From: Terriglobia bacterium
Lineage (GTDB): Bacteria > Acidobacteriota > Terriglobia > 20CM-2-55-15
NCBI GenBank assembly: GCA_965198225.1
Contig: CBDAOY010000007.1
Span: forward strand, 990,045 to 1,054,044
Length of the DNA stretch: 64,000 nucleotides
Direction of reading: 5' to 3'
Positions 1 through 64,000 of this stretch are shown here, piece by piece. Both the position numbers and the translations under genes were made by a program. The notes under the pieces are model-generated. The model was given only the letters and a program-made list of their open reading frames with translations. It did not search any database and was not told where the DNA came from. Numbering within the stretch: position 1 is the stretch's first letter; every line of letters starts with the position of its first letter.

Positions 1-1669
1 CCCAGTAGTGATCCTCGACGACGACCAACCGGCCCCCTGTTTCCGCGGCTGCACGGATCAGGCCCTCGGCATCGATGGGCTTGACCGAGTATGCGTCGAT
101 GACCCGGATGGAGCAGCCTCGCTCCTTCAGGATGTCGTGTGCCTTCAAGCCTTCGTGGAGCGTGATCCCGGCGCCGACCACCGTGATGTTGTCATCATCG
201 GACTGTCTAAGAGTCTTCGAGCCGCCGATGTCAAAGACCTCGTCGGAGTCATAGATGACCGGTGCTTTCGGGCGGGTCGTGCGCAGATAGGAAATACCAT
301 CTTGATCCGCCAGTCTTGAGACCAGGCGTTCAGTCGAAACCGCGTCGCTCGGATACAGCACCACCGAGTCGGGAATGGCGCGAAACATCGCTATGTCTTC
401 CAAGCCCATCTGGGACGGTCCGTCCTGTCCTATCGAGACGCCGCAGTGGGAACCGACGAAGCGGATGTTCGCCCGGGAAATACGGGCCATCCGGATCTGG
501 TCGAAACTTCTGGTCAGAAAAGCTGCGAACGTCGAAACAAACGGGATCTTGCCGCAGGCGGACATGCCTGCAGCCACACCGACCATGTTCTGTTCCGCGA
601 TGAACATCTCGAAGAACTGATCGGCGTGATCGGCGAGGAGTTTCTGGGAGAATGTCGAGTTCTTCGTGTCGCCGTCGAGCGCAACGACACGCGGATCCTT
701 GTCGGCCAGCTTGACCAGGGCGTCACCGTAGGCCTCCCGCGTCGCGGCCTGATCTCCGCGGTTGCGGGTGACGTCGATGCGGTGTTCGACGTGGGCGGCT
801 TCGATCGGAATGCTCGGTCGCGGAGACGGTTTGTAGCCGTCTGAGCCGAGCGGGGTCGACAACTCCCGGAGTGCCGAGCTGAGTTCGGTCTTCGGTACGG
901 GCTTGCCGTGCCAGCCGTCCTTGTCTTCAAGAAGCGATACGCCTTTGCCCTTGAATGTGCGGGCGACGATCGCGCGGGGCCGATCGCCTCCCTCGGCCCG
1001 ACACTTCTCGAACGCGCCGGTGATCGCCTCGTAGTCGTGCCCGTCGATCGCGAGGGCGTACCATCCGAAAGCCCGGAATCGCTCTGCGTAACGGTCGACG
1101 TCGAAGCCGTACATCGTTCGCTGGCTCTGGCCCATGCCGTTGACATCGACGATGGCATAGAGGTTCTTCGTCTCGTAGAAACTCGCCAGCGCGGCCGCTT
1201 CCCACACCGAGCCCTCGGCGCACTCACCGTCTCCCAGCAGCACGTAAGTATCGTAGGGCGCGTCGTCCATGCGCGCGGCCAGCGCGAGGCCCAGCCCGGC
1301 CGACAGCCCCTGGCCCAGAGATCCCGTTGCCACGTCGACCCACGGGATTCGCGGGGTCGGGTGGCCCTCGAGGTCGCTGTCAAACTTGCGAAGGCTCAGC
1401 GTCGCGTTCTCATCCACAATTCCGGCTTCGGCGTACGCCGCGTACAAGAGCGGTGCCGCGTGGCCTTTCGACAACACGAACCGGTCGTTCGAAGGGTTGT
1501 TCGGCTCCTGCGGGTCGTAATGCATCTGCCGGAAGAATATGACCGAGGCCAGGTCTGCGGCCGACAGGCATGATGAAGGGTGTCCAGAGCCGGCCTCGGT
1601 CGTGGCCTTGATGGAGAGGACGCGCATTCGGCGCGCCTTTTCTTTGAGGACTTCGATGGGCGTGTCCAT
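1..1669 (-). CDS. tkt: Transketolase, N-terminal ~556 codons (3' end lies beyond the window start)
   Basis: Own minus-strand translation from ATG 1669..1667: MDTPIEVLKEKARRMRVLSIKATTEAGSGHPSSCLSAADL..RFVLSKGHAAPLLYAAYAEAG..LLGDGECAEGSVWEAA..FIAEQNMVGVAAGMS. These are classic TPP-dependent transketolase motifs. It is not in the ORF track because there is no stop inside the window. Track ORFs 8..1573 are off-frame shadows of it. Confidence 0.85.
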   Translation of the reverse strand, partial: MDTPIEVLKEKARRMRVLSIKATTEAGSGHPSSCLSAADLASVIFFRQMHYDPQEPNNPSNDRFVLSKGHAAPLLYAAYAEAGIVDENATLSLRKFDSDLEGHPTPRIPWVDVATGSLGQGLSAGLGLALAARMDDAPYDTYVLLGDGECAEGSVWEAAALASFYETKNLYAIVDVNGMGQSQRTMYGFDVDRYAERFRAFGWYALAIDGHDYEAITGAFEKCRAEGGDRPRAIVARTFKGKGVSLLEDKDGWHGKPVPKTELSSALRELSTPLGSDGYKPSPRPSIPIEAAHVEHRIDVTRNRGDQAATREAYGDALVKLADKDPRVVALDGDTKNSTFSQKLLADHADQFFEMFIAEQNMVGVAAGMSACGKIPFVSTFAAFLTRSFDQIRMARISRANIRFVGSHCGVSIGQDGPSQMGLEDIAMFRAIPDSVVLYPSDAVSTERLVSRLADQDGISYLRTTRPKAPVIYDSDEVFDIGGSKTLRQSDDDNITVVGAGITLHEGLKAHDILKERGCSIRVIDAYSVKPIDAEGLIRAAAETGGRLVVVEDHYW

Positions 1670-1925
1670 GATTTCGAACGCTGTTCCTTTTCGAACGGTT
1701 GACGACATGCTAAAGCAGCCCGAGGCCAGGCATCTCCGAGGGAACGCCGGACCGAAATTTGCCTGAGATGAAGTTGTGAATTATACGACACCTCTCGGGC
1801 CAGAAGCGGGGCCTAGAGGCAACGAAAACGGTTGGATGTTCGGCTTAGCCGTATCGCTGGTCCAATGTGATCCAGGTCTCTCCTGGCGGGCAGCCGATTC
1901 TTCTATAAAGACTGTAAAAAATGTA

Positions 1926-1954
1926 TTGACAACAAGATCACGAAAACAGATAAT
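1926..1954 (+). promoter_or_regulatory. Near-consensus sigma-70 promoter (TTGACA-N17-GATAAT)
   Basis: TTGACA at 1926..1931, exactly 17 nt of spacer, GATAAT at 1949..1954. An A/T-rich tract (ctgtaaaaaatgta) lies upstream, in an otherwise GC-rich context. Confidence 0.5.
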
Positions 1955-1960
1955 TCGCGT

Positions 1961-2021
1961 AATCTCATTAATTTGAGCGTTCCCCACACTCCGGGCCCTG
2001 CGCGATGCAGGGCCTTTTTTT
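1961..2021 (+). ncRNA. Candidate ~60-nt small RNA defined by an orphan promoter and an intrinsic terminator
   Basis: The predicted transcription start, about 7 nt after the -10 box, runs directly into the terminator hairpin at 1994..2021. No credible ORF lies between them. I do not recognise the sequence as a known RNA family. Confidence 0.3.
1994..2021 (+). terminator. Rho-independent terminator
   Basis: GGCCCTGC (1994..2001), loop GCGAT, GCAGGGCC (2007..2014), followed by T7 (2015..2021). On the opposite strand no T-tract follows the stem, so it is plus-oriented. Confidence 0.65.
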
Positions 2022-2511
2022 CTGCAGAGACACCGATGATTCTTCACTCTCGGGGCAAACGGGGCGTGCAACCGGGCGTTACCATCTTGCGTGTGCTGTC
2101 GTCGGCGAACTGAGAAACTCGAACCAGCAGCGCCACCGAAACCTGCACGCAGTGGCCGCACTCCGGTTGGGGCTCAAGGTTCGACCAAACCTCGAGGTGA
2201 GCCGTCGCTCGAATCGACAGACGCCAGCACCGATCCGGACGCCGAGGATCGCGGCGTAAAGCACTCCAAGTGATGCCGGCCGTCCTGAGGGACCTACTCG
2301 GTACAGCGACCTTGTCACGAAAGACTTCCCGTTCTTTCTCCATTTCATGTTCCGTTGAGTCGAGTGATGAGCTGGTCTTTTCCCGTCGGTCATAGCATCC
2401 ACGGTATTGCAGCAGTCCAATCCGGTGGGCACGACGAGACCTCCCACCAACAGAATCCCGTCCGATTTTCGACCTGCTTCTCTAGAGCGGAAGTGTCCGC
2501 CAACCGTAATC

Positions 2512-3000
2512 CTAGGCGGTCTTGCCTACATCAAGCCATCTGCGAATCGCTCTGGAGGCGTCGCGCCGGATGATCTCTTCCAAGTACGGCACGAGGCAAG
2601 CATACGGACGCCTCAGCCAGGGCGTGCCCTTCGGATCATCCCCCGCGAAGCCAAAGTCGATCCAATCCTCGCATCCCGCGAAATGTCCGCCCCGGCAGAG
2701 CCGACATATTCGCCAGCGTAGCTTGCTTTTCGCGCCCTGTCCGAGGACTAGGAAAGTCTTTCGTTCGGCCTGCAGCTCCCGAATCTGCCTGAGTTCGTAG
2801 CGAAGAGATTCGGACATCATGTCAATCGTGACAATGACGTGGGACGACAGGCGAACGCACTCGCGGACCAGCTCGCGCCATTTGTCGTCCGGTGCGATTA
2901 GCTTCGGAATTGGCATGGGTCTGGCGGCCAAGTTCAAGGTTGACGAGCCCAAGCCGATAACGGAACACCCTTGACCTCCGGCCACGTAGTTGGGGCGCAC
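2512..3000 (-). CDS. Hypothetical protein (162 aa), family not recognised
   Basis: This is the only ORF of plausible composition in the 1.5-kb gap between tkt and tRNA-Ser. No motif was recognised. Confidence 0.25.
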   Translation of the reverse strand: MRPNYVAGGQGCSVIGLGSSTLNLAARPMPIPKLIAPDDKWRELVRECVRLSSHVIVTIDMMSESLRYELRQIRELQAERKTFLVLGQGAKSKLRWRICRLCRGGHFAGCEDWIDFGFAGDDPKGTPWLRRPYACLVPYLEEIIRRDASRAIRRWLDVGKTA

Positions 3001-3161
3001 CCAACGTCTTGGGCTGGTTCCGTTGCTTGGCAGCGGTGCGAAGATCGAGAACCGGCTGGAGAATCGGGGTAGACCCGTCCAAACTGTGGGGTGAAATGCG
3101 GAGCACAGGACCGACCGTCAATGAATCAACTCTGTTATCAGCAGCTTACAGCTACGGGAAG

Positions 3162-3248
3162 CGGAGAGGGTGGGATTCGAACCCACGGTGGAGTCACCCC
3201 CACACCGGTTTTCGAGACCGGCCTGTTCAACCGCTCCAGCACCTCTCC
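3162..3248 (-). tRNA. tRNA-Ser (anticodon CGA)
   Basis: The reverse complement folds as a cloverleaf: acceptor GGAGAGG/CCTCTCC with discriminator G, anticodon stem CCGGT/ACCGG with loop CUCGAAA (anticodon CGA), a long variable arm (GTGG..CCAC) typical of class II tRNAs, and T arm GTGGG-TTCGAAT-CCCAC. No CCA is encoded. Confidence 0.92.
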
Positions 3249-3402
3249 GTAGTTGATTTTACACCACTTAGCAAGGCCCACCACTTTTCATCGTCAGTCG
3301 ACAGTCCGCCTCCGTGGCAGCGCGGCAAGACAAACGAGGCCCCCCTCGAACATGAAGAAGGACTTGGGGGCCTGGCCTATCGCTGCCCGGGAATCGTGGA
3401 TT

Positions 3403-6400
3403 TCAGTCTTCGCCGCCTTTCCCGGACTTCTTGGACTTATCTGACTTTTCGGATTTGTCCGATTTGCCGGACTTGCCCGACTCCTCAGACTTGTTCGATT
3501 TTCCGGACTTGTCGGACTTACCCGATTTGTCGTCATCGTCGCCTTCGATGTCAGCCTGGATGCGGATCTCTCCCGAGTCGTTGCCGATCGTTAGGTTGAC
3601 CTCGACTGGATTCGAGATACTGTCCAGATTCACGGCCTCCGCCTCGACTCGAAAGTCGAAGGCGTCCGGACCCAGCTCGCGAATCCTCAGCTCCAGCTCG
3701 ATCCCGGCGACCTCGCCTTCAAACTCAAAGATGTCCGCACCACCCTTACGGCGGAACTCCAGCGAACCTGCCGGCAGCGTCAGTTCGAAGACGCCGATGT
3801 TCAGGACAACATCTTCCTGTGACGGGTCGATACCGTCGGAAGCGACGCCCAGCGTGAAAGCTTCCCGGAGGTCGAACTCGCCGTCCGCGCCCGTTTCAAT
3901 CTCAGCGACGGCGGCGAAATCGGCAAATATCTCTGGCTGCGTGTCGCGGATGGTGATCTCCACAGTGTCGTCGACGCAGTCGGAGCGAGAGTTGCAGGCC
4001 CGGAAGGCCGCCGAAACAATGGTATCCGCTCCCACCGACGGTGCGAGGAACGTTGCGCTGGCTCCCGACGTCTCGAAGACGCCGTCGCTGTCTGTGTCCC
4101 ATTCAAGAGTCAGGAACGACACATCGCCCCCTTCCGCGTGGGTAACAGTCCCGTTGAGCGCAATCGACTCTCCTTCGTCGACCTCGTACGGCCCCCCGGC
4201 ATCCGCCGTGATACCGGCGAGATCCTCGTCGCCGAACGTGTCCCCGGGAGCTACTGCTGCTATTTCGTTGCCGTCGGAGTCAACCACCCGAAGTGCAACG
4301 TTGCCCAGATTCTCGACCAGGAACTGTCCCAGCGGGGACTCGGTGACCTTGCCGATCCCGCCCGTCGGGATCGACACGAAGGTGTCAGCGCCGAAGCCGA
4401 CCTCGACTGGCCCACGGAGGACCTCTAAGGTCAGGGACCCGCACAGGAACTTCACGGCATCGTTCTGGTCCAGGTCCACTCCCTGGCCGCACGCCACGAT
4501 GTGCGCCTTTTCGGTCCCGCCCCTGGCGTTGGCGAACAACCCGTTTCCGAACGCGTCCCAAACCGTCACGTGCTGGTCCGCCCGGATCATTATGAAACCG
4601 GAACTAATCCCGTCGCTGAAATCGTCAGAAAAGGTCTGATCGGTGTCCACCTGGTCGATGATCCCGTCGCCGTCCCGGTCTTGCGGACCGATGGCCGTGA
4701 CGCGGCCCCCCACCCCAACGATGGCGCCGACCACCTTGTTCGAAACCGTCCCGTTTTCGTCCACCACCTCGATGACCTGAACGACGGACTCACTGGCCAC
4801 GTAGACCTTCGTCCCGTCCGGACTCACTGTGACGTCACTACCGAACGCCCCCGGCACTGCCGGGACGACGACGTCCTTGACGTTCGTGTCGATAACCGCG
4901 ACTCCAAACGGTCCCATCGCAACGTAGACGAGATGGCCATGGCCGTCTACGGGCTGCGGTGTCACGGCCAGATCGGACGGTACACCTCCAACGCTGATGT
5001 CCTTGACCTTCATGCCGTACTCACTGGTGTTCCTGTCAGCGCCGATGACGGAGACGGTCTTCGCGTTGGCAAAGGTATTCCCCACATAGGCCCACTGACC
5101 GTCGGGCGTCACGAGTACAGGACTGGGCTGGGTACCGACAACGATGTCGAGGGCCTCGGAGGTCTCGGTGTCGATCCGCGTGACCTTTTTCTGTTCGCGC
5201 CGGGTGGCGTAGACCTGAGTGCCGTCCGGGTGCACCGCCACACCGTCGAAGTTTTCCGCTGCTTTACCGGAATGTAAGACGGTCAGACCATGGGTCTCAG
5301 TGTCCATCACGTAGATGTCCGACCTGTTGCCACCCTGGTTGTCATTTTTGTCCTCGTGGACCACGACGAAGAGCTTCGTTCCGTCGGGGCTCACGACCAG
5401 TGCTTCGGGACCTGGTCCAACGACGTCCTCAACGGGGATAGGGACCTTGTGCACCTGTTTGGTGGCCGTGTCGAAGACCACAACGTTTTGGAGGTTGTTA
5501 AGGGAGTCCCGCTCGAGCCCATAGACTTCTGCCCCGTCTGGACGGACTGCGACGGCACCTGGCGCGCGATCAGTCAGGCCCGGCACAAGAGCTCCCGGCA
5601 CCGTTTCGGTGAGCAGGCAGTCATTGGCGGTGTCGATGATGCGGCCGTCGCCGGTATAGGCAAGCGGCCCGCCACCGCCGGTGCACGAAAGGGTGATCTT
5701 CGCGACGAACGCGTCGTTTCCGATTCCAGCGTTTGGCTGCAGCGTATTCCCCTCCTGCGGGAAGTTGGCGGATCCCGTTGTGCCGGCGACATAGACCTCA
5801 CCGAACGGGTTGACCGCGATACCGGAGCCCCTGTCGGCTCCGCTTCCTCCAAGGTAGGTGGAATACACGAGGTCTGTCCCGGAAAGGTTGAACTTGCTGA
5901 TGAAGGCATCGCAGAGCGTGCCATCGTGCAAGTGGGCTACGGGGTCCTCGGGTAGAGGGTCGACGAGTGGGAAACCGGTCATCGGGGCAGTCGTCGAGCA
6001 GCCCTGCCCGGTCACGTAAACGCCCGAGGGGTCTGCCGCGACAGCGTATCCGTAGTCGTCTCCCACGCCGCCCAGGAACGTGGAATACGTGAGATCCGCA
6101 CAGTTGTTGTACTGGACCTGTCCGATCGGGCAGCTCACGAAGGAGGAGTTGCCCGCGGACAGTGCCGCCACAAACACATCGTAAGTCCCACCGCCATGTG
6201 TCTCCTGGTAGGTGCCCGGAAAGCCGAAATTGCTGGAGGAGACAGGGAAGTCCATCGAAATGGTCTCTCCTGTGACCACGATTCCCCACGGACTGAAGGA
6301 TATGCCTCGCGCCAGGTCCCAGCTGGAGCCGCCCAGGTAGGTGGCATACTCCAGACGAGCTATCCCCTGGTTGTTTGTGCCCAGTTCGGCCAGAAAGGCG

Positions 6401-8004
6401 TCGCATCCGCCGCCGTACTGGGTTGAGAAAGGAGTCGCCGAAGGAGGGGTGGGAAAGTCGTCTGAGCAGGTCTGTCCCGTCACGAAGGGGCCGGTCGACT
6501 CGGAGCCGACGATGATTCCCAGACCATCCTCGCTGGACTGGCCCCCAAGGTAGACACCGTAGTCGAAGTCGTGACAGTCGCTGTATTGGATTCCGTTGAT
6601 GTTGCAGGAACTCTCGTTGAAGGGAGTGCTGATATCGAGCTTGACCACGAAGGCGTCCCGGGCAAGCAGCGGATTGTTCACGTCGATGGAGAGCGTGGTC
6701 AGTGCGGATTGGGCGTTGTCGGCAGGGAAGTCCGCCGAGTGGGTTGTGCCGGTAACAAAGACGGAGTTCACGGTGTTCGGTAAGAGCGAGGGTGTCACAG
6801 CCACGCCGAGGGCGAGGTCGTCGCGGCTGCCGCCCAGATAGGTGGAGTACTGGAGTTGCCCGCTGAAGGGCGCGAGCGCAAGCACAAAGCCGTCCAGATC
6901 GGTGCCTCCTAACTTGTTGGGGTCCAATCCCCGGTCAAAGGCGTCGGGAGTCGTGGGGAAGTCCGATGACCTGGTGTGACCTACTACGTACACCGTGCCC
7001 GAGGGCGCCGGGACGATTCCCCTCGCGGACTCGTCGCCTGTCCCTCCGAAGTAGACGGAATAGGCCAGGGCGCCGGAGCTGTCTATCTTGACCACGAAGC
7101 CGTCGTCTCCTGCCGCCGGCGGCACCTGGGTTGCCGGACCGGGCAGTGTGGCGCCCGAGGTGGTCGACCCTGCTACATAAACGTTCCCCTCGCCGTCGAT
7201 GGCGATGCCACGGGCTGAATCCTCGCCCATCCCGCCAAGGTAGCTGGAGTAGCCTAGCTCCAGCACCGGATCGATGACCAGAGTTTTGCTGTCATCGTAT
7301 GCGGCCAGTTGAAAACCGACGACCTGGGATTCTGGATTCAAGAGGTATCCGCCGGGGACCGTTTGCCGCCGACCGTCGATTTCCTGGTAGATGACGGGTT
7401 TTCGAAGTCGAACCTCACCGGTGGAGGTGTCGAGGACGAGGTCCCCGTTCGTGTCGATTTCGACTCTATCCGGACCCTCCAAGGAAACCTTGATGGAGTC
7501 GGGATCAGCCCCGGGCGCAACTATGAAGTCGTGCTCCCAGCGCCGTTGGTTGCCATAGTGAACGAGGTCGATCCCTGGATAGACATTCTGGTATCGGACC
7601 CTTGCGTAGGTTGGGAGGTTGGTGCGCCACTTCTCGGGGTCGCTTCCGATGAAGTAACTGCTCTTGCCTGGCAGCTCCTGGAGGCCGATGATAGCCGATC
7701 CGGAGTCGGCGCCGACGAGCCGCATCCGCACCGCACTTGCCGGGGTTTTGCCGGCGTCGCGCTCACGGAGCAGAAGAACCGCTTCTTCGGAAGTCAGGAA
7801 GAGCGTATAGCCGCTGCCTCGGGAAATGAACCGGACCTCTTCGTCCGCCTGGCCCTGGTTGGGCTCGAAGGCCATCGGTAATTGCACGAAGGTCGCCGGC
7901 AGGCTCTGGTCGACCTTTCCTTCACCCTGGCTGTTGGCCCCCCCGGGGGAAACCACGATTCCGAACAAAAGGCAGACCAAGAAGGCTTTCATCGCCGATC
8001 GCAT
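3403..8004 (-). CDS. Giant secreted beta-propeller repeat protein (SBBP-type and YVTN-type repeats) with a K/S/D-rich C-terminal tail
   Basis: 1533-aa ORF with signal peptide MRSAMKAFLVCLLFGIVVSPGGANSQ. It has many 'YSTYLGGSxxDxxxGIAVxxxGxVYVxGxTxSxDFP' repeats (SBBP beta-propeller signature) and 'VSPDGTKVYVA'-type repeats. The tail is DDDDKSGKSDKSGKSNKSEESGKSGKSDKSEKSDKSKKSGKGGED. Confidence 0.85.
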   Translation of the reverse strand: MRSAMKAFLVCLLFGIVVSPGGANSQGEGKVDQSLPATFVQLPMAFEPNQGQADEEVRFISRGSGYTLFLTSEEAVLLLRERDAGKTPASAVRMRLVGADSGSAIIGLQELPGKSSYFIGSDPEKWRTNLPTYARVRYQNVYPGIDLVHYGNQRRWEHDFIVAPGADPDSIKVSLEGPDRVEIDTNGDLVLDTSTGEVRLRKPVIYQEIDGRRQTVPGGYLLNPESQVVGFQLAAYDDSKTLVIDPVLELGYSSYLGGMGEDSARGIAIDGEGNVYVAGSTTSGATLPGPATQVPPAAGDDGFVVKIDSSGALAYSVYFGGTGDESARGIVPAPSGTVYVVGHTRSSDFPTTPDAFDRGLDPNKLGGTDLDGFVLALAPFSGQLQYSTYLGGSRDDLALGVAVTPSLLPNTVNSVFVTGTTHSADFPADNAQSALTTLSIDVNNPLLARDAFVVKLDISTPFNESSCNINGIQYSDCHDFDYGVYLGGQSSEDGLGIIVGSESTGPFVTGQTCSDDFPTPPSATPFSTQYGGGCDAFLAELGTNNQGIARLEYATYLGGSSWDLARGISFSPWGIVVTGETISMDFPVSSSNFGFPGTYQETHGGGTYDVFVAALSAGNSSFVSCPIGQVQYNNCADLTYSTFLGGVGDDYGYAVAADPSGVYVTGQGCSTTAPMTGFPLVDPLPEDPVAHLHDGTLCDAFISKFNLSGTDLVYSTYLGGSGADRGSGIAVNPFGEVYVAGTTGSANFPQEGNTLQPNAGIGNDAFVAKITLSCTGGGGPLAYTGDGRIIDTANDCLLTETVPGALVPGLTDRAPGAVAVRPDGAEVYGLERDSLNNLQNVVVFDTATKQVHKVPIPVEDVVGPGPEALVVSPDGTKLFVVVHEDKNDNQGGNRSDIYVMDTETHGLTVLHSGKAAENFDGVAVHPDGTQVYATRREQKKVTRIDTETSEALDIVVGTQPSPVLVTPDGQWAYVGNTFANAKTVSVIGADRNTSEYGMKVKDISVGGVPSDLAVTPQPVDGHGHLVYVAMGPFGVAVIDTNVKDVVVPAVPGAFGSDVTVSPDGTKVYVASESVVQVIEVVDENGTVSNKVVGAIVGVGGRVTAIGPQDRDGDGIIDQVDTDQTFSDDFSDGISSGFIMIRADQHVTVWDAFGNGLFANARGGTEKAHIVACGQGVDLDQNDAVKFLCGSLTLEVLRGPVEVGFGADTFVSIPTGGIGKVTESPLGQFLVENLGNVALRVVDSDGNEIAAVAPGDTFGDEDLAGITADAGGPYEVDEGESIALNGTVTHAEGGDVSFLTLEWDTDSDGVFETSGASATFLAPSVGADTIVSAAFRACNSRSDCVDDTVEITIRDTQPEIFADFAAVAEIETGADGEFDLREAFTLGVASDGIDPSQEDVVLNIGVFELTLPAGSLEFRRKGGADIFEFEGEVAGIELELRIRELGPDAFDFRVEAEAVNLDSISNPVEVNLTIGNDSGEIRIQADIEGDDDDKSGKSDKSGKSNKSEESGKSGKSDKSEKSDKSKKSGKGGED

Positions 8005-8081
8005 CTCTTCCCTCCGTTGCCCGGCAGATGTATGAACGCCGGGCTGATTCCATTTCTACGGGAGTGTCGGCGTTGACGGAA

Positions 8082-8102
8082 TCGCATGAACATGCGGTTT
8101 TC
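8082..8102. promoter_or_regulatory. 21-bp motif TCGCATGAACATGCGGTTTTC (core palindrome CGCATG-NN-CATGCG), copy 1
   Basis: Lies about 80 bp upstream of the giant protein start (8004). A near-identical copy sits at 8281..8301. Confidence 0.3.
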
Positions 8103-8280
8103 TCATCTAAGCCGATGGCCGAGACCGCGTATTGAGAACTCGGCAGGGGGACGGTTGCTGGAGCGGCGGTGAATTCTGATGGATGGAAGATGTAAGCCGA
8201 CGTCTCTGATCTATGGACTCAGGCGGCCGAGACCGCCCGTGTATCGCACGGCGCTACGAGCATTTGCAAGCGGGGGAGAC

Positions 8281-8301
8281 TCGCATGAATATGCGGTTTT
8301 C
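8281..8301. promoter_or_regulatory. 21-bp motif TCGCATGAATATGCGGTTTTC, copy 2
   Basis: Matches 8082..8102 at 20 of 21 positions, 199 bp away. GGCCGAGACCGC also occurs next to both copies. Confidence 0.3.
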
Positions 8302-8422
8302 GCTTCGTCCGTAAGAGATCAAATCTGAGAGCCTGGGAAGTGCTGTGATAGCCGCCAGCAAATCAGTAGTCAGTTGCTTTTGGCGCATCCCTAACTGACT
8401 ACCGACTCCTGACTACTAACCA

Positions 8423-9748
8423 TCAATTCTTCCAACTGTCGGCCCACAAAGGCAGGCGCAGCCTGGCCGCACAGCCTTGCCCCTCGCCCCGGTTCTCCAG
8501 TGTCAGGGTACCCTGATGCGCTTCTGCGATCTGTCGGCTCAAAACCAGCCCGATTCCCGAGCCGCCCTTCTTGGTGGTGAAGAAGGGGACGAACAGGTTG
8601 GAGGTGTTCGGCAGGCCCGGGCCTTCGTCTTCAACCCAGATGTGCAGGTGGCCGCCGGAGCGACTCCACCCCGTTCGCACATCACCTCCAGTTTCGAGAG
8701 ACGCGTCGACGGCATTCCGGACCAGGTTGATGAGGAGCTGCTCGATCTGTCCGCCGTCGGCTTCGATCGTGATCGGCGGACCTGGTATCAGGTTGACCGG
8801 CAGGCGCGTCTCCATTCCGACGACTCGACGTACCAGGGTGTCCACATCGACCTCTTCGGGTTTCGGTTGAGGTAGGCGTGCGAGCTTGGAATAGGACTCG
8901 ACGAACTGGATCAGGGAAGCGGATCGGGACGAGATCACCGAGAGACCGTGTTGGACGTCTTCCTCCCAGTCCGCCGGCCGCTGATCGCGCCCGAGCAGGC
9001 TCATGAGACTGCTCGCGATCGAGCTGATCGGTGTCAGGGAGTTGTTCAACTCGTGACCCAGAACGCGCACGATCCTCTGCCAGGTTCGCCTTTCCTCCTC
9101 GCGGAGCGTCCGGCTGAGATCGGACAGAACCAGCAGCTGGTGGGGAAGTCCACCCTGGCGAAAATTTGTCCGGCGGATCTCCCACCGGCCCCCGCCGCCC
9201 GGGAAACCGAACTCGACCAGCCGCGGCGTTTTGCCCTCCAGGCAATGTGCCAGACCCAGTTCGGCGGCGTTCGCGCCGAGCAGGCGTTCCCATGGTCTGT
9301 TCAGGAGGCGTTCGCCGGCACGGTTGACCAGCCGTAGCTTCTGGCCCTCGTCGAAGGAGAGTATCGCGACGTCGATCTCCTCCATGATCTTCTGCAAGAG
9401 CGCGGTTGCCTCGAGCGCGTCCATTCGCTGCCACCGGAGCGTGTCGGCGAGCGCGTTGATTTCTCGCGTCACATCTCCCAGCGCGTCGTCAATTCGGGCA
9501 CTGCTGCCACGGATCGAGTAGTCCCCCTCACGGAGCCCCGCGAGCAGGTTGGAAAGGGTCTGAAGGGGGAAGACCACTTTCTGCCTGGCGCCGAACGCCG
9601 CCCCTAACCAGACCACGAGGATCAACACCGACAGCGTCCACTGGACTTTCGCCGTGTAATCACTGCTCCAGAGGATAATCAGGGAGATGAGCGAGCCGGG
9701 GACCCCGGCGGTGAAGGCGATCCAGAATATGCGCTCTTCGTGTCGCAT
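8423..9748 (-). CDS. Sensor histidine kinase (two TM segments, HAMP, PAS-like, HisKA, HATPase)
   Basis: H-box VLGHELNNSLTPISS. N/G boxes LINLVRNAVDA, VEDEGPGLP, GGSGIGLVLSRQIAEAHQG. N-terminal TM helices. Confidence 0.88.
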   Translation of the reverse strand: MRHEERIFWIAFTAGVPGSLISLIILWSSDYTAKVQWTLSVLILVVWLGAAFGARQKVVFPLQTLSNLLAGLREGDYSIRGSSARIDDALGDVTREINALADTLRWQRMDALEATALLQKIMEEIDVAILSFDEGQKLRLVNRAGERLLNRPWERLLGANAAELGLAHCLEGKTPRLVEFGFPGGGGRWEIRRTNFRQGGLPHQLLVLSDLSRTLREEERRTWQRIVRVLGHELNNSLTPISSIASSLMSLLGRDQRPADWEEDVQHGLSVISSRSASLIQFVESYSKLARLPQPKPEEVDVDTLVRRVVGMETRLPVNLIPGPPITIEADGGQIEQLLINLVRNAVDASLETGGDVRTGWSRSGGHLHIWVEDEGPGLPNTSNLFVPFFTTKKGGSGIGLVLSRQIAEAHQGTLTLENRGEGQGCAARLRLPLWADSWKN

Positions 9749-10246
9749 GGCTCGTTTTAGTTACAAGTAGGCCGTTGTCCGTTATTGTGGCAAATGACTC
9801 GTAGCCGTAAGCTGATCGCTGATGGCCAACTGACCGCCGGCCGGCTGCAGGCCATAGCTATCACCGGCCGCATCGCCGCCACGTGCCACAACAACGGCCT
9901 ACGGATAACGACCTACATCACTCCCACCAACTCATCCTGGCCGGGGACCCGGCGGTGAAGGCAGTCCAGAATATGTAATCGTCGTGTCGCATGGTCCGTT
10001 TCGTTACAAGTAGGCCGTTATCCGTAGGCCGTTATTGTGGTAAATGACTCGTGGCCGGAAGCTGATCGCTGATGGCCGACTTACCCGCCGGCCGGCGGCA
10101 GTCTGGCCACGAGCTATCATCGACCGCTTAGCTGGGACGTGCCACAACAACGGCCTACGGATAACGGCCTACGGCCGCGTCAGCGGCCCAACGGCCTACG
10201 GATAACGACTCACGGCCGCGCCAGCGGCCCAACGGCCTACGCTCAA
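9698..10246. repeat. Two tandem ~245-bp units, each containing a ~150-165-bp palindromic element with ~33-bp GTAGGCCGTTATCCGTAGGCCGTT-type arms, plus two extra 41-bp partial units
   Basis: Unit 1 starts at 9698 and unit 2 at 9943 (GGGGACCC..). The arms are at 9767..9792/9884..9916 and 10010..10042/10140..10172. Unit 1 includes the kinase start codon. Unit 2 carries a diverged decoy copy (MRHDDYIFWTAFTAGSP.. versus MRHEERIFWIAFTAGVPG..). Confidence 0.75.
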
Positions 10247-11617
10247 TCACAACTCGTATCTTTGTATCCGCCTGTACAACGCGCTCCGGCTCAACCCCAG
10301 GGCCTTCGCCGCCTGGCTGACGTTGTTGTCGTACCGCGCGAGAGCCTTGCGGATCAGGAACGCTTCGACCTCCTCCAGGCTCATGTCTTCGACCCGGCCC
10401 GCGGTTTCACGGCCATCGTGCAGACCCAGATCGGCCGAGGTGATCATCTCTCCCTGCGCCATCAGGACGGCCCGCTCGATGGCATGGTCCAGTTCACGAA
10501 CGTTACCCGGCCACGGGTGGTCGACGAGGATCGGCAGTGCTGACGGATCGATACCACGAACCGGCTTGCGATACCGTTTTGCGTAGGTGTTCAAGAAGTG
10601 GATCGCCAGTGGCCGTATATCGTCGCGACGGTCTTTGAGGGAGGGCAGGCGAATCTCGATCGTATTCAGTCGAAACAGCAGGTCCGGGCGGAATCGTCCT
10701 TCGGCAGCTTCCTTGACCAGGTTCGCGTTCGTGGCCGACAGGACACGCACGTTCACGTTGCGTGTCTTGGACGAGCCGACGCGTTCCAACTCCCCGGATT
10801 CCAGGACGCGCAGCAGTTTGGCTTGCTGGGTCAGCGGAACGTTGGCGATCTCGTCGAGAAAGAGCGTTCCGCCGTTGGCCAGCTCAAAGCGCCCGACGCG
10901 GTCGGTCTTGGCATCGGTAAAAGCGCCTTTCACGTGTCCGAACAACTCGCTTTCGAAAACACCTTCCGCAAGTCCGCCGACGTTCACCGTGACCATGGTG
11001 TTCGACGCGCGTTCCGACAGCGCGTGGATGGTGCGTGCGACCACTTCCTTGCCGGTTCCGTGTTCACCTGTGATCAGCACGTTGGCGTCGGAGGGCGCAA
11101 TCCGTGTCATCAACTGGAGCACGGGTTGCATCGTAGCGGACTCGGCGATGAAGCTCGGCCGTCCCTCCGCGCGCAGCAATCGGTTCTCCGCTTCGAGTCG
11201 CTGCTCGTTCCGCAACGTTCGGCAGAGTTCGATCTGCGTGCGCACGATCGCCAGGAGGCGGGGGTTTTCCCACGGCTTCTGGATGAAATCCCGGGCCCCA
11301 CGACGCATTGCCTCGACGGCCAGCTCGATCGTACCCCAGGCCGTCATCACGACCACGGGCAGAGTGCTGTCGATGGTGCTGATTTTGGTCAGCAGGTCGA
11401 GTCCCTCCTGCCCGGAGGTGGTGTCCCTGGCGTAATTGAGATCCACGATCGCGACGTCGAAATCGCGCGCTTCGATCGCACTGAGGATACCCGACGGCGT
11501 CGTCGCGGCCTCGGTTCGATACCCTTCAGCCTTCAACAGAAGCCGCAGGGCCTCGAGGACGTCGGACTGATCATCCGCAATCAAGACCTGGGCCGGGGAA
11601 GCGCTTCGGTTTCTCAT
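10247..11617 (-). CDS. Sigma-54-dependent two-component response regulator (REC + AAA+ + Fis-type HTH)
   Basis: REC domain VLIADDQSDV..DVAIVDLNY. Walker A GEHGTGKE. ESELFGHVKGAFTDA (GAFTGA-type loop). C-terminal HTH AAKALGLSRSALYRRIQRY. Confidence 0.92.
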   Translation of the reverse strand: MRNRSASPAQVLIADDQSDVLEALRLLLKAEGYRTEAATTPSGILSAIEARDFDVAIVDLNYARDTTSGQEGLDLLTKISTIDSTLPVVVMTAWGTIELAVEAMRRGARDFIQKPWENPRLLAIVRTQIELCRTLRNEQRLEAENRLLRAEGRPSFIAESATMQPVLQLMTRIAPSDANVLITGEHGTGKEVVARTIHALSERASNTMVTVNVGGLAEGVFESELFGHVKGAFTDAKTDRVGRFELANGGTLFLDEIANVPLTQQAKLLRVLESGELERVGSSKTRNVNVRVLSATNANLVKEAAEGRFRPDLLFRLNTIEIRLPSLKDRRDDIRPLAIHFLNTYAKRYRKPVRGIDPSALPILVDHPWPGNVRELDHAIERAVLMAQGEMITSADLGLHDGRETAGRVEDMSLEEVEAFLIRKALARYDNNVSQAAKALGLSRSALYRRIQRYEL

Positions 11618-11763
11618 GGTGTCAATCAGGTGATCCTTAAGGTTTCCCGTTTCGGTCGTCGCACGGTGGCTTCCTTTTGTTTAGATTGTATCTCATTGAT
11701 AAGAATGTCCTTAAACTTTCCGGGAGGGAGGGTGCGTCGAGTGGGGTGTTCAGCGACGACAAC

Positions 11764-11785
11764 GGGTGTTCGAAAACGAACACCC
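11764..11785. promoter_or_regulatory. Perfect palindrome GGGTGTTCG-AAAA-CGAACACCC
   Basis: 9-bp arms, lying about 150-170 bp upstream of the response regulator start. It is paired with a second site 35 bp away. Confidence 0.4.
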
Positions 11786-11798
11786 GATCTCGCGTTCT

Positions 11799-11818
11799 CG
11801 TGTTCGAACCCGAACACG
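11799..11818. promoter_or_regulatory. Perfect palindrome CGTGTTCG-AACC-CGAACACG
   Basis: It has the same GTGTTCG-N4-CGAACAC core as 11764..11785. Confidence 0.4.
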
Positions 11819-11873
11819 CTTTGTCTTTAAGGTTGAGAGCCCAATGCAGCAAGATCGGACCGGGCCAGCAGCC

Positions 11874-12536
11874 CTAATCCCGGACCCACCCGTCGAAGAG
11901 CTGGATGATCCGATCGCCGCAGGCCGCGTTGGACTCGGAGTGAGTGACCTGTATGATAGTCGCCCCTTCGTCGTTCAGTTTCTTGAACAGCTCCATGATT
12001 TCGCGGCCCTGGCTGGAGTGCAGGTTGCCAGTTGGCTCGTCGGCGAGGATAACCTTCGGATCGGCGATCACGGCGCGCGCAACGGCGACGAGTTGCTGTT
12101 GACCGCCTGAGAGCTGGTTCGGGAAGAGGTCCTTCTTGCCGACCATCTGAAAACGGTCGAGCGCGTCGGCGACGATGGCCTGGCGTTCGCTACGTTTGAT
12201 GTTCCGGTAGGAGAGGGGAATGTCCAGGTTCTCGGCCACCGTCAGGCTGTCGAGCAGATGGTACTGCTGGAACACGAAGCCGATGTATTGCTTGTTCAGC
12301 TCGACTCGCTGCTTGGGTTTCATGCGGTGGACGGCGTTTTCCAGGAAGAAGAACTCTCCCTGCCAGGAACTGTCGAGCATGCCGAGTATCGCCAGGATCG
12401 TGGACTTGCCGGCCCCGGACGGTCCCATGACCGTCACGAACTCCCCTTGCTTGATGTCCAGATTGATCCGGCGCAGGACGTATGTTCGCCCGGCGCGCGT
12501 GTCGTAGAACTTTTCGAGATTTCGCAGTTGAATCAT
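11874..12536 (-). CDS. ABC transporter ATP-binding protein (MacB/LolD-type ATPase, no fused permease)
   Basis: Walker A GPSGAGKST, signature LSGGQQQLVAVARA, Walker B ILADEPTGNL. 220 aa, ATPase domain only. Confidence 0.9.
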   Translation of the reverse strand: MIQLRNLEKFYDTRAGRTYVLRRINLDIKQGEFVTVMGPSGAGKSTILAILGMLDSSWQGEFFFLENAVHRMKPKQRVELNKQYIGFVFQQYHLLDSLTVAENLDIPLSYRNIKRSERQAIVADALDRFQMVGKKDLFPNQLSGGQQQLVAVARAVIADPKVILADEPTGNLHSSQGREIMELFKKLNDEGATIIQVTHSESNAACGDRIIQLFDGWVRD

Positions 12537-12549
12537 TCAGGGGGCGAAC

Positions 12550-13251
12550 CTACTCGCCCGCACCGATGCTTTCTTCGACGATGGCGCCGTCGAAGAGGTG
12601 GATTTCCCGTTCCGCGTAGCGCGCATACCGCGGGTCGTGCGTCACCATGCAGATCGTCGCGCCTTCCCGGTGGAGGCCGCGCATCAGATCCATGACCGCT
12701 TCACCGTTCTTGGAATCGAGGTTTCCAGTCGGCTCATCCGCCAGCAGGATCGAGGGTGTTCCACCCAAGGCGCGAGCCACCGCGACCCGCTGCTGCTGAC
12801 CACCCGACAACTGCGACGGGTAGTGCTTCATCCGGTGGGCCATCTCGACCTTGTCGAGCGCTTCCTGGACGGCCTTCTTCCGTTCGCTCGAGGGCATCCC
12901 GCGGTAGGTCAGAGGCAGTTCCACGTTTTCATAAACGGTGAGGTCGCCGATGAGGTTGAACGCCTGGAAGATGAAACCGACCTCCCGGTTTCGGATCCGC
13001 GCTCTCTCCGACAGAGACAGGTCAGCGACGGCTTTTCCGCTGAGCCAGTATTCGCCTTCTGTGGGCGAATCCAACAGACCCAGGATCGAAAGCAGCGTCG
13101 ATTTACCACAACCCGACGGGCCGGAAATCGACACGTACTCGCCCTTGTTGATGTTCAGGTGAATCCCCGCCAGCGCGTGAGTCTCCACTTCGTCGGTGTA
13201 GAAGATCTTTTTCACATCCTCCATCTGAATTACCGCTTGCTGCTCTGTCAT
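12550..13251 (-). CDS. ABC transporter ATP-binding protein (MacB/LolD-type ATPase, no fused permease)
   Basis: Walker A GPSGCGKST, signature LSGGQQQRVAVARAL, Walker B LLADEPTGNLD. 233 aa. Confidence 0.9.
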   Translation of the reverse strand: MTEQQAVIQMEDVKKIFYTDEVETHALAGIHLNINKGEYVSISGPSGCGKSTLLSILGLLDSPTEGEYWLSGKAVADLSLSERARIRNREVGFIFQAFNLIGDLTVYENVELPLTYRGMPSSERKKAVQEALDKVEMAHRMKHYPSQLSGGQQQRVAVARALGGTPSILLADEPTGNLDSKNGEAVMDLMRGLHREGATICMVTHDPRYARYAEREIHLFDGAIVEESIGAGE

Positions 13252-13309
13252 TCTTCTCTCCTGCGCTCAATGATGATTTCGATTCTTGTGACGCAACCCT
13301 TTTCTCTGA

Positions 13310-14560
13310 TCAATTCAGTTGGACGCGATCGAACGCATCCCAGGCAGACATGTCGGAGAGGATCACTTCGTCTCCAACGTTGAGCCCCTGGACGATCTCC
13401 ATCGTGCTTACCGACGTCCGGCCCAGCCGGACCTGTGTCCGGACGGCTTCACCGTCAATGCCGAGCCTGAAGATCCCAACCAGGCTGTTTGCCTGTCCGT
13501 ACGCCGGCCGTCCGACGTAGAGGACATCTTCCAGGCGTTCGATCTCGACCGTGCCATCGACACTCAAGTCCGGGCGGGCTCCGCGGGGCAACTCCCCGTC
13601 GAGCCTGACGTCCACTTTGACCGTTCCGTTCAGCACCGCCGGGTCGATCCGGATCACCGTGCCGGGGATGACCCCGTTCCGGGTGTCGATGGAGGCAAAC
13701 TGCCCGACCTGGATGTCCTTGGCCTGAGTCTCTGCGATGTTCAGTTCGGCTTTGAGCTTTCCGGGTTCGGCCACTCGCGCGATCCGGCTGCCCGGCGAGA
13801 GGCGGTCACCGACCTCGATCGGAACCTGTTGCAGCACGCCGTGGATTCCGGCACGTACCCTCAGTTTTTCCAGCTCAGTCAGCCGGAGCTCGTATAGAGC
13901 ATTCAACTGTTCGATGCGGGCTTCCTGCGCTGCCAGCTGAGCTTCGGCGGCCTGCGAAGCGATTTCCAACCGCTGCCCCTCCAGCTTGAGCCGTTCGCTG
14001 AGCTGCTCGGCGTCGACGCGCGACTTGTTCAAGTTCAGTTCCGCGATCAAGCCCTCTTTTGCCAGCTCGGCATCGGCTTCATATTGCAGCCTGGCGCTGT
14101 TGGCCTGGCCTTCGATTGCAGCGGCCCCGGCCCGCTGGGTCAGCAGGTTGCTCTGAAGCTGGACCCGCAGGTTGGCCAGTTCGGCCTCAGCGACGCGGAT
14201 CTGGAGCGCGACGTCCAGCGTGGTCTGTTCCAGGTCGGGGTTGCTCAGCTCAACCACAACCGTCGCCGGGTCGACCGTGACGCCCGGCAGGACGACGATT
14301 CGTTCCACGAGTCCTTCCGTCGTGGCGGCGATCCACCGAATTTCCTCGGGCACGAGTTTGCCGAGTCCCCGAACCTGGCGGAGCATCTCACCTCGTTCCA
14401 CGGTGTCGATGTACACGGTCGCGCGATCGACCCGTGGCGCCGCCGGCTTCAATCGGGACAGACCCAGGGTGATGCCGGAACCGACAAGGATCACCAGCGT
14501 TCCATAGACGATGCGCTTGATCCGCTTCTTTCTGGCTTGAGATGGGCGGGGTTTATCCAT
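13310..14560 (-). CDS. HlyD/MacA-family periplasmic adaptor (membrane fusion protein)
   Basis: N-terminal TM anchor, long coiled-coil hairpin (LQIRVAEAELANLRVQLQ..AQLAAQEARIEQL), and barrel-sandwich/beta-barrel C-terminus. A GGAGG Shine-Dalgarno precedes the ATG. Confidence 0.85.
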   Translation of the reverse strand: MDKPRPSQARKKRIKRIVYGTLVILVGSGITLGLSRLKPAAPRVDRATVYIDTVERGEMLRQVRGLGKLVPEEIRWIAATTEGLVERIVVLPGVTVDPATVVVELSNPDLEQTTLDVALQIRVAEAELANLRVQLQSNLLTQRAGAAAIEGQANSARLQYEADAELAKEGLIAELNLNKSRVDAEQLSERLKLEGQRLEIASQAAEAQLAAQEARIEQLNALYELRLTELEKLRVRAGIHGVLQQVPIEVGDRLSPGSRIARVAEPGKLKAELNIAETQAKDIQVGQFASIDTRNGVIPGTVIRIDPAVLNGTVKVDVRLDGELPRGARPDLSVDGTVEIERLEDVLYVGRPAYGQANSLVGIFRLGIDGEAVRTQVRLGRTSVSTMEIVQGLNVGDEVILSDMSAWDAFDRVQLN

Positions 14561-14723
14561 AAGTCCTCCGATGGTGGATATGCGAATCGCGTTCCAGTCT
14601 GCTGTTTCTGTTAAGTCTATCTGTTTTCATCACTTCCACTTCGTCGAATCCACTAAACCAGGACGCAAGGTGTTCGCTTCTGGGATTGCATTCAGCGAAA
14701 GCGAACGTGTTCACAACCTCGTC

Positions 14724-16436
14724 CTACTGCTGTCCAGCCACTCCCCGGGTTTGCACACTCGCCAGCGAGGGGCGTAACTGCTGCTCGATCTGGATATTGT
14801 TCCGTTCTAGCGTCCGACCCACGGCGCGGTCATAGGACACCACGGCCTTGACGTAATCGACGAGGGACCGGATTTCGGTCGTTTGCGCCTGGGTCAGGTT
14901 CCGCTGCTCCTGCAGCACGAAACGGATCGCCGATGCACCCAATCGGAATTTTCGCTGTTCGGCATCCAGGCGCCGCTCGGCCAGTTCCCTGGCGATCTGC
15001 GCCGCATCGATCCGGGCACGGTTCATCTCGATCTGGTTGTAGGCGTCCCGGACCTCGGTGGCGATCGCCTGCGCGGTTGCGGCCATACGCGATTCGTTGA
15101 GCCGCTTTTGGGTGGTCAACCGCGAATGGTTGGCCTTAGCCGACTTGTTGCTCAACGGAATCTGGAGCGAGAAGCCTACGGAGTAGCCAGTGAAGTCGAA
15201 GCCAAAGATGTCTTCGAACGCACCGCCGATTCCGCCGGGGACCTGTATCACCGAACCCGTGGGTTCTCCGAACACGTTGCCGCGAAGATTCCTCGTTCCG
15301 CCCAATCCGCTCTGAGTGTAGGATGCGCTGACATCCAACTGCGGCAGCAGCTGATTCTTAGCGAACGCGAGGTCGATATCGTTGTTCTGGACCTGCAGGT
15401 CGATCTGTCGCATTTCGGGCCGATTCAGCAGCGCCAGCCGAATCGCCTCCTCGACCGGCAGGATCTGGTCCTCGCGGCGTCCGCGGACATCTTCGATCGG
15501 ATTCAGCGACATCAGGACCAGAGCGGGATCGGGAACCCGGCTGACCATCTTCTTGATGCTGTCCTCGATCCGGGTTTTGGAGTAGTTCGCCAGAACCAGC
15601 CCCTCGCGACGGCTGGCCACCTCCGATTCCGCCTGAACGACTTCGATCGGTGCAAGGGTACCGATCTCGACCTGCTTGCGGTTGTCGTCGAGCGTACGCT
15701 GGGCCAGTTGCAGGGACTCTTGCTGGACCTTGATATCCTCCAGTGAGAAGACGAGGTCCCAGTAGAGGTTGTGAGCCTGGGTTACGAGGTCCATGACCTG
15801 CATTTCAAATTGAATCTCGGAAATATTCAGATTGTTCCGGGCGATCCGAATCTGGTTGGTGTTGTTGAGCCGGCCGAAGTTCCTCAACAGCGGCTGCGAG
15901 AACGAGTACTGCAGGCTGCCGAAGTAGGAGGGGTTTACCGAACTGAACAGGCTGTTGGTCGAACTTCGGTTCATCTGGAACCGCACCTGGTACGACGTTC
16001 CATGTTCGAGGAAGTGGTTGTACGTCACGGCGTAGTTTCCGCCCAGCCTCGAATTGGATGCCGCACCGTCCAGCGCGGATCCTGACGGCGTCGTGTTGCG
16101 GTTTATGTTGCCCGACAGCGTGAGCGTCGGATCAAACCGCCCGTAAAGCGTGTTGATCAGGTATTCCGTGGTCAACGGCGAAAAACGGTTCACACCGATG
16201 TCCATGTTGTTTTCCAGCATGAGCCGGATGACATCGTTCACCGAGAGAGGCAGGCCGCCATCCTGCTGGACCATTGCAACCAGCGATGCCGGTGGCGCGT
16301 CGGTTGTTTCCAGGGCAGCCAGACCGATTTGCGGCGGCCGGTACCGATCCAGGAAACCGGTCACCCAGTTCTGTGCGGAGGCGGTGGAACCCAGCAGCAG
16401 TACCCAGAGGGCGACCAAAGTCACATATTTTTTCAT
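14724..16436 (-). CDS. TolC-family outer membrane efflux protein
   Basis: Signal peptide MKKYVTLVALWVLLLGSTASAQ, reached from the ATG at 16436 that is preceded by AGGAG. It has two OEP-type repeat halves. The track ORF starts 15 codons earlier, at 16481. Confidence 0.85.
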   Translation of the reverse strand: MKKYVTLVALWVLLLGSTASAQNWVTGFLDRYRPPQIGLAALETTDAPPASLVAMVQQDGGLPLSVNDVIRLMLENNMDIGVNRFSPLTTEYLINTLYGRFDPTLTLSGNINRNTTPSGSALDGAASNSRLGGNYAVTYNHFLEHGTSYQVRFQMNRSSTNSLFSSVNPSYFGSLQYSFSQPLLRNFGRLNNTNQIRIARNNLNISEIQFEMQVMDLVTQAHNLYWDLVFSLEDIKVQQESLQLAQRTLDDNRKQVEIGTLAPIEVVQAESEVASRREGLVLANYSKTRIEDSIKKMVSRVPDPALVLMSLNPIEDVRGRREDQILPVEEAIRLALLNRPEMRQIDLQVQNNDIDLAFAKNQLLPQLDVSASYTQSGLGGTRNLRGNVFGEPTGSVIQVPGGIGGAFEDIFGFDFTGYSVGFSLQIPLSNKSAKANHSRLTTQKRLNESRMAATAQAIATEVRDAYNQIEMNRARIDAAQIARELAERRLDAEQRKFRLGASAIRFVLQEQRNLTQAQTTEIRSLVDYVKAVVSYDRAVGRTLERNNIQIEQQLRPSLASVQTRGVAGQQ

Positions 16437-16589
16437 TGAGATACTCCTAGGAACTCGTGCAATAAGGTGCGTCTTAATCAATCATCAAGCTCTTACGCCG
16501 CGGACGGGCGATCCGTTACGTCCGGAGGGCCTATTTAAAAGAAGTTAACAACATTCGCGACCGAATTCCACTGCCCCGGGGGTTTCTCC

Positions 16590-17387
16590 CTACAGGCCAC
16601 TGGACCGGCGCAGCCGGATCGCTCCGTTCACTGTCTTGAGGCGGAGATCCCGTCCGCCGTTTCCGATCGTCCCGTTCAGCCGTCGGCTTCCGAAGCGTCC
16701 CGACACGGTCATCGGGAAATCGCTGGAAATTCCGCCGTTCAGAGTTTCGGCCCGGACGTCTGCGTTGGTGTTGTCTGGGAGTTCAACCGTGATGCGACCG
16801 TTGACGGTTTCGAAAGTCAGGTCGTCCTGCCAGTCGCTCCGTCCCATCGAAACATCGATCGATCCGTTCACGGTCTTTGCCTGAACCAGCCCGGTGGCCG
16901 ATACCTCGACCTGGCCGTTTACGGTGTAGGCCTCGACGTCACCGTCGATCGAGTTGGCCTCGACACCGCCGTTCACGTTGCGTCCGATGAAACGTACACC
17001 CGCCGGAACCCGGACCGTGAAGTCCACTTCCACATCGTTGTCGTGCGTGTTCATGCGGCCGTCTGTGCCGGGTCTGCAATCGTTGGCTCGATCAGAGTTC
17101 CGACTCGGGTATACCGCGCAGATCGTGACGCCGTCGTCGTGCTCTATCGTCTCGATCTGGACAGAGTCGACGTCGCTACGGCGCGAGCTCTTGTTTGCGA
17201 CGACCTGCACCTGATTGCCCGATGCGGATGACGCTTCGACCTTACCGTTGATACCTTTGATTTCGATCGCTTTGCCGGCTGCGATCGTTCCTTCCCATTC
17301 GAAGCGTTCCTGTGCGAACGCGGATGGAATGCCGATGGTGGTGGCCATTCCCAGGACCAGGGCGGTTCGAGTCAGTGTCTGGTACAT
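16590..17387 (-). CDS. DUF4097-type beta-strand repeat protein (secreted)
   Basis: Repeated (V/L)NGxIxV motifs (VNGSIDV, VNGRITV, VNGAIRL). Signal peptide MYQTLTRTALVLGMATTIGIPSAFAQ from the ATG at 17387, preceded by AAGGAGAG. It is a paralog of 37490..38305. Confidence 0.7.
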   Translation of the reverse strand: MYQTLTRTALVLGMATTIGIPSAFAQERFEWEGTIAAGKAIEIKGINGKVEASSASGNQVQVVANKSSRRSDVDSVQIETIEHDDGVTICAVYPSRNSDRANDCRPGTDGRMNTHDNDVEVDFTVRVPAGVRFIGRNVNGGVEANSIDGDVEAYTVNGQVEVSATGLVQAKTVNGSIDVSMGRSDWQDDLTFETVNGRITVELPDNTNADVRAETLNGGISSDFPMTVSGRFGSRRLNGTIGNGGRDLRLKTVNGAIRLRRSSGL

Positions 17388-17705
17388 TTCTCTCTCCTTC
17401 ACGATATTGAGTGCACTTACGGGCAGGGTTACCCGAATGTTCAATACCGTCCACCAGTCCATCGGTTACGCCCGGTTCGGGATTCGCGAGTGCGATCGGT
17501 CGCAAATCGTCGTCCGGTCGCCTGCATGCTCGCATGCGCATCTCCCGTTCCATCGTTCCGATTCACGTAATTCGTTGAAAGCAATACGGCAATGGTTCAC
17601 CCGCGGGTGATGCCCCGCTGTCCCCGTGCCCGTCTGTGGGACGGCCGGTCCGAAAACGAACAGTGGAGTCGAGCAGGGCTGAATTCAGTCTGACGGACGC
17701 GGCGT

Positions 17706-18170
17706 TTACCGGCGCTCGCGAAAAAAGCGCTGCAGGAGATCCCTACATTCGACCCCGCGGACCCCTCCGAGCACTTCAATGCGGTGGTTCAGTCTCGCGT
17801 CGCGGGGCAGGTCGTAGAGCGATCCTGCCGCCCCCGCCTTGGGGTCGGACGCCCCGAACACGAGGCGATCGATCCGGGCGTGCGTCATCGCTCCGGCGCA
17901 CATCGGGCAGGGCTCCAACGTCACATAAAGGATCGTGCGTGCGAGCCGATAGTTGTCCAGCCGGTCGGACGCTTCGCGTATGGCGTTGATTTCGGCATGA
18001 GCCGTAGGATCTTTCAAACCTATCGGACAGTTGCGACCGCGTCCGACGACCTCTCCATCACGAACCACGATGGCGCCGATCGGGACTTCCCCGGCGTTCC
18101 CGGCTTCTTCGGCGAGCCCGAGTGCCAGTCCCATGAAATAGGGGTCATCGGATTGTCGGTCTGGAGGCAT
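17706..18170 (-). CDS. tadA: tRNA-specific adenosine deaminase
   Basis: HAEINAIREA and PCPMCAGA zinc-binding motifs; 154 aa. Confidence 0.9.
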   Translation of the reverse strand: MPPDRQSDDPYFMGLALGLAEEAGNAGEVPIGAIVVRDGEVVGRGRNCPIGLKDPTAHAEINAIREASDRLDNYRLARTILYVTLEPCPMCAGAMTHARIDRLVFGASDPKAGAAGSLYDLPRDARLNHRIEVLGGVRGVECRDLLQRFFRERR

Positions 18171-18191
18171 GATTGCAGTAGAATCTAATCA

Positions 18192-19139
18192 ATGCGTCGT
18201 TTTGTGCTGATGGTAACACTCCTGGTCTTTGCCGCTCCGCTTTCGGCCCAGGGCATCCGGATGACTCCGGATTTTCTGCCCCTGGAAGTCGGAAACGTCT
18301 GGCGCTATGCCGTGACCGACCCGGATGGAGCGACGCTTGACGAGTTCACGATGGAGATCCGACAGCACACCATCGTGGAGGGGAAGAGCCTCTATGTCTT
18401 CACCCAGTTCCCGCTCGCACCCGGAATCGACGGGGGTGTCCCCGTGGGAGTGCGTCACGATCGAAACCTGCGCCAGTACAAGCGTTTTGACGGGGAGCTC
18501 GAAGAAGATCTGTTCCCCTCGGCCGGCGCTTCGACCGAGGTCCTCGAAAGAGACGCAAACGGGTTGCCCTTGAGGGTTGTGTTCGACTTCAGCCCGGGCC
18601 GGCTGACACTGGAGCGGGGCGTCGGCATCGTCGGGGCGGAGGCCGGGCTTCAGGTGATCAAGCTGGTCGGAGCTCGCGTAGGCGCGGTCGCGATCGGCGA
18701 GGTCGTTACGCGATCCCCGGGTCCGCAGGAGACCGCGCGGCCCGATTACCGGGACAACGTCGTCCCGATCACCGAGGAAAACCCGATGCTGGAGGTCGAA
18801 ACCGTCCAGGACGGAGACGGCCATCGCTTTCTGCTCCGGGTCCGGAACACGTCAGACAAGTTGTTGCCTTTTGATTTTTCTTCGAGCCAGAGCTTCGATT
18901 TCGTCGTGGTCGACCCAACCCACGGGCAGGAGATCTGGCGTTGGTCGCGCCGGATGTTCTTTTCCAAGGTCATCCGCAGCGAGGCGATTCGGGCACGTGG
19001 CGAGTGGGTGTTCGAAGCCGTATGGAATCATCGCGACGACAGCATGAACGAAGTCGAGCCCGGTACTTATCAGGTCTTCGCCGTCCTGACTGCTGAAACC
19101 CCTATCGAATCGGAAGCCTTCGACATCGAGGTCCCGTAG
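18192..19139 (+). CDS. Secreted protein with a C-terminal BsuPI-like (proteinase-inhibitor fold) domain
   Basis: Signal peptide MRRFVLMVTLLVFAAPLSAQG. The C-terminus LLRVRNTSDKLLPFDFSSSQSFDFVVVD..GQEIWRWS resembles the BsuPI pattern (from memory, not searched). Confidence 0.55.
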   Translation: MRRFVLMVTLLVFAAPLSAQGIRMTPDFLPLEVGNVWRYAVTDPDGATLDEFTMEIRQHTIVEGKSLYVFTQFPLAPGIDGGVPVGVRHDRNLRQYKRFDGELEEDLFPSAGASTEVLERDANGLPLRVVFDFSPGRLTLERGVGIVGAEAGLQVIKLVGARVGAVAIGEVVTRSPGPQETARPDYRDNVVPITEENPMLEVETVQDGDGHRFLLRVRNTSDKLLPFDFSSSQSFDFVVVDPTHGQEIWRWSRRMFFSKVIRSEAIRARGEWVFEAVWNHRDDSMNEVEPGTYQVFAVLTAETPIESEAFDIEVP

Positions 19140-19314
19140 CCCGGACTCCCAGACAATTGGGACAATTCGGGGACGGAGACCGAATTCGTGGGGTCCGTAA
19201 CCGAACGGTTTAATGGTCCGGGTAATTCGGTCTCCGTCCCCGATCTCAACGCTTCGATCGTGGCCTTGGCGTATTCGGGTGAGAAATGCGCGGCAGCGTC
19301 TATACTGATCGCCG

Positions 19315-20523
19315 ATGAGATCGCCGGATTCGATCGTCACCTCCACCACTGTTCGGTTGCGGCTGCAGCGTCTGCGGTTGGACCCCCGTGTCCAGGCCGC
19401 CATCGAGTTCTTTCGCCGGAACGTTGAGGAGATCGAAGAGGAGCAGGTCCGGATCACCAGGATTCCTGCACCACCGTTCGAGGAAGCCGAGCGGGCTGAC
19501 CACTTCCTCCGACGTCTGACCGATTCCGGCTTTGACGCCACGAGGGACGCCATCGGCAACGTGATTGCGATCTTTGAGGAGTCCGGGTCGGACCCCCTGG
19601 TCGTCGGTGCCCATCTGGACACGGTTTTTCCCCGCGACACCCCCCTGGAACTCGACCGCCGTCCGCCCGTGTTGAGGCTTCCCGGCATCACCGACAACGG
19701 GACGGGTCTGGTGGCGGGAATCTGGCTGTTCCGGGCTGCTCGTGAAGCGGGAATGGAGTTCGAACGGCCTTTGCTGCTCGTCGGTAACGTCGGCGAGGAA
19801 GGGGTCGGCAACCTGAGGGGGATCCGCCATCTGTTTGAGAATCCTCCCTGGTCGGGTGATAGCTGCGAGTTCGTCGCACTCGACGGTGCCGGCCTTCAAC
19901 GCATCACCGTCTGTGGTCTGGGGAGTCGAAGGTTTCGCGTCCGAATGACGGGGCCCGGAGGTCACAGTTGGGCGGACTTCCCCAGGCCGAACCCCATCGA
20001 CGCGCTGGCGGTCGCAATCCAGGATCTGAATCTGGCGCTCCGGGACCCGCCGCCCGGAACCACCCATAATGTCGGCGTCATACACGGTGGCATCTCCGTC
20101 AACGCGATACCGTCAGAGGCGTACATGGAAGTCGATCTCCGTGCAACTTCCGAGACGAACCTCGACGATATGGAGCGTTGCTTCCGCTCTGCTGCGACGC
20201 GCGCCGCCGAGCGGGTCGGCGTAACGTGTGACATCGAGGTGATCGGCAGGCGCCCTTCCGGCGAAACTTCACCGGGAGCGGGCCTGGTACAGACGGCGGT
20301 CGAAGCGACGCGGCTGTGCGGCGTCGAGCCCATCCTGGATATCGGCTCGACCGATGCCAATGTCCCGATGTCTCTGGGTATTCCGGCGTTATCCATCGGA
20401 GGTGGTGGGAGCGGCGGCAACATCCACAGCCTTGAGGAGTGGTTCGACCCGACGGGTCGGCACGTCGGGTTGGAACGCCTTCTGCTGCTGGTCGCTGTCC
20501 TGGCTGGCCTGAAGGCGGCATGA
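19315..20523 (+). CDS. M20-family metallopeptidase (peptidase T / ArgE / DapE-like)
   Basis: IPAPPFEEAERA..GNVIAI..VVGAHLDTVFP..GNVGEEGVGNLRG, with the typical M20 layout. Confidence 0.8.
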   Translation: MRSPDSIVTSTTVRLRLQRLRLDPRVQAAIEFFRRNVEEIEEEQVRITRIPAPPFEEAERADHFLRRLTDSGFDATRDAIGNVIAIFEESGSDPLVVGAHLDTVFPRDTPLELDRRPPVLRLPGITDNGTGLVAGIWLFRAAREAGMEFERPLLLVGNVGEEGVGNLRGIRHLFENPPWSGDSCEFVALDGAGLQRITVCGLGSRRFRVRMTGPGGHSWADFPRPNPIDALAVAIQDLNLALRDPPPGTTHNVGVIHGGISVNAIPSEAYMEVDLRATSETNLDDMERCFRSAATRAAERVGVTCDIEVIGRRPSGETSPGAGLVQTAVEATRLCGVEPILDIGSTDANVPMSLGIPALSIGGGGSGGNIHSLEEWFDPTGRHVGLERLLLLVAVLAGLKAA

Positions 20524-20713
20524 CCGACGTTTCGGAAAGACGAAGCGATTGTGCAACCTCCAGGGCGCGGAGATGCCCGTGACCTTCCCGCCCTGGATCG
20601 GAAAGCGCCCAATCTGAAATCTCAAATCTGCTATTTCGAACTTCCAATATTCCTGGACCGCTCCGTCCTGCCTCGCCATAATCTCAGTTCACCAACTACC
20701 CCAAGGAGACCGA

Positions 20714-22300
20714 ATGATGAAGCGTTCATGGCAAGTACCGTCGCCGCGAGTGTATTTGCCGATCCTGCTTGTCCTCCTGCTGACGTTTCCCATCGCAGCC
20801 CAGATGCAGGAAACCGTGGACCTCGACGCCATTTACCGCATCAAGGACGAAGGGTTCAACCGATCCCAGGTAATGGACATCATGAGTTACCTGACCGACG
20901 TCCACGGGCCGCGGCTGACCGGGTCCCCCAACATCAGGGAAGCGGCAGAGTATGCCAGGAGCAAGCTCATCGAGTGGGAACTGGTCAACGTAGACCTGGA
21001 GAAGTGGGGTCCGTTCGGCCGCGGCTGGACCAACGATCGCTTCTCGGCCCACATGATGACCGGGGGACACGCTTACCCGATCATCGGATACACGAAGGCA
21101 TGGACTCCAGGAACGGACGGGGCCGTCAGTGGTGAAGTCGTGATCGCCGACATCGGGTCGGCCGCGGACTTCGACGAATACCGTGGCCAATTGCGCGGCA
21201 AGTTCGTTCTCATCTCTCCGATGCCGGCCGTTCCGGCGCTTTTTGACCCTCCTGCAGTTCGGCTGACCGACGAAATGCTGACCCAGCGTGCGATGCAGCG
21301 GCAGGCGCGGGGGCGCCGGGGCGGTCGCGGCCGAGGCGGTCGGGGTGGAGCCAGTTTCCGGCAGGAGCGGACACAGTACTTCGTCGATGAAGGCGTGGCG
21401 GCGCTTCTAGAGCCGGGTCGCGGGTCGGGAGGAACCGTGTTTGTCGGCGGCGGCGGTTCGCGCGATCCAGAAGCGGATCCGGTGCCCGTCCAGATCGTGC
21501 TGGCGGTGGAGCATTACGGCCGCATGTACCGGACGCTGCAGAGAAATGTCCCGGTCACGATGCAGATGGATGTCGCCAATACGTTCTACGACGACGACCT
21601 GGATGCCTTCAACGTGATCGGTGAGATACGTGGGGACGACAGGGCCGACGAGGTCGTCATGCTCGGTGCGCACTTCGATTCGTGGCACTCCGGCACCGGC
21701 GCGACCGACAACGCCGCCGGCTCGGCGGTCATGATGGAGGCCGTTCGGATCCTGAAGGAAACAGGACTGCGCATGCGTCGAACTGTCCGGATCGGACTCT
21801 GGACTGGGGAGGAACAGGGGTTGCTCGGTTCCCGGGCCTACGTCGGCGACCACTTCGGGGATCGAAGGACGATGGAGTTGAAGCCCGACCATGAGAAGTT
21901 CTCGGGGTATTTCAATGTCGACAACGGTACCGGCGCCATCCGCGGGGTGTACCTGCAGGGCAACGAGGCGATCGCTCCCGTTTTCGAGGCCTGGATGAAA
22001 CCCTTCGAGAACCTCGGCATGACGACGCTGGCGATTCGCAACACGGGAGGAACCGATCACCTTTCCTTCGACGCGATCGGCCTGCCGGGCTTTCAGTTTA
22101 TCCAGGATCCGGTGGAATACGGCAGCAGGACCCATCATTCCAGCATGGACGTATACGAGCGGATTCAACCCATGGATATGATGAAGAACGCTGTCATCGT
22201 TGCATCGTTCGTCTACCACACGGCCAATCGCGAGGAGCTCCTCCCGCGCAAGCCGCTGCCGCGGCCCCGGGACCGGGGAGGAAGGGGGCGGGGGCAGTAG
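20714..22300 (+). CDS. M28-family aminopeptidase with a PA domain (secreted)
   Basis: Signal peptide. NVIGEIRG..VVMLGAHFDSWHSGTGATDNAAGSAVMMEAVRIL..GLWTGEEQGLLGSRAYV. Confidence 0.85.
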   Translation: MMKRSWQVPSPRVYLPILLVLLLTFPIAAQMQETVDLDAIYRIKDEGFNRSQVMDIMSYLTDVHGPRLTGSPNIREAAEYARSKLIEWELVNVDLEKWGPFGRGWTNDRFSAHMMTGGHAYPIIGYTKAWTPGTDGAVSGEVVIADIGSAADFDEYRGQLRGKFVLISPMPAVPALFDPPAVRLTDEMLTQRAMQRQARGRRGGRGRGGRGGASFRQERTQYFVDEGVAALLEPGRGSGGTVFVGGGGSRDPEADPVPVQIVLAVEHYGRMYRTLQRNVPVTMQMDVANTFYDDDLDAFNVIGEIRGDDRADEVVMLGAHFDSWHSGTGATDNAAGSAVMMEAVRILKETGLRMRRTVRIGLWTGEEQGLLGSRAYVGDHFGDRRTMELKPDHEKFSGYFNVDNGTGAIRGVYLQGNEAIAPVFEAWMKPFENLGMTTLAIRNTGGTDHLSFDAIGLPGFQFIQDPVEYGSRTHHSSMDVYERIQPMDMMKNAVIVASFVYHTANREELLPRKPLPRPRDRGGRGRGQ

Positions 22301-22347
22301 GTCGTAGGCCGTAGGCAGTTGTGCGCGGGGGTCCGTTCAGCTTAACG

Positions 22348-22404
22348 GTCCGCGAGAGAGCCATCGTGAGGGGACAGGGCTAGCCCTGTCCCAGGGTGTT
22401 CGCT
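22348..22404. repeat. Inverted-orientation copy of the GGGGACAGGG..CCCTGTCCCC repeat family
   Basis: gtccgcgagagagccatcgtgaGGGGACAGGGCtaGCCCTGTCCCa aligns with the reverse complement of the units at 32133..32400. Confidence 0.65.
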
Positions 22405-22494
22405 GAGCAGAAAAGTCGGCAAACGACGGAACGCTCTCACGGACAGTTCCGTTATACTGTGATGATAGGCGCCATCTAGAACGGGGAGAAGATC

Positions 22495-23055
22495 ATGAGT
22501 GGTAATCAGGTTGAGGTCACGCGCGATTGTGAGGTAGTCGAAATTCCCGGCGGACAGACGCACCACTTGACGAAGGGAACCGCCGTCGCCATCACGCAGG
22601 CGCTCGGCGGATCCTACACGTTGATGGTGCCTTCACACGGGGGCCTGTTCCGACTGGCAGGGCGCGATGCCGACGCGATCGGCAAGGATCCGACTGAAGA
22701 GTCGACCGAAAGCGGCGCCGCGGCAGAACCTCTGGATTCCGAGCAGCTCGAAACGGAAATCTGGGCGCAGCTCAAAACGTGTTTCGACCCCGAAATCCCG
22801 GTCAACATCGTCGACCTCGGGCTGATCTACGGCATGACAGTGTCTCCTCTCGAAGATGGAGGAAACCACGTTGCGGTTCAGATGACGCTCACGGCTCAAG
22901 GTTGTGGGATGGGTGATTCGATTGCCGCCGACGCCCAGCACAAAATCCGACGCATCCCCCAGGTTGCCACCGCGGACGTGCAGGTGGTATGGGATCCTCC
23001 CTGGACGCCCGATAAGATGTCCTCTGAAGGCAAGGCGATGCTCGGGATCGGCTAG
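22495..23055 (+). CDS. sufT: SufT-like Fe-S cluster assembly protein (DUF59/MIP18 C-terminal domain)
   Basis: The DUF59 core FDPEIPVNIVDLGLIY..TLTAQGCGMG matches well. The N-terminal extension is of the SufT type. Confidence 0.7.
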   Translation: MSGNQVEVTRDCEVVEIPGGQTHHLTKGTAVAITQALGGSYTLMVPSHGGLFRLAGRDADAIGKDPTEESTESGAAAEPLDSEQLETEIWAQLKTCFDPEIPVNIVDLGLIYGMTVSPLEDGGNHVAVQMTLTAQGCGMGDSIAADAQHKIRRIPQVATADVQVVWDPPWTPDKMSSEGKAMLGIG

Positions 23056-23282
23056 CCAGGCCAGCTTCCAACCCAAGAAGGGGGCGGGCGTGACGCGCCC
23101 GCTTCTCCATCAAAGTTTTTGGGATCTTTCGGCAACATAGCGGTCTAATTGCAAACCGCGATATTGACTAATCCGCATTGCATGTTGTTCATTGGAGATT
23201 GCTTCACTTCAAATTTTCGGGAACAAATCTCCCGGGAGTTACCGGCCTTAGCGCTGATCCCGGAACTCCAAGTTTTTCGCTT

Positions 23283-23301
23283 CACTGGTACAGGCCACTA
23301 G
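23283..23301. repeat. Solo copy of the right terminus of the 275-bp MITE-like element
   Basis: CACTGGTACAGGCCACTAG versus the element end CACTGTTACAGGCCACTAG (18 of 19). It directly abuts the ATG at 23302. Confidence 0.5.
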
Positions 23302-25374
23302 ATGACTCGACGAGAGCACGTTGACCTGAACTATCCCGAGTCGAGACGTGTCGATCAGGTCGACGACTATCACGGGCACCCCGTGGCCGATCCCTACCGG
23401 TGGCTCGAAGACATGGATTCGGATGAAACACGCAGCTGGATCGCGGCGCAGAACGAAATCACCGAACAGTTTCTTGATCGGGTGCCCGGAAGGAGCGAGA
23501 TCCTCCAACGCGTGACGGAGCTGTGGAACTTCGAGCGATTCGGGGTTCCGATCAGAGAGGGAGGACGCTACTTCTACTTCCGTAACAGCGGCCTGGAGAA
23601 TCAGGCCGTCCTGTACACGATGGAACAACTGGATGGCGAACCGCGCGTCCTTTTGGATCCGAACACGATGTCGGTGGATGGCACGCTCGCACTTGTGGCA
23701 TACGCGCCCAGCCGTGATGGAAGGTTCCTGGCCTACAGCGTGTCCACCAGCGGGTCCGACTGGCAGCATATACTCGTCCGCGACGTGGCCGGCGGAGCCG
23801 ATCTTGAGGACCGTCTCGATTGGGTCAAATTCTCGGACATTTCATGGACCGCGGACCACGAAGGCTTCTTCTACAGTTGCTACGACGCCCCTTCCGGCGA
23901 CGAATTCGCCGGCGAAAATTATTTCCAGAAGCTCTACTATCACCAGCTTGGAACTTCCCAGTCCGCAGATCGTCTCGTTTACGACAATCCCGACGAGCAG
24001 GAGTGGGGGTTCCTGGGTCACGTGACCGAGGACGGCCGTTACCTGGTCATTCACATCCGCAAAGGCTCGGGACCCAAACACTGCGTCTATTTCAAAGATC
24101 TCGACGAATCCGACGCCATGGACGATTGCGGGATCGTCAAACTGATGGACGGATTCGATGCGCGCTATGAGTTTGTCGGCAACGCTCGAGACGAGTTCTG
24201 GTTCCTTACCGATCGTGACGCTCCCCGTGCGCGGCTCGTGGGGGTCGACCTGGGACGAAGCGATCCGTCCCAGTGGCGGGAGATCATCCCGGAGGGTGAT
24301 GCCACGCTCGAGGCGGTCGTCGCGGCCGGCGAAGGCTTCGTCGCCCGCTTTCTCGAACACGCTCGCAGTCGAGTGGAGCTGTACGGTAGGGACGGCGGGC
24401 ATGTCCGGGAGTTGGAACTCCCCGGCATCGGGTCCGTAGTGGGTTTCTTCGGTAAAGCCGGCGGCACCGAAGCGTTCTACGCGTTTACGGATTTCACCAG
24501 TGCGCCAACCATTTACCGGTACGATGTCGCGACGGGTAAGAACGAGGTTTTCCGGAGTCCTCAGATCGACGTCGTGGGGAGCCGGTTCGAAACCCGACAG
24601 GTCTTCTACCAGAGCAGCGACGGAACGACGGTTCCGATGTTTCTCGTCCACCGGACCGACCTGGAGCTGGACGGGAACAACCCGACCCTGCTCTACGGTT
24701 ACGGCGGCTTCAACATATCGATGACCCCGGCGTTCTCCGTGCGCAACCTTGCCTGGCTCGAGATGGGCGGGGTTTATGCGGTCGCAAACATCCGGGGTGG
24801 CGGCGAATACGGTGAGGAGTGGCACCAGGCCGGAATCCGCCGCAACAAGCAGAACGGGATCGATGATTTCATCGCCGCGGCCGAATGGCTGACATCGAAC
24901 CGCTACACGAGCCCCAACCGCCTCGCGATCCACGGTGGGAGCAACGGCGGAATGCTCGTCGGGGCGTGCATGACGCAGCGACCCGACCTTTTCGCGGCTG
25001 TCGTGTCGGCGGTCGGTGTGATGGACCTGCTGCGTTTCGACAAGTTCACGATCGGATGGGCATGGCGCTCTGATTACGGGTCGCCGGACGATCCGGACGA
25101 CTTCAACATCCTCCGTGCCTGTTCGCCGTACCACAATCTACGAGAAGGAACAGAATACCCGGCGACGATGATCACCACCGGCGACCACGACGACCGTGTC
25201 GTCCCCTGTCACAGTTTCAAGTTCGCGGCAGCACTGCAGTCGGCGCAAGCCGCCAGGAGCGCTGCGGTGATACGGATCGGGGTCTCCGCGGGCCACGGCA
25301 TGGGTAAGCCGACTTCGATGCAGATCGAGGAGGCCGCCGACGTCCTGACCTTCCTCAAGCACTCGGTCATGTGA
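23302..25374 (+). CDS. Prolyl oligopeptidase (S9A family)
   Basis: N-terminus DDYHGHPVADPYRWLED. Catalytic region IHGGSNGGMLVGA and GDHDDRV. Confidence 0.9.
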   Translation: MTRREHVDLNYPESRRVDQVDDYHGHPVADPYRWLEDMDSDETRSWIAAQNEITEQFLDRVPGRSEILQRVTELWNFERFGVPIREGGRYFYFRNSGLENQAVLYTMEQLDGEPRVLLDPNTMSVDGTLALVAYAPSRDGRFLAYSVSTSGSDWQHILVRDVAGGADLEDRLDWVKFSDISWTADHEGFFYSCYDAPSGDEFAGENYFQKLYYHQLGTSQSADRLVYDNPDEQEWGFLGHVTEDGRYLVIHIRKGSGPKHCVYFKDLDESDAMDDCGIVKLMDGFDARYEFVGNARDEFWFLTDRDAPRARLVGVDLGRSDPSQWREIIPEGDATLEAVVAAGEGFVARFLEHARSRVELYGRDGGHVRELELPGIGSVVGFFGKAGGTEAFYAFTDFTSAPTIYRYDVATGKNEVFRSPQIDVVGSRFETRQVFYQSSDGTTVPMFLVHRTDLELDGNNPTLLYGYGGFNISMTPAFSVRNLAWLEMGGVYAVANIRGGGEYGEEWHQAGIRRNKQNGIDDFIAAAEWLTSNRYTSPNRLAIHGGSNGGMLVGACMTQRPDLFAAVVSAVGVMDLLRFDKFTIGWAWRSDYGSPDDPDDFNILRACSPYHNLREGTEYPATMITTGDHDDRVVPCHSFKFAAALQSAQAARSAAVIRIGVSAGHGMGKPTSMQIEEAADVLTFLKHSVM

Positions 25375-25413
25375 CGCTCACGTAGTGGGTCAGCTTGAAT
25401 TCAAACTGAACCA

Positions 25414-25688
25414 CTAGTGACCTGTAACAGTGCTATCGGTACCAGCGTTCGGCGGAACGGCGTCGGATTCTAGGAGTGACGCCCGAGCCAATGCTGTTTC
25501 ATTGCGAGGGCGTTACGACACCGAAGACGGCGCCGTTCCGACGAACCCTTCGGGCCGATGGGGGTTGCGGGCGATCTCTTTGTCGGAAGCCGTCACCGAT
25601 GAAAGAGCATCGCTTTCCGTCTCCCTCCTCGACCTCGCCCGCAAGACCCATCGGCGATGGTGCCGATAGCACTGTTACAGGCCACTAG
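25414..25688 (+). mobile_element. 275-bp MITE-like element with ~30-bp terminal inverted repeats, copy 1
   Basis: CTAGTGACCTGTAACAGTGCTATCGGTACC ... GGTGCCGATAGCACTGTTACAGGCCACTAG (28 of 30 complementary). It has internal long hairpins. It matches 34705..34979 at 271 of 275 positions by eye, in the same orientation. Confidence 0.7.
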
Positions 25689-25760
25689 CACGCTGCCGGC
25701 TGCCTTGATCGAAAGCGTGCTGCGTGATAGTTTTCATCCCGTACGTTACGGAGAATTCCC

Positions 25761-27671
25761 ATGAAAAAGAACCGTCTTCCGGTGCGTTTGCTTACCGTTG
25801 CCGCAGCCACGCTGGCGGTGATCTCTTGCAGCGGCGTTTCAGCCGACAACGAGTTTTTCGGTCGCGTGACACCGCCTGAAGGACAGGTGATGCGCTACAT
25901 TTCGGGATCCGAGCCGGAATCGCTGGATCCGCCGGTATCTTCCGGGCAGCCCGAGGCTCGCCTCTACATGGCGCTGTTCGAGGGGTTGACCGACTACAAC
26001 CCGAAGACCGCCGGTCCGATCCCGGGTGTTGCGGAGAGCTGGGAAGCCAATGCGGACAACTCCGAGTTTGTCTTCCACCTCCGTGAAGATGCCCGTTGGA
26101 GCAATGGCGAACCGGTCAGAGCCGGGGATTTCGTCTACTCCTGGCGTCGTGCGCTATCGCCGGAGCTGGCGTCCAGAAATGCCTACCTCGCCTACGACAT
26201 CAAGTACGCGCAGGCCTACAACGAGGGCGGCGTGTTCGTCCTCGATCCTGAGACCGGGGAATTTCTCCGCGCGGTGGAGACGGCCCAGGGACCGTCCGAT
26301 TCGGAAGAGAACGATGAGTCCACCGGGGACACAGCCTTTCATGTCTTCATCCAGGGACCCACCCGTCTGACGCTCCCCGGGGACGAGGAGAGTCGTCAGG
26401 CGATGTTCGACGAAGATACTGAACTGGCGGGCCGGATGGCTGGGAAGGAATTCGTTCCCGTCCAGGCCGAGAGCATCGGCATCGAAGCCGTCGACGACCA
26501 TACCTTCCGCGCGACTCTGGCTCGACCGGCGCCGTACTTTGTCGGCCTCGTGGCGCACCAGACCTTCATGCCGGTCCTCCAGTGGGTCGTCGAACAGTAC
26601 GGTGAGGCCTGGACAAAGCCGGAAAACATCGTCACGAACGGCGCTTTCAAGCTGGAATCCCGGAAGCCGTACAACGAGATCGTCATGGTTCGGGACCCGA
26701 TGTACTGGGACGCGGACGCAGTGCGTCTCGACAAGCTCATCTTCTACCCGATGGAAGACGCAACGACGATGATGAATCTCTACAAGGCCGGAGAGGTCGA
26801 TGCTGTCTTCAATCATGTCGTTCCGGTGGCCTGGCTGGATCTGATCCGCCCCCTCGCCGACTACATGGATGCGCCCGAGAACGCGGTCGGGTACTACATG
26901 TTCAACGTGACGCGACCTCCTATGGACGACATCCGGGTGCGAAAGGCCTTCAACGCGTCCATCGACAAAGAGGCCCTGGCCCAGTACCGCCGGGTGACCA
27001 AGCCGCTGACTGCCTTCAGCCCCGAGGGAATCTACCCGGGTTACCCCCAGCCGAAGGGAGACCCGTTCGATCGGGAGCGGGCACGGAAGTGGCTCGCCGA
27101 GGCGGGCTACGTCGATGCGGCGGGCAACTACGATCCTTCCACCTTTCCGATTGAAGAGGTCGAACTGACATACAACACTTCGGAAAGCAACCGGCAGGTG
27201 GCGGAGTTCATCCAGGCGCAATGGAAGCAGAACCTGGGCTTGACGGTTCCGCTCAAGAACATGGAATGGAAGACATTCCTGGTTGTACGGGCGGCGCTGG
27301 ACTACAAGGGCATCGGGCGTGCCGGCTGGGTCGGCGACTACATGGATCCGTTTACTTTCCTCAATATCTTCTACACCGCCGGAGGGGACAACGGCACTGG
27401 CTGGTGGGACCCGGAATACGTGCGTTTGCTCGACGAGGCGAACACGACGCTGGATCCGGCGCGACGTTACGAACTGCTCGCTGAAGCCGAAGCATACATG
27501 CTCGCGGCACAGCCGATCATCCCGTTCGAGACCAACGCGACAAACTGGATGAAGAAGCCCTACGTGAAAGGTATGTATCCGAACCCGGGGACCCTCCATG
27601 CCTGGAAGTTCGTCTACATCGAACATGATCCGGCGAAATGGGACAGCGGCGTGCCGGATATGAGTCAGTAG
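25761..27671 (+). CDS. ABC transporter substrate-binding lipoprotein (family 5, peptide/nickel, OppA/DppA-like)
   Basis: Lipobox AVISC. Family-5 substrate-binding layout. First gene of a five-gene importer. Confidence 0.88.
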   Translation: MKKNRLPVRLLTVAAATLAVISCSGVSADNEFFGRVTPPEGQVMRYISGSEPESLDPPVSSGQPEARLYMALFEGLTDYNPKTAGPIPGVAESWEANADNSEFVFHLREDARWSNGEPVRAGDFVYSWRRALSPELASRNAYLAYDIKYAQAYNEGGVFVLDPETGEFLRAVETAQGPSDSEENDESTGDTAFHVFIQGPTRLTLPGDEESRQAMFDEDTELAGRMAGKEFVPVQAESIGIEAVDDHTFRATLARPAPYFVGLVAHQTFMPVLQWVVEQYGEAWTKPENIVTNGAFKLESRKPYNEIVMVRDPMYWDADAVRLDKLIFYPMEDATTMMNLYKAGEVDAVFNHVVPVAWLDLIRPLADYMDAPENAVGYYMFNVTRPPMDDIRVRKAFNASIDKEALAQYRRVTKPLTAFSPEGIYPGYPQPKGDPFDRERARKWLAEAGYVDAAGNYDPSTFPIEEVELTYNTSESNRQVAEFIQAQWKQNLGLTVPLKNMEWKTFLVVRAALDYKGIGRAGWVGDYMDPFTFLNIFYTAGGDNGTGWWDPEYVRLLDEANTTLDPARRYELLAEAEAYMLAAQPIIPFETNATNWMKKPYVKGMYPNPGTLHAWKFVYIEHDPAKWDSGVPDMSQ

Positions 27672-27791
27672 CGTGAGGCCCAATGTCCAAAGTCCGAGGT
27701 TCAAAGTCCGAGGTCCAAAGTCCAAGGTCGAATGTCTGGAGATCAGTTAATGACGTCGGACAGTGGACTTCGGACCGTGGACTGATTCCCG
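27672..27791. repeat. Intercistronic heptamer-phased repeat hairpin (GTCCAAA GTCCGAG GTTCAAA GTCCGAG GTCCAAA GTCCAAG .. inverted GTGGACTTCGGAC)
   Basis: Seven GT-phased 7-mers are followed by an inverted partial copy. It fills the spacer between the binding-protein gene and the first permease gene. Confidence 0.7.
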
Positions 27792-28712
27792 ATGTTGCAT
27801 TTCATAATCCGCCGACTGATGGTGACGCTGCCGATGGTCCTGGTTGTCGTGTCGCTGACCTGGGCTTTGATCCGGCTGGCTCCCGGCAACTTCTACACGG
27901 GCGAGAAGCCGATTCCCCCAGCGATCGAAGCAAACCTCCGCGCCAAGTACGGGCTCGACCAGCCTTGGTACGTCCAGTACGGGAAGATGATCAGCAACAC
28001 GCTGAGGGGGGACTTCGGAAACTCGTTGCGATACCAGGGACAGTCGGTGAACGAGATCCTGGCTGCCTCGCTGCCGGTGTCGGCGGGGATTGGCTTCGCG
28101 GCATACCTGCTGGCCCTTCTCATCGGCGTGCTCGTCGGCACGGTCTCGGCGGTCAAACAGAATTCCAGCATGGACTACACGTCGATGGGCTTTGCCATGG
28201 TCGGCATCTCTGTGCCCAACTTCGTTCTCGGACCGATTCTGGTGCTGGCGTTCGCACTGACGCTGTTCTGGCTGCCTCCGGCCCGGTGGGAAGGCTTTTT
28301 CAGTGTCCATACCATTCTGCCCGTGATCACGCTGTCCGCAGTCTACATGGCCTACATCGCCCGGCTTGCGAGATCGGGAATGCTCGAGGTACTCCGATCC
28401 AACTACATCCGAACCGCGCGGGCCAAGGGTTTGGATGAGAAAACCGTCGTTGTGCGGCATGGCCTGAGGGGTGGACTGCTGCCCGTCGTTTCGTTCTCGG
28501 GTCCGGCTCTGGCCCTGCTCATATCGGGCACCGTAGTCGTCGAGCGCATTTTCGCGCTGCCGGGATTGGGAAACTATTTCATCAACGCCAACCTCAACCG
28601 CGATGAACCGTTGATCATCGGAATCGTCGCGTTTATGTCGATCTCGATCCTGATCTTCAATCTGCTGGTCGACATCGCGTATGGATTCCTGGACCCCAGG
28701 GTGAGGTATTGA
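27792..28712 (+). CDS. ABC transporter permease (OppB/DppB-like)
   Basis: Starts MLHFIIRRL. The EAA-type loop YIRTARAKGL is present. Confidence 0.9.
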   Translation: MLHFIIRRLMVTLPMVLVVVSLTWALIRLAPGNFYTGEKPIPPAIEANLRAKYGLDQPWYVQYGKMISNTLRGDFGNSLRYQGQSVNEILAASLPVSAGIGFAAYLLALLIGVLVGTVSAVKQNSSMDYTSMGFAMVGISVPNFVLGPILVLAFALTLFWLPPARWEGFFSVHTILPVITLSAVYMAYIARLARSGMLEVLRSNYIRTARAKGLDEKTVVVRHGLRGGLLPVVSFSGPALALLISGTVVVERIFALPGLGNYFINANLNRDEPLIIGIVAFMSISILIFNLLVDIAYGFLDPRVRY

Positions 28713-28898
28713 AGAAGTTATGCGTAGGCCGTTATCCGTTGTCGGAAGAGGAGCTACCAACTCACAACGACGTACCAACGGCCTACGGCCTACTGAACCG
28801 AGGAAGTTATGAGTAGTCAGCTGTCAGTAGTCAGTTTTGGGAAAGGGATGGCGTACCGCCCAACGGCCTACGGACAACGGCTTACGACTTATTGACGA
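28713..28898. repeat. Intercistronic repeat cluster (GTAGGCC/GTTATCC and AGTAGTC/AGCTGTC heptamer words with inverted partners)
   Basis: CGTAGGCCGTTATCCGTTGTCGG..CCAACGGCCTACGGCCTAC, then GAGTAGTCAGCTGTCAGTAGTCAGTTTTGG..CCAACGGCCTACGGACAACGGCTTAC. Confidence 0.7.
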
Positions 28899-29837
28899 AT
28901 GTCCCAGGTTACCGAAACCGAAGTTGTGGCCGGAACGTCCTTGTGGCGCGACGCATGGCGCCGCCTGCTTCGCAACAGGTTGGCCGTCATCGGCATGACT
29001 TTCGTCGCCTTGATCGTTCTCGCGTCGATCGTCGGCCCACCGATCATCGAGGCGACAACCGGTTTCACGTACGACTACATACCGGCTGATTCCTCGCAGA
29101 TTCGATCGTTCCCGCCATTCACGGCGCCTGACGGTTCCTTTTCCCTGACTCACCCGATGGGAACCGACGAGGCGGGGCGGGACATCCTCGCGAGAGTTCT
29201 GTTGGGCGGGCGAATCTCTCTCATGGTCGGAAGCATTTCGACGATCGTGTCCCTGCTCATCGGTGTGACATACGGGGCGACGGCCGGTTACGTGGGCGGC
29301 CGGGTCGATGACGGGATGATGCGCATCGTCGACGTGCTCTACGCGATTCCATACATGATGGTTGTGATCGTCCTGCTGGCTTTCTTCGGAGGTCAGTCGC
29401 CGCTGGGTCAGTTGTTTCTGTTGTTCTTCGCTCTCGGCGCCGTGTCGTGGCTGACGATGGCCCGAATCGTGCGGGGACAGGTGATCTCGTTGAAGAACCA
29501 GGAATTCGTCCTCGCCGCGCGCGCCGGGGGCGTGTCGACTCCAAAGATCATCTTCAGGCATCTCGTTCCGAACACGCTCGGACCGGTCGTCGTCTACGCG
29601 ACGTTAACGATCCCGTCCGTCATGCTGCTCGAGGCGTTCCTGTCTTTCCTGGGTCTCGGTGTCCAGGCTCCGCTCGCCTCGTGGGGGAGTCTCGCCGCGG
29701 ACGGCATCCGAAACATCGCCGTCTTCCCGTGGCAGCTGATCTTTCCCGGAGTGACGATGGCCGCGACGCTGTTCTCGTTGAACTTCATGGGTGACGGGCT
29801 CCGGGACGCCTTGGATCCGCAGATGCGAAAGATGTAA
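28899..29837 (+). CDS. ABC transporter permease (OppC/DppC-like)
   Basis: Typical OppC N-terminus (WRDAWRRLLRNRLAV) and permease core. Confidence 0.9.
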   Translation: MSQVTETEVVAGTSLWRDAWRRLLRNRLAVIGMTFVALIVLASIVGPPIIEATTGFTYDYIPADSSQIRSFPPFTAPDGSFSLTHPMGTDEAGRDILARVLLGGRISLMVGSISTIVSLLIGVTYGATAGYVGGRVDDGMMRIVDVLYAIPYMMVVIVLLAFFGGQSPLGQLFLLFFALGAVSWLTMARIVRGQVISLKNQEFVLAARAGGVSTPKIIFRHLVPNTLGPVVVYATLTIPSVMLLEAFLSFLGLGVQAPLASWGSLAADGIRNIAVFPWQLIFPGVTMAATLFSLNFMGDGLRDALDPQMRKM

Positions 29838-29999
29838 GCACGGATTACACGGATGGACTTACACATACAGGAGGAAGACAAGCCACGGATTGCACGGATT
29901 ACACGGACAGGAAGAAGCCCGTGGTCTGCATTCCGAAAAGACTACTCCTAATCCGTTAAATCCGTGTAATCCGTGGCTTAGCAGTCTGAACATCAACGT
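29838..29999. repeat. Intercistronic repeat hairpin (CACGGATT-type direct repeats with an inverted copy AATCCGTGTAATCCGTGGC)
   Basis: gCCACGGATTGCACGGATTACACGG .. CCGTTAAATCCGTGTAATCCGTGGc. Confidence 0.7.
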
Positions 30000-31034
30000 A
30001 TGAACGAGGCTACGCTACTTTCGGTCCGATCACTAAGGACCTACTTCGAAACCGAGGACGGTACCGTCAGGGCGGTCGACGGTATCGATTTCGACCTCGC
30101 CTGCGGACGGACGCTCGGTATCGTCGGAGAATCCGGGTCCGGGAAGTCGGTCACCAACCTTTCGATCATGCGCCTGATCCCGTCGCCACCAGGTCGCATC
30201 GCTTCGGGCGAGATCGACTTCGACGGCCGGGATCTCCTGTCCCTGTCTGAGGAGGACATGCGCGGCGTTCGCGGCGATCGCATCGCGATGATCTTCCAGG
30301 ACCCTATGACTTCGTTGAACCCGTTCATGCGGATCTCGGACCAGCTCATGGAAGTGACCCGCCTCCACCTCGGGCACGGCAGGGCCGAGGCGCTCGAACA
30401 CGCGGTCGGAATGTTGGAGCTGGTCGGTATTCCGGATGCGCGCGAACGCGCGGGGAACTATCCACACGAGTTTTCCGGAGGAATGCGCCAACGCGTGATG
30501 ATAGCGATGGCATTATCGTGCGAGCCGAAACTGCTCATCGCCGACGAGCCAACGACGGCTCTGGACGTCACGATTCAGGCGCAGATTCTCGAACTGATCC
30601 GAAAACTGAAACGGGAGACAGGCACGAGCGTCATCCTGATCACCCACGACCTCGGCGTTGTAGCCGGTATGACCGACGACATCGTGGTCATGTACGCCGG
30701 CAAGGTCTTTGAACAGGCGCCGACACGCAGGCTGTTTGCCAATCCGGCCAATCCGTACACCGAAGGGTTGTTGCGCTCGGTCCCTGGACCGTCGTCGAAC
30801 GGCGGGGAGCTGTACCAGATTCCTGGTCTGCCTCCCGACCTCACGCGGCTCGGACCCGGCTGTCCGTTCGCGCCCCGATGCGACAGGGCGCAAGAGATCT
30901 GCAACAGCGAATTCCCGCCCTTCGTGGAACTCGGGCCCGACCATCACTCGCTGTGTCACTTCGCCGCCGAGGTTTACGCCGCGAACGGCGGGAGACAATA
31001 TGACGCCGGCTCGCCGTCCGAAACCGGTGATTGA
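30000..31034 (+). CDS. ABC transporter ATP-binding protein (OppD/DppD-like)
   Basis: [35 protein letters not shown], and an oligopeptide-type C-terminal extension. Confidence 0.9.
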
Positions 31035-31039
31035 GAGAC

Positions 31040-32122
31040 ATGGCTGAAAGCGCAACAGGACCGGACGTGGCCCACAACGGAACGCTTCTCTCGATCCGGG
31101 ATCTCAAGGTGCATTTCGATCTGGGCGGCGGAACCCTGTGGGATAGGGCCACAGGGGGGAGTCCGGTCCGGCGCGTCGTCAAGGCTGTCGACGGTGTGAC
31201 CATCGACATCCGCGCCGGCGAGACCCTGGGCCTGGTCGGAGAATCCGGATGCGGCAAGTCCACCCTCGGGCGTGCGCTGCTACGTTTGGAAGAGCCGACT
31301 GCCGGCGCGGTCGTTTTTCGCGGAGTGGACCTCCGCGGCCTGGCGCCGGCCGCGATGCGCGAGCAGCGGCGTCATCTGCAGATGATTTTCCAGGATCCGT
31401 ACGCGTCCCTGAACCCGCGCATGACGGTCGGGCAGATCGTCTCGGAGCCGATCGAGACCTTCGGACTGGCATCCGGCGCGGAAAAGGCCGGCCGGGTGAA
31501 TGAGCTGATGGAAACGGTCGGGCTCAGCCAGAGGTTCGTCAAGCGGTACCCGCACGAGTTCTCCGGCGGACAGCAACAGCGCATCGGCATCGCGCGCGCA
31601 CTGGCGGCCAATCCTGATTTCATTGTCGCCGACGAGCCCATATCGGCCCTGGACGTGTCGATCCAGGCGCAGATCATCAACTTGATCGAGCGGTTGCGCC
31701 GGGAACGAAACCTGACATACCTGTTCATCTCACACGATCTCCGCGCTATCCGGCACACTGCCGATCGCGTCGCGGTGATGTATCTGGGAAAGCTCGTCGA
31801 GCTGGGTGACGCCGAGACTCTCTACAACGACCCGCTCATGCCGTACACGAAGGCGCTGATCTCGGCGGTTCCCATTCCCGACCCCGAACGGGAGTTGGCG
31901 CGCGAGCGTGTCGTGCTGGAAGGTGACGTTCCGTCCCCCATCAACCCGCCCTCTGGCTGTCGCTTCCACACCCGCTGTCCTTATGCCATCCACGCTTGCA
32001 GGGAGAACGTGCCTGAGCTCGTCGAAATCAAGCCGGACCACATGGCCGCGTGCATCCGGATCAGTTCCGAGCAGCCCGACATCGACGGGGTTGCGCCTGA
32101 TTCGGCCCCGGGACTTGGTTGA
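31040..32122 (+). CDS. ABC transporter ATP-binding protein (OppF/DppF-like)
   Basis: [37 protein letters not shown] prefer the ATG at 31040 over the TTG at 31031 used by the track. Confidence 0.9.
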
Positions 32123-32132
32123 GAAATTCCTG

Positions 32133-32400
32133 TCTGAAAAGTTTTGGGTAAGTAGACACCCGAGGACAGGGCTATACCCCTGTCCCCCTCACATTGGCTC
32201 TTTCACGGACTTTTCGCGTAGCGACCGGAAAACCCTCTGTGCCTCCGCGCCTTTGCGGTGAGATCGCCGCTCTGAAGAGTTCTGCGTAAGCAGACACCCG
32301 GGGACAGGGCTATACCCCTGTCCCCCTCACATTGGCTCTCTCACGGACATCCCGCGTAACGACAGGAAAACCCTCCGTGCCTCCGCGCCTCCGTGGTTAG
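32133..32400. repeat. Two tandem 138-bp repeat units with a central palindrome GGACAGGG-ctatac-CCCTGTCC
   Basis: The units start at 32133 and 32271 (TCTGAARAGTT..GTAAGYAGACACCC..). The second unit abuts the stop codon of the convergent permease gene. Confidence 0.8.
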
Positions 32401-33713
32401 TCTTCTTTCATCACCAGTGTTTTTGCGTGTTTCGAGCGGAACAGGTAGGCCACGTAGCCGAGGGTGAGCGTGGCGATTCCGGTCAGAGTCGAGATCGGTT
32501 GGGACTGGATGCTCCACACGGTGATCCAGAGGGCAAAGATCGTGAAGATCAGCGGCGGGATGGGGTAGCCGATACAGATGCGGTGAGTGGAGCGGCCGGA
32601 TCGGCGGAGGCGGAACAGGCTGATCACCGTCAGCGCCGCAAAAATGTTCAGAGTGAAACCGATGTAGATCAGCAACGCGGTGAACGACGACGTCAGCGCA
32701 ATCAGCACCGCAAGGGTTGCCTGGAAGAACACGGCGAAACTGGGGACATTCCGATGATTGAGTCTGCCGAAACGCTCGGGAAGAAACCCGTCCCGGGCCA
32801 TGGCCTCGGCGACGCGCGGGCCGGTCAGGAGCATGGCGCTGATCGGAGCGATCAGGGTCACGGCGATCAAGGTCGACACGAGCCGCCCGCCCTCGGGTCC
32901 CCAGACGGTCCTCGCGACGAGGTAGCCGACTTCTTCGACGCCGGAGAGTTCCTCGAGTCCTACGGATCGCAAAAAGGAAAGGTTGACGAGAAAATACAGG
33001 AGCGTGACGCCGCCCGCGCCCCATAGCAAAGAGCGAGGCAGGTTGCGCTCCGGCCGATCGATCTCCGTCCCGATGTATGCCGCAGCATTCCAACCGCTGT
33101 AGGCGAACGAGATGAACACAAGAACGACCGCGAACGACGACGAGGTCCAGAATCCGGGATTGAACGTCAGGGGGGACCCCGACCTGACGTCCGGTCCGGC
33201 GAAGAGGATGCCGAACACGAACGCCAGGAGCAGGAGCACCTTGATGGCGATCATGATGGTCTGTACCCGGCTTCCGAGTTTCAGATCATATGCGTGGAGC
33301 AGGGCGAGCAACAGAATCGTTCCCGCCGCCATCCCCCGGACGGGCCAGTTCGGCAAAATGGTGCCGACGTAGAGATGCATGGCCATGGCCGATGCTGCGA
33401 TCGGGGCGGCAAACCCGACGATCAGGGAAACCCAGCCGGAAATGAAACCTGCGGCCGGGTGGAGAAGCCGGCTCAGATAATGGTATTCGCCGCCCGAGGC
33501 CGGGAAGTGTGCACCGATCTCCCCGTAACAGAGGGCGCCGCACAGGGCGATTGCGCCGCCGACCAGCCACCCGAGGAGAATGTCGCCGCCTTCGGCACCC
33601 ATGGACACCATCAACCCGGTCGTCGTGAAGATGCCGGTGCCGATCATGCTCGAGACGACGATCGCCGAAGCCGGTATCGCGCCCAGAACACGGCGGTTTT
33701 CGGTGTCTCTCAC
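32397..33713 (-). CDS. APC-superfamily amino acid permease
   Basis: 438 aa with about 12 hydrophobic segments. The N-terminus IPASAIVVSSMIGTGIFTTTG is typical of APC transporters. Confidence 0.85.
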   Translation of the reverse strand: MRDTENRRVLGAIPASAIVVSSMIGTGIFTTTGLMVSMGAEGGDILLGWLVGGAIALCGALCYGEIGAHFPASGGEYHYLSRLLHPAAGFISGWVSLIVGFAAPIAASAMAMHLYVGTILPNWPVRGMAAGTILLLALLHAYDLKLGSRVQTIMIAIKVLLLLAFVFGILFAGPDVRSGSPLTFNPGFWTSSSFAVVLVFISFAYSGWNAAAYIGTEIDRPERNLPRSLLWGAGGVTLLYFLVNLSFLRSVGLEELSGVEEVGYLVARTVWGPEGGRLVSTLIAVTLIAPISAMLLTGPRVAEAMARDGFLPERFGRLNHRNVPSFAVFFQATLAVLIALTSSFTALLIYIGFTLNIFAALTVISLFRLRRSGRSTHRICIGYPIPPLIFTIFALWITVWSIQSQPISTLTGIATLTLGYVAYLFRSKHAKTLVMKED

Positions 33714-33783
33714 GTCCAGGGAATCCTACCAGACTTGCCACGCGGGCCAGATGAAATGATGTAATACGAGTGAGGTCTGTTCG

Positions 33784-34683
33784 ATGCGTGTCTGTTACGG
33801 TCCCGGCTACACCATCCCTCTGCCGCACACCCATCCGTTTCCGATGGGCAAGTACGAGGCGCTCTACCGGATTCTGATCGAAGAGGGCTTGATCGTTCCC
33901 GCCGACGCGCACGATCCCGGCGAAGCGGATTGGAGCGACCTGGCCTTGGTGCATACCTACCAGTACCTCGATACGCTCCGCCGAGGCAGTCTCGACAGGG
34001 ATGCTGAACGGCGTCTGGGTCTGCCGTTTTCCGAAGTTCTTCTACGCCGCTCGCGCCTGGCCGTCCAGGGTACGATCGACGCCGGACAGTTTGCCCTCGA
34101 GGAAGGAATCGCAGCCAACCTGGCCGGCGGCACCCACCACGCGTTTCCGGGCCACGGTGAAGGCTACTGCCTGCTGAACGACGTCGCCGTCGCCGTGCGG
34201 GTCTTGAAACGCTCGAAGGCAATCGAGAACACCCTGGTGGTGGATCTGGACGTACATCACGGGAACGGCAGTGCCAGCATCTTTGCCGAGGACCCATCGA
34301 CCTTCACGTTGTCGATCCACGGCGCGAAGAATTACCCGTGGGTGAAACCTCCCTCCTCGATCGATGTGGCGCTTCCGGACGGGACCGGAGACGAAGAATA
34401 TGTCACAGCGCTCGTCAGCCACCTGGATACCGCGGTATCAGAGTCCTGCCCGGACCTGATCTTCTACCTGGCCGGCGTTGACGCCGCGGCCGGAGATCGT
34501 TTCGGCCGGCTCTCGCTCAGTCCGGAAGGCCTGCGTCGGAGGGACCGCTACGTTCTGGATGCTGCGAGACGTCACGGCATTCCGATCACGCTCCTGCTCT
34601 CGGGGGGGTATGCGAAAACGCCGCAGATGACTGCCGAGTTGCATGCCATCGTTCATCGTGAACGGTGCGCCGTCTACGGGTGA
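33784..34683 (+). CDS. Histone deacetylase-family (class II-like/AcuC-like) deacetylase
   Basis: GGTHHAFPGHGEGYCLLNDVAVA and DLDVHHGNG. Confidence 0.85.
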   Translation: MRVCYGPGYTIPLPHTHPFPMGKYEALYRILIEEGLIVPADAHDPGEADWSDLALVHTYQYLDTLRRGSLDRDAERRLGLPFSEVLLRRSRLAVQGTIDAGQFALEEGIAANLAGGTHHAFPGHGEGYCLLNDVAVAVRVLKRSKAIENTLVVDLDVHHGNGSASIFAEDPSTFTLSIHGAKNYPWVKPPSSIDVALPDGTGDEEYVTALVSHLDTAVSESCPDLIFYLAGVDAAAGDRFGRLSLSPEGLRRRDRYVLDAARRHGIPITLLLSGGYAKTPQMTAELHAIVHRERCAVYG

Positions 34684-34704
34684 CCCAGACCGCTGCGGAG
34701 CATC

Positions 34705-34979
34705 CTAGTGACCTGTAACAGTGCTATCGGTACCAGCGTTCGGCGGAACGGCGTCGGATTCTAGGAGTGACGCTCGAGCCAATGCTGTTTCATTGCGAGG
34801 GCGTTGCGACACCGAAGACGGCGCCGTTCCGCCGAACCCTTCGGGCCGATGGGGGTTGCGGGCGATCTCTTTGTCGGAAGCCGTCACCGATGAAAGAGCA
34901 TCGCTTTCCGTCTCCCTCCTCGACCTCGCCCGCAAGACCCATCGGCGATGGTGCCGATAGCACTGCTACAGGCCACTAG
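34705..34979 (+). mobile_element. 275-bp MITE-like element, copy 2
   Basis: Same element as 25414..25688, with four substitutions. It starts 22 bp after the stop codon of the deacetylase gene. Confidence 0.7.
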
Positions 34980-35073
34980 GGTCCTTCTGGTTGTGGTACC
35001 TCGCCGTCCGCTTGCTATAATTGCGACTCTCCAGTCACCCAGAGAAGCGTATGCCGTTCGGCAGGTTGTCAGG

Positions 35074-36888
35074 ATGGAAGAAGAGAAGCTCGACGAAATC
35101 TTGAAAGGACAGGACGAAGCGCCCGTCGTCGAAGAGAAGCTGCGCACGCCGATGACGATTCTCTTCAGCGACATCAAGGGGTCGACCGCGTACTTCGAAC
35201 GGTATGGCGACGTCGAAGGGCTCGCGATGGTCCAGCGCCACAACGATCTCCTGTTTCCCTGCGTCGAGAACAACCACGGTCGGATCATCAAAACGATCGG
35301 CGATGCGATCATGGCGCTTTTCAACAATCCTGTTGATGCCATGAAGGCGGCAGCCGCCATGCAGCGCTCACTGTTCGACGACCGGAGCAACCGGTCGGAA
35401 TCGCAACGGGTCCACATCCGCATCGGCCTTCACACCGGCTTGGGATTGATGCAGGACAACGACGTGTTCGGCGACGTCGTCAACGCCTCGGCCAGGGTAC
35501 AGAGCCAGTCCGAACCCGACCAGATACTGATCACCGACAGCCTGCTGCATGCCGCCGAGACGGCCGGCATGCAGGTGGGTAAGCTCGGGCGGGCCCGGAT
35601 GAAGGGTAAGGATGAGCCGATCGACATCTACGCGGTGGCCTGGTCCGGGTGGGCGACCCAGCAGTTGATCGACGAGCTGCAGAGGAAGTTCGACGGTGCG
35701 TTGAGGGGGGCGAAAGAGAGACACAAGGCCCTGGAGGAAGAATTCGACGCCGCCCGCGACGGGTGGCGTGATGAACGGCGCCGTCTAAACGCCGAAGTCG
35801 AGCGCCTCGAGGAAGGTGCTCTCGACGCGATGGAAACGGCGCGAAACCAGGTATCCGAAGAGTTCCAGAAACAGCACCAGTTCAAGCAGGAAGCGACCGA
35901 CAAGGCCCGCGGGCAGGCCGAGGAGGATCTCAAAGGCACTCAGGAACGATTCGAGGCCGAGCGCGTCTCACTGAAGGCTCAGATCGCCAACCTGGAGGGG
36001 CGCCTCGTCGAAGCGATGGAGCGGAGCAACAACCCTGCGCGGGCTGCGACCCAGATTCGAGAACAGGTTCAAACGCGGTTGGACCAGGCCAAGAAGGAAT
36101 GGCAAGCCCAGTGGGAAGTCGAGCGGAAAAGGCTGGAAGCCGAGATCGAGAATGCAAAGACTGCCGGTCAGCCCAAGGATCCGATGGCCGAGGCGCGCCG
36201 GTTGATGATGGAGAAAATCAAGGCCAAACAGGAGGGCCGGGAGCCGGGCACACCGGGCGCCGAACTGGCCGCTGCGAAGGAAAAAGCGGAGAAAGAGCGT
36301 GACGAACTGCAGGCTCGCGTCGCGGGTCTCGAAAAAGAGGTCCAGAATGCCGAGGAAATAATCCGCCAGGAGGTTTACAACGACCTGCGTCACAAGTACG
36401 ACCAGAAGCTCGAGGCCGCGGATCGGATCAAGAAGCAACTTCAGCACGAAGTCCAGTCGCTCTCCGAGCAGCTCCAGGGCGAACGGGAGTCGCTTTCAGC
36501 GAGAATCAATCAGCTCGAAGCGGATGTGTCCGAGGCTGAGAACGCAGCCCGCGTCCAGGCGTCGGCTGAGGTCCGTTCCGACTACGAAAGCAAACTCGAC
36601 GACGCGGAGCGCGCGCGCTCCCGGCTGGAACGCCGCCGTCAGGAAGCCGTCGAAGAGATGGAACTGGAACGTTCCCGCCTGGAGAAACAGGTGAAGACCC
36701 TCGAGGCCGGCGTGCAGGAGGCCCGTGAAATGGCCTTCAAACGATCAAGCGATCCGACGATCGAGGAGCTCAACCGGTTGAGGCATCACCTGGAAGAAGA
36801 ATTTCGCGAGAAGACCGCTGCGTGGGAAGACGAGAAGCGCCACCTGCTGGAAAAGATTGCCCGCCTCGAAAACCCTGAAGGCGATTGA
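35074..36888 (+). CDS. Class III adenylate/guanylate cyclase domain fused to a ~450-aa coiled coil
   Basis: MTILFSDIKGSTAYFERYGD..IKTIGDAIMALF..RIGLHTG. This is followed by E/R/K/Q-rich heptad-like sequence. I prefer the ATG at 35074, because the track start at 34948 lies inside the MITE-like element. Confidence 0.8.
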   Translation: MEEEKLDEILKGQDEAPVVEEKLRTPMTILFSDIKGSTAYFERYGDVEGLAMVQRHNDLLFPCVENNHGRIIKTIGDAIMALFNNPVDAMKAAAAMQRSLFDDRSNRSESQRVHIRIGLHTGLGLMQDNDVFGDVVNASARVQSQSEPDQILITDSLLHAAETAGMQVGKLGRARMKGKDEPIDIYAVAWSGWATQQLIDELQRKFDGALRGAKERHKALEEEFDAARDGWRDERRRLNAEVERLEEGALDAMETARNQVSEEFQKQHQFKQEATDKARGQAEEDLKGTQERFEAERVSLKAQIANLEGRLVEAMERSNNPARAATQIREQVQTRLDQAKKEWQAQWEVERKRLEAEIENAKTAGQPKDPMAEARRLMMEKIKAKQEGREPGTPGAELAAAKEKAEKERDELQARVAGLEKEVQNAEEIIRQEVYNDLRHKYDQKLEAADRIKKQLQHEVQSLSEQLQGERESLSARINQLEADVSEAENAARVQASAEVRSDYESKLDDAERARSRLERRRQEAVEEMELERSRLEKQVKTLEAGVQEAREMAFKRSSDPTIEELNRLRHHLEEEFREKTAAWEDEKRHLLEKIARLENPEGD

Positions 36889-36963
36889 ATACGACCATCC
36901 GAATCCCTCCTTCGCGCGTCTAACCAGTTGACGCACCAGAAACGGTCAGCCACGGTGAGAGAT

Positions 36964-37194
36964 ATGGTCAAGAATTTCATCCCGAACTGCGACCTGTGCG
37001 GTCGAGAGATTCCCGAAGGGAAGTACCCGCAACGAAGGGTGCCGACGAACGGGATCGAACTGTTGATCGTGCTCCTGGAGAATTCCGATCCGGAACTGGA
37101 ACTGCGGGAAAACGAAGACGGGACCGTCGACCTGGACACGTGTCTGGACTGCTACACGCGGATGGCTTTTTCGCATAGCCACGCGGTGAATTAA
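36964..37194 (+). CDS. Small hypothetical protein with paired CxxC motifs (zinc-ribbon-like)
   Basis: MVKNFIPNCDLCGREIP...LDTCLDCYTRM. It is followed by the hairpin GTGCGCTC-tatat-GAGCGCAC (37200..37220). Confidence 0.35.
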   Translation: MVKNFIPNCDLCGREIPEGKYPQRRVPTNGIELLIVLLENSDPELELRENEDGTVDLDTCLDCYTRMAFSHSHAVN

Positions 37195-37236
37195 GTGTGG
37201 GTGCGCTCTATATGAGCGCACATCGTTTCGGCTCAA

Positions 37237-37486
37237 AGAATGTGCGGTCATAGACCGCAGCTACACCTATCGCAAATTGCGATATTTGAAAGAATCCACA
37301 TTGCAGGTTGCTCATTGGAGATTGTTTCATTTTAGATTTCCGACCAATAAGAAATCGAGCAATTTGCAATCTCCAAATTTCCAATGCGGAATCGTCCAAT
37401 GACCAATCTGCAATAGCTGTCAGACGAGGTCCCAGCCACCTCCCTCGATCGAGTAGAATGTGCGGTCATAGAGCGCACCTACACTT
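37237..37486. repeat. Composite repeat: ~30-bp direct repeats (GAATGTGCGGTCATAGASCGCA..CTACAC) flanking a palindromic CATTGGAGATTG / CAATCTCCAAAT core
   Basis: The direct repeats are at 37237..37266 and 37456..37486. The left half of the core (AATCCACATTGCAGGTTGCTCATTGGAGATTGTTTCA) recurs at about 23170..23215. Confidence 0.6.
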
Positions 37487-37489
37487 CCA

Positions 37490-38305
37490 CTAATTTCCCC
37501 TCCGAATATAAATATTTCCGTTGAACGTGGTGAGCTGGAACTCCGGTCCGCCGCCGTTGATGTTGCCCGTGATCGTCTTGTCGATTCGGATTCGGCTACG
37601 GTCGCCGCGCGATTCGTCGATGACTTCCTGCGTTCCGCCGGACTGCCGCTCGATCTCGAAGTCGCTGTAGATCTCTCCGTTGTCGGTCTTCATCTTGATC
37701 GTGGCGTTGACGTTGCCGGGGAGCGTGACGTCGATTTCACCGTTGAGGGTACTGAAAGACATCGGTGTGTCGGGGGTGACGCTCGTGAACGTGACCACGA
37801 CCTCGCCGTTCAAAGCGTTCGCGATGGCCGATCCGCCGATGTTCGTCAGCCGTACTGCGCCGTTGGTGTTGTCGACCTCGATCTCGCCGCGAACATCGGA
37901 CACCACGATATCGCCTCCGCTGACCGTGTCCAGCTCCAACGAGGTGTCGAAGGGAACCCGGAGCCTCACGTTCGTGACACGGGACATCGCGCTGCTTTCG
38001 ATCGTCATCACGTTGTTCCGTTCTTCTACTTCCAGCCCGGTCGACAGGTTCGGAATTCGTCGCAGGCCGCGTGCCCTGGGAGGTGCCTCTCGCCGCGATT
38101 CAGAATCCTGCCCGGCGGCCTCGATCACGACGTCGGAACCGTCGTAGCCCTCGACGGTGATCCCTCCCATGAGGATATCGGCGACGACGCGTCCCGGACG
38201 TGATGGGTCGGAAAACGGAAGCGTGATCTGTTCCTGCGCCGCTACGGGCAGCGCCGTGGCGAGGAGCAACGGGATGATCACAGTTGCGAGATTGGCTTTG
38301 TTCAT
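37490..38305 (-). CDS. DUF4097-type beta-strand repeat protein (secreted)
   Basis: Signal peptide MNKANLATVIIPLLLATALPVAAQ. Repeats TNGAVRL, LNGEVVV, LNGEIDV, DNGEIYS, FNGNIYI. Confidence 0.7.
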   Translation of the reverse strand: MNKANLATVIIPLLLATALPVAAQEQITLPFSDPSRPGRVVADILMGGITVEGYDGSDVVIEAAGQDSESRREAPPRARGLRRIPNLSTGLEVEERNNVMTIESSAMSRVTNVRLRVPFDTSLELDTVSGGDIVVSDVRGEIEVDNTNGAVRLTNIGGSAIANALNGEVVVTFTSVTPDTPMSFSTLNGEIDVTLPGNVNATIKMKTDNGEIYSDFEIERQSGGTQEVIDESRGDRSRIRIDKTITGNINGGGPEFQLTTFNGNIYIRRGN

Positions 38306-38360
38306 GGTCTTCTTCCTTCGAGGCAGAATCGCCGCATTCTCCTCTAATCGTGACGAGTGA

Positions 38361-39179
38361 TCACAAGTTCAGTTGATCGAGCCCCCACGCGGCGCGTTCG
38401 CGCACGCTTTCATGGACGGCTCCGTTCTGCCTCAGTTGTTCGAAAACCCCGATAGACCGCTGCTCCCGGATGTCGACCAGAAAATTGATCAATGAGATCT
38501 GGACCAGTGGCGACTCCTGCCGGGCCAGGGAATTCAAAACCCCCTCCCGAACGGAGGGCGTGTCGCTGAATTCCACGAGAGCATCGATGACGGCGAGCCT
38601 CACGTTCACGTTGGGGTCGTAGTTCAGCGTGCTCAACAGGGAAGTCAGGATCTCTTGGTTCGGTCGAGCGATTTGCGAAGTCCAGTTCACGCCACGCAGG
38701 CGCTGGCTGGCCGATTGCTGTTCGAGAAGGGAGAGGGCGACGAGCTGTCTGAGGCTCTGGACTTCTCCCTCCAGAGTGCGCAGGTCCCCGTTCGGAGCCT
38801 CTGTCACCATGAACTGCGTACCAACGACGAGTCCGACGACGAGAAGCGTCAGTGCCGAACCGAGCTGAACCAGCGGTTGGCTGGGCCACCATCCCGCTAT
38901 CCACTCATTGAGAGATTCGTGCCATCGCGGTCCTGGATGGGCGTTGGCCAGGCCTTCCTCGTAAGCCTCCAACATGGCTTCGAAACGGGCTCGAACTTTG
39001 GGTGAAGGTTCCTCCGTCGGGATCGAACCGAGCTTCGTCCAGATGCCCCTGAGGCTATCCGCCTCCTGCTGGCATGCCGAGCAGGTGTTCCAGTGAGTCT
39101 GGAGGGCTGTCTTGGAGAGCTCATCCAGACTATCGGTCAGATAATCGGGGAGTTTTTCTCTTACTTTTGCGCATTCCAT
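38361..39179 (-). CDS. Anti-sigma factor (zf-HC2 N-terminus, one TM segment, HEAT-like repeat C-terminus)
   Basis: MECAKVREKLPDYLTD...HWNTCSACQQE (C-x..-H-x3-C-x2-C). TM segment LVQLGSALTLLVVGLVVG. It overlaps the upstream sigma gene by 19 nt. Confidence 0.7.
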   Translation of the reverse strand: MECAKVREKLPDYLTDSLDELSKTALQTHWNTCSACQQEADSLRGIWTKLGSIPTEEPSPKVRARFEAMLEAYEEGLANAHPGPRWHESLNEWIAGWWPSQPLVQLGSALTLLVVGLVVGTQFMVTEAPNGDLRTLEGEVQSLRQLVALSLLEQQSASQRLRGVNWTSQIARPNQEILTSLLSTLNYDPNVNVRLAVIDALVEFSDTPSVREGVLNSLARQESPLVQISLINFLVDIREQRSIGVFEQLRQNGAVHESVRERAAWGLDQLNL

Positions 39180-39745
39180 GACTTTTTCTCACCTGCAATC
39201 CTGAAATAGACCTTCCTCAGTTCCTGCGTTGCCCGGAAGACTCGAACCTTGACGGTTCCGGTGTCGCAGCCCATGACCTCGCCGATCTGATCGTATTTCA
39301 TGTTCTGAAACCGGCTCAGAATCAACACCTCGCGCTTCTCGTCGGGAAGATCCGCCAGAGCCCGTCGCAACAGCGCGGCCTCCTGCTTTTTCCCAAGGTC
39401 CTCGGGCGCGACCGACGGGCTCATCACCTCCAGCAGCGTGTCTTCGAAGTAGTACTCCCGCTTGTGCTTGTTGAGGTGGTCGATCCGGGCGTTCCGCGCG
39501 ATGTGGTACATCCACGTCGTGAACCGGCTGCTGGCTCGAAACGTAGCACGGTACTTCAGAATCCGGAAGAAGACGTCTTGAACGAGATCCTCGCTCACTT
39601 CGCGGCTGCCGGTCATCCGGATGAAGAAGTCGAACAGCTTCCTGTGATTCCGGTCAAACAGCACCCCCAGCTTGGCCACCTGCCCCTTGCTCACGTCGAG
39701 CATCAGGGCATCATCGCTGACGGAACTGACTTCCTGCGCCTTCAT
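39161..39745 (-). CDS. ECF-type sigma-70 family RNA polymerase sigma factor
   Basis: Region 2 DLVQDVFFRILKY..FTTWMYHIARN. Region 4 VLILSRFQNMKYDQIGEVMGCDTGTVKVRVFRA. Confidence 0.85.
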   Translation of the reverse strand: MKAQEVSSVSDDALMLDVSKGQVAKLGVLFDRNHRKLFDFFIRMTGSREVSEDLVQDVFFRILKYRATFRASSRFTTWMYHIARNARIDHLNKHKREYYFEDTLLEVMSPSVAPEDLGKKQEAALLRRALADLPDEKREVLILSRFQNMKYDQIGEVMGCDTGTVKVRVFRATQELRKVYFRIAGEKKSWNAQK

Positions 39746-40342
39746 TCTTCCGATTCCAATCCTGAAAACCGATCGATTGTCAAAAGGTTACAGAAAACCG
39801 CAACCAAAAGGGGCGATGATTTCAGAGTCGGTTTCAGAAGTTGGAGACCAGGGCTTAAAGGATTGATCACAAGCGTCTTATCGCCTGCCGACAGGCAAGA
39901 TTGCGACGACGTGGACGATGTGCCGAATGGAAAGGGACTTCGCAGTTGTGCAGGGAACGGCTCCAGGCCATAACCGACTTCGATCCAGATCCGGCGTTCC
40001 TCGATCGACGTCAGTATCAGGACACCGTTGTCTTCACCCCGCTGCCCGATGCCCCAGCGTTCGAAAAGACGGTTGGCGAAGTCCGCAATCTCCCCGCCCT
40101 GGAGCGACGGCAGCGTGACGACGGCCACCTGCGGACCGGTCTTCTGCTCGAGCTACGCCAGAAACGGTTCCACCTGACCCCGCTCGGCACTCATCACATT
40201 CGCGAAGTCATTGACGTATCCGCCGGGCTCCAGCTGATTGTGGAGCGCATCGCCCGTCTTGGGCCGAGAGCGGGGTCTGGCCGACGCAGACGGTCAGTGA
40301 CAGGAGCAGGGGCAGGAACAGCTTTGTCGTCGGGCGAAGCAT
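39742..40342 (-). pseudogene. Decayed TPM-domain (YgcG-like) protein gene
   Basis: Own translation. The signal peptide MLRPTTKLFLPLLLSLTVCVG from ATG 40342 is out of frame with the TPM core ..YVNDFANVMSAERGQVEPFLA*LEQKTGPQVAVVTLPSLQGGEIADFANRLFERWGIGQRGEDNGVLILTS..IEVGYGLE. That core contains an in-frame TAG (40155..40153). Similarity is lost after GYGLE. Confidence 0.5.
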
Positions 40343-40390
40343 CGCTCTTCCTATTGTATGCGACAGGGGAGGATGTTGTGATTTCTGGAT

Positions 40391-40422
40391 AAAATAGGGA
40401 CAGACTCCTGTGTCCCTATTTT
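40391..40422. promoter_or_regulatory. Perfect 12-bp-arm palindrome AAAATAGGGACA-N8-TGTCCCTATTTT
   Basis: It sits in the ~100-bp divergent spacer between the TPM pseudogene and the glycosyltransferase gene. It could be an operator or a hairpin. It shares GGGACAG/TGTCCC with the 138-bp repeat family. Confidence 0.4.
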
Positions 40423-40448
40423 ATCGGCAACATTTTGAACCACTTAAA

Positions 40449-41150
40449 ATGCCGGCTATGAAGATCTCTGTCATCATCCCAGCCTACAACGAAGCGGACC
40501 AGATCGGGCTGACACTGGACGCCGTCCACGCCGCAGGCCTTGATGACGTTCTGGTGGTCGACGGCGGCAGTGCCGACGAAACGGTTCTGCACGCACAGGC
40601 CGCCCGGGTGACGACGATGGAGGGTCCCCGGGGAAGGGCGAGCCAGATGAACGCCGGCGCGCGAGTCAGCAGCGGGGAGGTCCTGCTGTTTCTCCACGCC
40701 GACACGCGCCTGCCGCCGGACGCGGGCCGGCTTGTCGAGAACGCCCTCGCGGACGATCGCGTCCTCGGTGGTGCCTTCCACCTGCGATTCGACTCCGGCG
40801 GCTGGCTCATGCGTCTGGTGAGCTTCCAGACCAACGTGCGTTCCTACATTCTCGCCCCCTGGGGGGATCAAGCTCTTTTCGTCCGCCGCACCTTCTTCCT
40901 CGAAACCGAAGGCTACCGGCAATGGCGCTTGATGGAGGACGTCGAAATGGCTCATCGCATCAAGAAGAACGGACGATTCACAATGATCCGGACCCCGGTG
41001 GTGACTTCCGGTCGACGATTTCGCGAGCAAGGCTTCATCCGAAACGGAGTCCGCAACCAGATGCTGATGGCGGCATACTATGCAGGCATTGCGCCGGACC
41101 GCCTGGCTCGATTCTATTCCTATGACCGGCGAACAAGAGAGGAACGCTGA
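40449..41150 (+). CDS. Family-2 glycosyltransferase of the 'rSAM/selenodomain-associated transferase 2' type (TIGR04283-like, by recollection)
   Basis: ISVIIPAYNEA..VVDGGSADET..GRASQMNAGA..LLFLHADTRLP..GGAFHLRFD..WGDQALFVRR..MEDVEMAHRIKK..TSGRRF. Confidence 0.75.
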   Translation: MPAMKISVIIPAYNEADQIGLTLDAVHAAGLDDVLVVDGGSADETVLHAQAARVTTMEGPRGRASQMNAGARVSSGEVLLFLHADTRLPPDAGRLVENALADDRVLGGAFHLRFDSGGWLMRLVSFQTNVRSYILAPWGDQALFVRRTFFLETEGYRQWRLMEDVEMAHRIKKNGRFTMIRTPVVTSGRRFREQGFIRNGVRNQMLMAAYYAGIAPDRLARFYSYDRRTREER

Positions 41151-41830
41151 TGAAGGCGCCGCTGGCGACCTCGCTTGTCATCATGGCCAAGGCGCCACGT
41201 GCCGGCCGCACGAAAACGCGCCTGTTTCCCGCTTTGACCCCTGATGAAGCCGCCGGTTTGTATCGGTCGATGTTGCTGGACACGATCGAGCGGCTCCGTT
41301 CGCTGTCCGGGTTCGAGCTCTGGCTGGCATTCACGCCGGAGGACGAACGGGCCTGGTTCGAGACGAACATCGATCCGCCGATCCCGTTGATGCCTCAGCG
41401 GGGCGACGATCTGGGCCAGCGTATGCACCACATCGTCGAAGACAGGTGCTCCGATGGAGCTGAAGCTGTGCTGCTCGTCGGAACCGACCTGCCCACGCTT
41501 CCCGCCGACTATGTGCGTCAGGCGGCGGATTTACTGCACGAGGACGACAGGGTCGTCCTCGGCCCGACCGAAGACGGGGGCTACTACCTGATCGGATTGT
41601 GCGAGCCGGACATCCGTCTGTTCGAACGAATCGAATGGAGCACGGATTCGGTCTTCCAGCAGACCGTCTGTCAGGCCGAGGCGGCAGGAAAGTCCGTCTC
41701 GACGGTTCCGTCCTGGTTCGACATCGACGAGCCTGCCGACCTCGAACGTCTCCGGAGCGCGCTCGAACACAGCGACGAGCAAACCCATCCCCCGCACACC
41801 GCGAACTTTCTGGCGTGTCTCGGAGGCTAG
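41150..41830 (+). CDS. DUF2064-family transferase of the 'rSAM/selenodomain-associated transferase 1' type (TIGR04282-like, by recollection)
   Basis: VIMAKAPRAGRTKTRL..PQRGDDLGQRM..LVGTDLPTLP..VLGPTEDGGYYLIGL..IEWSTDSV. Its ATG overlaps the upstream TGA by 1 nt. Confidence 0.75.
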   Translation: MKAPLATSLVIMAKAPRAGRTKTRLFPALTPDEAAGLYRSMLLDTIERLRSLSGFELWLAFTPEDERAWFETNIDPPIPLMPQRGDDLGQRMHHIVEDRCSDGAEAVLLVGTDLPTLPADYVRQAADLLHEDDRVVLGPTEDGGYYLIGLCEPDIRLFERIEWSTDSVFQQTVCQAEAAGKSVSTVPSWFDIDEPADLERLRSALEHSDEQTHPPHTANFLACLGG

Positions 41831-41869
41831 ACCATTTCGGGCCGTTCGATCGCGCCATAGCTGGCTCGA

Positions 41870-42514
41870 TCACTCCTCCGCTCCCGAATCTCCTTCAGTT
41901 GCGTCCTCCGTGAACTCCGCCAGCGAACGTCGCGCCATCTGTGTCAGCAGCACGGCGACGATCACGGTAGCACCGAGCCCGAACCAATAGAGGACGGTTT
42001 CTCCGGTCGTGGCCTCGCGTTGACCCGACAACATTTCCGCAATGTTGAAAGCGACGGACCCGATGTAGACGTACATCGCGGTGGCAGGGAACATTCCCAG
42101 AAAAGACGCCAATACATAGTCACGCAGGCGGACCCGCGTCAGGCCCAGCGAATAGTTCAGGAAGACGAAAGGAAAGACGGGCGACAGGCGGAGGAGTGTG
42201 ATCAGCTTGAATCCCGATTCTTCCGCGGCCTGGTTCAGCCGGTCGAGGAACGGCTGATTGCGGATCCGCCGCTCTATCCGGTGGCGGAACGCGGTACGAA
42301 CGAGTAGAAACGCGATCGTCGCGGCCAGGACGCTCACGGGAGAAACCAGAGCCGTTCCGAGAATCGGCCCGTATATGAATCCGGCGATCAGCGTCATCGC
42401 AGAGCCTGGAATCAGGGCGATGGTTGCAACTACGTATATAAGTGCGAAAGCGAGGGGACCGATCCAGCCCAGACCCCGGATCGTTTCGACAGCGATTATG
42501 ATCCAGTCGTCCAT
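41870..42514 (-). CDS. TVP38/TMEM64 (DedA-related, VTT domain) membrane protein
   Basis: PLAFALIYVVATIALIPGSAMTLIAGFIYGP..LRLSPVFPFVFLNYSLGLT. The start is uncertain (ATG 42514 or 42574; the track gives 42679). Confidence 0.8.
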   Translation of the reverse strand: MDDWIIIAVETIRGLGWIGPLAFALIYVVATIALIPGSAMTLIAGFIYGPILGTALVSPVSVLAATIAFLLVRTAFRHRIERRIRNQPFLDRLNQAAEESGFKLITLLRLSPVFPFVFLNYSLGLTRVRLRDYVLASFLGMFPATAMYVYIGSVAFNIAEMLSGQREATTGETVLYWFGLGATVIVAVLLTQMARRSLAEFTEDATEGDSGAEE

Positions 42515-42623
42515 GAGTAAGTGGCCACCAGGCCATATCGCGCATGGCTTGCGCACGAACTCGACGTGGGCCATCGGCGTGAAGAAAGCGCCCGGCTCCA
42601 CAAATGTCGCCGGGTGCGGCCTA

Positions 42624-45077
42624 TCAGCAGCACTCGCCGGGTTCGCAACACTCAACGCTGGACAGCGCCGCGTCAGCATCCTTGGCCATCACCAGGAAAG
42701 ATCCCGCGTAAGGCTCTCGCGACAGTTTCGCAGCGGTATCGGTGCACACCTGGACGGGTTCGTTTCGGGGAAAGAGGTGGCCTTCCTCGTCGACGACCGC
42801 CTTCAGCGGGCCCAGATAGACGGCGCGCTGGCCTTCGAAGTTGCACACTCCGTTCTTCCCGAACTTGAAGCCCTGGATGATCAGCGAGTAGAAACGGTAG
42901 CCTTCGATCTCTTTCCAGAAGGTTTTCTCGACGAGCGACAGGCCGTAGAAACCCACCTGCTCGAGCATGGCGAAGTATTCATCTTCGGTCAGTGCTCCCG
43001 AGACGCACTCTCCCCACAGCCGGGGGTTGGCTTTCATGTGGTGGGGAATCTTCGATTCGGACACCGTGTCGGAGATGATCGCGCGGCCGTGATTCTTCAG
43101 AACCCGCCACATCTGCGAAAGTACGCGGCGTTTATCGGGCGAAAGGTTGATCACGCAGTTGGACGTCACGATATCGGCCTTCTGATCCTCCAGCGGAAGC
43201 TGTTCGAGGTATCCGCGCCGGAATTCGACGACGTCGTACCCGAGGGATTCGGCGACGATGCCCCGATTCCGTTCGGCCCGCTCGATCATTTCCGTCGTCA
43301 TGTCGATGCCGATCACACGACCGCTGGACCCGACGCGCTGTGCCGCGATAAAGCAGTCGATACCGCCTCCCGAACCGAGATCGACGTATGTTTCGCCCGG
43401 CTTGATGTCGGCGAACCGAATCGGGCTGCCGCAGCCGTAGGACACCTCGACGACTTCCTTCGGCAGTGCCCGAAGCTCGGCGGGGTCGTAGGCGGTCGGA
43501 CAGCACAGCGCTTCCTGAGGCTCGACGGCCGCCTGGGCGTAGAACTGGCGGACTTTCTCACGCGATCGTTCCAAGTCGACGGAGAGGACGCACGTGGAAC
43601 GGGATGTGGCGATCTCGAACCCCTCCGCTTCAATGGTTTCCATCTCAGAAAGCGATTCACCCATCGCGGCCACGACGGTCGGGGAATCGTATCCGGATGG
43701 GCCCTCATGGCTCTTGTTCTCAGAGGCGATCTGCTCGATCGCTCGGAGCAGCAGCCATTCGTGAACCTTCGAAAACGGGTCTTTTCCAAGGACGGTGCCG
43801 GAGTAGAAGAATGAATGTTCGACGTCACCGCCGCCGCACACGTAGCGCAGGTAGCATTCCTGACAGTCTTCTTTCGCGATGACGCTGGCTCGGCGCAGCG
43901 CGCGCGCGCGCGCGGATGTTTTCCAGATTTCCGCCAGCGGCTGTTCCTCGACGTTGCCCATAAGCAGTTCGGGGACACCGGCCAGCGCCGCGGAAGGATA
44001 GACGGTGCCGTCCGCGTAGACGCAGCAGCTGCTCGTGGCCGCGACCGACAGGTCCATCTTGACCCCGCGTCGGCCCTGAGCCCTTTCCCGGGCGACCTCG
44101 TAGTTGTCGAGCTCGATTCCCTTCGAAGATGCGTTTTCCAGGTATCGTTCCAGCATCTCGATGATGTCGGCGGTGAACGGACTCTGCATCTGGTCGTCTT
44201 CCAGAGCCCTGCCCTGTTTGTGGTCCCACAGCAGGTGATGACGCCGGACGCCGAGTTTGTCCAGGAACTCCGGGAATCGAGGAAGCGTGTCGAGGTTCGA
44301 GCGAGTCACGACAGTGGACACGGTCGGTTCAAACGCGGCGTCCAGCAGGGCGCCGATGCCTTCGACGGTTCGCTCGAACCCGGATCCGCGGATCGCGTGG
44401 TGGGTCTCGCGGTCGGGTCCGTCGATGCTGACCTGTAGGGCCACGTTGCCGTTCGCGGCGGCTTTGAGATTGGCCAGGGTATCGCCCCGGAAGAACATGG
44501 CGTTGGTCAGGATGACGAGTTCGCTGTCGGTGCAGATGGCCCGAACGATGTCGATCAGGTCGCGCCGTAAGAACGGCTCTCCACCGGTGATGTAAAATTG
44601 CCGAACACCCATCTGTTTCGCGTCGTCGACGATCTTCAGCCATCGATCAGTTGGAAGTCCCTCGATCCCTTTCGGGGAAGAATCCACGAGGCAGTGGGCG
44701 CAAGTCAGGTTGCAGCGGTTCGTCAGGTGCAGCCACATCTCTTGCGGCTCGTGGCGCTCGATCAACGCCCCGCGACCCGGATAGGTCGGGTGCTGGAACG
44801 GCTCGCTTCTCAGGAAGTCGGTCCGCAGTGCATGGTTGAGCAGCGTGCTGACGTCGAGCCAGGCTTCGGCCCAGTCCTTGCCCGCGTGGGACCGGTAGCG
44901 GCCCACAAGGTCCGAGACCCTCCGCTGTCCGTCGATCCAGCCGAGTATTTCGACGCCCGCTCGGTTCGTCACGATCCAGTTTGGCGCCTCGGGGTCGAAC
45001 ATCAGTCCGAATTCTCCGATCAGCCGCTCTTCGTAACGTGGGGGCGCGTGAAGTACCTGTTCAGGCAAGATAGTCAT
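42624..45077 (-). CDS. Fusion protein: PqqD-like N-terminus + radical SAM/SPASM domain + complete ArsM-type As(III) S-adenosylmethionine methyltransferase + Cys-rich tail
   Basis: Radical-SAM motif TNRCNLTCAHC. SPASM-like CCVYADGTVYPS..CQECYLRYVCGGG. ArsM hallmarks VRQFYAQAA..ALCCPTAYD..YGCGSP..VDLGSGGGIDCF..NCVINLSPDK..WGECVSGA, with all four As-binding Cys positions present. Tail VECCEPGECC. A GGAG Shine-Dalgarno precedes the ATG. Confidence 0.85.
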   Translation of the reverse strand: MTILPEQVLHAPPRYEERLIGEFGLMFDPEAPNWIVTNRAGVEILGWIDGQRRVSDLVGRYRSHAGKDWAEAWLDVSTLLNHALRTDFLRSEPFQHPTYPGRGALIERHEPQEMWLHLTNRCNLTCAHCLVDSSPKGIEGLPTDRWLKIVDDAKQMGVRQFYITGGEPFLRRDLIDIVRAICTDSELVILTNAMFFRGDTLANLKAAANGNVALQVSIDGPDRETHHAIRGSGFERTVEGIGALLDAAFEPTVSTVVTRSNLDTLPRFPEFLDKLGVRRHHLLWDHKQGRALEDDQMQSPFTADIIEMLERYLENASSKGIELDNYEVARERAQGRRGVKMDLSVAATSSCCVYADGTVYPSAALAGVPELLMGNVEEQPLAEIWKTSARARALRRASVIAKEDCQECYLRYVCGGGDVEHSFFYSGTVLGKDPFSKVHEWLLLRAIEQIASENKSHEGPSGYDSPTVVAAMGESLSEMETIEAEGFEIATSRSTCVLSVDLERSREKVRQFYAQAAVEPQEALCCPTAYDPAELRALPKEVVEVSYGCGSPIRFADIKPGETYVDLGSGGGIDCFIAAQRVGSSGRVIGIDMTTEMIERAERNRGIVAESLGYDVVEFRRGYLEQLPLEDQKADIVTSNCVINLSPDKRRVLSQMWRVLKNHGRAIISDTVSESKIPHHMKANPRLWGECVSGALTEDEYFAMLEQVGFYGLSLVEKTFWKEIEGYRFYSLIIQGFKFGKNGVCNFEGQRAVYLGPLKAVVDEEGHLFPRNEPVQVCTDTAAKLSREPYAGSFLVMAKDADAALSSVECCEPGECC

Positions 45078-45256
45078 GGGGTGTCTCCTGATTCAATGCG
45101 AAGGGCAAGTTCTCCGAACGAATCATTTGATCGACTTTTCTTCAGCCGATATTGTAAGCGAAGTCACCGAGATGGGAAGGGTAGCGTGGATGTCAAAGAC
45201 GAGAGAGGTGAGGGGCGCCGGCAGACGATGACGCGACCTGCCGGCGTCTGCGCCTT

Positions 45257-45915
45257 ATCCCGGGCGTCGACGCATCTCTTCCCGGGTGATGAATCCATCA
45301 TCGTCCGCGTCGAGGCGGTCGAAGGCCTCAGTCGGTCGGGTCCACTCGTCACGAGAAACCTTGCCGTCGCCGTCTTCATCCATCTGGAGCATCGCGGCTC
45401 CCCGGCCACGTCCGCCTCTGCCCGGGCGGGAGTTCTGCATCTCTTCGAGAGTGATGAAGCCGTCGCCATCGGCGTCCATGGTCTCGAACATCTGCGCGGG
45501 ACCCGGAAACTCCTGCTGCGACACGCGTCCATCGCCATCGCTGTCGAGCCCCTGGAAACGGGCTTGAGGGTCTGCGCCTCTTCCGCCTCTATCCCGGGCG
45601 TCGCCATCTCTTCCCGAATCCATCATCGTCCGCGTCGAGGCGGTCGAAGGCCTCAGTCGGTCGGGTCCACTCGTCACGAGAAACCTTGCCGTCGCCGTCT
45701 TCATCCATCTGGAGCATCGCGGCTCCCCGGCCACGTCCGCCTCTGCCCGGGCGGGAGTTCTGCATCTCTTCGAGAGTGATGAAGCCGTCGCCATCGGCGT
45801 CCATGGTCTCGAACATCTGCGCGGGACCCGGAAACTCCTGCTGCGACACGCGTCCATCGCCATCGCTGTCGAGCCCCTGGAAACGGGCTTGAGGGTCTGC
45901 GCCTCTTCCGCCTCT
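45257..45915. repeat. Tandem direct duplication (334 bp + 325 bp) inside the EF-hand coding region
   Basis: 45257..45590 and 45591..45915 are identical by eye except for a roughly 9-10-nt indel cluster at the start of each unit (..GACGCATCTCTTCCCGGGTGATGAATCC versus ..GCCATCTCTTCCCGAATCC). Confidence 0.85.
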
Positions 45916-46746
45916 GCCGCGGCCGCCCCCGAATTGCCGCTGGATTTCGTCACGAGCGAGGAGACCATCATCGTTTCGATCGAGCCGGTCGAACGTCTCG
46001 CCGTCGCCCGTCCACTCTTCCCGTGAGATTGTACCGTCCTCGTTCGTGTCCATGACGCCCATACCGCCCGCAGTCCCGGGCCTCTGCCCCGGCCGAGGGC
46101 GCATACCACGCATGCCGCGGCCGCGACGCTGTCCCTGTTCCTGTCCGTAGGCGGTGATCTCCCCTCTGAGAGCGACCTCGAGCGCTGCCCTGGCTTCGGG
46201 GACATCGAACCCGGCCGGCCCGGGGCGTCCCTTGAAGGCGATGGTGCCGTCGGAGCCCACGACATAGATCCGGTCGGGAAACGCGGCGTACGCATTCGCC
46301 GTCCGGTCGTCGATCTTGTCCAGAATGGTCGGCATCGAGATGTCCAAGGCGGTCGTACAGATGTTGGCTGCTTCCTGGCGCTGCTCGTCGGTTTTGGCTT
46401 GTTCGATCAGGATGCCGTCGATAACATTCGCCGCTCCGAGGTTGCCGTCGGTGGGATGCGCTTCTCGAATGTAGACGAAGAAGAAATTGGCGCGGTCCTT
46501 GTAAGCCTGGTACCAGTTTTCGATGTCCACGACATCGCGGCGGAACGGGCCTCAGGTATAGCTGGCGAAGATCAGCGCGGTCGGTCTGCCCGTCATCTCA
46601 GAAAGCGTAATCTTTTGCTTTCCGTCTTTTGTACTGAGCGTGAAATCAGGCGCCGTATCTCCAGGCGTGGGGCCGCCGCCTCGCCGCTGGGCCGTGGCAG
46701 GGCTCACCAGGACGAGGACCAATAACGCAGACGCGAATGTTCTCAT
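45589..46746 (-). CDS. Candidate selenoprotein: secreted deiodinase-like thioredoxin-fold domain (in-frame TGA = Sec) fused to EF-hand repeats
   Basis: Track ORFs 46552..46788 and 45589..46530 are in one frame. Read through TGA 46554..46552 they give ..TALIFASYT-U-GPFRRDVVDIENWYQAYKDRANFFFVYIREAHPTDG... The ATG at 46746 is preceded by GGAGGAG and is followed by signal peptide MRTFASALLVLVLVSPATAQ. There are five intact EF-hand loops plus one truncated loop. Confidence 0.6.
46521..46537 (-). promoter_or_regulatory. Candidate bacterial SECIS hairpin
   Basis: The RNA CGAUGUC-GUG-GACAUCG starts 14 nt after the UGA. It is a 7-bp perfect stem with G/U in the apical loop. Confidence 0.4.
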
Positions 46747-46845
46747 GGGTTTACTCCTCCGTCGACTATAGACAGGGCGGAGCGGCACGGGTTTAAGAGC
46801 GTTTTCAAATCGAATGAGGACCGCGTCCAGCGGTACGAGCTAGCT

Positions 46846-47016
46846 TCAGCCCCCTCCGCCAAGGAGGAAGCCTCCTGCGGCGCCGCGCGCTGTTCCCGAC
46901 GCCAGGTCTCCCAGGAGCAGACCGCCTATTGCGCCGACAACGGCAAACACCGCGATCGTGCCCATCTTGGCTGCTGCGGACTTCTTAGCGCAGCTTTGTT
47001 CTTCGTTCTCTGTCAC
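46846..47016 (-). CDS. Possible small glycine-zipper membrane protein (56 aa)
   Basis: Own translation from GTG 47016 (GAGG lies 8 nt upstream): VTENEEQSCAKKSAAAKMGTIAVFAVVGAIGGLLLGDLASGTARGAAGGFLLGGGG*. It is below the ORF-track size cutoff. Confidence 0.25.
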   Translation of the reverse strand: MTENEEQSCAKKSAAAKMGTIAVFAVVGAIGGLLLGDLASGTARGAAGGFLLGGGG

Positions 47017-47152
47017 GAAAGAGCCTCAGTTTCCCCGTTCAGTCGATGATACCGGTGTTGTAACGGGATTTCTTCAAAAAAGCCGGGGTCTGCCGGGGCG
47101 TCGCCCGGATGCGGTAACATTAGGCTGACTTGAGTGTGATGGAGGCAGGTTC

Positions 47153-47431
47153 ATGAAAGCAATATGGCAGGGCGCGGTCTTGGCCGAAAGCGAAGATACC
47201 ATCGTCGTGGAAGGGAACCACTACTTCCCACCGGAGTCGACCGACACCTCCCACTTTCGGCAGAGCCGGACCCACACGGTCTGCCCGTGGAAAGGACAGG
47301 CCAGCTACTACGACATCGTCGTCGACGGCGACACCAATAAGGACGCCGCCTGGTTCTACCCCGAGACGAAGGAAGCCGCCGACCAGATTCGCGGTTATGT
47401 CGCGTTCTGGCACGGAGTCGAAATCACCTAA
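47153..47431 (+). CDS. DUF427 domain protein
   Basis: AIWQGAVLAESEDTIVVEGNHYFP..CPWKGQASYYDIVVDG..NKDAAWFYPE..FWHGVEI. The hairpin GGGGGC-aga-GCCCCC follows. Confidence 0.8.
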   Translation: MKAIWQGAVLAESEDTIVVEGNHYFPPESTDTSHFRQSRTHTVCPWKGQASYYDIVVDGDTNKDAAWFYPETKEAADQIRGYVAFWHGVEIT

Positions 47432-47539
47432 AACGGGGGCAGAGCCCCCATTTCCCTCTTTCGTTCTCAACTTATTTCTGTTTTGGGCAGCGTCCGACGA
47501 CGCTTCAAAACGATCTTGAGCTTGACAGAAAGCCACCCT

Positions 47540-47555
47540 ATGTAGAAATCTACAT
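47540..47555. promoter_or_regulatory. PadR-type operator ATGT-N8-ACAT (ATGTAGAAATCTACAT)
   Basis: A perfect 16-bp palindrome 4 bp upstream of the padR ATG and 12 bp downstream of a TTGACA (47522..47527). ATGT-N8-ACAT is the operator pattern reported for PadR-family repressors. Confidence 0.5.
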
Positions 47556-47558
47556 TCG

Positions 47559-47864
47559 ATGCCTCGAAACTACATGACATATCCGTCCGGTCTGGTCCTG
47601 CAGGCAATCGCTTCGGGGCATCGGTATGGTTTCGATGTGATGGATGTGACGGGATTGCCGAGTGGTACGGTTTACCCGGCACTTCGGAAGCTGGAACGAG
47701 AGGGCTATGTCCGTTCCAGGTGGGAAGGCGAAGATGTGGCCCGCCAGGCAGGGCGTCCACCGCGGCGTTACTACGAGGTTAGCGGCCCTGGCTCGGCGGC
47801 CTTGACCCAGCTGCTGAAACGGTTTCCAGGACTGGCCCGGGCCCTTGCCGCGGAGGTCTTGTGA
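47559..47864 (+). CDS. PadR-family transcriptional regulator
   Basis: LVLQAIASGHRYGFDVMDVTGLPSGTVYPALRKLEREGYVRSRWE..GRPPRRYYEVS. Confidence 0.88.
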   Translation: MPRNYMTYPSGLVLQAIASGHRYGFDVMDVTGLPSGTVYPALRKLEREGYVRSRWEGEDVARQAGRPPRRYYEVSGPGSAALTQLLKRFPGLARALAAEVL

Positions 47865-48475
47865 GGTGGGCAGGCGGCGAGCGGTCTCTCCGCGTCTGCC
47901 TGTTGTGGATTCGCGCTCTGTCGTTCCTCGTCCCGCCCCCGGGCCGGGACGAATGGATGCGGGAGTGGCGTGGCGAGCTTCTGCATCACTGGAGTGAGTT
48001 CGAGACAGGAGTTCAAAAGTCCCGTGCTGCAAGATTCGATTTGTTCCTACATTCGATGGGCGCCTTGCCTGATGCACTGTGTCTGCTGCGTCAGGAGTGG
48101 AGACTGGACATGCTGATGCAGGATCTGACCTATGCGGTACGGACGCTCGGCGCTCGACCGGGCTTCACCTTCGTAGTGATTTTCATTCTGGCGCTGGGTA
48201 TCGGGGCCAACACCGTCGTGTTCAGCGTCGTCGATGCCGTCCTGTTTCGACCCCTACCGTTTCCCGAGCCGGAGAGGCTGGTTGCGATCTGGGACGAAAA
48301 CACCCAAAAGTCGATGCTTCGTCAGGGTCCGGCGCCCGGCAATCTGCTGGACTGGCGTGACCAGTCACGGGTGTTCGATGGTATCGGAGCCTGGTACGCG
48401 GGCGAGCCCAGGACTGTGCGCGACGAGTCCAGTGCGGAGAAAGTGTCCGCCACTATAGGATTTTATTATGTCTAA
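47861..48475 (+). pseudogene. ADOP-type (duplicated MacB/FtsX-like) permease gene, truncated after ~197 codons by island insertion
   Basis: MLMQDLTYAVRTLGARPGFTFVVIFILALGIGANTVVFSVVDAVLFRPLPFPEPERLVAIW..NLLDWRDQSRVFDGIG matches the ADOP N-terminus. Similarity ends at ..AEKVSA (about 48451), where AT-rich foreign sequence supplies a stop. Confidence 0.75.
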
Positions 48476-48535
48476 TAATATCCATAAGTCTTATTTATAT
48501 CAACAGTATATCGTCCTAGACAATCCAGCGCCGTC

Positions 48536-48544
48536 TGGTATAAT
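48536..48544 (+). promoter_or_regulatory. Extended -10 element TGGTATAAT upstream of the integrase
   Basis: A TGnTATAAT match about 70 nt upstream of the integrase ATG, within the AT-rich junction. Confidence 0.35.
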
Positions 48545-48613
48545 CCAAGCCTGTTGGGGGATATATTGGGGGAGTGCTGGAGTGCCTCTGCCCCATCGGT
48601 CGAGGGCTCTGCA

Positions 48614-49792
48614 ATGGCCATTCACAAACTCTCCCAACGCAAGGTAGACACCGCCGGTCCCGGCAAATACGAAGACGGCGGCGGGCTCCGCTTGGTGGTG
48701 TCCAATTCAGGCGCCAGGAGATGGGTCCTGCGTTACACCGTCCACGGCAAACGCCGGGAAATGGGTCTGGGCCGTTATCCCGATGTCGGGTTGGCCGATG
48801 CCCGCACGCAAGCGCTACGGCACCGGAGGCAGTTGGCGACGGGCGTAGATCCCATCGCAGCCCGCCGGGCGGCCCCGGAGACGCTACCCACCTTCACCAT
48901 CTGCGCCGCCCGGTATATCCGGGCCCATCGACGGAGTTGGCACAATGCCAAGCACGCGCGGCAATGGGTCCGGAGCCTGAAGACCTATGCCCGGCCCGTC
49001 ATCGGGGCCAAACGGGTCGACGCCATTGAGACTGAAGACATTGTAAAGATACTCTCTTCGATCTGGAACACCAAGACCGAAACGGCCAAGCGCGTGCAGG
49101 GGCGCATCGAAAATGTCCTGGACTTCGCCGCCGCGCACCAATACTGCGGTCCCCTGAACCCGGCCCGCTGGCGGGGCCATCTGGACAAGTTGCTCCCGAA
49201 GCCCTCCCGGGTGAAGCAAGTCACCCACCACCCGGCCATGCCGTATCCCGAGGTGGCGGACTTCCTGCAGGAGCTGTCCGGACACCGGAGTGTATCGGCG
49301 CAGGCGCTGCGGTTTTTGATCCTGACCGCCACGCGCACCAGTGAAGTCTTAGAGGCGCAGTGGCCGGAAATCGATCGGACCGCCGGTATATGGATCCTTC
49401 CCGCCTCCCGGATGAAAGCCCGACGGGAACATCGAGTTCCCTTATCGGATGCGACCCTGGCGGTTCTGGAAGACCTACCCCGCATGGCAGGCCACCCGTA
49501 TGTCTTCGCCGGATCTCGCCACGGACGCCCTCTGTCGAACATGGCCCTACTGAAATTGATGCGAGACATGGGATATTGCGTTGAGGGTTCCCGGGCTCAC
49601 TACGTGCCGCATGGATTTCGCTCCAGTTTTCGGGATTGGTCCGGCGAGGTGTCGAGCTTCCCGCGAGAAGTTGCGGAAATGGCCTTGGCCCACGTGGTGG
49701 AGAACAAGGTGGAAGCGGCCTACCGGCGGGGGGATCTGTTCGCCAAACGGCGCAGCATGATGCAGGCCTGGGCCGACTACCTCAAGAAGTAG
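48614..49792 (+). CDS. Tyrosine recombinase / P4-type integrase (DUF4102 arm-binding N-terminus)
   Basis: MAIHKLSQRKVDTAGPGKYEDGGGLRLVVSNSGARRWVLRY..GRYPDVGLADAR. Catalytic region TATRTSEV, HGFRSSFRDW, AYRRGD. Confidence 0.9.
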   Translation: MAIHKLSQRKVDTAGPGKYEDGGGLRLVVSNSGARRWVLRYTVHGKRREMGLGRYPDVGLADARTQALRHRRQLATGVDPIAARRAAPETLPTFTICAARYIRAHRRSWHNAKHARQWVRSLKTYARPVIGAKRVDAIETEDIVKILSSIWNTKTETAKRVQGRIENVLDFAAAHQYCGPLNPARWRGHLDKLLPKPSRVKQVTHHPAMPYPEVADFLQELSGHRSVSAQALRFLILTATRTSEVLEAQWPEIDRTAGIWILPASRMKARREHRVPLSDATLAVLEDLPRMAGHPYVFAGSRHGRPLSNMALLKLMRDMGYCVEGSRAHYVPHGFRSSFRDWSGEVSSFPREVAEMALAHVVENKVEAAYRRGDLFAKRRSMMQAWADYLKK

Positions 49793-50066
49793 AAGGGCGG
49801 GTGCGCAAGGTCGACGGGCGGCCAACAATTCATGCATTCCGATGATTCCTTGAAGGAGCCCACTGCTTCCGAGGTGTGAAAGAATTCAGGCTGGTGCGGA
49901 TTCGACGCGGAAGTGGTCGGCGGAGTGAAAGGAGATGCGACAGAATCTGAGGATCTACGATTCCCGACCGAACCCCAGTGGGGCTAGTGTAGGCCGTCAC
50001 CAAAGGGCACCGCGGACTCGGTCGATGTGACTTTGATCAGGGAAAATCATGGACGGAACGGGTCCC

Positions 50067-50708
50067 TCAATGGATCGTCGGCTTCTCCACGCCGATGGTG
50101 GACAGTGCGTGTTGGCGGGCTCGCGTGCAGGCAACCACAACGGCATGAAGCTCTTTCTCCGCGATCCGTGAGAGTTCCCGCACGTTCTTGAGGCTCCGCG
50201 CCAGATCCATCTCCGAGCGCGACGATGTTCTCTCCAGACACTCCACCATGCTGTGCATCATGGCGTTGATCTCCCCGAGATTGTCCATGGCTTCGTGAGC
50301 CCGTTCGGGGAGATCCAGCACCTCCTCGGCACCGAACAGGCCGTCGATGAAACCTTCCAGCTCTTCCATGCGGGTGCGGCAGAGGCGACTCAGATCATCG
50401 AGCTCCGCCTTGGCGGCCATCGGTGTCAAACGGAACGGCCGGGTTCCCGATTGATGCTTTGCCAATTCGTTCCAGAGGCCCATGAGAGCCTCAAACAGCT
50501 CGTTGGCGGCAGCGACATCGTCAAACTTCGGCAGTTCTCCTCCCCAGAAAGCTGCTACGGTCGGGAGGGGCGACGCATCAAGATTGGGACTGGCGATGTT
50601 GCCGAGGAAGCGTGTGCGCACGACATGGAATGGAGTCGGACAGGCATAACCGTCCAATAGCCCGCGGACTCGTTCGTCGCCCTGATATCTGTGGGAACGT
50701 TTCTTCAT
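50067..50708 (-). CDS. UPF0149/YecA-like family protein
   Basis: LDGYACPTPF..ASPLPTVAAFWGGELPKFDDVAAANELFEALMGLWNEL resembles the UPF0149 N-terminal pattern (recollection). Confidence 0.45.
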   Translation of the reverse strand: MKKRSHRYQGDERVRGLLDGYACPTPFHVVRTRFLGNIASPNLDASPLPTVAAFWGGELPKFDDVAAANELFEALMGLWNELAKHQSGTRPFRLTPMAAKAELDDLSRLCRTRMEELEGFIDGLFGAEEVLDLPERAHEAMDNLGEINAMMHSMVECLERTSSRSEMDLARSLKNVRELSRIAEKELHAVVVACTRARQHALSTIGVEKPTIH

Positions 50709-50795
50709 GCCCGATTAACTTCCGGCCGGCGTTGTGCCATTTCACCTTGTCCCTGCGGAAGCAGATTAGTCCGAAGAAGTTCGAGAATTTCCCGT

Positions 50796-51380
50796 TTACG
50801 TCCCACAGTTCTGGTAGTCCGAGGCCATACACGTGCGCGCCCACTCAATGGCGCGGCTGATCTGGGCACGGGTCATTTCACGTTCAAGGTTGCCCCGCGA
50901 CTCCTCGGGCCCAACGCCGGCGACGCTGACCCTCCCATTGGCGCTGGCGATATTGAACCACATGTGCGCGAGCACGTCGTCCTCGATGCCGCCCAAGCCG
51001 TTGTAGTACATCAACCCGAGGTTGAACTGCGCGCTCGCGTGCCCCTGCTCGGCCGCCATGCGGTACCATCGCGCCGCTTCCGCATCGTCTTCGATGACAC
51101 CCTCGCCGTGGGCATACATGGTTCCGAGATTGAATTGCGCACGCGCGTCCCCCTGCTCGGCCGCTATGCGGAACCACCGCATTGCTTCACGGTCATCCTC
51201 CATGGCGGCCTCGTCATCGTCGTAGGTGCTCCCGAGGCTGTCCGGCGTATCCGCGTTCCCCTGCTCGTCTTCGGCCTGAAAGCGTCCTGGTTCGTCCTGC
51301 GCCGGAACACATGCCGCGGCCAGCAGCCAGGAGCCGCAGAGCAGTGTCATCGCGATCCATCGGTTACGGTGTTTCTTCAC
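50796..51380 (-). CDS. Sel1-repeat (TPR-like) protein, secreted, possibly a lipoprotein
   Basis: Signal sequence ..LLAAAC. Three Sel1 repeats (AMRWFRIAAEQGDARAQFNLGTMYAHGEGV.., AARWYRMAAEQGHASAQFNLGLMYYNGLG..). Confidence 0.85.
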   Translation of the reverse strand: MKKHRNRWIAMTLLCGSWLLAAACVPAQDEPGRFQAEDEQGNADTPDSLGSTYDDDEAAMEDDREAMRWFRIAAEQGDARAQFNLGTMYAHGEGVIEDDAEAARWYRMAAEQGHASAQFNLGLMYYNGLGGIEDDVLAHMWFNIASANGRVSVAGVGPEESRGNLEREMTRAQISRAIEWARTCMASDYQNCGT

Positions 51381-51620
51381 GGCAGCCTCCCATGTCCTGG
51401 TGATCTTATGCCTTGAGACTGGATCGTCGATTGTAGGCGATCCAGGACGCGACCCTACAAGTACTTGGCGACTCTAGTGTAATGGGATCCGCAGGTTACG
51501 TTGCGTGCCGAACACGGATCACCGCTGGAGTGTGGACACAGCGGAAGGTTCACCGTGCCGACGGACGGGTAAGCCAGCCACCTTGAGCAGGATCATCTTG
51601 GGACGCCATCGGCGGCACAC

Positions 51621-51971
51621 CTAACGTCGGCGGCCGCAGGACACGAATATCTCCACGTCGGCCCTCAGCGCGCGCTCCGTGTTGTGGCTGAAGGCACCCC
51701 GGGCCGCTTTGAAGTAGGCGGCCAGTTGGTCCCCTGCCTCCGCAGCGTATTCAACACGGAACGAGAGCGTTCTCGAGCGGGTTGGTCTGCCCGATCGCCT
51801 TGTGCAGCGTGGCGATGCTGGAGACGTAGCGGCGCACCGTCGCCGGGGCCTTGACGCGCGCCATGTCGTCGATGAAGGCGACCAGGGTGGGGGCGTTGGC
51901 GGGCAACGCCGGCACGACCTGCTGCCGGCAGCCAGGATCTCCATCTCGCATGTCATCTCTGAAATCAGCAT
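51621..51971 (-). pseudogene. Fragments of a tyrosine-recombinase N-terminal (SAM-like) domain, frameshifted and in permuted order
   Basis: The frame A segment ..CRQQVVPALPANAPTLVAFIDDMARVKAPATVRRYVSSIATLHKAIGQTNPLENA is followed by the frame B segment ..AAYFKAARGAFSHNTERALRADVEIFVSC. In intact integrases of this type the B-like segment precedes the A-like segment. Confidence 0.45.
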
Positions 51972-52009
51972 CGGGCGGCCTCCGGTTCAGTCGAAAAAGG
52001 CCGCGAATT

Positions 52010-52041
52010 TTACTCGCGATAATTCCAGTTATCGCGAGTAA
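52010..52041. repeat. Perfect 13-bp-arm palindrome TTACTCGCGATAA-ttccag-TTATCGCGAGTAA
   Basis: Read directly from the sequence. It lies about 40 bp upstream of the integrase fragments. Confidence 0.6.
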
Positions 52042-52611
52042 AGCCCCGAGATAACGCTTTCCTCGCCGTTGATCACACGGCGCGGCGGATTTTTTTCGAT
52101 CCGGCGCCTGCTGCCCATCAGCTCAGGGGGGGCGGGACGCAACGAGGTCTGTCTACCGAACGGGGGAGTTGTGGTGCCTTCTACGGCCCGAATGAGCGCG
52201 ACCAGATATCGCCAGCGAACCGGAGAAAGGGACATCGACTTGGCAGAACACCGTGAAATCGCGGCGTCACGCGTCACAGGGATAGACACGAAAGCGGTGG
52301 CGAAGGACTGAGGTGGCCGTATCGATACGGTCGTGGCGGCGCGCTCACCCGCAGCCGTGGCTGCGCCGATGATTTGTCCATGGGGCGATCCGCCGCGTGA
52401 CCGCAAGCCGCTGGCGATGAGTGCCTGCCCGGTTCACGGAAATCGGGCTATGGGCTCTGCCGTGCAGCGCCGCCCGCCTGTTCCGTGCCGAGCCCGTTGG
52501 CAGGACATGAGCAGTTTCGCCGCCGATACCGTCGATCAACGTGCGACCGTCATCACCGGTCCCCGGGTGTCGGTCCGCGGACGTCAATTCACAAGGGCGA
52601 CGCGCTACCGC

Positions 52612-53751
52612 ATGCGCGTGCTCTCTTTTTCGCTGCAAGGCCTTAAAACCGGGTTATTTCTGCTATTCGCATCACTGCTGGCCGTGTCGGCGCCGATTCA
52701 GGCCAGCGCGCAGGCGAACAGCCCTCCGGCGGTGACGGGGCCAACCAGCGTCGACTACGCCGAGAACAGCGAGGAGACGGTGGCCACGTATATCGCTACG
52801 GACCCGGAGGCCGAAGCAATCGCGTGGAGCGTGTCCGGGACGGACCATGCGCTGTTTTCCATCACTGCGGGTGTCCTGGAGTTCCTGAGCCCGCCGAACT
52901 ACGAGAGGCCTATCGACGAGGGCGAAGACAACGCGTATGAGGTGGGCGTCACGGCCACGGATTCCTCCGGGGCGGCCGCCACCGTTGCGGTCACCGTGAC
53001 GGTAACAGACGTCAACGACCCGAACATCGTCCTCATCATGGCGGACGATGTCGGTTATGAGGCCTTTGGGGCATACGGTAGCGCACAGTACAGAACGCCG
53101 CGAATTGATGAGCTTGCAGCCGCGGGAGTTCGCTTCACGAACGCTTACTCAAACCCGGTATGCACCCCGAGCAGAGTTGCCTTGATGACGGGTAAGAGCA
53201 GTGTCAGGAACTATGTGGATTTCGGAGTTCTACTCCCCGGAGAATACACGATTACTGATCTCTTTAGTGGGGCCGGATACGCAACGGCCATCGCCGGAAA
53301 GTGGCAGCTTCACGGTAGTGTCGTAGGTAGTGACGTAGTGGCTGGTGTCCCTGCCGGAACCGGATTCGACACGTATTCCTTGTGGAATACAGCCAACACG
53401 GGTCGTAGTCGCTACTGGAATCCTTCCATCGAACGCGACGGTGAAATCATCGATCTGGGCAGCGAGGATTACGGGCCCGACATATTCACGAATTTCCTGC
53501 TGGAATTCATAGAGTCCAACAGAGATAAACCGTTTTTCGCCTACTACCCGATGGTGCTTCCTCATGATCCGTTCGGCTCGCCGCCGCAAGCCCAATGCGT
53601 CGATACCGCTGACGGACAGTGCAATTTCGAGGACATGGTCGCGTATCTCGATTACAACGTCGGCCGCATACGCGACAAGCTGGCGGACCTGGAGCTACTC
53701 GACAACACAATCCTCATATTCACCTCCGACAACGGAACTCACGCACGCTGA
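52612..53751 (+). CDS. Signal peptide + cadherin-like domain + sulfatase N-terminal part (continues in the +1 frame; see 53738..58837)
   Basis: MRVLSFSLQGLKTGLFLLFASLLAVSAPIQASA. VTVTDVNDPNIVLIMADDVGY. Formylglycine motif CTPSR. The frame ends ..IFTSDNGTHAR*, in the middle of the sulfatase domain. Confidence 0.8.
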   Translation: MRVLSFSLQGLKTGLFLLFASLLAVSAPIQASAQANSPPAVTGPTSVDYAENSEETVATYIATDPEAEAIAWSVSGTDHALFSITAGVLEFLSPPNYERPIDEGEDNAYEVGVTATDSSGAAATVAVTVTVTDVNDPNIVLIMADDVGYEAFGAYGSAQYRTPRIDELAAAGVRFTNAYSNPVCTPSRVALMTGKSSVRNYVDFGVLLPGEYTITDLFSGAGYATAIAGKWQLHGSVVGSDVVAGVPAGTGFDTYSLWNTANTGRSRYWNPSIERDGEIIDLGSEDYGPDIFTNFLLEFIESNRDKPFFAYYPMVLPHDPFGSPPQAQCVDTADGQCNFEDMVAYLDYNVGRIRDKLADLELLDNTILIFTSDNGTHAR

Positions 53752-56700
53752 TCTGATTTCAGAACTCGGGGGAGAAATGATCCATGGGGATAAGAACATG
53801 CCCAACAATGGCGGCACGCGGGTACCGCTGATAGTCAGCGTTCCAGGAGGTGAGGGGGGACGGGTGTTCGACGACCTGATCGACTTCACCGACTTTCTCC
53901 CGACTCTGGCTGATGCGGCAGGTCTTACGATTCCTGACGTCAATATGCTGGACGGCGTGAGTTTTTGGGACAGGCTTCAAGGCCGAACCGGCCAACCGCG
54001 GGAATGGATATATACCTATTACTTCCCACGTCCGTTCGCCGATAGGTTCGACAATCCGCAACGTCATCCAGAGGCGTCGTATGTCCGAGACAAGCGGTAC
54101 CAGCTCTACGGAACAGGAGAGTTCTTCGACATTTCCGTAGACCCTCACCAAGTGCATCCGTTGCCGAGTGACGATGAAGAGTCCAGCGCCGCCCGTACCA
54201 AGCTGCAAGCGGTTCTCGACTCGATGCCGGGGAGAGGTGAGGAGATTTACCCATATTTGATAGGAACTGTCCCGGACTCTGAGCCGCGCCCGCGATGGCG
54301 GCCCGTCCTGTCGAAAGCAACTGTGAACGGCGGCCAATTGACGCTCACTTACGCCGGAATTCTGGACTCAAGAGAAGCGCCTCCCGCAGATTCCTTCATT
54401 GTGAACGTTGATGGTTCCGAGCGTGCGGTCTCCACAGTTTCGATAAGCAAAACAGCGGTTACGCTTACACTCGCTTCGGCGGTTACAGTTGGCCAGACGG
54501 TGACGTTGAATTACACGCCGGGAACGAATGCGATTCAGCACGCGAACAGGCCATTCGGGCACAAAGCGGCACCCCTGGTTCGCCAAGGGGTGACGAACAA
54601 CACTGTGGACACGACGGCGCCGGCGGTGTTGTCGATCACGAGCGACGCGACGCACCCGACGAAGAACGCTTTCACGGTGACGATAACCTTTTCGGAGGAG
54701 GTGAGGGGACTCACGGCGGGGGAGATCGCGGTCACCAATGGCACGGGCTCGAACTTTGCGGGCACAGGCGCGAGCTACATGCTCGACATCGAACCCAGCG
54801 ACGATATCGAAGCCGACGTGACGGTCCGGGTTCCGGCCGATGCGGCGATGGACGCCGCGAACCTCGGCAACATCGAGGGGATCGAGACCTTCGCGGTGGA
54901 CACCCAGGCGCCGGCGGTGTTGTCGATCACGAGCGACGCGACACACCCGACGAAGGATGCTTTCAGGGTGACGATCACCTTTTCGGAGGCGGTGACGGAG
55001 CTCACGTCGCAGGATATCGCGGTCATGAACGGAGTGGGCTCGAACTTCGCGGGCACGGACGCGCGCTACACGCTCGACATCGAGCCCAGCGCCAATACCG
55101 AAGACGATGTGACGGTCCGGGTTCGGGCCAACGCGGCGGTGGACGGCGTGAACATCGGCAACGTCGAGGGGATCGAAACCTTTGCGGTGGACACCCAGGT
55201 GCCGAGGGTGTTGTCGATCACAAGCGACGCGGCGCACCCGACGAAGGATACTTTCACGGTAACGATCACCTTTTCGGAAGAGGTGACGGGGCTGACGGCG
55301 AGTGAGATCGTGGTCAGCAATGGCCGTGGCTCGAACTTCGCGGGCACGGGCGCACGCTACACGCTCGACATCGCTCCGAACGCCAACCTTGAAGCCGATG
55401 TGACGGTCCGGGTTCGAGCCAACGCGGCGGTGGACGGCGCGAACAACAGCCACGTCGACGAGGGCGAGACCTTCGCTGTGGACACGCGGGCACCGGTGTT
55501 GATGAGCGCTGCGGTGGATGGCGACACGCTGACGCTGAGCTATGGGGAGGCGCTGGGCAACCCGACACCGGAGCCGGGCGATTTCACGATGAATGTGGAG
55601 AGCGCTGGGCGGAGCGTTTCCAGGGTGGCGGTGAGCGGAAGAGCGGTGACTTTGACGCTTGCCTCGGCCGTGGCGCATGGCGAGACGGTGAGAGTGAGCT
55701 ACAGCCCGGGGACGAACCCGATCCAGGACGCGGTGGGCAACCAGGCTCTGGGACTGAGCAACGCGTCGGCCACCAACACTACGGATGCACCCAACACGGA
55801 TCCGATGATCACGAGTCCGGGGCCGTTCAATGTCACTGAGAATCAAGCGCGGGTGACCCGGCTGATGGCGGCCGACGCCGACCCGGGGGACGAGGTCACC
55901 GGCTATACGCTTGTCGGCGGAGCCGATCGGGCCCAGTTCACGGTCGGTGAGGATACCGGAGATCTGGGCTTCCGGGCGGTTCCGAACTTTGAAGCGCCCA
56001 CGGATGCCTTCAGTAACGATCCGCCAAGTGGGGCAGGAGACAACGAGTACATCGTGGTGGTCCAGGTCAGCAGCGGGGCAGGAACGCGGGTGCGGACGGC
56101 GGAACAGACGATTCGCGTGCGGGTGAGTGACGTGGAGGAGCTTCCAGCGGCGCCGGAGGAGCCGACTTTTCCGAGGGCGACGCCGGACAGCCTGACGGTG
56201 GCGTGGACGGAGCCGGACAACACCGGGCCGCCCATCACCGGCTATGACGTGCAATACCGGGAAGGCGTCAGCGGCGGCTTCACGGATGCGCCGCACTCCG
56301 GGACGGCCCAAACCACAACGCTCATGGGGTTGAGCGAGGGCACGGCCTACCAGGTGCAGGTGCGGGCGAGGAACGCGGAAGGAACAGGTGACTGGTCGGA
56401 GCCGGGCGAAGGACGGACCGTGGCCCCGCTGAGGGTTCGGATGACGCCGGAGCTGGAGCCGCCGGTGGAGGGCCCGTTCTCGGTGAGGTTCAGCTTTTCG
56501 GAGACGGTGACGGGTTTCAGCGGAAGCGACATCGAGACGGGTCAGGACCTTGCCTGCATGGACGATCAGAACAACCCGGTGTTCTGCAACCCCGGCTTTG
56601 CGGCATTCGAGACCACGGATAGCCGGGTCTTCACCACCCGCGTGACCCCGAGGACCGGCGGGGTGGCCAATAACTACAAGCTCACGCTCACGGTGCGTGC

Positions 56701-58837
56701 CGGCGGAGTGAGATCGTCTGTCGGCAATAAGCCTAACGAGGAGGCGACGCTTGAGGTGCCGGTGGCGCCGCCGGGGGTGACGGTGCCGATCGGGCCGCTG
56801 GGGCTGACGGCGAGCGGGGGAAACGGCCAGGTGGCGCTCCGGTGGAATGCCCCGGGGGACACCGGGGGCGCCGCGATGGTCCGCTACGAATACCGGGTGG
56901 CGGATGGCGTCGGCGGGGAGTTCGGCGCCTGGATGCGGGTGGATGCGGCGGCGAGGTCCGCGCCGGTCCCCGATCTGACGAACGGCCGGGAATACGTCTT
57001 CGAGCTGAGGGGGGTGAACGCCCTGGGCTACGGCGGGGTGGAGACCGTGCGAGCCACCCCGGTGCGCACCACCACCGGGGACGGAGGAGGCAGAGGAGGC
57101 GGCGGGGGTGGGGGCGCCCTCCGCGGGACAGTGCCGGGCGCGCCGACGAACCTGACGGCTGAGGGCGGGGACGGCCAGGTCGTACTGAGTTGGGACGCCC
57201 CGGAAAGCGACGGCGGGGCGGCGATCACCGATTACGAGTATTGGAACGGCGGGAGTCGGACCTGGACCTCCATCGGTTCCACGAACACCACCCATACGGT
57301 CACCGGCCTCGACAACGGAACGGAATACACCTTCCAGGTGCGGGCGGTCAACCGAAGGGGCCGGAGCCGGGCTTCCAACCGGGCTACGGCGACGCCGGAC
57401 GTGTTTATCCTGGACTTTGCGCATTTCGCCAATGGCGCGTCCATTACCTCCGATCTGGTGCTGGTGAACCCGGGAAGCATCCCGATCCGGCCCGTCGTTT
57501 ATTTCTACGACACCGGGGGCAATCCAATTAACGCCGAATCGGTGGTGGACGTCACCGGTGATCTGACGGTCGCCGAGGACGGTGCCTTGACGGTCCTGGC
57601 GGATATGGAGCCACTCAGAGAACTCACGATTGCGACCCACGGTCGGGGAGCGCTCGTGAGTGGATCGGTGAAGGTTGTCTCTTACGGTCCTGTCGGCGGG
57701 TTCCTGCGCTATAACGTCCCGGATGTCGGCGTGGCCGGTGTGGGAGCGAGCCCGCCCACACGGGATGTCCTTTTCCCGGCCCGCCGCGAGGCGGGAGGCA
57801 TCAATACGGCGGCGGCGATCCAGAACCTGGGAGAGGCACCGCTGGAGGTGAGCTGCCGATTGATGCGCGCGGGCGCGGTGCTGGAAGAGGCGGAGATCGC
57901 TCTTGCGCCCAACGGGCAGTCGAGTGTCTTTATCGACGAACAATTCCCCGCCACCGATACGTCCGACTTCGCGGGGTCGATGCACTGCGACGCCCCAGCG
58001 ACGTTCACCGGTGTGGCGGTCGAGATGGATGCTGTCCACCGCATCTTTACGGCACTGCCGGTGGTTTCCGCGGATCGGCTCAGCGGCGGCAGTGCGACGG
58101 TCCTGGACTTTGCGCATTTCGCCAATGGAGGTTCCATCACCTCCGATCTGGTGTTCGTGAATCTGAAGACCCGTCCGAGCGGGCCCGCGCCCACTCCCTT
58201 TCAGATGGCCATCCCTCCGAGCCGCCCTGCCATCCATTTCTACGACACGGAGGGCAATCCGATGGCGACCGAATCGGTGGTGGACATCACCGGCGATCTG
58301 GAAGTCACCGAAGACGGCGCCCTGACGGTCCGGACGGAGATGGAGCCCTTGGGCGTGCTCACGATTTCGACTCACAGCCGGGGCGATCTGGTGACCGGAT
58401 CGGTGAAGGTGGTCTCGGAGGGTCCCATCGGCGGGATGCTCCGCTTTGACCTCCCCGGCATCGGCGAGGCCGTGGTGGGGGCCAGCGAGCCCCTCAGCGA
58501 CTTCCTCTTCCCGGTGCGCCGCCAGGAGGGAGGCATCAACACGGGGGTCGCGATCCACAACCTGGAATCGAGTCCGGAGTTGGTGCGCTGCGAACTGCTG
58601 CGCGAGGGCGTGCTGCTCGATACCGTGAGCATCCCTCTTGAGGCCAACGGGCAGACCTCCGGGTTCATCGACGGGCGATTCCCCAGCGTCGATACGTCCG
58701 ACTTCGTGGGGTTGGTACGCTGCAATGCAGTCGGTGAGGGGCTCTTCAGTGCCGTCGCCCTGGAACTGGATGCCGCCAACCGCATCTTTACCACACTGCC
58801 AGTGATCCCGCTGCAAGAGACGATGTCTCAGGAATAG
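53738..58837 (+). CDS. Sulfatase C-terminal part + SwmB-like, Ig-like x3, cadherin-like, FN3 x3 and two ~220-aa C-terminal beta domains (giant surface protein)
   Basis: The frame-2 sequence THADLISELGGEMIHGDKNMPNNGGTRVPLIVSVPGG..DFLPTLADAAG continues the sulfatase fold, followed by the repeat domains. The track ORF start at 53564 is upstream filler. Confidence 0.8.
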   Translation, partial: LTHADLISELGGEMIHGDKNMPNNGGTRVPLIVSVPGGEGGRVFDDLIDFTDFLPTLADAAGLTIPDVNMLDGVSFWDRLQGRTGQPREWIYTYYFPRPFADRFDNPQRHPEASYVRDKRYQLYGTGEFFDISVDPHQVHPLPSDDEESSAARTKLQAVLDSMPGRGEEIYPYLIGTVPDSEPRPRWRPVLSKATVNGGQLTLTYAGILDSREAPPADSFIVNVDGSERAVSTVSISKTAVTLTLASAVTVGQTVTLNYTPGTNAIQHANRPFGHKAAPLVRQGVTNNTVDTTAPAVLSITSDATHPTKNAFTVTITFSEEVRGLTAGEIAVTNGTGSNFAGTGASYMLDIEPSDDIEADVTVRVPADAAMDAANLGNIEGIETFAVDTQAPAVLSITSDATHPTKDAFRVTITFSEAVTELTSQDIAVMNGVGSNFAGTDARYTLDIEPSANTEDDVTVRVRANAAVDGVNIGNVEGIETFAVDTQVPRVLSITSDAAHPTKDTFTVTITFSEEVTGLTASEIVVSNGRGSNFAGTGARYTLDIAPNANLEADVTVRVRANAAVDGANNSHVDEGETFAVDTRAPVLMSAAVDGDTLTLSYGEALGNPTPEPGDFTMNVESAGRSVSRVAVSGRAVTLTLASAVAHGETVRVSYSPGTNPIQDAVGNQALGLSNASATNTTDAPNTDPMITSPGPFNVTENQARVTRLMAADADPGDEVTGYTLVGGADRAQFTVGEDTGDLGFRAVPNFEAPTDAFSNDPPSGAGDNEYIVVVQVSSGAGTRVRTAEQTIRVRVSDVEELPAAPEEPTFPRATPDSLTVAWTEPDNTGPPITGYDVQYREGVSGGFTDAPHSGTAQTTTLMGLSEGTAYQVQVRARNAEGTGDWSEPGEGRTVAPLRVRMTPELEPPVEGPFSVRFSFSETVTGFSGSDIETGQDLACMDDQNNPVFCNPGFAAFETTDSRVFTTRVTPRTGGVANNYKLTLTVRAGGVRSSVGNKPNEEATLEVPVAPPGVTVPIGPLGLTASGGNGQVALRWNAPGDTGGAAMVRYEYRVADGVGGEFGAWMRVDAAARSAPVPDLTNGREYVFELRGVNALGYGGVETVRATPVRTTTGDGGGRGGGGGGGALRGTVPGAPTNLTAEGGDGQVVLSWDAPESDGGAAITDYEYWNGGSRTWTSIGSTNTTHTVTGLDNGTEYTFQVRAVNRRGRSRASNRATATPDVFILDFAHFANGASITSDLVLVNPGSIPIRPVVYFYDTGGNPINAESVVDVTGDLTVAEDGALTVLADMEPLRELTIATHGRGALVSGSVKVVSYGPVGGFLRYNVPDVGVAGVGASPPTRDVLFPARREAGGINTAAAIQNLGEAPLEVSCRLMRAGAVLEEAEIALAPNGQSSVFIDEQFPATDTSDFAGSMHCDAPATFTGVAVEMDAVHRIFTALPVVSADRLSGGSATVLDFAHFANGGSITSDLVFVNLKTRPSGPAPTPFQMAIPPSRPAIHFYDTEGNPMATESVVDITGDLEVTEDGALTVRTEMEPLGVLTISTHSRGDLVTGSVKVVSEGPIGGMLRFDLPGIGEAVVGASEPLSDFLFPVRRQEGGINTGVAIHNLESSPELVRCELLREGVLLDTVSIPLEANGQTSGFIDGRFPSVDTSDFVGLVRCNAVGEGLFSAVALELDAANRIFTTLPVIPLQETMSQE
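54605..55477 (+). repeat. Three tandem 291-bp (97-aa) Ig-like domain repeats within the giant CDS
   Basis: Units start at GTGGACAC (54605, 54896, 55187) and the array ends at 55477. The protein repeat is VDTxAPxVLSITSDAxHPTKxxFxVTITFSEEV.. Confidence 0.85.
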
Positions 58838-58873
58838 ACGGACGCGCCTGACAGGCTAGGCGACGGCGTCGCC

Positions 58874-59803
58874 ATGAGCTTCGAACCGGGCGTCGACGCC
58901 CAACGCGGGAGAGCCCGAGTCAGGGGGGCACGGACCACGGCATGCCTGGACGGTTCACGGCGCGCCGGCGGTAGACATCCGATCCGTGGACACCGTGGGC
59001 CGGGGGCGCCCCCGGATGCATACCGGAGGCCGGCGGGGGTCCATCATGCCTGGGATGACTGTGATGTCGATGTTGCCGTGCTCGGTCGCGTGCCTCGTCG
59101 CAGCCGGCATCCGCGGTGTTGCGGAATGGCTCCACGCGTTGAGGCTCGACGACAGCTCGCGCTGGCTGGGCCCATCCTCCGAAAACCTCTGCTATCCGTA
59201 TCGCGAAAGGCGCTGGCCTCCGGCGAGCCGGAAGATCCCCCCGGCTGGGAACGGATCTATGAAGGCTCGTTCCTGGAAGCAGCGCTGGTCACACAGCTTT
59301 CCGGCGACTTTCCCGGCCCGGTGCTGGCCGTGGTTTCGGTGCCCTTTTACTCGGCAGACCGGCAGCGGATTTTAGTCCCGCGAGGGGCGCGAGTCGTGGG
59401 CACGGCTCAGGCCGTGGCGAATCAGGACCAATCGCGCCTTGCCGTCAGTTTCCACCGTTTGATCTATCCGGACGGGCGTTGGGTGTCGCTGGAATTCAAC
59501 GGCCTCAATCAGGTCGGCGAGGGAGCCTTGAAAGATCAGGTCAACCGCCATTACCTATCCACGTTCGCCGCAGTCGGCGCGGTCGGCATCCTGAGCGGGC
59601 TGACCTTGCGCGGCTCCAATCCCTATGGCGGCGGGCAGCAGAGCCTTCAGGCTGGGGCCGGACAAGGGCTCGGCCAGGCCGCGACGCGCATCCTGGATCG
59701 TTTCCTGAATCGTTTGCCCACCCTCACCATTCGGGCCGGGCATCGGCTTCGCGTTTGGTTCACTTCCGACGTGCTGGTTCCCCGGCCCCAACAAGGAGAT
59801 TGA
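58874..59803 (+). CDS. VirB10/TrbI-like protein, C-terminal barrel domain only (N-terminus not credible, probably truncated)
   Basis: GSFLEAALVTQLSGDFPGPVLAVVSVPFYSADRQRILVPRGARVVG..RLAVSFHRLIYPDGRWVSL..LPTLTIRAGHRLRVWFTSDV. No TM or Pro-rich N-terminal region was found. A possible start is the ATG at 59126. Confidence 0.6.
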   Translation: MSFEPGVDAQRGRARVRGARTTACLDGSRRAGGRHPIRGHRGPGAPPDAYRRPAGVHHAWDDCDVDVAVLGRVPRRSRHPRCCGMAPRVEARRQLALAGPILRKPLLSVSRKALASGEPEDPPGWERIYEGSFLEAALVTQLSGDFPGPVLAVVSVPFYSADRQRILVPRGARVVGTAQAVANQDQSRLAVSFHRLIYPDGRWVSLEFNGLNQVGEGALKDQVNRHYLSTFAAVGAVGILSGLTLRGSNPYGGGQQSLQAGAGQGLGQAATRILDRFLNRLPTLTIRAGHRLRVWFTSDVLVPRPQQGD

Positions 59804-59804
59804 A

Positions 59805-60722
59805 ATGAAAATGTACCGAAAAGCCTTCACCGTTGTTGTCATGGTTCCGATCCTCATCATGCTCACCACCACGCCCGCGCATGCCCTCTTCGGCTCGATC
59901 CTTGCGGGCATCCAACGCGCCCAGATGATCGCCAATCAGGGGATCCAGATCTACAAGGACACAATGGCGAAGATCACCCTGGACGGCCAATTGACCCAGA
60001 TGACGGATCAGTTCAACCACCTGCAAGAACAGGCGCTCGGAAGTGTCGGGGCGCTCACCGATCCGTTTACGCAGTTGGCTTCGGTGCCGACGCAGTTCAT
60101 CGGCGTGGGTCTCGCGTGGAAGAACGATTTTACCGGCGTTGCCGCGGAGCTTGTCTCGTCGGTGGAACAGATGGGCGAAACCGGCACGAGCTTTACCGAG
60201 TCGTGGCGTGATCGGCTCACCGCCGCCGACACGGTGACTGAGAGCGACATCATTGGTCTGTACAACTCTCAGCGGCCCGAAATGGCCCAGAGAGCGGCAC
60301 GGGGCTACCTTGCGGCGCGAGAGGAAGGCGAGAAACGCCTGGTCCTCGATCACGCCACGAGCGATGCGGCGGCGAATCTCATGATTGCGGCGCGTGAGGC
60401 TGTGGCCTCCTACGAAGGACTGCGAAACAACACCAATACTTCCAACACCGCGCTCGCTCAATCGCAGGTGGCCGGGACCCTGACCCAGGGGAACCTCACC
60501 GCGGCCATGGCGCAGTTGATGGCGTTCGATACAGCAAAGGCGGCAGCGGAAGATTACGAACGCGAGATCGCCCGGCGCGACGCGCTGGCGGAATGGGTCG
60601 AGGCCCAGCGCCGCGCGCGCGTCACCTTCGACGCGCAACAGGCCGGGCTCGATGCCCGGCGCGATGCGATGCGGGAAGGGTTGCTCTTCCAGATTCATCC
60701 GTTCTATCGCGGCGGGAACTAA
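59805..60722 (+). CDS. VirB5/TrbJ-like type IV secretion protein
   Basis: A signal peptide followed by long helical/coiled sequence, in the position between the VirB10-like and VirB6-like genes. Assignment is by layout and context. Confidence 0.45.
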   Translation: MKMYRKAFTVVVMVPILIMLTTTPAHALFGSILAGIQRAQMIANQGIQIYKDTMAKITLDGQLTQMTDQFNHLQEQALGSVGALTDPFTQLASVPTQFIGVGLAWKNDFTGVAAELVSSVEQMGETGTSFTESWRDRLTAADTVTESDIIGLYNSQRPEMAQRAARGYLAAREEGEKRLVLDHATSDAAANLMIAAREAVASYEGLRNNTNTSNTALAQSQVAGTLTQGNLTAAMAQLMAFDTAKAAAEDYEREIARRDALAEWVEAQRRARVTFDAQQAGLDARRDAMREGLLFQIHPFYRGGN

Positions 60723-60734
60723 CCCGGTACGCCG

Positions 60735-61736
60735 ATGCAAATCCAACTCGACCCGGCGATCCCGGCCCAGGTCCCCCCGGAGCAGCTTCGGGATTTCAAG
60801 TCGTTTCTCGATACCGTTCTCGAGGGAATCATCGGCCCGGCGGCCAACCCTCTGCTGGAGACCGGAAACCTGCTGTGGACAGGGTTAGCCGCAATCGTGG
60901 TGGTGTTGACCGGCGCGAAGATCGCGTACAGCGGGAACATTCAGCCGTGGGACATCGTCCGGCTCGTCATCGGTCTGTGGGTGCCGTGGGTCATGTTGCA
61001 GTTCTACTCGACGCCCATCCCGGGGCTGGTCTTCACGTTCCCGGGGGTCATCACGGCGGGCGGGAATTGGTTGCACAATTTCTTGCTTGCGGACACGGCC
61101 TGGTCCATGCATAGCGAACTCGGAAACCTCGTCACCAACCTCGCGGAGGATCTTCAGGTGCAAGCGAATCAGGGGAGTATTCTCGGCGTGCTCACCGGCG
61201 GCGCTCACGCCGTGCTGACGCTCGTTGCCGGAGCCGTCATCATGCTGTTCGTCGTGACCTGTCTCGTCGTTTTGTTCGCGGTTACCTACGCTCAGGTGAT
61301 CTGGGCCCAGATCGCCCTGGCGATCCTCACGCTCCTGGGTCCGATCTTCATTCCCTGGCTGGTGTTTGAGCCGATGAGCTTCATGTTCTGGGGATGGTTC
61401 CGGGCGATGCTGACGTATTCGCTCTACGCCGTGATCGCCGGGGCCGTCATGCGCGTGTTTTCCGGCGTGGGCCTCGCCTACGTCACGACCCTGGGCACCG
61501 CCCAACTCAACTGGCAGTCCATTGGCGATCTCGGTTTGTGGCTCCTGGCGGTCCTGCCCCTGTTCGTGGCCGGGATCCTGTCATCGCTCAAGTGCGGGGA
61601 GCTCGCCTCGATGCTCGTCACCGGTGCCGGTGCATCGGGAAGCGGGCTCATGGGCATGGCGGGGATGGCGGGAACGGTTGCCACCGGCGCCAGCGTGCGC
61701 GCGGCCGCGAAAGCGGGGGCGGGAGGTCTGAAATGA
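60735..61736 (+). CDS. VirB6/TrbL-family type IV secretion membrane protein
   Basis: A polytopic membrane protein of 333 aa with a Gly/Ala-rich C-terminus (GAGASGSGLMGMAGMAGTVATGA), as in TrbL. Confidence 0.7.
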   Translation: MQIQLDPAIPAQVPPEQLRDFKSFLDTVLEGIIGPAANPLLETGNLLWTGLAAIVVVLTGAKIAYSGNIQPWDIVRLVIGLWVPWVMLQFYSTPIPGLVFTFPGVITAGGNWLHNFLLADTAWSMHSELGNLVTNLAEDLQVQANQGSILGVLTGGAHAVLTLVAGAVIMLFVVTCLVVLFAVTYAQVIWAQIALAILTLLGPIFIPWLVFEPMSFMFWGWFRAMLTYSLYAVIAGAVMRVFSGVGLAYVTTLGTAQLNWQSIGDLGLWLLAVLPLFVAGILSSLKCGELASMLVTGAGASGSGLMGMAGMAGTVATGASVRAAAKAGAGGLK

Positions 61737-62404
61737 GCAAGAAGGAAACCCAAGACGCCGGGGTCGAATACGCCGAAATCTGGGGCGAGGCCATCCACGC
61801 GAACCACCACCTGCGGGTGCTCTCTGTCGGGCTGGGGGCGTTGTGCCTGTTGCTCGTCATCGTCGTCATCCGCATCGTGTCGGTCGCTCCCCCGCGCCCC
61901 ATCGTCGTGCGGGTGGATGAAGTCGGCCGCGCCGAGGCCGTCGCCTATGAAGCGATGGAGGCCCAGGCGGACCCCCTCGACCCCACCACCAAATACTTTC
62001 TCAATCGCTTTATCTATGACTTCTACTCCCGGCGGCGGGCCACGGTCGAAGAGAACTGGTCCCGGAGTCTGCGCTTCCTAACGACGGAACTTGCCGGTGC
62101 CTCGTTCCGGGCCGAGAGCCAGAACATCGCCCTTCTCGCGGCGGGCGCGGCGCGGGATGAACTGCAAGTGGATCGCGTCGTTTTGCGGATTCAAGCCAAC
62201 CCCCGGGAGCCCCACAGCGCGACGGCCGATTTCGATCTGGTGCGGCTGGTGGCGCAGAACGAAGTGGGCCGGGAACGCTGGACCCTCTCGCTTCAATTTC
62301 TGTTCCTCGATGAGATCCCGCCGGACCTGATCGTCCACAACCCGATGGGGATCGTGATCACCTATCTGCAAGGAGATCGGGCGATAGTCAGCGGCGAACC
62401 ATGA
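61733..62404 (+). CDS. VirB8/TrbF-like type IV secretion protein
   Basis: The ATG at 61733 overlaps the upstream TGA, with a GGGAGG Shine-Dalgarno. MSKKETQ.., one TM segment (LSVGLGALCLLLVIVVIRIV), then an NTF2-like region YFLNRFIYDFYSRR.. The track ORF start at 61394 is upstream out-of-gene sequence. Confidence 0.65.
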   Translation: MSKKETQDAGVEYAEIWGEAIHANHHLRVLSVGLGALCLLLVIVVIRIVSVAPPRPIVVRVDEVGRAEAVAYEAMEAQADPLDPTTKYFLNRFIYDFYSRRRATVEENWSRSLRFLTTELAGASFRAESQNIALLAAGAARDELQVDRVVLRIQANPREPHSATADFDLVRLVAQNEVGRERWTLSLQFLFLDEIPPDLIVHNPMGIVITYLQGDRAIVSGEP

Positions 62405-63345
62405 TGATCGAGCATTTGCGGGGGAGGGAGCAAAAACTGGAACCGCTCGGTTGGACAGGGCGCGATGCGGAATGGATCGCGCTGGTGTGTTTGCATAGTG
62501 GCGTTTTCACCCGCGCACAATTCTGTTTCTACTTTGATACCCGCCGCGACCGCGCCCATCGGTTTGTACAGGCATTGGTGAAGCGGAGGTCGGCGGTCGA
62601 AACCGATGCCCTCACCTTCAATGGAGGAGGGAAGACGTGCCGGATATCGAGCAAACCGATCTACCGGGCGCTGGGGGTCGAGAACATCCGCCACCGCCGA
62701 AAAGCCCAACCGCCGGTGGTGATGCGGCGGCTCCTATCGCTGGATTTCGTTCTGGAACATCCGGGCATGAACTGGCTTCCCGCCGAGATGGAAAAGGTCG
62801 AGTTTTTTGACGGGCTCGGCCTCTCGCGGCGGTTGATTCCCCGCCGGATTTATTACGGGGCCGTGGGGGCCCAGAAACGCTACTTTGCGCTCAAACTTCC
62901 CCTTGCCGTGGACGCTCGAACCGTCACCTTCGCCTACGTCGATCCGGGGCACAGTACCGCTTCGGAATTGCACTCCTGGGGAGCCGCGCATGGGCCGCTT
63001 TGGGATGCGCTGCGGAAGACGGGGCGGCAGGTCCGGGTGATCGCCATTGCCGCCGAAAACAAGACGGTCGAGCGGGCGGAGCGGGTGTTGCGCGCATGGG
63101 CGGCGGCGGTCCCAGGGGAGCCCAGCGAGGAGCTGACGGTGAAGCGGGAAATCAAGGCGATTGACGAAGCGATGACCCACAAAGACCGGGAATTTCTGGC
63201 CCGGTACGGGGGATTCGGTGGAGCCATGAAACGGTCCGCGGCGCTCCAAAGTCTGCCCGAAGCGAAGGTGACGGAAGGGGTCTCGATTGACGACTACGGG
63301 ACGTGGTTTGCGGAGCGTTTTGCCGGTCCCGAAGGAATACTGTAA
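62401..63345 (+). CDS. Island protein, possibly of the replication-relaxation family (winged-helix N-terminus)
   Basis: LGWTGRDAEWIALVCLHSGVFTRAQFCFYF..AHRFVQALVKRR resembles that family's N-terminus. This is a weak recollection. Confidence 0.3.
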   Translation: MMIEHLRGREQKLEPLGWTGRDAEWIALVCLHSGVFTRAQFCFYFDTRRDRAHRFVQALVKRRSAVETDALTFNGGGKTCRISSKPIYRALGVENIRHRRKAQPPVVMRRLLSLDFVLEHPGMNWLPAEMEKVEFFDGLGLSRRLIPRRIYYGAVGAQKRYFALKLPLAVDARTVTFAYVDPGHSTASELHSWGAAHGPLWDALRKTGRQVRVIAIAAENKTVERAERVLRAWAAAVPGEPSEELTVKREIKAIDEAMTHKDREFLARYGGFGGAMKRSAALQSLPEAKVTEGVSIDDYGTWFAERFAGPEGIL

Positions 63346-63395
63346 TGGGGTTCAAAAGCAATGGGAAATGTGGCAGGATTCGAGGGATTTTTTCT

Positions 63396-63656
63396 TGCAA
63401 CACCTTCCGATCCAGGATGCAACACCCTCAGAGAGGGGGGTGTTGCAGGATTCGGACAAAAGGTGTTGCAATGCCACATCCTCCTATCTCCTTAATTCTT
63501 TTTTGGTTATCCCATACCAATCGGCCTCCACCGTGCCGATCCAGCGAAATCGGGGAGGACGATAGCGACCCCCCTAAAAAGCGCGGGGTCATGTGGCCCG
63601 GATAGAGGCGAGGTGTTGCACGCCTCTATCCGGCCCCATGAGGGTCGCTATCGTCC
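63396..63656. promoter_or_regulatory. oriT-like non-coding region: five TGCAACACC iterons plus nested perfect inverted repeats
   Basis: Iterons lie at 63396..63404(+), 63418..63427(+), 63438..63447(-), 63462..63470(-) and 63612..63620(-). Outer inverted repeat GGACGATAGCGACCC (63557..63571) / GGGTCGCTATCGTCC (63642..63656). Inner inverted repeat CCGGATAGAGGCG (63598..63610) / CGCCTCTATCCGG (63621..63633), with an iteron in its loop. Confidence 0.5.
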
Positions 63657-64000
63657 TTAATTGATCCCTGCGGGAAGGCTCGGAAAACGCCCCCAACGGG
63701 GGCCTTGACGGAAGGGAGACAGACCTATGAAATGGCGTCGATTCATCCCTCATATCCTTCTGTTTTTCGGCGGTCTCGGCTACGCCGTGTGGAGCTTTGT
63801 CCGGCGTCCCTTCCCCATGCTTGGCCGGGCGCATGAGAAGCGCCTGGAGCCAGGCGTTCTTGAGCATGACGCCCACGGCGCGGGCCAGCGCCGGATTGAT
63901 ACCGGCGGGCATGTTCAACGCCAGCACCTTGCCCCCCTCGATCAGTTCATAGAGTGGGGGCAGATGGCGCGGCCCCTCGATTCGTTCCTCTTCGACCGGC
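63589..64000 (-). CDS. Partial ORF (5' end beyond the window); possibly a fragment of a conjugative coupling/ATPase protein
   Basis: Own translation: ..RIEGPRHLPPLYELIEGGKVLALNMPAGINPALARAVGVMLKNAWLQALLMR.. looks protein-like. The 3' third runs through the inverted-repeat region and is doubtful. A competing plus-strand start (ATG 63727 with GGGAGA, MKWRRFIPHILLFFGGLGYAVW) overlaps it. Confidence 0.3.
   Translation of the reverse strand, partial: PVEEERIEGPRHLPPLYELIEGGKVLALNMPAGINPALARAVGVMLKNAWLQALLMRPAKHGEGTPDKAPHGVAETAEKQKDMRDESTPFHRSVSLPSRPPLGAFSEPSRRDQLRTIATLMGPDRGVQHLASIRAT

Follow-up and report, generated by a model that had tools for sequence, protein, structure and literature searches.

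Positions 1902 to 2021 of the DNA analyzed here, a stretch of 64,000 nucleotides that we refer to as the window, are best explained as a free-standing gene for a noncoding RNA of about 60 nt that likely acts in trans by base-pairing, a reading that we hold with moderate confidence. The clade that carries the gene consists of uncultured Terriglobia, that is, Bryobacterales/Solibacteraceae-like Acidobacteriota, and the small RNA (sRNA) family matches no described RNA family, while being of a familiar type that changes no concept. A small regulatory RNA had been suggested from the window alone, where an orphan promoter runs into a terminator, and this suggestion is supported by the selective conservation of the 60-nt body and of the promoter.

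The promoter described in the original prediction, TTGACA-N17-GATAAT at positions 1926 to 1954 of the plus strand, is present and agrees with the σ70 consensus at 11 of 12 positions. It is composed of the −35 hexamer TTGACA (1926 to 1931), a spacer of 17 nt (1932 to 1948), and the −10 hexamer GATAAT (1949 to 1954), and the A/T-rich upstream tract is the UP-like element TCTATAAAGACTGTAAAAAATGTA (1902 to 1925, plus strand), which abuts the −35 hexamer and holds two CT(A/G)TAAA half-repeats 9 nt apart; judging from its sequence, this tract may be a UP element or the binding site of a regulator. On both strands of the 64-kb window, this is the sole match to TTGACA-N17-TATAAT with at most one mismatch, and matches of this quality are expected by chance at a mean of 0.04 per window, with only 4 of 100 dinucleotide shuffles giving any. 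A looser scan at 9 of 12 positions finds about as many sites as in shuffled sequence. The intrinsic terminator (1993 to 2021, plus strand), identified by a terminator scan and by covariation, was likewise found as proposed, with a stem of 9 bp rather than the 8 bp at 1994 to 2021 given initially: the arms GGGCCCTGC (1993 to 2001) and GCAGGGCCT (2007 to 2015) enclose a 5-nt loop, GCGAT in the DNA and GCGAU in the RNA, 7 to 8 of the 9 bp are G-C pairs, and the T7 tract (U7 in the RNA) spans 2015 to 2021. It is the top terminator-like site within the first 20 kb of the window. The patch is indeed AT-richer, with a GC content of 0.485 to 0.49 at 1801 to 2100 versus about 0.6 elsewhere, and the signals are as conspicuous in this GC-rich DNA as had been claimed. 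Taken by itself, such a promoter/terminator pair is unusual and not decisive; what makes the unit more than a chance arrangement is the comparison with relatives.

The promoter-RNA-terminator unit recurs in 13 further distinct Terriglobia/Solibacteraceae sequences, namely, 12 MAG loci (L001, L002, which equals L081, L003, L010, L012, L083 to L087, L089, and L090) and one metagenome contig, the short L082, which holds a partial copy. Covariance-model scores range from 67 to 94 bits in 13 distinct loci, with a model that was built from six close copies and is accordingly narrow: it gives only 13.7 bits to a divergent copy, L007, which was found by a regular expression. The transcribed 60 nt are 77 to 98% identical to the window and the first 33 nt 88 to 100%, compared with 41 to 49% at the third codon positions of the neighboring transketolase gene tkt (10 relatives, whose Tkt proteins are about 76 to 78% identical) and with 40 to 54% in the flanks of 100 to 130 nt. 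Third codon positions and flanking DNA are thus at 40 to 55%, which is approximately the random level, and to the left and right of the unit the sequences are unalignable. Since tkt identity is 76%, the related loci are not assembly duplicates of one organism. This pattern clearly points to purifying selection on the RNA body, and it is the reverse of the one that the original prediction had named as speaking against it, in which the flanks are kept while positions 1926 to 2021 are not; the conservation of this segment is strong and ends at both limits of the 120-nt unit. A type I toxin-antitoxin RNA was rejected on the grounds that conservation stops at these limits and that the opposite-strand open reading frame (ORF) at 1781 to 2161 is not conserved and has unalignable flanks.

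Not every relative has the unit beside tkt, which counts against the favored reading: in this place it is absent from L004, L005, L006, L008, L009, L088, L091, L092, and L093 to L096, which are of similar divergence. A pattern scan of metagenomes returned two contigs only, one identical to L002 and the other a variant that lacks the terminator and has a spacer of 15 nt. No second copy was found in the window with filters off; there is one copy per related locus, with no paralogues, and no match in plasmid, phage, and viral collections. This copy number in the window and the related loci, together with the lack of copies in mobile-DNA collections, led us to reject a REP or MITE sequence or the end of a mobile element.

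Within the promoter, the pairwise identities among copies form a footprint, with 100% at the −35 hexamer, 62% at the −10 hexamer, a mean of 71% in the upstream element, and 33%, again about random, in the spacer. The −35 hexamer is invariant in 15/15 copies, the divergent L007 included. The −10 hexamer reads GATAAT, GAGAAT, CAGAAT, CACAAT, CAGGAT, GAAACT, or CAAAAT, mostly xAxAAT, and its A2 and T6 are kept in every relative. The DNA farther upstream of 1902 to 1925 is unalignable among relatives. The spacer has the same length in all full copies and is free in sequence, and a fixed 17-nt spacer of free sequence is, at the level of sequence, what a working promoter would be expected to show. 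Thus, near-consensus hexamers, a spacing within 16 to 18 nt, and conservation of the hexamers with a varying spacer sequence all mark a σ70-type promoter. In view of these data, it is scarcely credible that the signals came together by chance or remain from the leader of a decayed gene, the latter being the other origin proposed at the outset. Such an accident would fit the looser promoter scan, which resembles shuffled sequence, as well as the noncoding and unstable surroundings in the window. Against it stand the 0.04 matches expected per window at 11 of 12 positions, the purifying selection seen in 13 other genomes, and the lack of any conserved downstream frame: nothing on the same strand is conserved downstream, and in three genomes a convergent tRNA-Ser gene follows at 56 to 95 nt.

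The predicted transcript of about 60 nt spans 1962 to 2021 on the plus strand. Its start at A1961/A1962 is a prediction from the distance to the −10 hexamer, its end is placed in the U-tract, and A1962 is invariant among copies. The 61-nt RNA folds with −21.8 kcal/mol (z = −3.3 versus shuffles). At its 5′ end, both the minimum free energy (MFE) and the consensus folds contain a weak hairpin of 4 bp with an A/U-rich loop, CUCA-UUAAUU-UGAG (1964 to 1977, plus strand). Because the sequence of this hairpin is invariant, covariation speaks neither for nor against it; its closing pair is broken in one copy, L087, and the divergent L007 copy lacks the hairpin. It is followed by a C-rich single-stranded linker, CGUUCCCCACACUCC (1978 to 1992, plus strand), whose 15 nt stay unpaired in all three predicted structures (MFE, centroid, and consensus) and which we presume to be the seed or functional motif. 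The core GAGCGUUCCCCA(C/U)A is common to 15/15 copies, L007 included. In L007, the flanking pairing is rearranged and UCCCCA lies in a hairpin loop, so that the exposure of the C-rich motif is what is preserved. The whole 5′ half of the RNA is invariant, which exceeds what a simple seed model requires and may hint at a bound protein.

The 3′ part of the RNA is supported by covariation. In the terminator alignment, 98% of the cells are paired versus 16 to 58% when the pairing is slid by one to three columns, and three stem pairs show compensatory changes; for instance, alignment columns 40 and 50 hold U-A in 7 copies, C-G in 4, and U-G in 2. The observed covariation score was reached by none of 500 shuffles. 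A GC-rich stem with a short loop, an adjoining U-tract, and compensatory substitutions together identify an intrinsic terminator.

In the neighborhood of the unit, one side holds tkt (1 to 1669, minus strand; ATG at 1669), which was identified from its translation and the Pfam domains of homologues and whose C terminus is cut by the window edge. Of the 14 other copies, 13 have the sRNA upstream of tkt, encoded on the opposite strand and directed away from it (the exception being L082, in which tkt was not examined). Alternatively, the main action of the block could be on tkt in cis, either as a shared regulatory region formed by the strong divergent promoter with its A/T-rich upstream repeats or through transcription that modulates the tkt promoter about 110 to 180 bp away, with the RNA as a by-product. 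We consider this quite unlikely. The divergent linkage to tkt holds in 14/14 copies with flanks examined while the other side is rearranged, and the CT(A/G)TAAA half-repeats could bind a regulator; however, it is the transcribed sequence that is most conserved, the DNA between both promoters is unalignable, a by-product RNA needs neither an invariant body nor a covarying terminator, and the conserved tkt promoter block is equally present in relatives that have no sRNA element.

On the other side, tRNA-Ser(CGA) (3161 to 3248, minus strand; detected by ARAGORN and Rfam) is the convergent neighbor. The same tRNA gene is also found downstream of the sRNA in L001, L012, L085, L086, L087, and L007; in L085 to L087 it is the next feature, in convergent orientation, at a distance of only 56 to 95 nt. 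It is the ancestral convergent neighbor of the sRNA gene. In the window, the interval from 2022 to 3160 is filled with variable, apparently noncoding DNA, as judged by locus comparison and Pfam: 2023 to 2181 and 2228 to 2446 are shared with the closest relative, L001, only, and the rest is shared with no locus. The “gene-poor patch” of the original prediction is this variable DNA between the sRNA and tRNA-Ser(CGA). The claim that little is encoded between tkt and tRNA-Ser also held, in that one sizeable ORF is present, an orphan of 162 amino acids at 2512 to 3000 on the minus strand, and that neither this nor any other ORF in 1670 to 3160 has a significant Pfam match (the ORF at 1776 to 1976 has a sub-threshold match of 13 bits only). 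The unit itself contains no conserved ORF, and no conserved same-strand gene follows it, the downstream contents varying by lineage. A cis-regulatory leader, attenuator, or riboswitch was rejected since there is no conserved same-strand downstream gene and the neighbors are convergent or unrelated. An independent transcription unit with neither a conserved ORF nor a conserved downstream gene, which carries a conserved unpaired seed, has the architecture of an sRNA gene.

The variable DNA next to the tRNA gene could also be taken to indicate that the unit is a DNA-level element of mobile DNA, for instance an attachment site or one terminus of an integrative element aimed at the tRNA-Ser region. 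Several loci carry integrase or transposase genes and variable DNA on the tRNA-Ser side, and the distance separating the element from tRNA-Ser varies between 56 nt and more than 1 kb. We nevertheless regard this as highly improbable: 1600 to 3400 contains no direct repeat of the element or of the tRNA 3′ end, the element is single copy in the window and is found in no viral contigs, plasmids, or phages, and compensatory changes in a stem, along with a spacer fixed in length and free in sequence, are what a promoter and an RNA would show, not what a recombination core would.

If the sRNA gene is expressed as predicted, a strong σ70-type promoter would start transcription at about A1961/1962 and the intrinsic terminator would end it at about 2021, yielding an RNA of three parts, that is, a weak A/U-rich 5′ hairpin, the unpaired C-rich CGUUCCCCACACUCC, and the terminator, whose GC-rich hairpin is followed by a U-tail. 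The exposed C-rich stretch may then pair with G-rich, Shine-Dalgarno-like mRNA sequences (...GGAGUGUGGGGAA...), at target sites complementary to UUCCCCACACUCC near start codons, and this pairing would change translation or stability of the mRNA. An RNA chaperone such as Hfq could plausibly contact the RNA at its A/U-rich 5′ part and at its U-tail. Both the base-pairing mechanism and the chaperone dependence are inferred, the anatomy of the RNA fitting a trans-acting sRNA that is possibly Hfq-assisted. Hfq occurs in the phylum, Acidobacteria forming their own group in the Hfq phylogeny (PMC7074383). No Hfq, CsrA, or ProQ homologue is encoded in the window or the related loci, which as a small sample carries little weight.

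The target prediction proposed for the candidate was carried out and yielded no site above the background of shuffled seeds or shuffled targets in the DNA scanned, which covers about 1% of a genome, so that the power of these scans is low. In the 64-kb window, exact and near-exact seed complements and a sliding duplex scan on both strands yielded no excess of strong sites for the real seed over shuffled seeds; the best duplexes fall within coding sequence or antisense to genes, or else in a REP-like hairpin at 37.2 kb or a degenerate integrase region at 51.5 kb. A duplex scan of 12 related loci (about 130 kb) revealed no site that recurs at orthologous transcribed positions except tRNA-Ser. 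Pairing with the tkt 5′ untranslated region (UTR) is not significant in the six loci free of an overlap artifact (p = 0.22 to 0.76), the apparent match in the L007 tkt 5′ UTR being explained by the overlap of the scanned region with the sRNA gene itself, and pairing at the queF start region is not conserved.

The recurrence of tRNA-Ser in these scans admits a further reading, in which the C-rich stretch of the sRNA (CCCCACAC-U-CCGG) pairs with CCGGUGUGGGG of the tRNA-Ser(CGA) precursor, that is, at the junction of the anticodon stem (its 3′ strand) with the variable arm, and alters maturation or abundance of the tRNA, or in which the precursor acts as a sponge for the sRNA. If this were true, it would amount to a chromosomal sRNA dedicated to one rare serine tRNA in an uncultured acidobacterial lineage. 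The duplex reaches −25.5 kcal/mol, ranks second among about 6,600 windows in L085 to L087 and 23rd in the 64-kb window, and has a p value of about 0.01 to 0.03 against shuffled tRNA, and the tRNA gene is the ancestral convergent neighbor. We still find this reading very unlikely. It was noticed post hoc, and for the divergent L007 copy the duplex with its tRNA is weaker (p = 0.11). L004 and L006, which have no sRNA near tkt, carry the same tRNA sequence, so that nothing indicates coevolution. Moreover, the segment concerned is part of stable tRNA helices, and the G-rich arms of a tRNA readily form duplexes with C-rich probes of any kind.

The sparse yield of the target scans also bears on whether the RNA, while real, might mainly bind or sequester a protein, or act as some other structural RNA, rather than pair with mRNAs. 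An sRNA seed usually comprises 7 to 12 nt, which implies less constraint than that on the whole 5′ 33 nt, and these are 88 to 100% identical even though neutral sites are near saturation. Very strong promoters are common among abundant housekeeping RNAs, and the promoter found here looks very strong, with its UP-like element, perfect −35 hexamer, and 17-nt spacer. Together with the lack of targets in the DNA scanned, these features would suit a protein-binding RNA. On the other hand, the RNA contains no recognizable protein-binding repeats, such as the GGA motifs bound by CsrA, shows no likeness to 6S, SRP, Y, or other structured Rfam families, and, with about 60 nt and one weak hairpin, offers little structure to recognize; furthermore, the divergent L007 copy keeps only GAGCGUUCCCCACA, which is more seed-like. 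On balance, we judge a mainly protein-binding or structural role to be unlikely, albeit worth keeping in mind, and favor base-pairing in trans.

Acidobacteriota are abundant in many environments, and their RNA regulators have barely been studied. A survey from 2022 counted 4 annotated sRNA families in this phylum versus 345 in Proteobacteria (PMC9029176). The locus provides a candidate with clear boundaries and strong comparative support, in the form of a footprinted promoter, a terminator that covaries, and a body under purifying selection, and the family can be added to RNA databases, used in the annotation of MAGs, and sought in metatranscriptomic data. In addition, the locus documents for this lineage a near-consensus σ70 promoter with a UP-like element, which is useful to promoter models for Acidobacteriota.

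The suggested comparison with Rfam was carried out as well and returned no known family. At gathering thresholds, Rfam 15 finds tRNA-Ser only in the whole window, and in a scan of 1600 to 3400 at E ≤ 10 no family reaches its gathering threshold over the sRNA. The best sub-threshold overlaps are isrD (RF01388; 21.1 bits versus 37) and mmgR/suhB (RF00519; 19.7 versus 41), and the Betaproteobacteria toxic sRNA model scores 14.9 bits where 50 are needed. Homology to isrD was rejected, as hardly more than the terminator and generic A/U sequence is aligned, and Solibacter-1 was set aside as an unrelated 118-nt repeat. The RNA did not qualify as a member of Acido-1 (RF01686), Acido-Lenti-1 (RF01687), isrD, mmgR/suhB, RsaE, 6C, 6S, or the preQ1 riboswitches. 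Since no Rfam family is matched, the RNA is an undescribed one rather than a known one, and literature searches found no description of it.

Among the described RNAs, Acido-1 (RF01686) occurs in Acidobacteria, including Solibacter usitatus, has about 60 to 67 nt, and consists of two hairpins and a highly conserved single-stranded linker; it has no gene association, and action in trans has been proposed (Weinberg et al. 2010, PMC2864571). The RNA described here shares with it the acidobacterial host, the length of about 60 nt, the two hairpins with a conserved linker, and the lack of a gene under its control. However, there is no match in sequence or structure, RF01686 being absent even at E ≤ 10. 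The linker and 3′ loop of Acido-1 are G-rich (CUGCACUCAGAGGGU and GGGAGGGG), whereas the linker here is C-rich; its 3′ loop is conserved, whereas here the 3′ hairpin is that of an ordinary terminator, followed by a U-tail, and its loop varies; and its 5′ stem has 9 bp and covaries, whereas the stem here has 4 bp and is invariant.

The RNA also resembles the Hfq-dependent, trans-encoded sRNAs of Proteobacteria, which likewise have their own σ70 promoter and a length of 50 to 100 nt, contain a conserved unpaired seed as well as A/U-rich sequence beside a stem, and end in an intrinsic terminator whose U-tail comprises 6 nt or more. In those sRNAs, a terminator of this kind serves as the Hfq-binding module. 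The phylum is a different one, and Hfq may play a role here, as the architecture suggests. Finally, RsaE/RoxS in Bacillota and 6C RNA in Actinomycetota work by exposing C-rich sequence to ribosome-binding sites that are rich in G and pair with it; these RNAs have about 90 to 115 nt and carry at least two C-rich motifs in loops. The present RNA differs from both in that its single C-rich stretch lies in a linker and that their Rfam models are unmatched even at E ≤ 10, yet it shares with them the exposed C-rich motif, which in the divergent L007 copy is displayed, as UCCCCA, in a hairpin loop.

On the plus strand between the divergently oriented transketolase gene tkt (minus strand, ATG at 1669, cut by the window edge) and tRNA-Ser(CGA) (3161..3248, minus strand), the promoter, A/T-rich upstream tract and terminator were located as the original prediction had claimed. 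A −35 element, TTGACA (1926..1931), lies downstream of the A/T-rich tract and 17 nt from the −10 element GATAAT (1949..1954), and the terminator hairpin GGGCCCTGC/GCAGGGCCT (1993..2015), with a stem measured at 9 bp, is directly followed by a T7 tract (2015..2021). The near-consensus promoter is the single match to TTGACA-N17-TATAAT with at most one mismatch in the 64-kb window (0.04 expected); at the loose threshold of the scan tool, promoter-like sites are no more frequent than in shuffles. Among the terminator-like sites of the first 20 kb, which were scanned, the 1993..2015 hairpin ranks top, and GC around the sRNA unit (1902..2021) falls to 0.49.

A tkt-anchored scan with one genome per species assigned the window to a Terriglobia (Acidobacteriota) MAG and gave related loci (L handles) that are mostly metagenome-assembled contigs with tkt homologues. 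L001 is the closest (97% tkt identity); L002, L003, L004, L005, L010 and L012 (about 75-76%) are labelled Terriglobia or uncultured Solibacteraceae, and L007 (69%) is Candidatus Sulfopaludibacter (Bryobacterales/Solibacteraceae). When window 1670..3400 was compared with the tkt loci by BLASTN, only 1903..2037 was conserved beyond the closest relative, apart from tRNA-Ser, in each case immediately upstream of tkt and on the opposite strand. Contigs of further tkt homologues yielded seven more copies, and a covariance model trained on six copies gave 67-94 bits at 13 distinct loci (the window, L001, L002, whose copy is identical to that of L081, L003, L010, L012, L083, L084, L085, L086, L087, L089 and L090). 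The divergent copy in L007 has only TTGAGCGTTCCCCACA in common with these and carries a promoter (TTGACA-N17-CAAAAT) and a terminator of its own. The metagenome contig L082 (JGI contig Ga0310120_10030387, 2950..3060) contains the 5' part with a promoter spacer of 15 rather than 17 nt and no terminator, unrelated sequence taking the place of the hairpin after ...CACACTCCGGG; decay of the copy, an alternative 3' end or a chimeric assembly are possible explanations. A search out to about 6 kb from tkt did not find the unit in L004, L005, L006, L008, L009, L088, L091, L092 and L093-L096 (filters off where tested).

The original prediction had proposed checking the conservation of 1926..2021, and the unit is indeed kept in relatives, with no alignment possible upstream of the A/T block or downstream of the U-tract. 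In the extended alignment of copies and the per-segment identity table derived for them, the upstream block CT(A/G)TAAAAACT(A/G)TAA(A/C)AAATGTA shows 71% pairwise identity, the −35 element is 100% identical, the spacer is constant in length (17 nt) with a sequence identity of just 33%, the −10 element, in which every copy keeps A2 and T6, is 62% identical, and the transcribed body is almost invariant, which together make a textbook footprint. With the window as reference, relatives with 76-78% tkt amino-acid identity are 41-49% identical at tkt third codon positions and 40-54% in the flanks, versus 77-97% across the RNA and 88-100% in its first 33 nt. Since the identity of the RNA lies far above that of the tkt third positions and the flanks, we take the alignment as direct evidence that the promoter elements and the RNA sequence are under purifying selection.

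For the predicted 61-nt RNA, the fold has −21.8 kcal/mol (z = −3.3) and comprises a small 5' hairpin (CUCA-UUAAUU-UGAG), the unpaired CGUUCCCCACACUCC and the terminator. The terminator stem is 98% paired in the alignment, compared with 16-58% when the pairing is slid; compensatory changes occur in three of its pairs (U-A/C-G/U-G at columns 40/50, G-C/A-U at 35/55, and 34/56), and its covariation score was reached by none of 500 shuffles. The sequence of the 4-bp 5' hairpin is invariant, so that the alignment is uninformative on it, and its closing pair is broken in one copy. In the predicted fold of L007, UUGAGC pairs with a partner downstream instead of upstream of it, which puts UCCCCA in a hairpin loop; exposure of the C-rich motif is thus the feature that is preserved.

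The alternative first raised for this segment, the leader of a decayed gene, fails on the downstream content, which varies by lineage and rules out a leader or attenuator: a FAH-family gene converges on the sRNA in L002 and L007, integrase/transposase genes or unrelated ORFs follow elsewhere, and in L085-L087 a convergent tRNA-Ser(CGA) comes next, its 3' end 56-95 nt away. Coding is likewise ruled out, as the 120-nt conserved block lacks both a start codon and a ribosome-binding site and the reading frames crossing it continue into unconserved DNA. The ORFs between tkt and tRNA-Ser gave no significant Pfam hit (a sub-threshold match only, for ORF 1776..1976). A repetitive or mobile element does not fit: the window and each related locus with the unit carry a single copy, no direct repeats lie nearby, and searches of viral contigs, plasmids and phages matched nothing. 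Finally, the suggested Rfam scan placed it in no Rfam 15 family, and the sRNA candidate remains supported by comparison. Strong comparative evidence backs the small-RNA interpretation: we consider it highly probable that the unit is a true small RNA gene with transcription of its own, and the full statement, which adds a base-pairing mechanism, somewhat favoured.

The three genes seem to have stood originally in the order tkt (leftward), sRNA (rightward) and tRNA-Ser(CGA) (leftward), close together as in L085-L087. In the window, the sRNA and the tRNA are 1,139 nt apart (2022..3160), and within this interval only 2023..2181 and 2228..2446 are shared, with L001 alone. A 162-aa orphan ORF (2512..3000, minus strand) without a Pfam match or a homologue in the related loci, including L001, sits there in DNA unique to the window genome. 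Integrase/transposase genes recur on the tRNA-Ser side of the tkt-sRNA pair (L083, L085, L089, L001 and L092), which marks it as an insertion hot spot. Together with the unshared DNA, they identify the gene-poor patch of the original prediction as a variable, insertion-prone interval beside a tRNA gene, with one sizeable orphan ORF and the conserved sRNA gene at its edge. The insertion history is one that we infer, because no att repeats survive in the window.

Other features were observed in the window and its relatives. At about 1780..1815 (minus strand), TATAAT (plus-strand ATTATA at 1780..1785) is preceded by the conserved block CCCCGCTTCTGGCC, about 110 nt upstream of the tkt ATG; this arrangement also occurs in L002, L003, L012, L004 and L088, is kept even in sRNA-less relatives, and is the putative tkt promoter, in which no TTGACA-like −35 is evident at 17 nt. 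Where queF lies beside tkt (L085-L090; e.g., L086 6286..6340, minus strand), TTGATA-N17-TATAGT ends about 7 nt before the GTG start, suggesting a leaderless queF mRNA. A 1,533-aa ORF (3403..8004, minus strand) adjoins tRNA-Ser directly and ends in a C-terminal tail of low-complexity KSGKSDKS-type repeats, with a matching short-period repeat in the DNA at 3420..3540. The REP-like palindrome GTGCGGTCATAGAGCGCACCTACA occurs at 37242..37265 and 37460..37483 (plus strand), twice within one 600-nt intergenic region (0 expected by chance), with a related hairpin at about 37196..37218; this pair and a similar copy in L010, upstream of tkt between tkt and the sRNA promoter, suggest a small repeat family in the lineage. 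Short overlapping ORFs with phage-integrase-like N-terminal sequence at 51600..52000 (minus strand), within a 900-nt stretch lacking a long reading frame, are probably a degraded integrase gene.

With its own strong promoter, a length of about 60 nt, an A/U-rich 5' part beside a small stem, a conserved unpaired stretch and a terminator with a U7 tail, the RNA is built like a trans-acting base-pairing sRNA, which is its most likely mode of action. The complement of its unpaired, C-rich stretch (1978..1992), GGAGUGUGGGGAACG, begins with a Shine-Dalgarno-like GGAG and therefore fits occlusion of ribosome-binding sites, a common sRNA mechanism; the C-rich stretch would pair with these sites on mRNAs and occlude them. 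The U-tail and the A/U-rich segment would be suited to Hfq, which occurs in Acidobacteria (PMC7074383); no hfq gene was present in the window or the related loci examined. Target prediction, a further step proposed at the outset, found no target above background and none conserved in the window, the related loci, the tkt 5' UTR and the queF start region, a weak negative that covers about 1% of a genome. The invariance across the entire 5' half of the RNA leaves room for a protein-binding role.

The C-rich stretch (1978..1996, plus strand) is also complementary to CCGGUGUGGGG in the adjacent tRNA-Ser(CGA), as it is in L085, L086, L087, L012 and L001. The duplex reaches −25.5 kcal/mol (p about 0.01-0.03 versus shuffled tRNA) and takes second place among about 6,600 windows in L085-L087. 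We regard this pairing as a low-probability functional lead, given that it was spotted post hoc, that the identical tRNA sequence occurs in relatives without the sRNA near tkt, with no sign of co-evolution, and that the paired tRNA segment is buried in tRNA helices.

Hfq-type sRNAs and sRNAs with C-rich seeds, such as RsaE/RoxS or 6C, are the closest functional analogues of this base-pairing candidate; in both cases, the likeness is architectural only. Only four sRNA families were annotated in Acidobacteria in a 2022 survey (PMC9029176). The nearest described acidobacterial RNA, the Acido-1 motif, which presumably acts in trans, is similar in size, consists of two hairpins with a conserved linker and shows no linkage to genes (PMC2864571). 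Its model gives no match here, and its conserved parts are G-rich, whereas those of the sRNA are C-rich. The tkt-linked candidate sRNA, of which our literature searches returned no description, represents a new family within a known class of RNA.

Follow-up and report, generated by a model that had tools for sequence, protein, structure and literature searches.

The REP and BIME elements of Escherichia coli protect upstream mRNA from 3' exonucleases, and the STRR of cyanobacteria are arrays of heptamers in intergenic DNA. REP sequences have been proposed to protect the 3' ends of mRNA and to let the genes of one operon be expressed at different levels (PMC3733652), and for heptamer arrays of other bacteria a function in binding post-transcriptional regulators has been suggested (PMC4679880). 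A limited search of open-access papers and bioRxiv found no paper on heptamer intergenic repeats in Acidobacteria. The window analysed here is a stretch of 64 kb from a soil acidobacterium of the Terriglobia (Acidobacteriota, about 61% G+C), in which two hairpin elements with arms of short repeated words lie between the genes of a response regulator and a histidine kinase.

The best reading of the element, by resemblance only, is as a member of a low-copy, diverged family of word hairpins of REP/REPIN- or STRR-like kind. Like REP, BIME and REPIN sequences, it belongs to short extragenic repeats that stand just 3' of stop codons, often between the genes of an operon, with GTAG-initial words, inverted doublets that form a long hairpin, several sequence families per genome and a content that differs between strains. 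The extragenic inverted doublet folding into a long hairpin just past stop codons, which characterises REPINs, was found here with z values of -5.6 to -9.1. In contrast to REPs, the arm consists of 7/14-nt words in tandem and does not form a 20-40-bp palindrome beside GTAG, the arms are about 100 nt apart around a structured core, and copies are apparently few and diverged. No GTAG beside an imperfect palindrome of 20-40 bp was found in the element, as the arm GTAGGCCGTTATCCGTAGGCCGTT is not self-complementary and its partner lies about 100 nt away; a small GGCCGC-N4-GCGGCC hairpin does lie 7 nt from a GTAG, in a 41-nt sub-repeat only. With the STRR and the TAACTGA heptamer repeats of Beggiatoaceae, Cyanobacteria and Bacteroidetes the element shares tandem intergenic heptamers near gene ends, several word families per genome and variation by whole words, the last of which was also found here. 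It differs from them in its Terriglobia host, in its words and in the complementary pairs that form long hairpins.

The spacer between regulator and kinase

The regulator and the kinase are separated by a gap of 498 bp (9749-10246). The features of the locus are:

8365..8417, minus strand: T-type word hairpin AGTAGTCAGTT / AACTGACTACT, directly past the kinase stop codon (RNA fold -34 kcal/mol, z = -5.05)
8423..9748, minus strand: histidine kinase, 441 aa (Pfam HATPase_c)
9749..9766, minus strand: leader of the real kinase start, CTTGTAACTAAAACGAGCC, read from the sequence, with no obvious Shine-Dalgarno-like motif
9767..9916, minus strand: hairpin element of unit 2, G-type, arms 9886-9916 and 9767-9796, 87% identical to that of unit 1
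9917..9938, minus strand: duplication junction, a relic of the regulator 3'-end/stop region, AGGATGAGTTGGTGGGAGTGAT, fused to kinase nt 54; same junction type between units 2 and 3 of the related contig L001
9918..9992, minus strand: decoy kinase start, an ORF of 24 codons, MRHDDYIFWTAFTAGSPARMSWWE followed by a stop (translation)
9993..10009, minus strand: copy of the kinase leader, CTTGTAACGAAACGGACC, ahead of the decoy start (unit alignment)
10010..10172, minus strand: hairpin element of unit 1, G-type, arms 10142-10172 / 10010-10040, words GTAGGCC/GTTATCC
10148..10241, minus strand: 41-nt sub-repeat, 2.3 copies, extending the outer (regulator-side) arm of unit 1 (TRF period 41, 92% matches, score 160)
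10247..11617, minus strand: sigma-54-dependent response regulator of the NtrC type, 456 aa (Pfam Response_reg, Sigma54_activat, AAA_lid_14, HTH_8)

The gap comprises two direct head-to-tail units, 82-87% identical, each with one hairpin element. A MAFFT alignment of 9698-9942 with 9943-10246 has a mean column identity of 82%, gapless segments of 59-64 nt are 83-89% identical between the units, and BLAST aligns them at 82.8% over 174 nt (E = 2e-39). Divergence between units, over the array as a whole, is 9-13%. The tandem duplication that an earlier, sequence-only reading had described between the two genes is therefore real. Its two direct units do begin at 9698 and 9943, but the length of 245 bp given for both fits only one of them, because the 41-nt sub-repeat lengthens the second (9943-10246) to about 304 bp. 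A period of about 245 bp is absent from the TRF output, whose sole report there is this sub-repeat (10148-10241); each of its copies consists of the small GGCCGC-N4-GCGGCC hairpin and the words GTGAGTCGTTATCCGTAGGCCGTT.

As the same reading had it, the unit boundary lies inside the kinase coding sequence (CDS). The first 54 nt of the CDS (9695-9748), together with the 18-nt leader, recur at 9939-10009. On the other side, the duplicated segment reaches into the regulator and includes the last ~10-15 nt of that gene and the 6-nt spacer after its stop: the junction in the window, AGGATGAGTTGG..GA, matches the regulator 3' tail, which reads ...AAGATACGAGTTGTGA-TTGAGC. Since relics of both gene ends are found within the unit, one segmental tandem duplication is indicated and not two transpositions.

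The position of the real kinase start codon is kept in 441-aa homologues at 73-98% identity (100% coverage), and the N-terminus translates as MRHEERIFWIAFTAGVPGS.... Over 54 nt, the decoy start in the upstream unit differs from it by six substitutions and a 1-nt deletion, with a frameshift at codon 16. The diverged start region and the stop that follows it had both been foreseen, and only the length needs correction, the 24 codons being seven more than had been given. Neither the decoy ORF nor its peptide is conserved, as both are absent in relatives with a single unit or no element. Judged from the sequence, the decoy looks like a neutral relic, because its divergence of 13% equals that of the whole unit.

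A palindromic element is present in each unit, as claimed before. Of the arms of about 33 bp that had been ascribed to it, the inverted arrangement stands and the length does not: an inverted-repeat search gives 31 nt at 97% complementarity in unit 1, and in unit 2 the arms are degraded, with a kinase-side (left) arm short by one 7-nt word and a detected pairing of only 19 nt at 84%. The differences between the arms of the two units are gaps of 7 and 14 nt, that is, growth or loss by whole 7-nt words. The core of unit 1 (about 101 nt) is nearly palindromic in itself. The predicted fold of the whole gap has -261.7 kcal/mol, and the hairpin potential of the regulator-kinase gap reaches z = -9.1 in the window, -7.7 in the related contig L005 and -5.6 in L003. 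Base pairs of arm and core are nearly invariant in four close copies, so a selected RNA structure has no covariation support; the covariation term is unfavourable (+5.68, five copies), and the three double changes in the test all come from a poorly aligned fifth sequence. At the gathering threshold, the only Rfam match of the window is a tRNA, and 9600-10400 has none even at E <= 1.

Unit number and spacer content among relatives

An independent metagenome contig, L001, is 99.987% identical to the window on the upstream side, over an alignment of 7,765 nt that takes in both units (one mismatch), and 99.77% identical downstream, and carries three units, of which the extra third unit measures 278 bp. 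This assembly, which comes from another sample, reproduces units 1 and 2 and the junction between them without a difference; the duplication is thus not an artefact of one assembly, a possibility that the sequence-only reading had raised. In-silico removal of 278 bp between perfect repeats of 78 nt (L001 positions 7683 and 7961) yields the window sequence with one mismatch in 702 nt. The L001 junction between units 2 and 3, AGGATGAGTTGGGATTGAGC, matches the regulator tail GAGTTGTGATTGAGC, and the novel junction of kinase nt 54 with a regulator-tail relic is found at both L001 junctions as well as in the window. Decoy 2 of L001 shares every one of 78 nt with the real start region (100%), and units 2 and 3 overall differ by 8.5%. 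This perfect match, with no differences against about 6.6 expected (Poisson P ~0.001), points to gene conversion or constraint. A contig from another sample, L002, has decoy 2, junction 2 and unit 3, with a 75-nt deletion in the hairpin core flanked by ACGG (4-nt microhomology), and terminates within the array. The difference between two and three units could in principle be a collapse by the assembler of a perfect repeat of 78-83 nt rather than a polymorphism.

Comparison of the locus with relatives, as proposed in the sequence-only reading, revealed that the gap holds a G-type element, a T-type element or none, and that array size is one, two or three units. Neither this polymorphism nor the regulator 3'-end relic in the unit had been noticed in that reading. 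In L005/L006, the single-unit relative (about 88% nucleotide identity in flanking genes), the gap of 206 nt has one G-type element that is 84.5% identical to each unit of the window. The gap of 136 nt in L003/L004 is occupied by an unrelated T-type hairpin, that of L015 has 24 nt and no element, and those of L008, L016 and L022 have no significant hairpin (z = -0.1, +0.4 and -0.5). Elements begin 0-6 nt past the regulator stop codon in the window, L003/L004 and L005/L006. In the window the G-type element precedes the kinase and the T-type element follows it, and in L003 the two types are placed the other way round. The flanking genes of these two genomes have a nucleotide identity of 92-95%, and the exchange of sides suggests a process of mobility or replacement that simple duplication does not explain. 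A motif GAGTTRTGA was considered as part of the element and rejected; it is assigned to the regulator gene because L015 has the motif without an element and distant relatives end the gene there in RYDI and a stop.

Words, hairpins and mobile elements elsewhere

At one mismatch or none, the window has 21 occurrences of the word GTAGGCCGTT, where shuffled sequences have 2.8 +/- 1.6, and none of 100 shuffles reached 21. Sites outside the array include 22304-22320 and 28724-28885. The word GTAGTCAGTT occurs six times (1.2 expected), at 8366-8402 and 28813-28836. These counts bear out the arm-word fragments reported before near 22301 and 28722 and the AGTAGTC variant near 8365 and 28801. Arrays of period 7 were reported by TRF at 8394, 10150, 22293, 27680, 28778 and 28812. 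In an opp-like ABC operon, all three gaps have word hairpins (z = -3.7, -1.3 and -7.2), and the G-type arm words are found within this operon and also after a peptidase gene. A sequence similar to GAGTTRTGA, GAAGTTATG(A/C)GTAG, precedes two word arms in an opp-like gap (28713-28815). Further T-word arms are located at L001:18845-19060 and L016:1350-1470, and T-type copies have AGGGAYG beside the arm in common. Word hairpins directly past stop codons are present in many intergenic gaps of this Terriglobia lineage.

Copies of the whole element are apparently few. The sequence-only reading had expected others: no second full copy exists elsewhere in the 64-kb window, and the sibling genome L003/L004 has a G-type copy downstream of the kinase (70-76% identity, E = 3e-10) with homology reaching about 35 nt inside the core; no other copy sharing core sequence turned up among the sequences searched. 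An exact scan of 185,579 GTDB species genomes for the 19-nt arm-core boundary gave one relevant match, limited to arm words; this single pattern at zero mismatches missed the L003/L004 copy (one mismatch) and so undercounts diverged copies. The exact 24-nt arm had no match in JGI metagenomes, and distant blastn of the whole gap against a plasmid collection had none either. A relaxed pattern, GTAGGCCGTT-N4-GTAGGCCGTT, returned seven contigs with 48-71% G+C, all of them tandem 14-mers and not separable from chance sampling of the numerous tandem 14-mers present in the collection searched; by eye, these lie mostly just past the apparent ends of coding regions, and only L027 has a complementary arm.

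The label "MITE-like" given to the element before is weakly supported, as the local copies come from duplication of the locus and have neither target-site duplication nor sharp ends. The likeness consists of terminal inverted repeats of about 31 nt (in unit 1 at 97%, degraded in unit 2), a length of 150-230 bp, the lack of coding capacity and the second, diverged copy at another locus of a sibling genome. Unlike a MITE, the element lacks target-site duplications, sharp ends and dispersed copies that are nearly identical; comparison with the empty site of L015 (24-nt spacer) found no alignable flank and no direct repeat. A genuine MITE is present in the same window at 25414-25688 and 34705-34979, in two copies of 275 bp that are 98.5% identical, with 34-nt terminal inverted repeats and sharp ends. 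Transposases do occur in the loci of relatives (DDE_Tnp_1, IS21, IS1595, Mu-type), none adjoining these arms. No RAYT (tyrosine transposase of the IS200/IS605 type) was found among the 16 Pfam-scanned ORFs, which cover part of the window, or among the called genes of the relatives' loci.

Origin, expression and meaning of the array

We consider it probable that the locus is an unstable tandem array formed by segmental duplication of an operon's intergenic spacer rather than by two transposon insertions. It represents an ordinary kind of unstable repeat locus and no new system. With ordinary tandem segmental duplications that undergo unequal recombination it shares head-to-tail units with one novel junction common to them, exact gain or loss of units between long perfect repeats and signs of gene conversion between units. 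Nothing essential sets it apart from these; what is unusual is that its unit spans an intergenic gap, and so carries relics of both gene ends, and that a long palindrome stands at its centre. The ancestor would have had a single G-type hairpin element of about 200 bp between the regulator stop and the kinase start, with arms of tandem 7/14-nt words GTAGGCC GTTATCC, and the single-unit relative (about 88% nucleotide identity in flanking genes) would have kept this state. A segment that starts about 10-15 nt ahead of the regulator stop, takes in the element and ends at kinase nt 54 would then have been duplicated head-to-tail once, a single event being suggested because every unit-unit junction bears the same regulator-tail relic. 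Later, copy number may have shifted by homologous unequal recombination between units.

Two insertions of a MITE- or REPIN-like mobile element with GTAGGCCGTT terminal inverted repeats, moved in trans (for example by a RAYT/TIRYT recognising GTAG-tagged hairpins), would be an unlikely origin of the same array. The 31-nt arms at 97% complementarity and the GTAG-initial words, as in GTAG-tagged REPs, agree with it, as do the TIR-associated tyrosine transposases reported to be encoded by Acidobacteria (PMC3733652), the diverged copy with core homology at a second locus of the sibling genome, and the replacement of the spacer by an unrelated element in a genome with flanking genes 92-95% identical. 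However, the kinase leader, 54 nt of CDS and regulator-tail relic in each unit point to duplication of the locus, no target-site duplication or sharp boundary is seen against the empty site of L015, no further full copy exists in 64 kb, the 19-nt scan of 185,579 genomes gave a single relevant match of words only (diverged copies being missed by it), and single arms are not self-palindromic, unlike REPs. A rather unlikely reading, which we nevertheless keep in view, is that hairpins of GTAG words, among them the G-type GTAGGCCGTT and the T-type GTAGTCAGTT, form a class of Terriglobia elements, mobile or generated by the host, that has not been described before. They would settle past stop codons, replace one another between genomes whose flanking genes are 92-95% identical and seed translation-tuning arrays.

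We regard as quite unlikely a selected, tunable attenuator or contingency locus, in which unit number sets the kinase-to-regulator ratio and recombination switches between states. The occurrence of two or three units and of a core-deleted unit among strains with flanks 99.8-99.99% identical speaks for it, together with the perfect decoy 2 of L001 and the ATG and leader retained by each decoy; yet decoy 1 is frameshifted and its divergence is that of neutral sequence, drift in unit length and in the arms is unconstrained, and several relatives have no hairpin in the gap, hence no conserved regulatory device. It is very unlikely that the GTAGGCCGTT words are protein-binding sites (enhancer- or iteron-like, recognised by the neighbouring sigma-54 activator or by some other protein that binds DNA or RNA) multiplied by the duplication: over-representation of the words (21 against 2.8), direct and inverted repeats at 14-nt spacing and the post-transcriptional regulators proposed for heptamer arrays elsewhere (PMC4679880) are set against the same words in unrelated operons (opp-like; after the peptidase gene), unrelated words or none in the orthologous gap of close relatives and no sigma-54 -24/-12 promoter nearby. 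That the duplication is an assembly artefact is hardly credible. Metagenome assemblies often break or go wrong at repeats of this size, L002 stops inside the array, and the two units of the window are the exact product of collapsing a 78-nt perfect repeat; but the 13% divergence between the units argues against a mis-joined identical repeat, an independent assembly of a different sample repeats units 1 and 2 and the junction between them exactly, and the junction of units 2 and 3 is present in two samples.

Regarding expression, no sigma-70-like promoter or intrinsic terminator was found in 9500-10500 and no sigma-54 -24/-12 site in the gap at <=2 mismatches and no enrichment in the window (58 observed against 51 expected), in both cases with simple consensus sequences that may not fit Acidobacteriota. 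A sigma-54 promoter within the element was also rejected as a candidate: the arm end TTGTGGCAC is -24-like, but the -12 GC is one position off in every unit. The lack of promoter and terminator in the gap is consistent with co-transcription, and a common transcript of both genes is probable. On it, one to three predicted RNA hairpins of very high stability and short upstream ORFs would uncouple translation of the kinase from that of the regulator and would probably lower it. The hairpins could also shield the upstream mRNA against 3' exonucleases, as E. coli REP/BIME elements do. Because several relatives have no hairpin in this gap, the element is dispensable, and most likely it is selfish or neutral.

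As a segmental duplication, the locus is a clean natural case of an intergenic long palindrome that nucleates a duplication capturing both gene ends, and it displays the evolution of an array among near-identical strains through unequal recombination, slippage of whole words and loss of hairpins by deletion. Gene callers can be misled by the decoy ATG and the regulator-tail relic, and the array breaks or collapses metagenome contigs, as in L002, which ends inside it. Beyond this operon, the Terriglobia lineage has many intra-operon gaps filled by hairpins whose tandem words are 7-9 nt long and belong to several families. An effect of these hairpins on mRNA stability or translational coupling, if there is one, would amount to a lineage-wide layer of control within operons; and if the reading as an undescribed class were true, unit number would tune downstream translation and, in this sigma-54 two-component system, the ratio of kinase to regulator.

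Duplication of the regulator-kinase gap

The gap between the sigma-54 regulator and the histidine kinase (9749-10246, 498 bp) is composed of two head-to-tail units, of which unit 1 is regulator-proximal and unit 2 kinase-proximal.

10247..11617, minus strand: sigma-54 response regulator (Response_reg, Sigma54_activat, AAA_lid_14, HTH_8)
8423..9748, minus strand: histidine kinase (HATPase_c)
10148-10241: 41-nt sub-repeat, 2.3 copies, in the outer arm of unit 1
9992..9918, minus strand: decoy ORF, a duplicated kinase start

The tandem duplication proposed in the sequence-only reading is borne out by alignment: 9698-9942 and 9943-10246 have a mean column identity of 82% (MAFFT), with gapless blocks of 59-64 nt at 83-89% identity, and BLAST gives 82.8% over 174 nt (E = 2e-39). 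The proposed unit size of 245 bp fails for unit 1, the longer of the two at approximately 304 bp owing to the 41-nt sub-repeat. Inverted arms are present, but the suggested length of about 33 bp needs correction, as those of unit 1 (10010-10040 and 10142-10172) are 31 nt long and 97% complementary, and unit 2 lacks one 7-nt word in one arm. With at most one mismatch allowed, the window contains 21 occurrences of the arm word GTAGGCCGTT, where 2.8 are expected, and six of the variant GTAGTCAGTT, where 1.2 are expected; both words also lie where arm-like fragments had been noticed elsewhere in the window. The RNA of the whole gap has a predicted fold of -261.7 kcal/mol (z = -9.1), and its base pairs are invariant among close copies, with no covariation signal either way.

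The duplicated part of the kinase comprises the first 54 nt of the CDS and an 18-nt leader. As had been read, the upstream unit carries a diverged copy of the kinase start (decoy 1), translated as MRHDDYIFWTAFTAGSPARMSWWE* and ending in a stop, where the real start gives MRHEERIFWIAFTAGVPGS.... Over 54 nt, decoy 1 has six substitutions and lacks 1 nt relative to the real start (13%, equal to the overall divergence between units), and its frame shifts at codon 16; decoy-like ORFs are absent from the compared relatives with one unit or no unit. On this comparison decoy 1 is a relic, not a conserved leader peptide. Its decay is neutral, and translation of this short upstream ORF may still occur.

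On the gene strand, AGGATGAGTTGG..GA.. stands between every decoy and the left arm that comes next. The second junction of L001, a near-identical strain with three units, reads AGGATGAGTTGGGATTGAGC-GTAGGCCGTT, which is the regulator 3' end plus post-stop spacer (AAGATACGAGTTGTGA-TTGAGC-GTAGGCCGTT) with the stop codon mutated. Because of this match, the repeated segment can be delimited: it begins approximately 10-15 nt ahead of the regulator stop, takes in the element and ends at kinase nt 54. Both this architecture and the common junction are directly observed; since one relic of the regulator tail is found at all junctions, a single founding duplication is indicated, and two independent transpositions cannot account for the pattern.

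Turnover among strains and relatives

Upstream, a single mismatch in 7,765 nt separates the window from L001, which comes from another sample. In L001 the gap is 776 bp long and holds a third unit besides unaltered copies of units 1 and 2; identities are 87% (units 1 and 2, and 1 and 3) and 91.5% (units 2 and 3). A 78-nt stretch formed by the right end of unit 2 and decoy 2 recurs without a mismatch in the right end of unit 3 and the real start, and in-silico loss of 278 bp between these repeats yields the window sequence with one mismatch in 702 nt. The absence of differences in the 78 nt, where approximately 6.6 are expected at 8.5% divergence (Poisson, about 0.001 by our own estimate), points to gene conversion. 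Decoy 2, junction 2 and unit 3 are confirmed by L002, a near-identical strain from yet another sample, in which a deletion flanked by ACGG microhomologies has removed 75 nt of the hairpin core. Where arms of different units are aligned, the gaps are exactly 7 or 14 nt long. Slippage by whole words, deletion within the core, and gain or loss of one unit between perfect repeats are thereby all observed. The two-unit form of the window arose either by real recombination or by collapse of the 78-nt repeat during assembly. An artefactual origin of the duplication itself, a doubt raised in the sequence-only reading, is rejected: the units are 13% diverged and the arrangement recurs in independent assemblies.

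The host belongs to the Terriglobia (Acidobacteriota), and the same spacer was compared in kinase homologues.

Regulator-kinase gap in relatives (kinase amino acid identity to the window; gap length; content)
L003/L004: 98%; 136 nt; hairpin of GTAGTCAGTT words, unrelated core, z = -5.6
L005/L006: 93% (approximately 88% nt); 206 nt; exactly one G-type element (GTAGGCC/GTTATCC arm words), z = -7.7
L015: 92%; 24 nt; no element
L016: 87%; 131 nt; GTCCAAAGTCCGAG words, z = +0.4
L008-L010: 86%; 96 nt; GTGGTCA and CTAACAG words, no hairpin (z = -0.1)
L022: 83%; 111 nt; no words

The hairpin is dispensable in relatives and shows no conservation across the clade. The element of L005/L006 is 84.5% identical to each window unit, and given these gaps a single unit is the simplest ancestral state. 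Between the window and its sibling L003, homology breaks exactly at the gene ends, with flanking genes 92-95% identical in nucleotides.

In L015 the regulator is called as three pieces (L015:1635-3000; 180, 119 and 144 aa) and is probably frameshifted, DDE transposase genes flank the locus, and the called kinase starts eight residues early, at a GTG immediately following the regulator stop. A further intergenic repeat family with units of approximately 62 nt, GGAGGGGTGG..TGCACC-N-GGTGCAGACGGGGTGGTT, is present in related Terriglobia contigs: tandem copies lie behind the kinase in L015 (L015:4380-4620) and behind another gene in L012 (L012:2480-2700).

Element class and other repeats

The element had been called MITE-like. 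There is no target-site duplication relative to the empty site of L015, no second full copy within the 64-kb window, and no near-identical dispersed copy in the searches: in species genomes, scanned for exact matches to the arm-core pattern, the one relevant match was in arm words only, and JGI metagenomes contain no exact copy of the 24-nt arm. A classical MITE is rejected on target-site duplication and copy number. In contrast, the window holds a true MITE-like element in two 275-bp copies (25414-25688 and 34705-34979) with four mismatches (98.5% identity); the copies have 34-40-nt terminal inverted repeats (CTAGTGACCTGTAACAGTGCTATCGG...), end sharply at CTAG and differ in their flanks, which are unrelated. 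Rfam and the plasmid collection returned no match for the element, and no promoter, terminator or sigma-54 consensus was found in the gap. The element is not unique to the regulator-kinase gap either: L003/L004 carry a diverged G-type copy downstream of the kinase, 70-76% identical, with homology extending approximately 35 nt into the core.

The element works similarly to REP/REPIN and STRR-type extragenic repeats, although it lacks the GTAG-adjacent short palindrome that defines REP/REPIN, and the array behaves like tandem duplications evolving by unequal crossing-over. GTAG-tagged REPs and acidobacterial TIR-associated tyrosine transposases (PMC3733652) and heptamer arrays near gene starts (PMC4679880) have been described; a narrow literature search found no description of such word arrays in Acidobacteria.

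Hairpins of tandem 7-9-nt words also occupy gaps inside operons in the window, and a hairpin of other words (T-type) lies downstream of the kinase in the window and upstream of it in L003.

8365-8417: T-type hairpin downstream of the kinase (z = -5.05)
25761-32122: opp-like ABC operon (SBP_bac_5, two permeases, two ATPases)
27680-27783, 28722-28890 and 29839-29979: hairpins, one in each of the three opp-like operon gaps (RNA fold z = -3.7, -1.3 and -7.2)

T-type copies have AGGGAYG beside the arm in common, and further T-word arms occur at L001:18845-19060 and L016:1350-1470. The window has G-type upstream and T-type downstream of the kinase; L003/L004 have T-type upstream and diverged G-type downstream (L003:3865-4000, L003:5323-5450). 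The opp-like gap arms are tandem 7-, 9- or 14-nt words that differ per gap, in turn GTCCAAAGTCCGAG, GTAGGCCGTT with AGTAGTC, and CACGGATTA. Ahead of each word arm at 28713-28730 and 28798-28815 stands GAAGTTATG(C/A)GTAG, which resembles the regulator tail plus element start (GAGTTATGA-GTAG in L005, GAATTATGA-GTAG in L003) and may be a conserved element end including TGA, or a coincidence. Tandem 14-mers of GTAGGCCGTT plus a 4-nt linker (GGCG, CAAT, CCGC, GACC, CAGT) occur in JGI and ENA metagenome contigs (L023-L029, 48-71% G+C), mostly just after the apparent coding-region end as judged by eye, with a complementary ACGGCCTAC arm approximately 60 nt away in L027; these are possibly a chance sampling of such repeats.

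Downstream of the opp-like operon, a 138-bp tandem repeat (32133-32400, 1.9 copies, 88-90% identical) has the palindrome GGGGACAGGGCTATACCCCTGTCCCC in each copy, and a similar palindrome, GGGGACAGGGCTAGCCCTGTCCC (22366-22392, at about 22370), follows a peptidase gene beside GTAGG-word heptamers. A 325-bp tandem duplication (45291-45915, 1.9 copies, 100% identical) within ORF 45255..46295 (minus strand) is either very recent or an assembly artefact. ORF 53564..58837 (1757 aa) contains 291-bp repeats (54605-55496, 3.1 copies, 81-86% identical) and approximately 735-bp repeats (57408-58804), presumably repeated protein domains. A 9/18-nt tandem array (GACTTGTCC, about 11 copies, 3434-3531) at the 3' end of the DUF7948/beta-propeller ORF (3403..8004, minus strand, 1533 aa) would encode a repetitive Lys/Ser/Asp-rich C-terminal tail.

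Possible role in operon expression

The regulator and kinase genes are probably co-transcribed. Hairpins and short upstream ORFs would uncouple the kinase from regulator translation, probably lowering kinase translation, and by analogy with REP/BIME elements, which have this effect in E. coli operons, the hairpins may shield upstream mRNA. Replication slippage and recombination, by which the array may have been made and then remodelled, would be favoured by the palindrome and by the word arrays. That word hairpins constitute an undescribed, turnover-prone class of Terriglobia elements influencing expression within operons is an unproven proposal. The feature is genuine yet ordinary: a tandem segmental duplication, polymorphic among strains, that is centred on a REP/STRR-like hairpin in the space separating two genes and holds dead copies of both gene ends.

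Follow-up and report, generated by a model that had tools for sequence, protein, structure and literature searches.

Which permease could be served by a locus that encodes three kinds of component of a MacAB-TolC-like efflux pump (the outer-membrane channel, the adaptor and a pair of ATPases) without a membrane permease? This arrangement is found on the minus strand between positions 8423 and 17462 of the window, the whole 64-kb stretch of Terriglobia DNA analysed here, which carries genes for a DUF4097 protein, TolC, a MacA-like adaptor, two MacB-type ATPases (A1 and A2), a sigma-54 activator and a histidine kinase. The open reading frame (ORF) and domain calls agree with an initial annotation that had listed, on this strand, TolC, an HlyD adaptor, two ATPase-only ABC genes (233 and 220 aa) and sigma-54 two-component genes. 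An FtsX/MacB_PCD permease, which would complete a type VII (MacB-type) system, was sought in 8423–17462 and was absent, as that annotation had also stated for the operon. The gaps of 13–58 bp that it had given hold for adaptor–A1 (58 bp) and A1–A2 (13 bp), whereas the remaining spacers are 163–498 bp long (TolC–adaptor, 163 bp; A2–ntrC, 256 bp; ntrC–kinase, 498 bp, containing a duplicated repeat element).

The TolC-family outer-membrane factor (14724..16481, minus strand; 570 aa from the ATG annotated at 16436; Pfam OEP, NCBIfam TolC family) matches PF02321 with 137.8 bits in two OEP stretches and TIGR01844 with 74.5 bits, under the subfamily cut-off of 225. Its N-terminus, MKKYVTLVALWVLLLGSTASA, is hydrophobic as read off the translated sequence, as in a signal peptide. 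The adaptor (13310..14560, minus strand; 416 aa) belongs to the HlyD family (Pfam HlyD_D23 and HlyD_3), and its AlphaFold model (pLDDT 75.6) shows an N-terminal TM helix at residues 7–34, a long alpha-hairpin at 108–231, and beta domains. The best Foldseek match is MacA in MacAB-TolC (9qgy_G, E = 1e-18; also 5nik_D and 3fpp), in addition to EmrA; the E values for the MacAB-TolC MacA, EmrA and MacA crystal structures range from 1e-18 to 1e-16, with TM-scores of just 0.35–0.49 for a model whose C-terminal part is of low confidence. Judged by this predicted structure and the domain matches, the protein is a MacA-like membrane-fusion protein of the HlyD family. At least 8000 homologues of equal length exist, and the best 120 among the matches listed are at least 59% identical to it.

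Upstream of TolC lies the gene for a DUF4097 ('toastrack') protein (16590..17462, minus strand; PF13349), the ORF of which encodes 290 aa, or 265 aa from the publicly annotated start at ~17387. The gene occupies the same place in the related loci L006–L010, and in the Verrucomicrobiota loci L043, L057, L059, L060, and L064 it lies within the cluster, in the order A2-DUF4097-ADOP. This co-conservation among relatives indicates that the DUF4097 gene belongs to the system.

A1 (12550..13251, minus strand; 233 aa) is canonical in every motif. Its paralog A2 (11874..12536, minus strand; 220 aa), which is 45% identical to A1, carries GNLH in place of GNLD in the D-loop, the remaining motifs being canonical. 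The two proteins match PF00005 with 116.6 and 106 bits, respectively; the top matches of both are DarD, LolD, MacB, FtsE, and YbbA in NCBIfam and 5XU1, MJ0796, MacB, LolD, and YbbA in the PDB, YbbA ranking with the nearest relatives of A1 that have solved structures. Both are type VII (MacB-type) nucleotide-binding subunits. A1 is 88–91% and A2 90–94% identical to the respective proteins of L010 and L009, and the best 120 database proteins among the matches listed for A2 are all at least 82% identical to it.

The gene neighbourhood was compared in 80 species-level representative loci, most similar by adaptor, with 10-kb flanks, in which gene classes were assigned by phmmer on raw ORFs, some loci from long-read MAGs being frameshifted (L053 and L057). 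An ADOP-type gene lies in the same chain as the module in 48 loci, and further downstream in 3; there is none within at least 5 kb in 20, and 9 are undecidable. Thus, in 48 of the 71 decidable loci, the adaptor and A1 (with or without A2) form a same-strand chain with one to five duplicated permeases. The curated cut-off of the ADOP model TIGR03434, which describes proteins of ~800 aa with two MacB_PCD-FtsX halves, is 622.3 bits, and all ten of the linked permeases sampled pass it, at 722–1030 bits. The complete permeases linked to orthologous adaptor, A1 and A2 genes are of the duplicated ADOP type, with ~750–925 aa, and the shorter matches are fragments or contig-end truncations. The order of the ADOP subfamilies is also conserved among the clusters, as in PB-A1-PA-A2. 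In the metagenome locus L091, which was located via A2, the genes run TolC-adaptor-A1-A2, the same order as in the window, and an 801-aa ADOP that passes the cut-off at 706.8 bits begins 8 bp past A2; orthologs of the NtrC-type activator (73% identical) and the kinase (63%) lie divergently upstream of the cluster. The linkage, the TIGR03434 scores and L091 together support the view that the natural partners of these ATPases and the adaptor are, in the relatives, ADOP duplicated permeases, and not conventional 4-TM FtsX proteins. The ADOP "orphans" thereby gain a testable candidate motor.

The ADOP family takes its name, in the TIGRFAMs description, from the absence of adjacent ATPase genes, and the initial annotation had taken ADOPs to be generally orphan. 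Relative to the present module, this does not hold, given their position in cis in two-thirds of the decidable loci. The ADOP permease gene that had been reported at 47861 of the window is, moreover, a truncated 5' remnant. On the plus strand, a PadR regulator gene (47559–47864; TIGR03433) is followed by a PadR-coupled ADOP gene of which only a 5' remnant is left (47861–48475); its 204-aa ORF matches TIGR03434 at positions 1–111 of 803 only, with 111 bits versus the cut-off of 622.3. A tblastn search of the whole 64 kb with 125 ADOP proteins found ADOP-like sequence at 47945–48457, covering just ADOP residues ~1–190, and nothing beyond. Directly after the remnant lies a tyrosine integrase gene (48554..49792, plus strand; NCBIfam integrase domain, 158 bits), which is missing from the syntenic locus L090, where the rest of the ADOP gene is retained as a 632-aa piece (TIGR03434 positions 177–803, 703.6 bits). 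The integrase probably marks an inserted element that truncated the ADOP gene. The PadR gene and the remnant indicate that the classical orphan pairing of PadR and ADOP is present in the lineage; the locus studied here is its mirror image, with ATPases and an adaptor but no permease. No intact ADOP gene is present in the 64-kb window, and the pairing is argued from gene neighbourhood in other genomes, both of which count against the explanation favoured below.

The NtrC-type control that had been proposed for the operon is backed by a predicted −24/−12 motif, the position of which upstream of the adaptor gene is conserved. The candidate sigma-54 promoter, TGGAACGCGATTCGCA (14581..14596, minus strand), begins 36 nt before the ATG of the adaptor gene, counted from its 5' end, and is followed by GGAGGA as a ribosome-binding site. 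When GG-N10-GC sites scoring at least 8 were counted in 20-nt bins upstream of the adaptor start in the 80 related loci, 34 sites fell at 20–60 nt, compared with 0–6, typically 0–3, in the other bins. Since TolC lies upstream of the candidate promoter, it is possibly not co-regulated. The response regulator (10247..11617, minus strand) is a sigma-54-dependent NtrC-type protein with REC, AAA+, and HTH_8 domains, orthologs of which (630–980 bits) adjoin adaptor/ATPase/ADOP clusters in 16 of the 80 loci, as well as in L091. Its sigma-54 contact loop reads GAFTDA, not the canonical GAFTGA, as it does in 19 of 19 orthologs; this loop also counts against the explanation that we favour. The sensor histidine kinase (8423..9748, minus strand) has a pair of TM helices with a linking loop of ~9 aa, followed by PAS-like and HATPase_c domains, and the orthologs of both phyla retain this N-terminal arrangement together with the loop sequence GD(H/Y)TAKVQWTL. 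The short inter-TM loop suggests an intramembrane-sensing architecture, with a sensing mode to match.

We consider it fairly probable that the locus encodes the core, lacking the permease, of a MacAB-TolC-like tripartite efflux system (type VII ABC), widespread in the Acidobacteriota and Verrucomicrobiota, in which ADOP permeases form the inner-membrane part, and that this core is completed by ADOPs encoded elsewhere, because ADOP genes are interleaved with it in most relatives and not in the lineage of the window. Such an ADOP gene would be exemplified by the PadR-ADOP pair that left its remnant at 47.6–48.5 kb. Permease-less cores recur in the window, L009, L010, L092/L093, and the Vicinamibacterales PadR-adaptor-A1 loci, and in L092 and L093 the arrangement is the same as in the window, with A1 and A2 84–87% identical. 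In the clade of the window this core is under strong purifying selection, with dN/dS values of 0.02–0.18 in comparisons of all seven genes with L009 and L010 (TolC, 0.08–0.16; A1, 0.05–0.07; A2, 0.02–0.06) at dS values of at least 0.9, which are near-saturated, over the three species.

In the mechanism that we propose, the intramembrane-sensing kinase would phosphorylate the NtrC-type activator, upon which the sigma-54 promoter before the adaptor gene would fire, and adaptor, A1 and A2 would be expressed. The two nucleotide-binding subunits would dock onto the two coupling helices of a single ADOP chain, on the model of the YbbA–YbbP complex with its 2:1 ratio, and ATP-driven mechanotransmission to the two periplasmic domains would move substrate through a hexameric MacA-like adaptor into TolC. 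Gene content, orthology, the ADOP linkage of the relatives, purifying selection and the promoter motif are observed, whereas we infer the physical pairing in trans, the stoichiometry, the sensing mode, and the substrate.

Two E. coli systems resemble different parts of this scheme. MacAB-TolC (PDB 5NIK) shares the TolC-family exit duct, the MacA-like adaptor (MacA gave the best match in structure) and the MacB-type nucleotide-binding domains, and the permease partners in the relatives likewise carry MacB_PCD and FtsX domains. In contrast to MacAB-TolC, the nucleotide-binding domains of the locus are separate polypeptides encoded by two paralogs, control is of the sigma-54/NtrC type, and the permease gene is absent; the permease of the relatives is one chain with two MacB_PCD-FtsX halves, whereas MacB is a homodimer. 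YbbAP(-TesA) (PDB 9GE6–9GE8) shares the combination of a separate MacB-type ATPase and a duplicated FtsX permease, and in this complex the pseudosymmetric YbbP, with two periplasmic domains, is bound by two identical YbbA subunits in a 2:1 ratio (PMC12646458). YbbAP differs in that it has neither adaptor nor TolC, partners a periplasmic hydrolase, and is co-encoded one to one; YbbP has 10 TM helices.

A tentative extension of the favoured explanation, which we regard as possible though improbable, is a hub-and-spoke type VII ABC efflux system, in which a sigma-54-controlled core (TolC, the highly conserved adaptor, A1, and the D-loop-altered A2) would be shared combinatorially by many dispersed ADOPs, each under its own PadR regulator, much as a group II ECF module is shared by its S-components, and the kinase would read transporter load in the manner of BceS and BceAB. 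The broader proposal of the initial annotation, that the ATPase/adaptor/channel module is a shared engine for dispersed ADOPs, is plausible and testable, and unproven for this genome. The ADOPs outnumber the ATPases in 30 of the 47 loci with full-length ADOPs, indicating that sharing of the ATPase and the adaptor is already built into the system; this excess and the recurrence of conserved permease-less modules are indirect evidence for a hub. A hub, if real, would account for ADOPs being seen as orphans and for the unusual conservation of the adaptor and the ATPases, since a module with many partners would be tightly constrained. In group II ECF (EcfAA'T) and MsiK/MsmK systems, an energising module encoded apart is common to many dispersed membrane components; the group II ECF module has two paralogous ATPases, and sharing has been shown biochemically for both kinds of system. 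These are importers (type III/I ABC), unrelated in fold and transport direction, whereas at the present locus we infer the sharing and the likeness in working. BceAB-BceRS is a type VII ABC system in which the permease is a fused double one, the ATPase is separate and a two-component system is co-conserved; its kinase, like the present one, has two TM helices with hardly any extracellular loop. It differs in its OmpR-type regulator, its Gram-positive host, and the lack of adaptor and TolC, and Bce-like sensing via the transporter is speculation by analogy here.

An obligate heterodimer of A1 with A2, which the initial annotation had held to be required by a pseudo-heterodimeric duplicated permease, is doubtful. 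A1 and A2 belong to separate orthologous groups with 24 positions fixed differently, both are extremely conserved, the Asp-to-His change in the A2 D-loop is conserved and located at the dimer interface, and their genes are adjacent in the window, L009, L010, L038, L040, L064, L091, and L092. However, A1 orthologs occur in 66 of the 80 loci and A2 orthologs in only 19, and A1 occurs without A2 in the seemingly complete ADOP operons L070 (adaptor-A1-ADOP-NtrC-HK), L049, L005, L017, and L019, as well as in every Vicinamibacterales PadR-adaptor-A1 module. Motif inspection found a degenerate catalytic site in neither protein, and the interleaved order A1-ADOP-A2-ADOP is equally consistent with two ATPase-permease pairs. 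The A1-only operons with ADOPs, together with the two identical YbbA subunits that serve YbbP, argue that an obligate heterodimer is unnecessary.

It is unlikely that the operon has simply been split, the core serving one particular ADOP, or a few fixed ones, relocated in the genome. The single ADOP after A2 in L091 is consistent with such a relocation, and the ADOPs embedded in operons group into a small number of conserved subfamilies (PA to PD), distinct from the PadR-coupled PE to PG, which suggests dedicated ADOP-core pairings. Conversely, most clusters contain two to five ADOPs per one or two ATPases, and PadR-coupled ADOPs adjoin adaptor-A1(-TolC) modules in Vicinamibacterales (L056, L065, L066, and L085), indicating that the module is not confined to one ADOP class.

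That the ATPases work with a conventional single-domain 4-TM FtsX/MacB permease whose gene lies elsewhere, or serve a non-transport partner like those of FtsEX or LolCDE, is very improbable. A1 and A2 score well on the LolD and FtsE models, and L091 also has a separate classical adaptor-ATPase-FtsX (411 aa) operon, so that the systems coexist, but the complete permeases in the orthologous chains are the duplicated ADOP types described above, and the adaptor and TolC favour efflux over a Lol- or FtsEX-type role. The darobactin exporter DarBCD and the DevBCA-type ABC exporters share an adaptor and a separate ATPase with the locus, DarD being the top NCBIfam match of the ATPases (256 and 245 bits) and DarC matching the adaptor with 69 bits, although these scores are far under the equivalog cut-offs (375 and 450); the operon also differs in having no linked precursor peptide or dedicated maturase, and in a permease of a type other than single-FtsX. 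Least credible of all is a decaying remnant, left non-functional by deletion of the permease: the sole ADOP of the window is truncated and A2 is interrupted by a 2-kb insert in L006 (same species, low-coverage contig), but all ORFs are intact with canonical motifs, the dN/dS values stay low over three species with near-saturated dS, and L092 and L093 have the permease-less arrangement as well.

Two further features lie near the regulatory genes. Two perfect 18-bp palindromes, GTGTTCG-N4-CGAACAC, are located 34 bp apart upstream of ntrC (11766..11817); they are the sole perfect matches within the window, occur elsewhere only in loci of the same species, and may be a regulator-binding site. The spacer between ntrC and the kinase gene contains a tandem duplication of ~250-bp units (9704..10229), each with a MITE-like hairpin of 31-nt inverted repeats and a repeat of the opening ~50 nt of the kinase ORF; in L009, this spacer is 94 bp long.

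Seven consecutive minus-strand genes at 8423–17462 encode a DUF4097 'toastrack' protein (16590–17462), a TolC-family outer-membrane factor (14724–16481, annotated ATG start 16436), an HlyD-family adaptor of 416 aa (13310–14560), the ATPases A1 (233 aa, 12550–13251) and A2 (220 aa, 11874–12536), an NtrC-type sigma-54 activator (10247–11617), and a histidine kinase (8423–9748). No FtsX or MacB_PCD gene was found in the operon, and tblastn of 125 proteins of ADOP, the internally duplicated permease family, against the whole 64 kb detected ADOP-like sequence at 47945–48457 only. The remaining window genes comprise peptidases, a complete Opp-type importer, an amino-acid permease, and unrelated genes. 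Gene calls, domain matches and tblastn thus confirm the permease-less set of TolC, adaptor, two ATPases and sigma-54 two-component genes described in the initial annotation. Its operon lacked DUF4097, which is part of the conserved cluster, and its gaps of 13–58 bp hold for adaptor-A1 (58 bp) and A1-A2 (13 bp) and not for the others (163, 256, and 498 bp). A second, divergent DUF4097 'toastrack' protein (37490–38305, minus strand) adjoins a HEAT-repeat protein, at a position unconnected with the efflux operon.

Both ATPases are assigned from their sequences to the MacB-type, type VII ABC subunits; their top NCBIfam matches are DarD, LolD, MacB, FtsE, and YbbA, and their nearest solved relatives are 5XU1, MJ0796, MacB, LolD, and YbbA. 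The locus was not placed with the darobactin-type exporters, because the DarD and DarC matches scored far below the equivalog cut-offs. The AlphaFold model of the adaptor (mean pLDDT 75.6) exhibits an N-terminal TM helix, beta domains and a hairpin of two ~60-residue helices, and its closest structural match is MacA in MacAB-TolC. Among known systems, the locus is classed as a variant type VII ABC tripartite pump.

Conservation of the adaptor is unusually high, with over 8000 matching database proteins of 416–418 aa, and the best 120 listed are at least 59% identical. Twelve homologues were aligned and one genome per GTDB species was then scanned, yielding at least 594 loci with adaptor relatives. 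The best 80 of these, from Acidobacteriota and Verrucomicrobiota, were taken with 10-kb flanks as a sample anchored on the adaptor; ORFs were called and classified by phmmer, using as queries the window proteins and two duplicated permeases that adjoin, in the related locus L005, an adaptor 71% identical to that of the window. Some long-read MAG loci were frameshifted (L053 and L057). At least one ADOP-type gene was observed in a same-strand chain with the adaptor in 48 of the 80 loci, and farther downstream, non-contiguously, in 3; no ADOP was present within at least 5 kb in 20, and the flank was too short for a decision in 9. All 10 sampled permeases matched the curated ADOP model at full length and above its cut-off (722–1030 bits).

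The gene order was adaptor-ADOP-A1-ADOP-A2-NtrC-HK in L013, adaptor-A1-ADOP-A2-ADOP-NtrC-HK in L020, and NtrC-HK-adaptor-A1-ADOP-A2-DUF4097-ADOP-ADOP in L043 of Verrucomicrobiota (HK, histidine kinase). The order of the operon-embedded ADOP subfamilies was also kept, for example PB before A1 and PA after A1. Full-length ADOPs were present in 47 loci; two to five of them occurred in 36 of these, and the ADOPs outnumbered the ATPases in 30. A second, independent anchor was provided by A2, for which 120 of 120 listed database proteins were at least 82% identical. In the A2-anchored locus L091, the order is TolC-adaptor-A1-A2 with divergent HK and NtrC genes, and an 801-aa ADOP (706.8 bits) begins 8 bp past A2; its six orthologous proteins are 83% (A1), 85% (A2), 73% (NtrC), 63% (HK), 55% (adaptor), and 50% (TolC) identical to those of the window. 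Two further loci, L092 and L093, carry TolC-adaptor-A1-A2 in the chromosomal neighbourhood of the window (BsuPI, dCMP deaminase), with neither an ADOP nor a two-component system.

ABC nucleotide-binding subunits and an adaptor require a membrane partner, and every complete permease linked to the core in the loci surveyed was an ADOP; therefore, the core would be expected to need ADOPs. We lean towards the interpretation that the locus encodes a MacAB-TolC-like system minus its ADOP permeases, a core completed in this lineage by ADOPs encoded elsewhere, and we infer the partner number, stoichiometry, substrate, and sensing mode of such a system. The proposal that a permease-less core acts as a shared engine for orphan ADOPs appears, from these comparisons, to have gained real support. 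ADOPs are among the largest paralogous families of soil Acidobacteriota and are present in Verrucomicrobiota too. Highly conserved candidate partners for them can now be named, namely A1, A2 and the MacA-like adaptor, in some cases TolC, plus a sigma-54 two-component system dedicated to the module; these partners occur in loci that have ADOPs in cis as well as in loci that lack them. Sharing of the core in trans would make it, to our knowledge, the first modular shared-engine design among type VII ABC exporters, with implications for the handling of envelope-active compounds by abundant soil bacteria; the idea is open to direct test. The open-access papers found on ADOPs mention them in passing only and do not address their ATPase, and no description of a TolC-adaptor-A1-A2 module was found in the accessible literature. 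In Psychroflexus torquis, an ADOP cluster lies beside ATP-binding transporters (PMC3914696).

The initial annotation had further proposed that a pseudo-heterodimeric duplicated permease would need a heterodimeric ATPase pair. At 45% identity, A1 and A2 fall into separate orthologous groups; 24 positions are fixed to different residues in the two, and the D-loop of A2 carries a conserved GNLD to GNLH change at the dimer interface, so that a heterodimer is possible. However, A1 occurs without A2 in complete-looking ADOP-containing operons (L070, L049, L005, L017, and L019) and in PadR-adaptor-A1 modules (PadR, a TIGR03433 regulator), and A2 was seen in only 19 of the 80 loci. In addition, YbbP, a duplicated permease of solved structure, binds two identical YbbA subunits (PMC12646458), and the nucleotide-binding domains of fused double permeases are always separate, according to Greene et al. 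(PMC5985334). The A1-only operons and the YbbP complex indicate that the heterodimer is not required, which leaves the argument for it weak, and the A1-ADOP-A2-ADOP interleaving fits equally well with two ATPase-permease pairs that share one common adaptor.

In L006, a locus from the same species as the window, a 2.0-kb insert (12299–14343, corresponding to about 12263–12276 of the window) splits A2. It is built from a ~585-bp unit repeated ~3.5 times in tandem, its junctions overlap by 14 bp, and the 573-aa 'protein' called within it had no Pfam match. The insert may represent either a mobile or repeat element or an artefact of the assembly. Because this ORF is a translated tandem repeat and the ENA contig has 5x coverage, the insert is not firm evidence for the dispensability of A2.

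The absence of a permease could also mean that the core is a relic. The order DUF4097-TolC-adaptor-A1-A2-NtrC-HK is shared with two further species, represented by L009 (a closed 6.41-Mb genome, adaptor 84% identical) and L010 (adaptor 75% identical). The pairwise dN/dS values of the window against both were 0.02–0.18 for all seven genes, with dS of at least 0.9, and on these values a decaying remnant was rejected as the explanation. A1 and A2 were the most constrained of the seven (88–94% amino-acid identity), and all of their catalytic motifs are intact. A second, independent permease-less form, PadR-adaptor-A1, occurs in ~10 Vicinamibacterales species, where PadR-ADOP genes are often divergent from it or a few kb off. 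Since the gene order is kept, dN/dS is low, the motifs are intact and permease-less forms recur, it is very unlikely that the core is a relic.

For the regulation of the core, a candidate sigma-54 promoter with GG-N10-GC spacing, TGGAACGCGATTCGCA (14581–14596, minus strand), precedes the adaptor gene, with its 5' end 36 nt from the ATG. Across 80 loci (L009–L089, one without enough upstream sequence), 34 GG-N10-GC sites scoring at least 8 were located within 20–60 nt upstream of the adaptor start, compared to 0–6, typically 0–3, in the other 20-nt bins; the opposite strand exhibited no comparable peak (fullest bin, 7). A sigma-54 consensus search of the whole window was not significant (11 found, 8.5 expected); only the cross-locus positional analysis was informative. 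Scans of the operon for sigma-70 promoters and terminators gave counts not above those of shuffled sequence. As the candidate promoter is located downstream of TolC and DUF4097, these two genes may be transcribed separately.

NtrC and HK orthologs (630–980 and ~490–980 bits, respectively; unrelated paralogs, 25–300 and below ~40) were found beside the cluster in 16 of the 80 loci, in both phyla. In all 19 orthologous activators, from the window and 18 loci, the sigma-54 contact motif, canonically GAFTGA, reads GAFTDA; the canonical form is present in unrelated NtrC-like genes of these flanks. In the kinase, a loop of only ~9 residues, GD(H/Y)TAKVQWTL, connects two TM helices and is conserved across the two phyla. 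This layout, as predicted from sequence, is an intramembrane-sensing architecture and recalls BceS, which senses via its ABC transporter.

Upstream of ntrC, two perfect 18-bp palindromes, GTGTTCG-N4-CGAACAC (11766–11783 and 11800–11817, 34 bp apart), are the sole perfect matches in the window and recur in same-species loci only, and are a possible operator or enhancer site. Scans of 20 loci revealed no convincing common operator upstream of ntrC or the adaptor. The ntrC-HK spacer measures 498 bp in the window and 94 bp in L009. It contains a tandem duplication of ~250 bp (9704–10229), each unit of which comprises a MITE-like hairpin with 31-nt inverted repeats (GTAGGCCGTTATCCGTAGGCCGTTATTGTGG) and also repeats the initial ~50 nt of the kinase ORF. 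Directly 3' of the kinase, a 1533-aa DUF7948/SBBP beta-propeller repeat protein (3403–8004, minus strand) is present in the same-species contigs L006 and L007 and absent from L009.

The gene at 47861, previously taken for an ADOP permease, proved to be a remnant: its 204-aa ORF covers only positions 1–111 of the 803-position ADOP model (111 bits; cut-off, 622.3). Together with a PadR gene (47559–47864), it forms the classical PadR-ADOP orphan arrangement, and a tyrosine integrase gene directly follows (whole stretch, 47559–49792). A protein-database search with the remnant returned fragments of at most 353 aa, besides one 65%-identical 208-aa piece, and led to the syntenic locus L090 (7699–10991). 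There, the whole ADOP comes after PadR but is split into three pieces (208, 94, and 632 aa), of which the 632-aa piece covers model positions 177–803 (703.6 bits), with no integrase and no ATPase at the locus. The distal part of the ADOP gene was absent from the window by tblastn. The gene thus appears to have been cut after ~200 codons at an integrase-bearing insertion, and the lineage of the window does carry orphan-type ADOPs, because L090 has PadR-ADOP without an ATPase. An integrated element may extend past the window, since the GC content climbs to 0.64–0.68 at 56–62 kb. The upstream genes are the same in L090 and the window: a radical SAM/SPASM domain fused to an ArsM-like SAM methyltransferase (817 aa; 42624–45077, minus strand) and an adjoining EF-hand protein (45255–46295).
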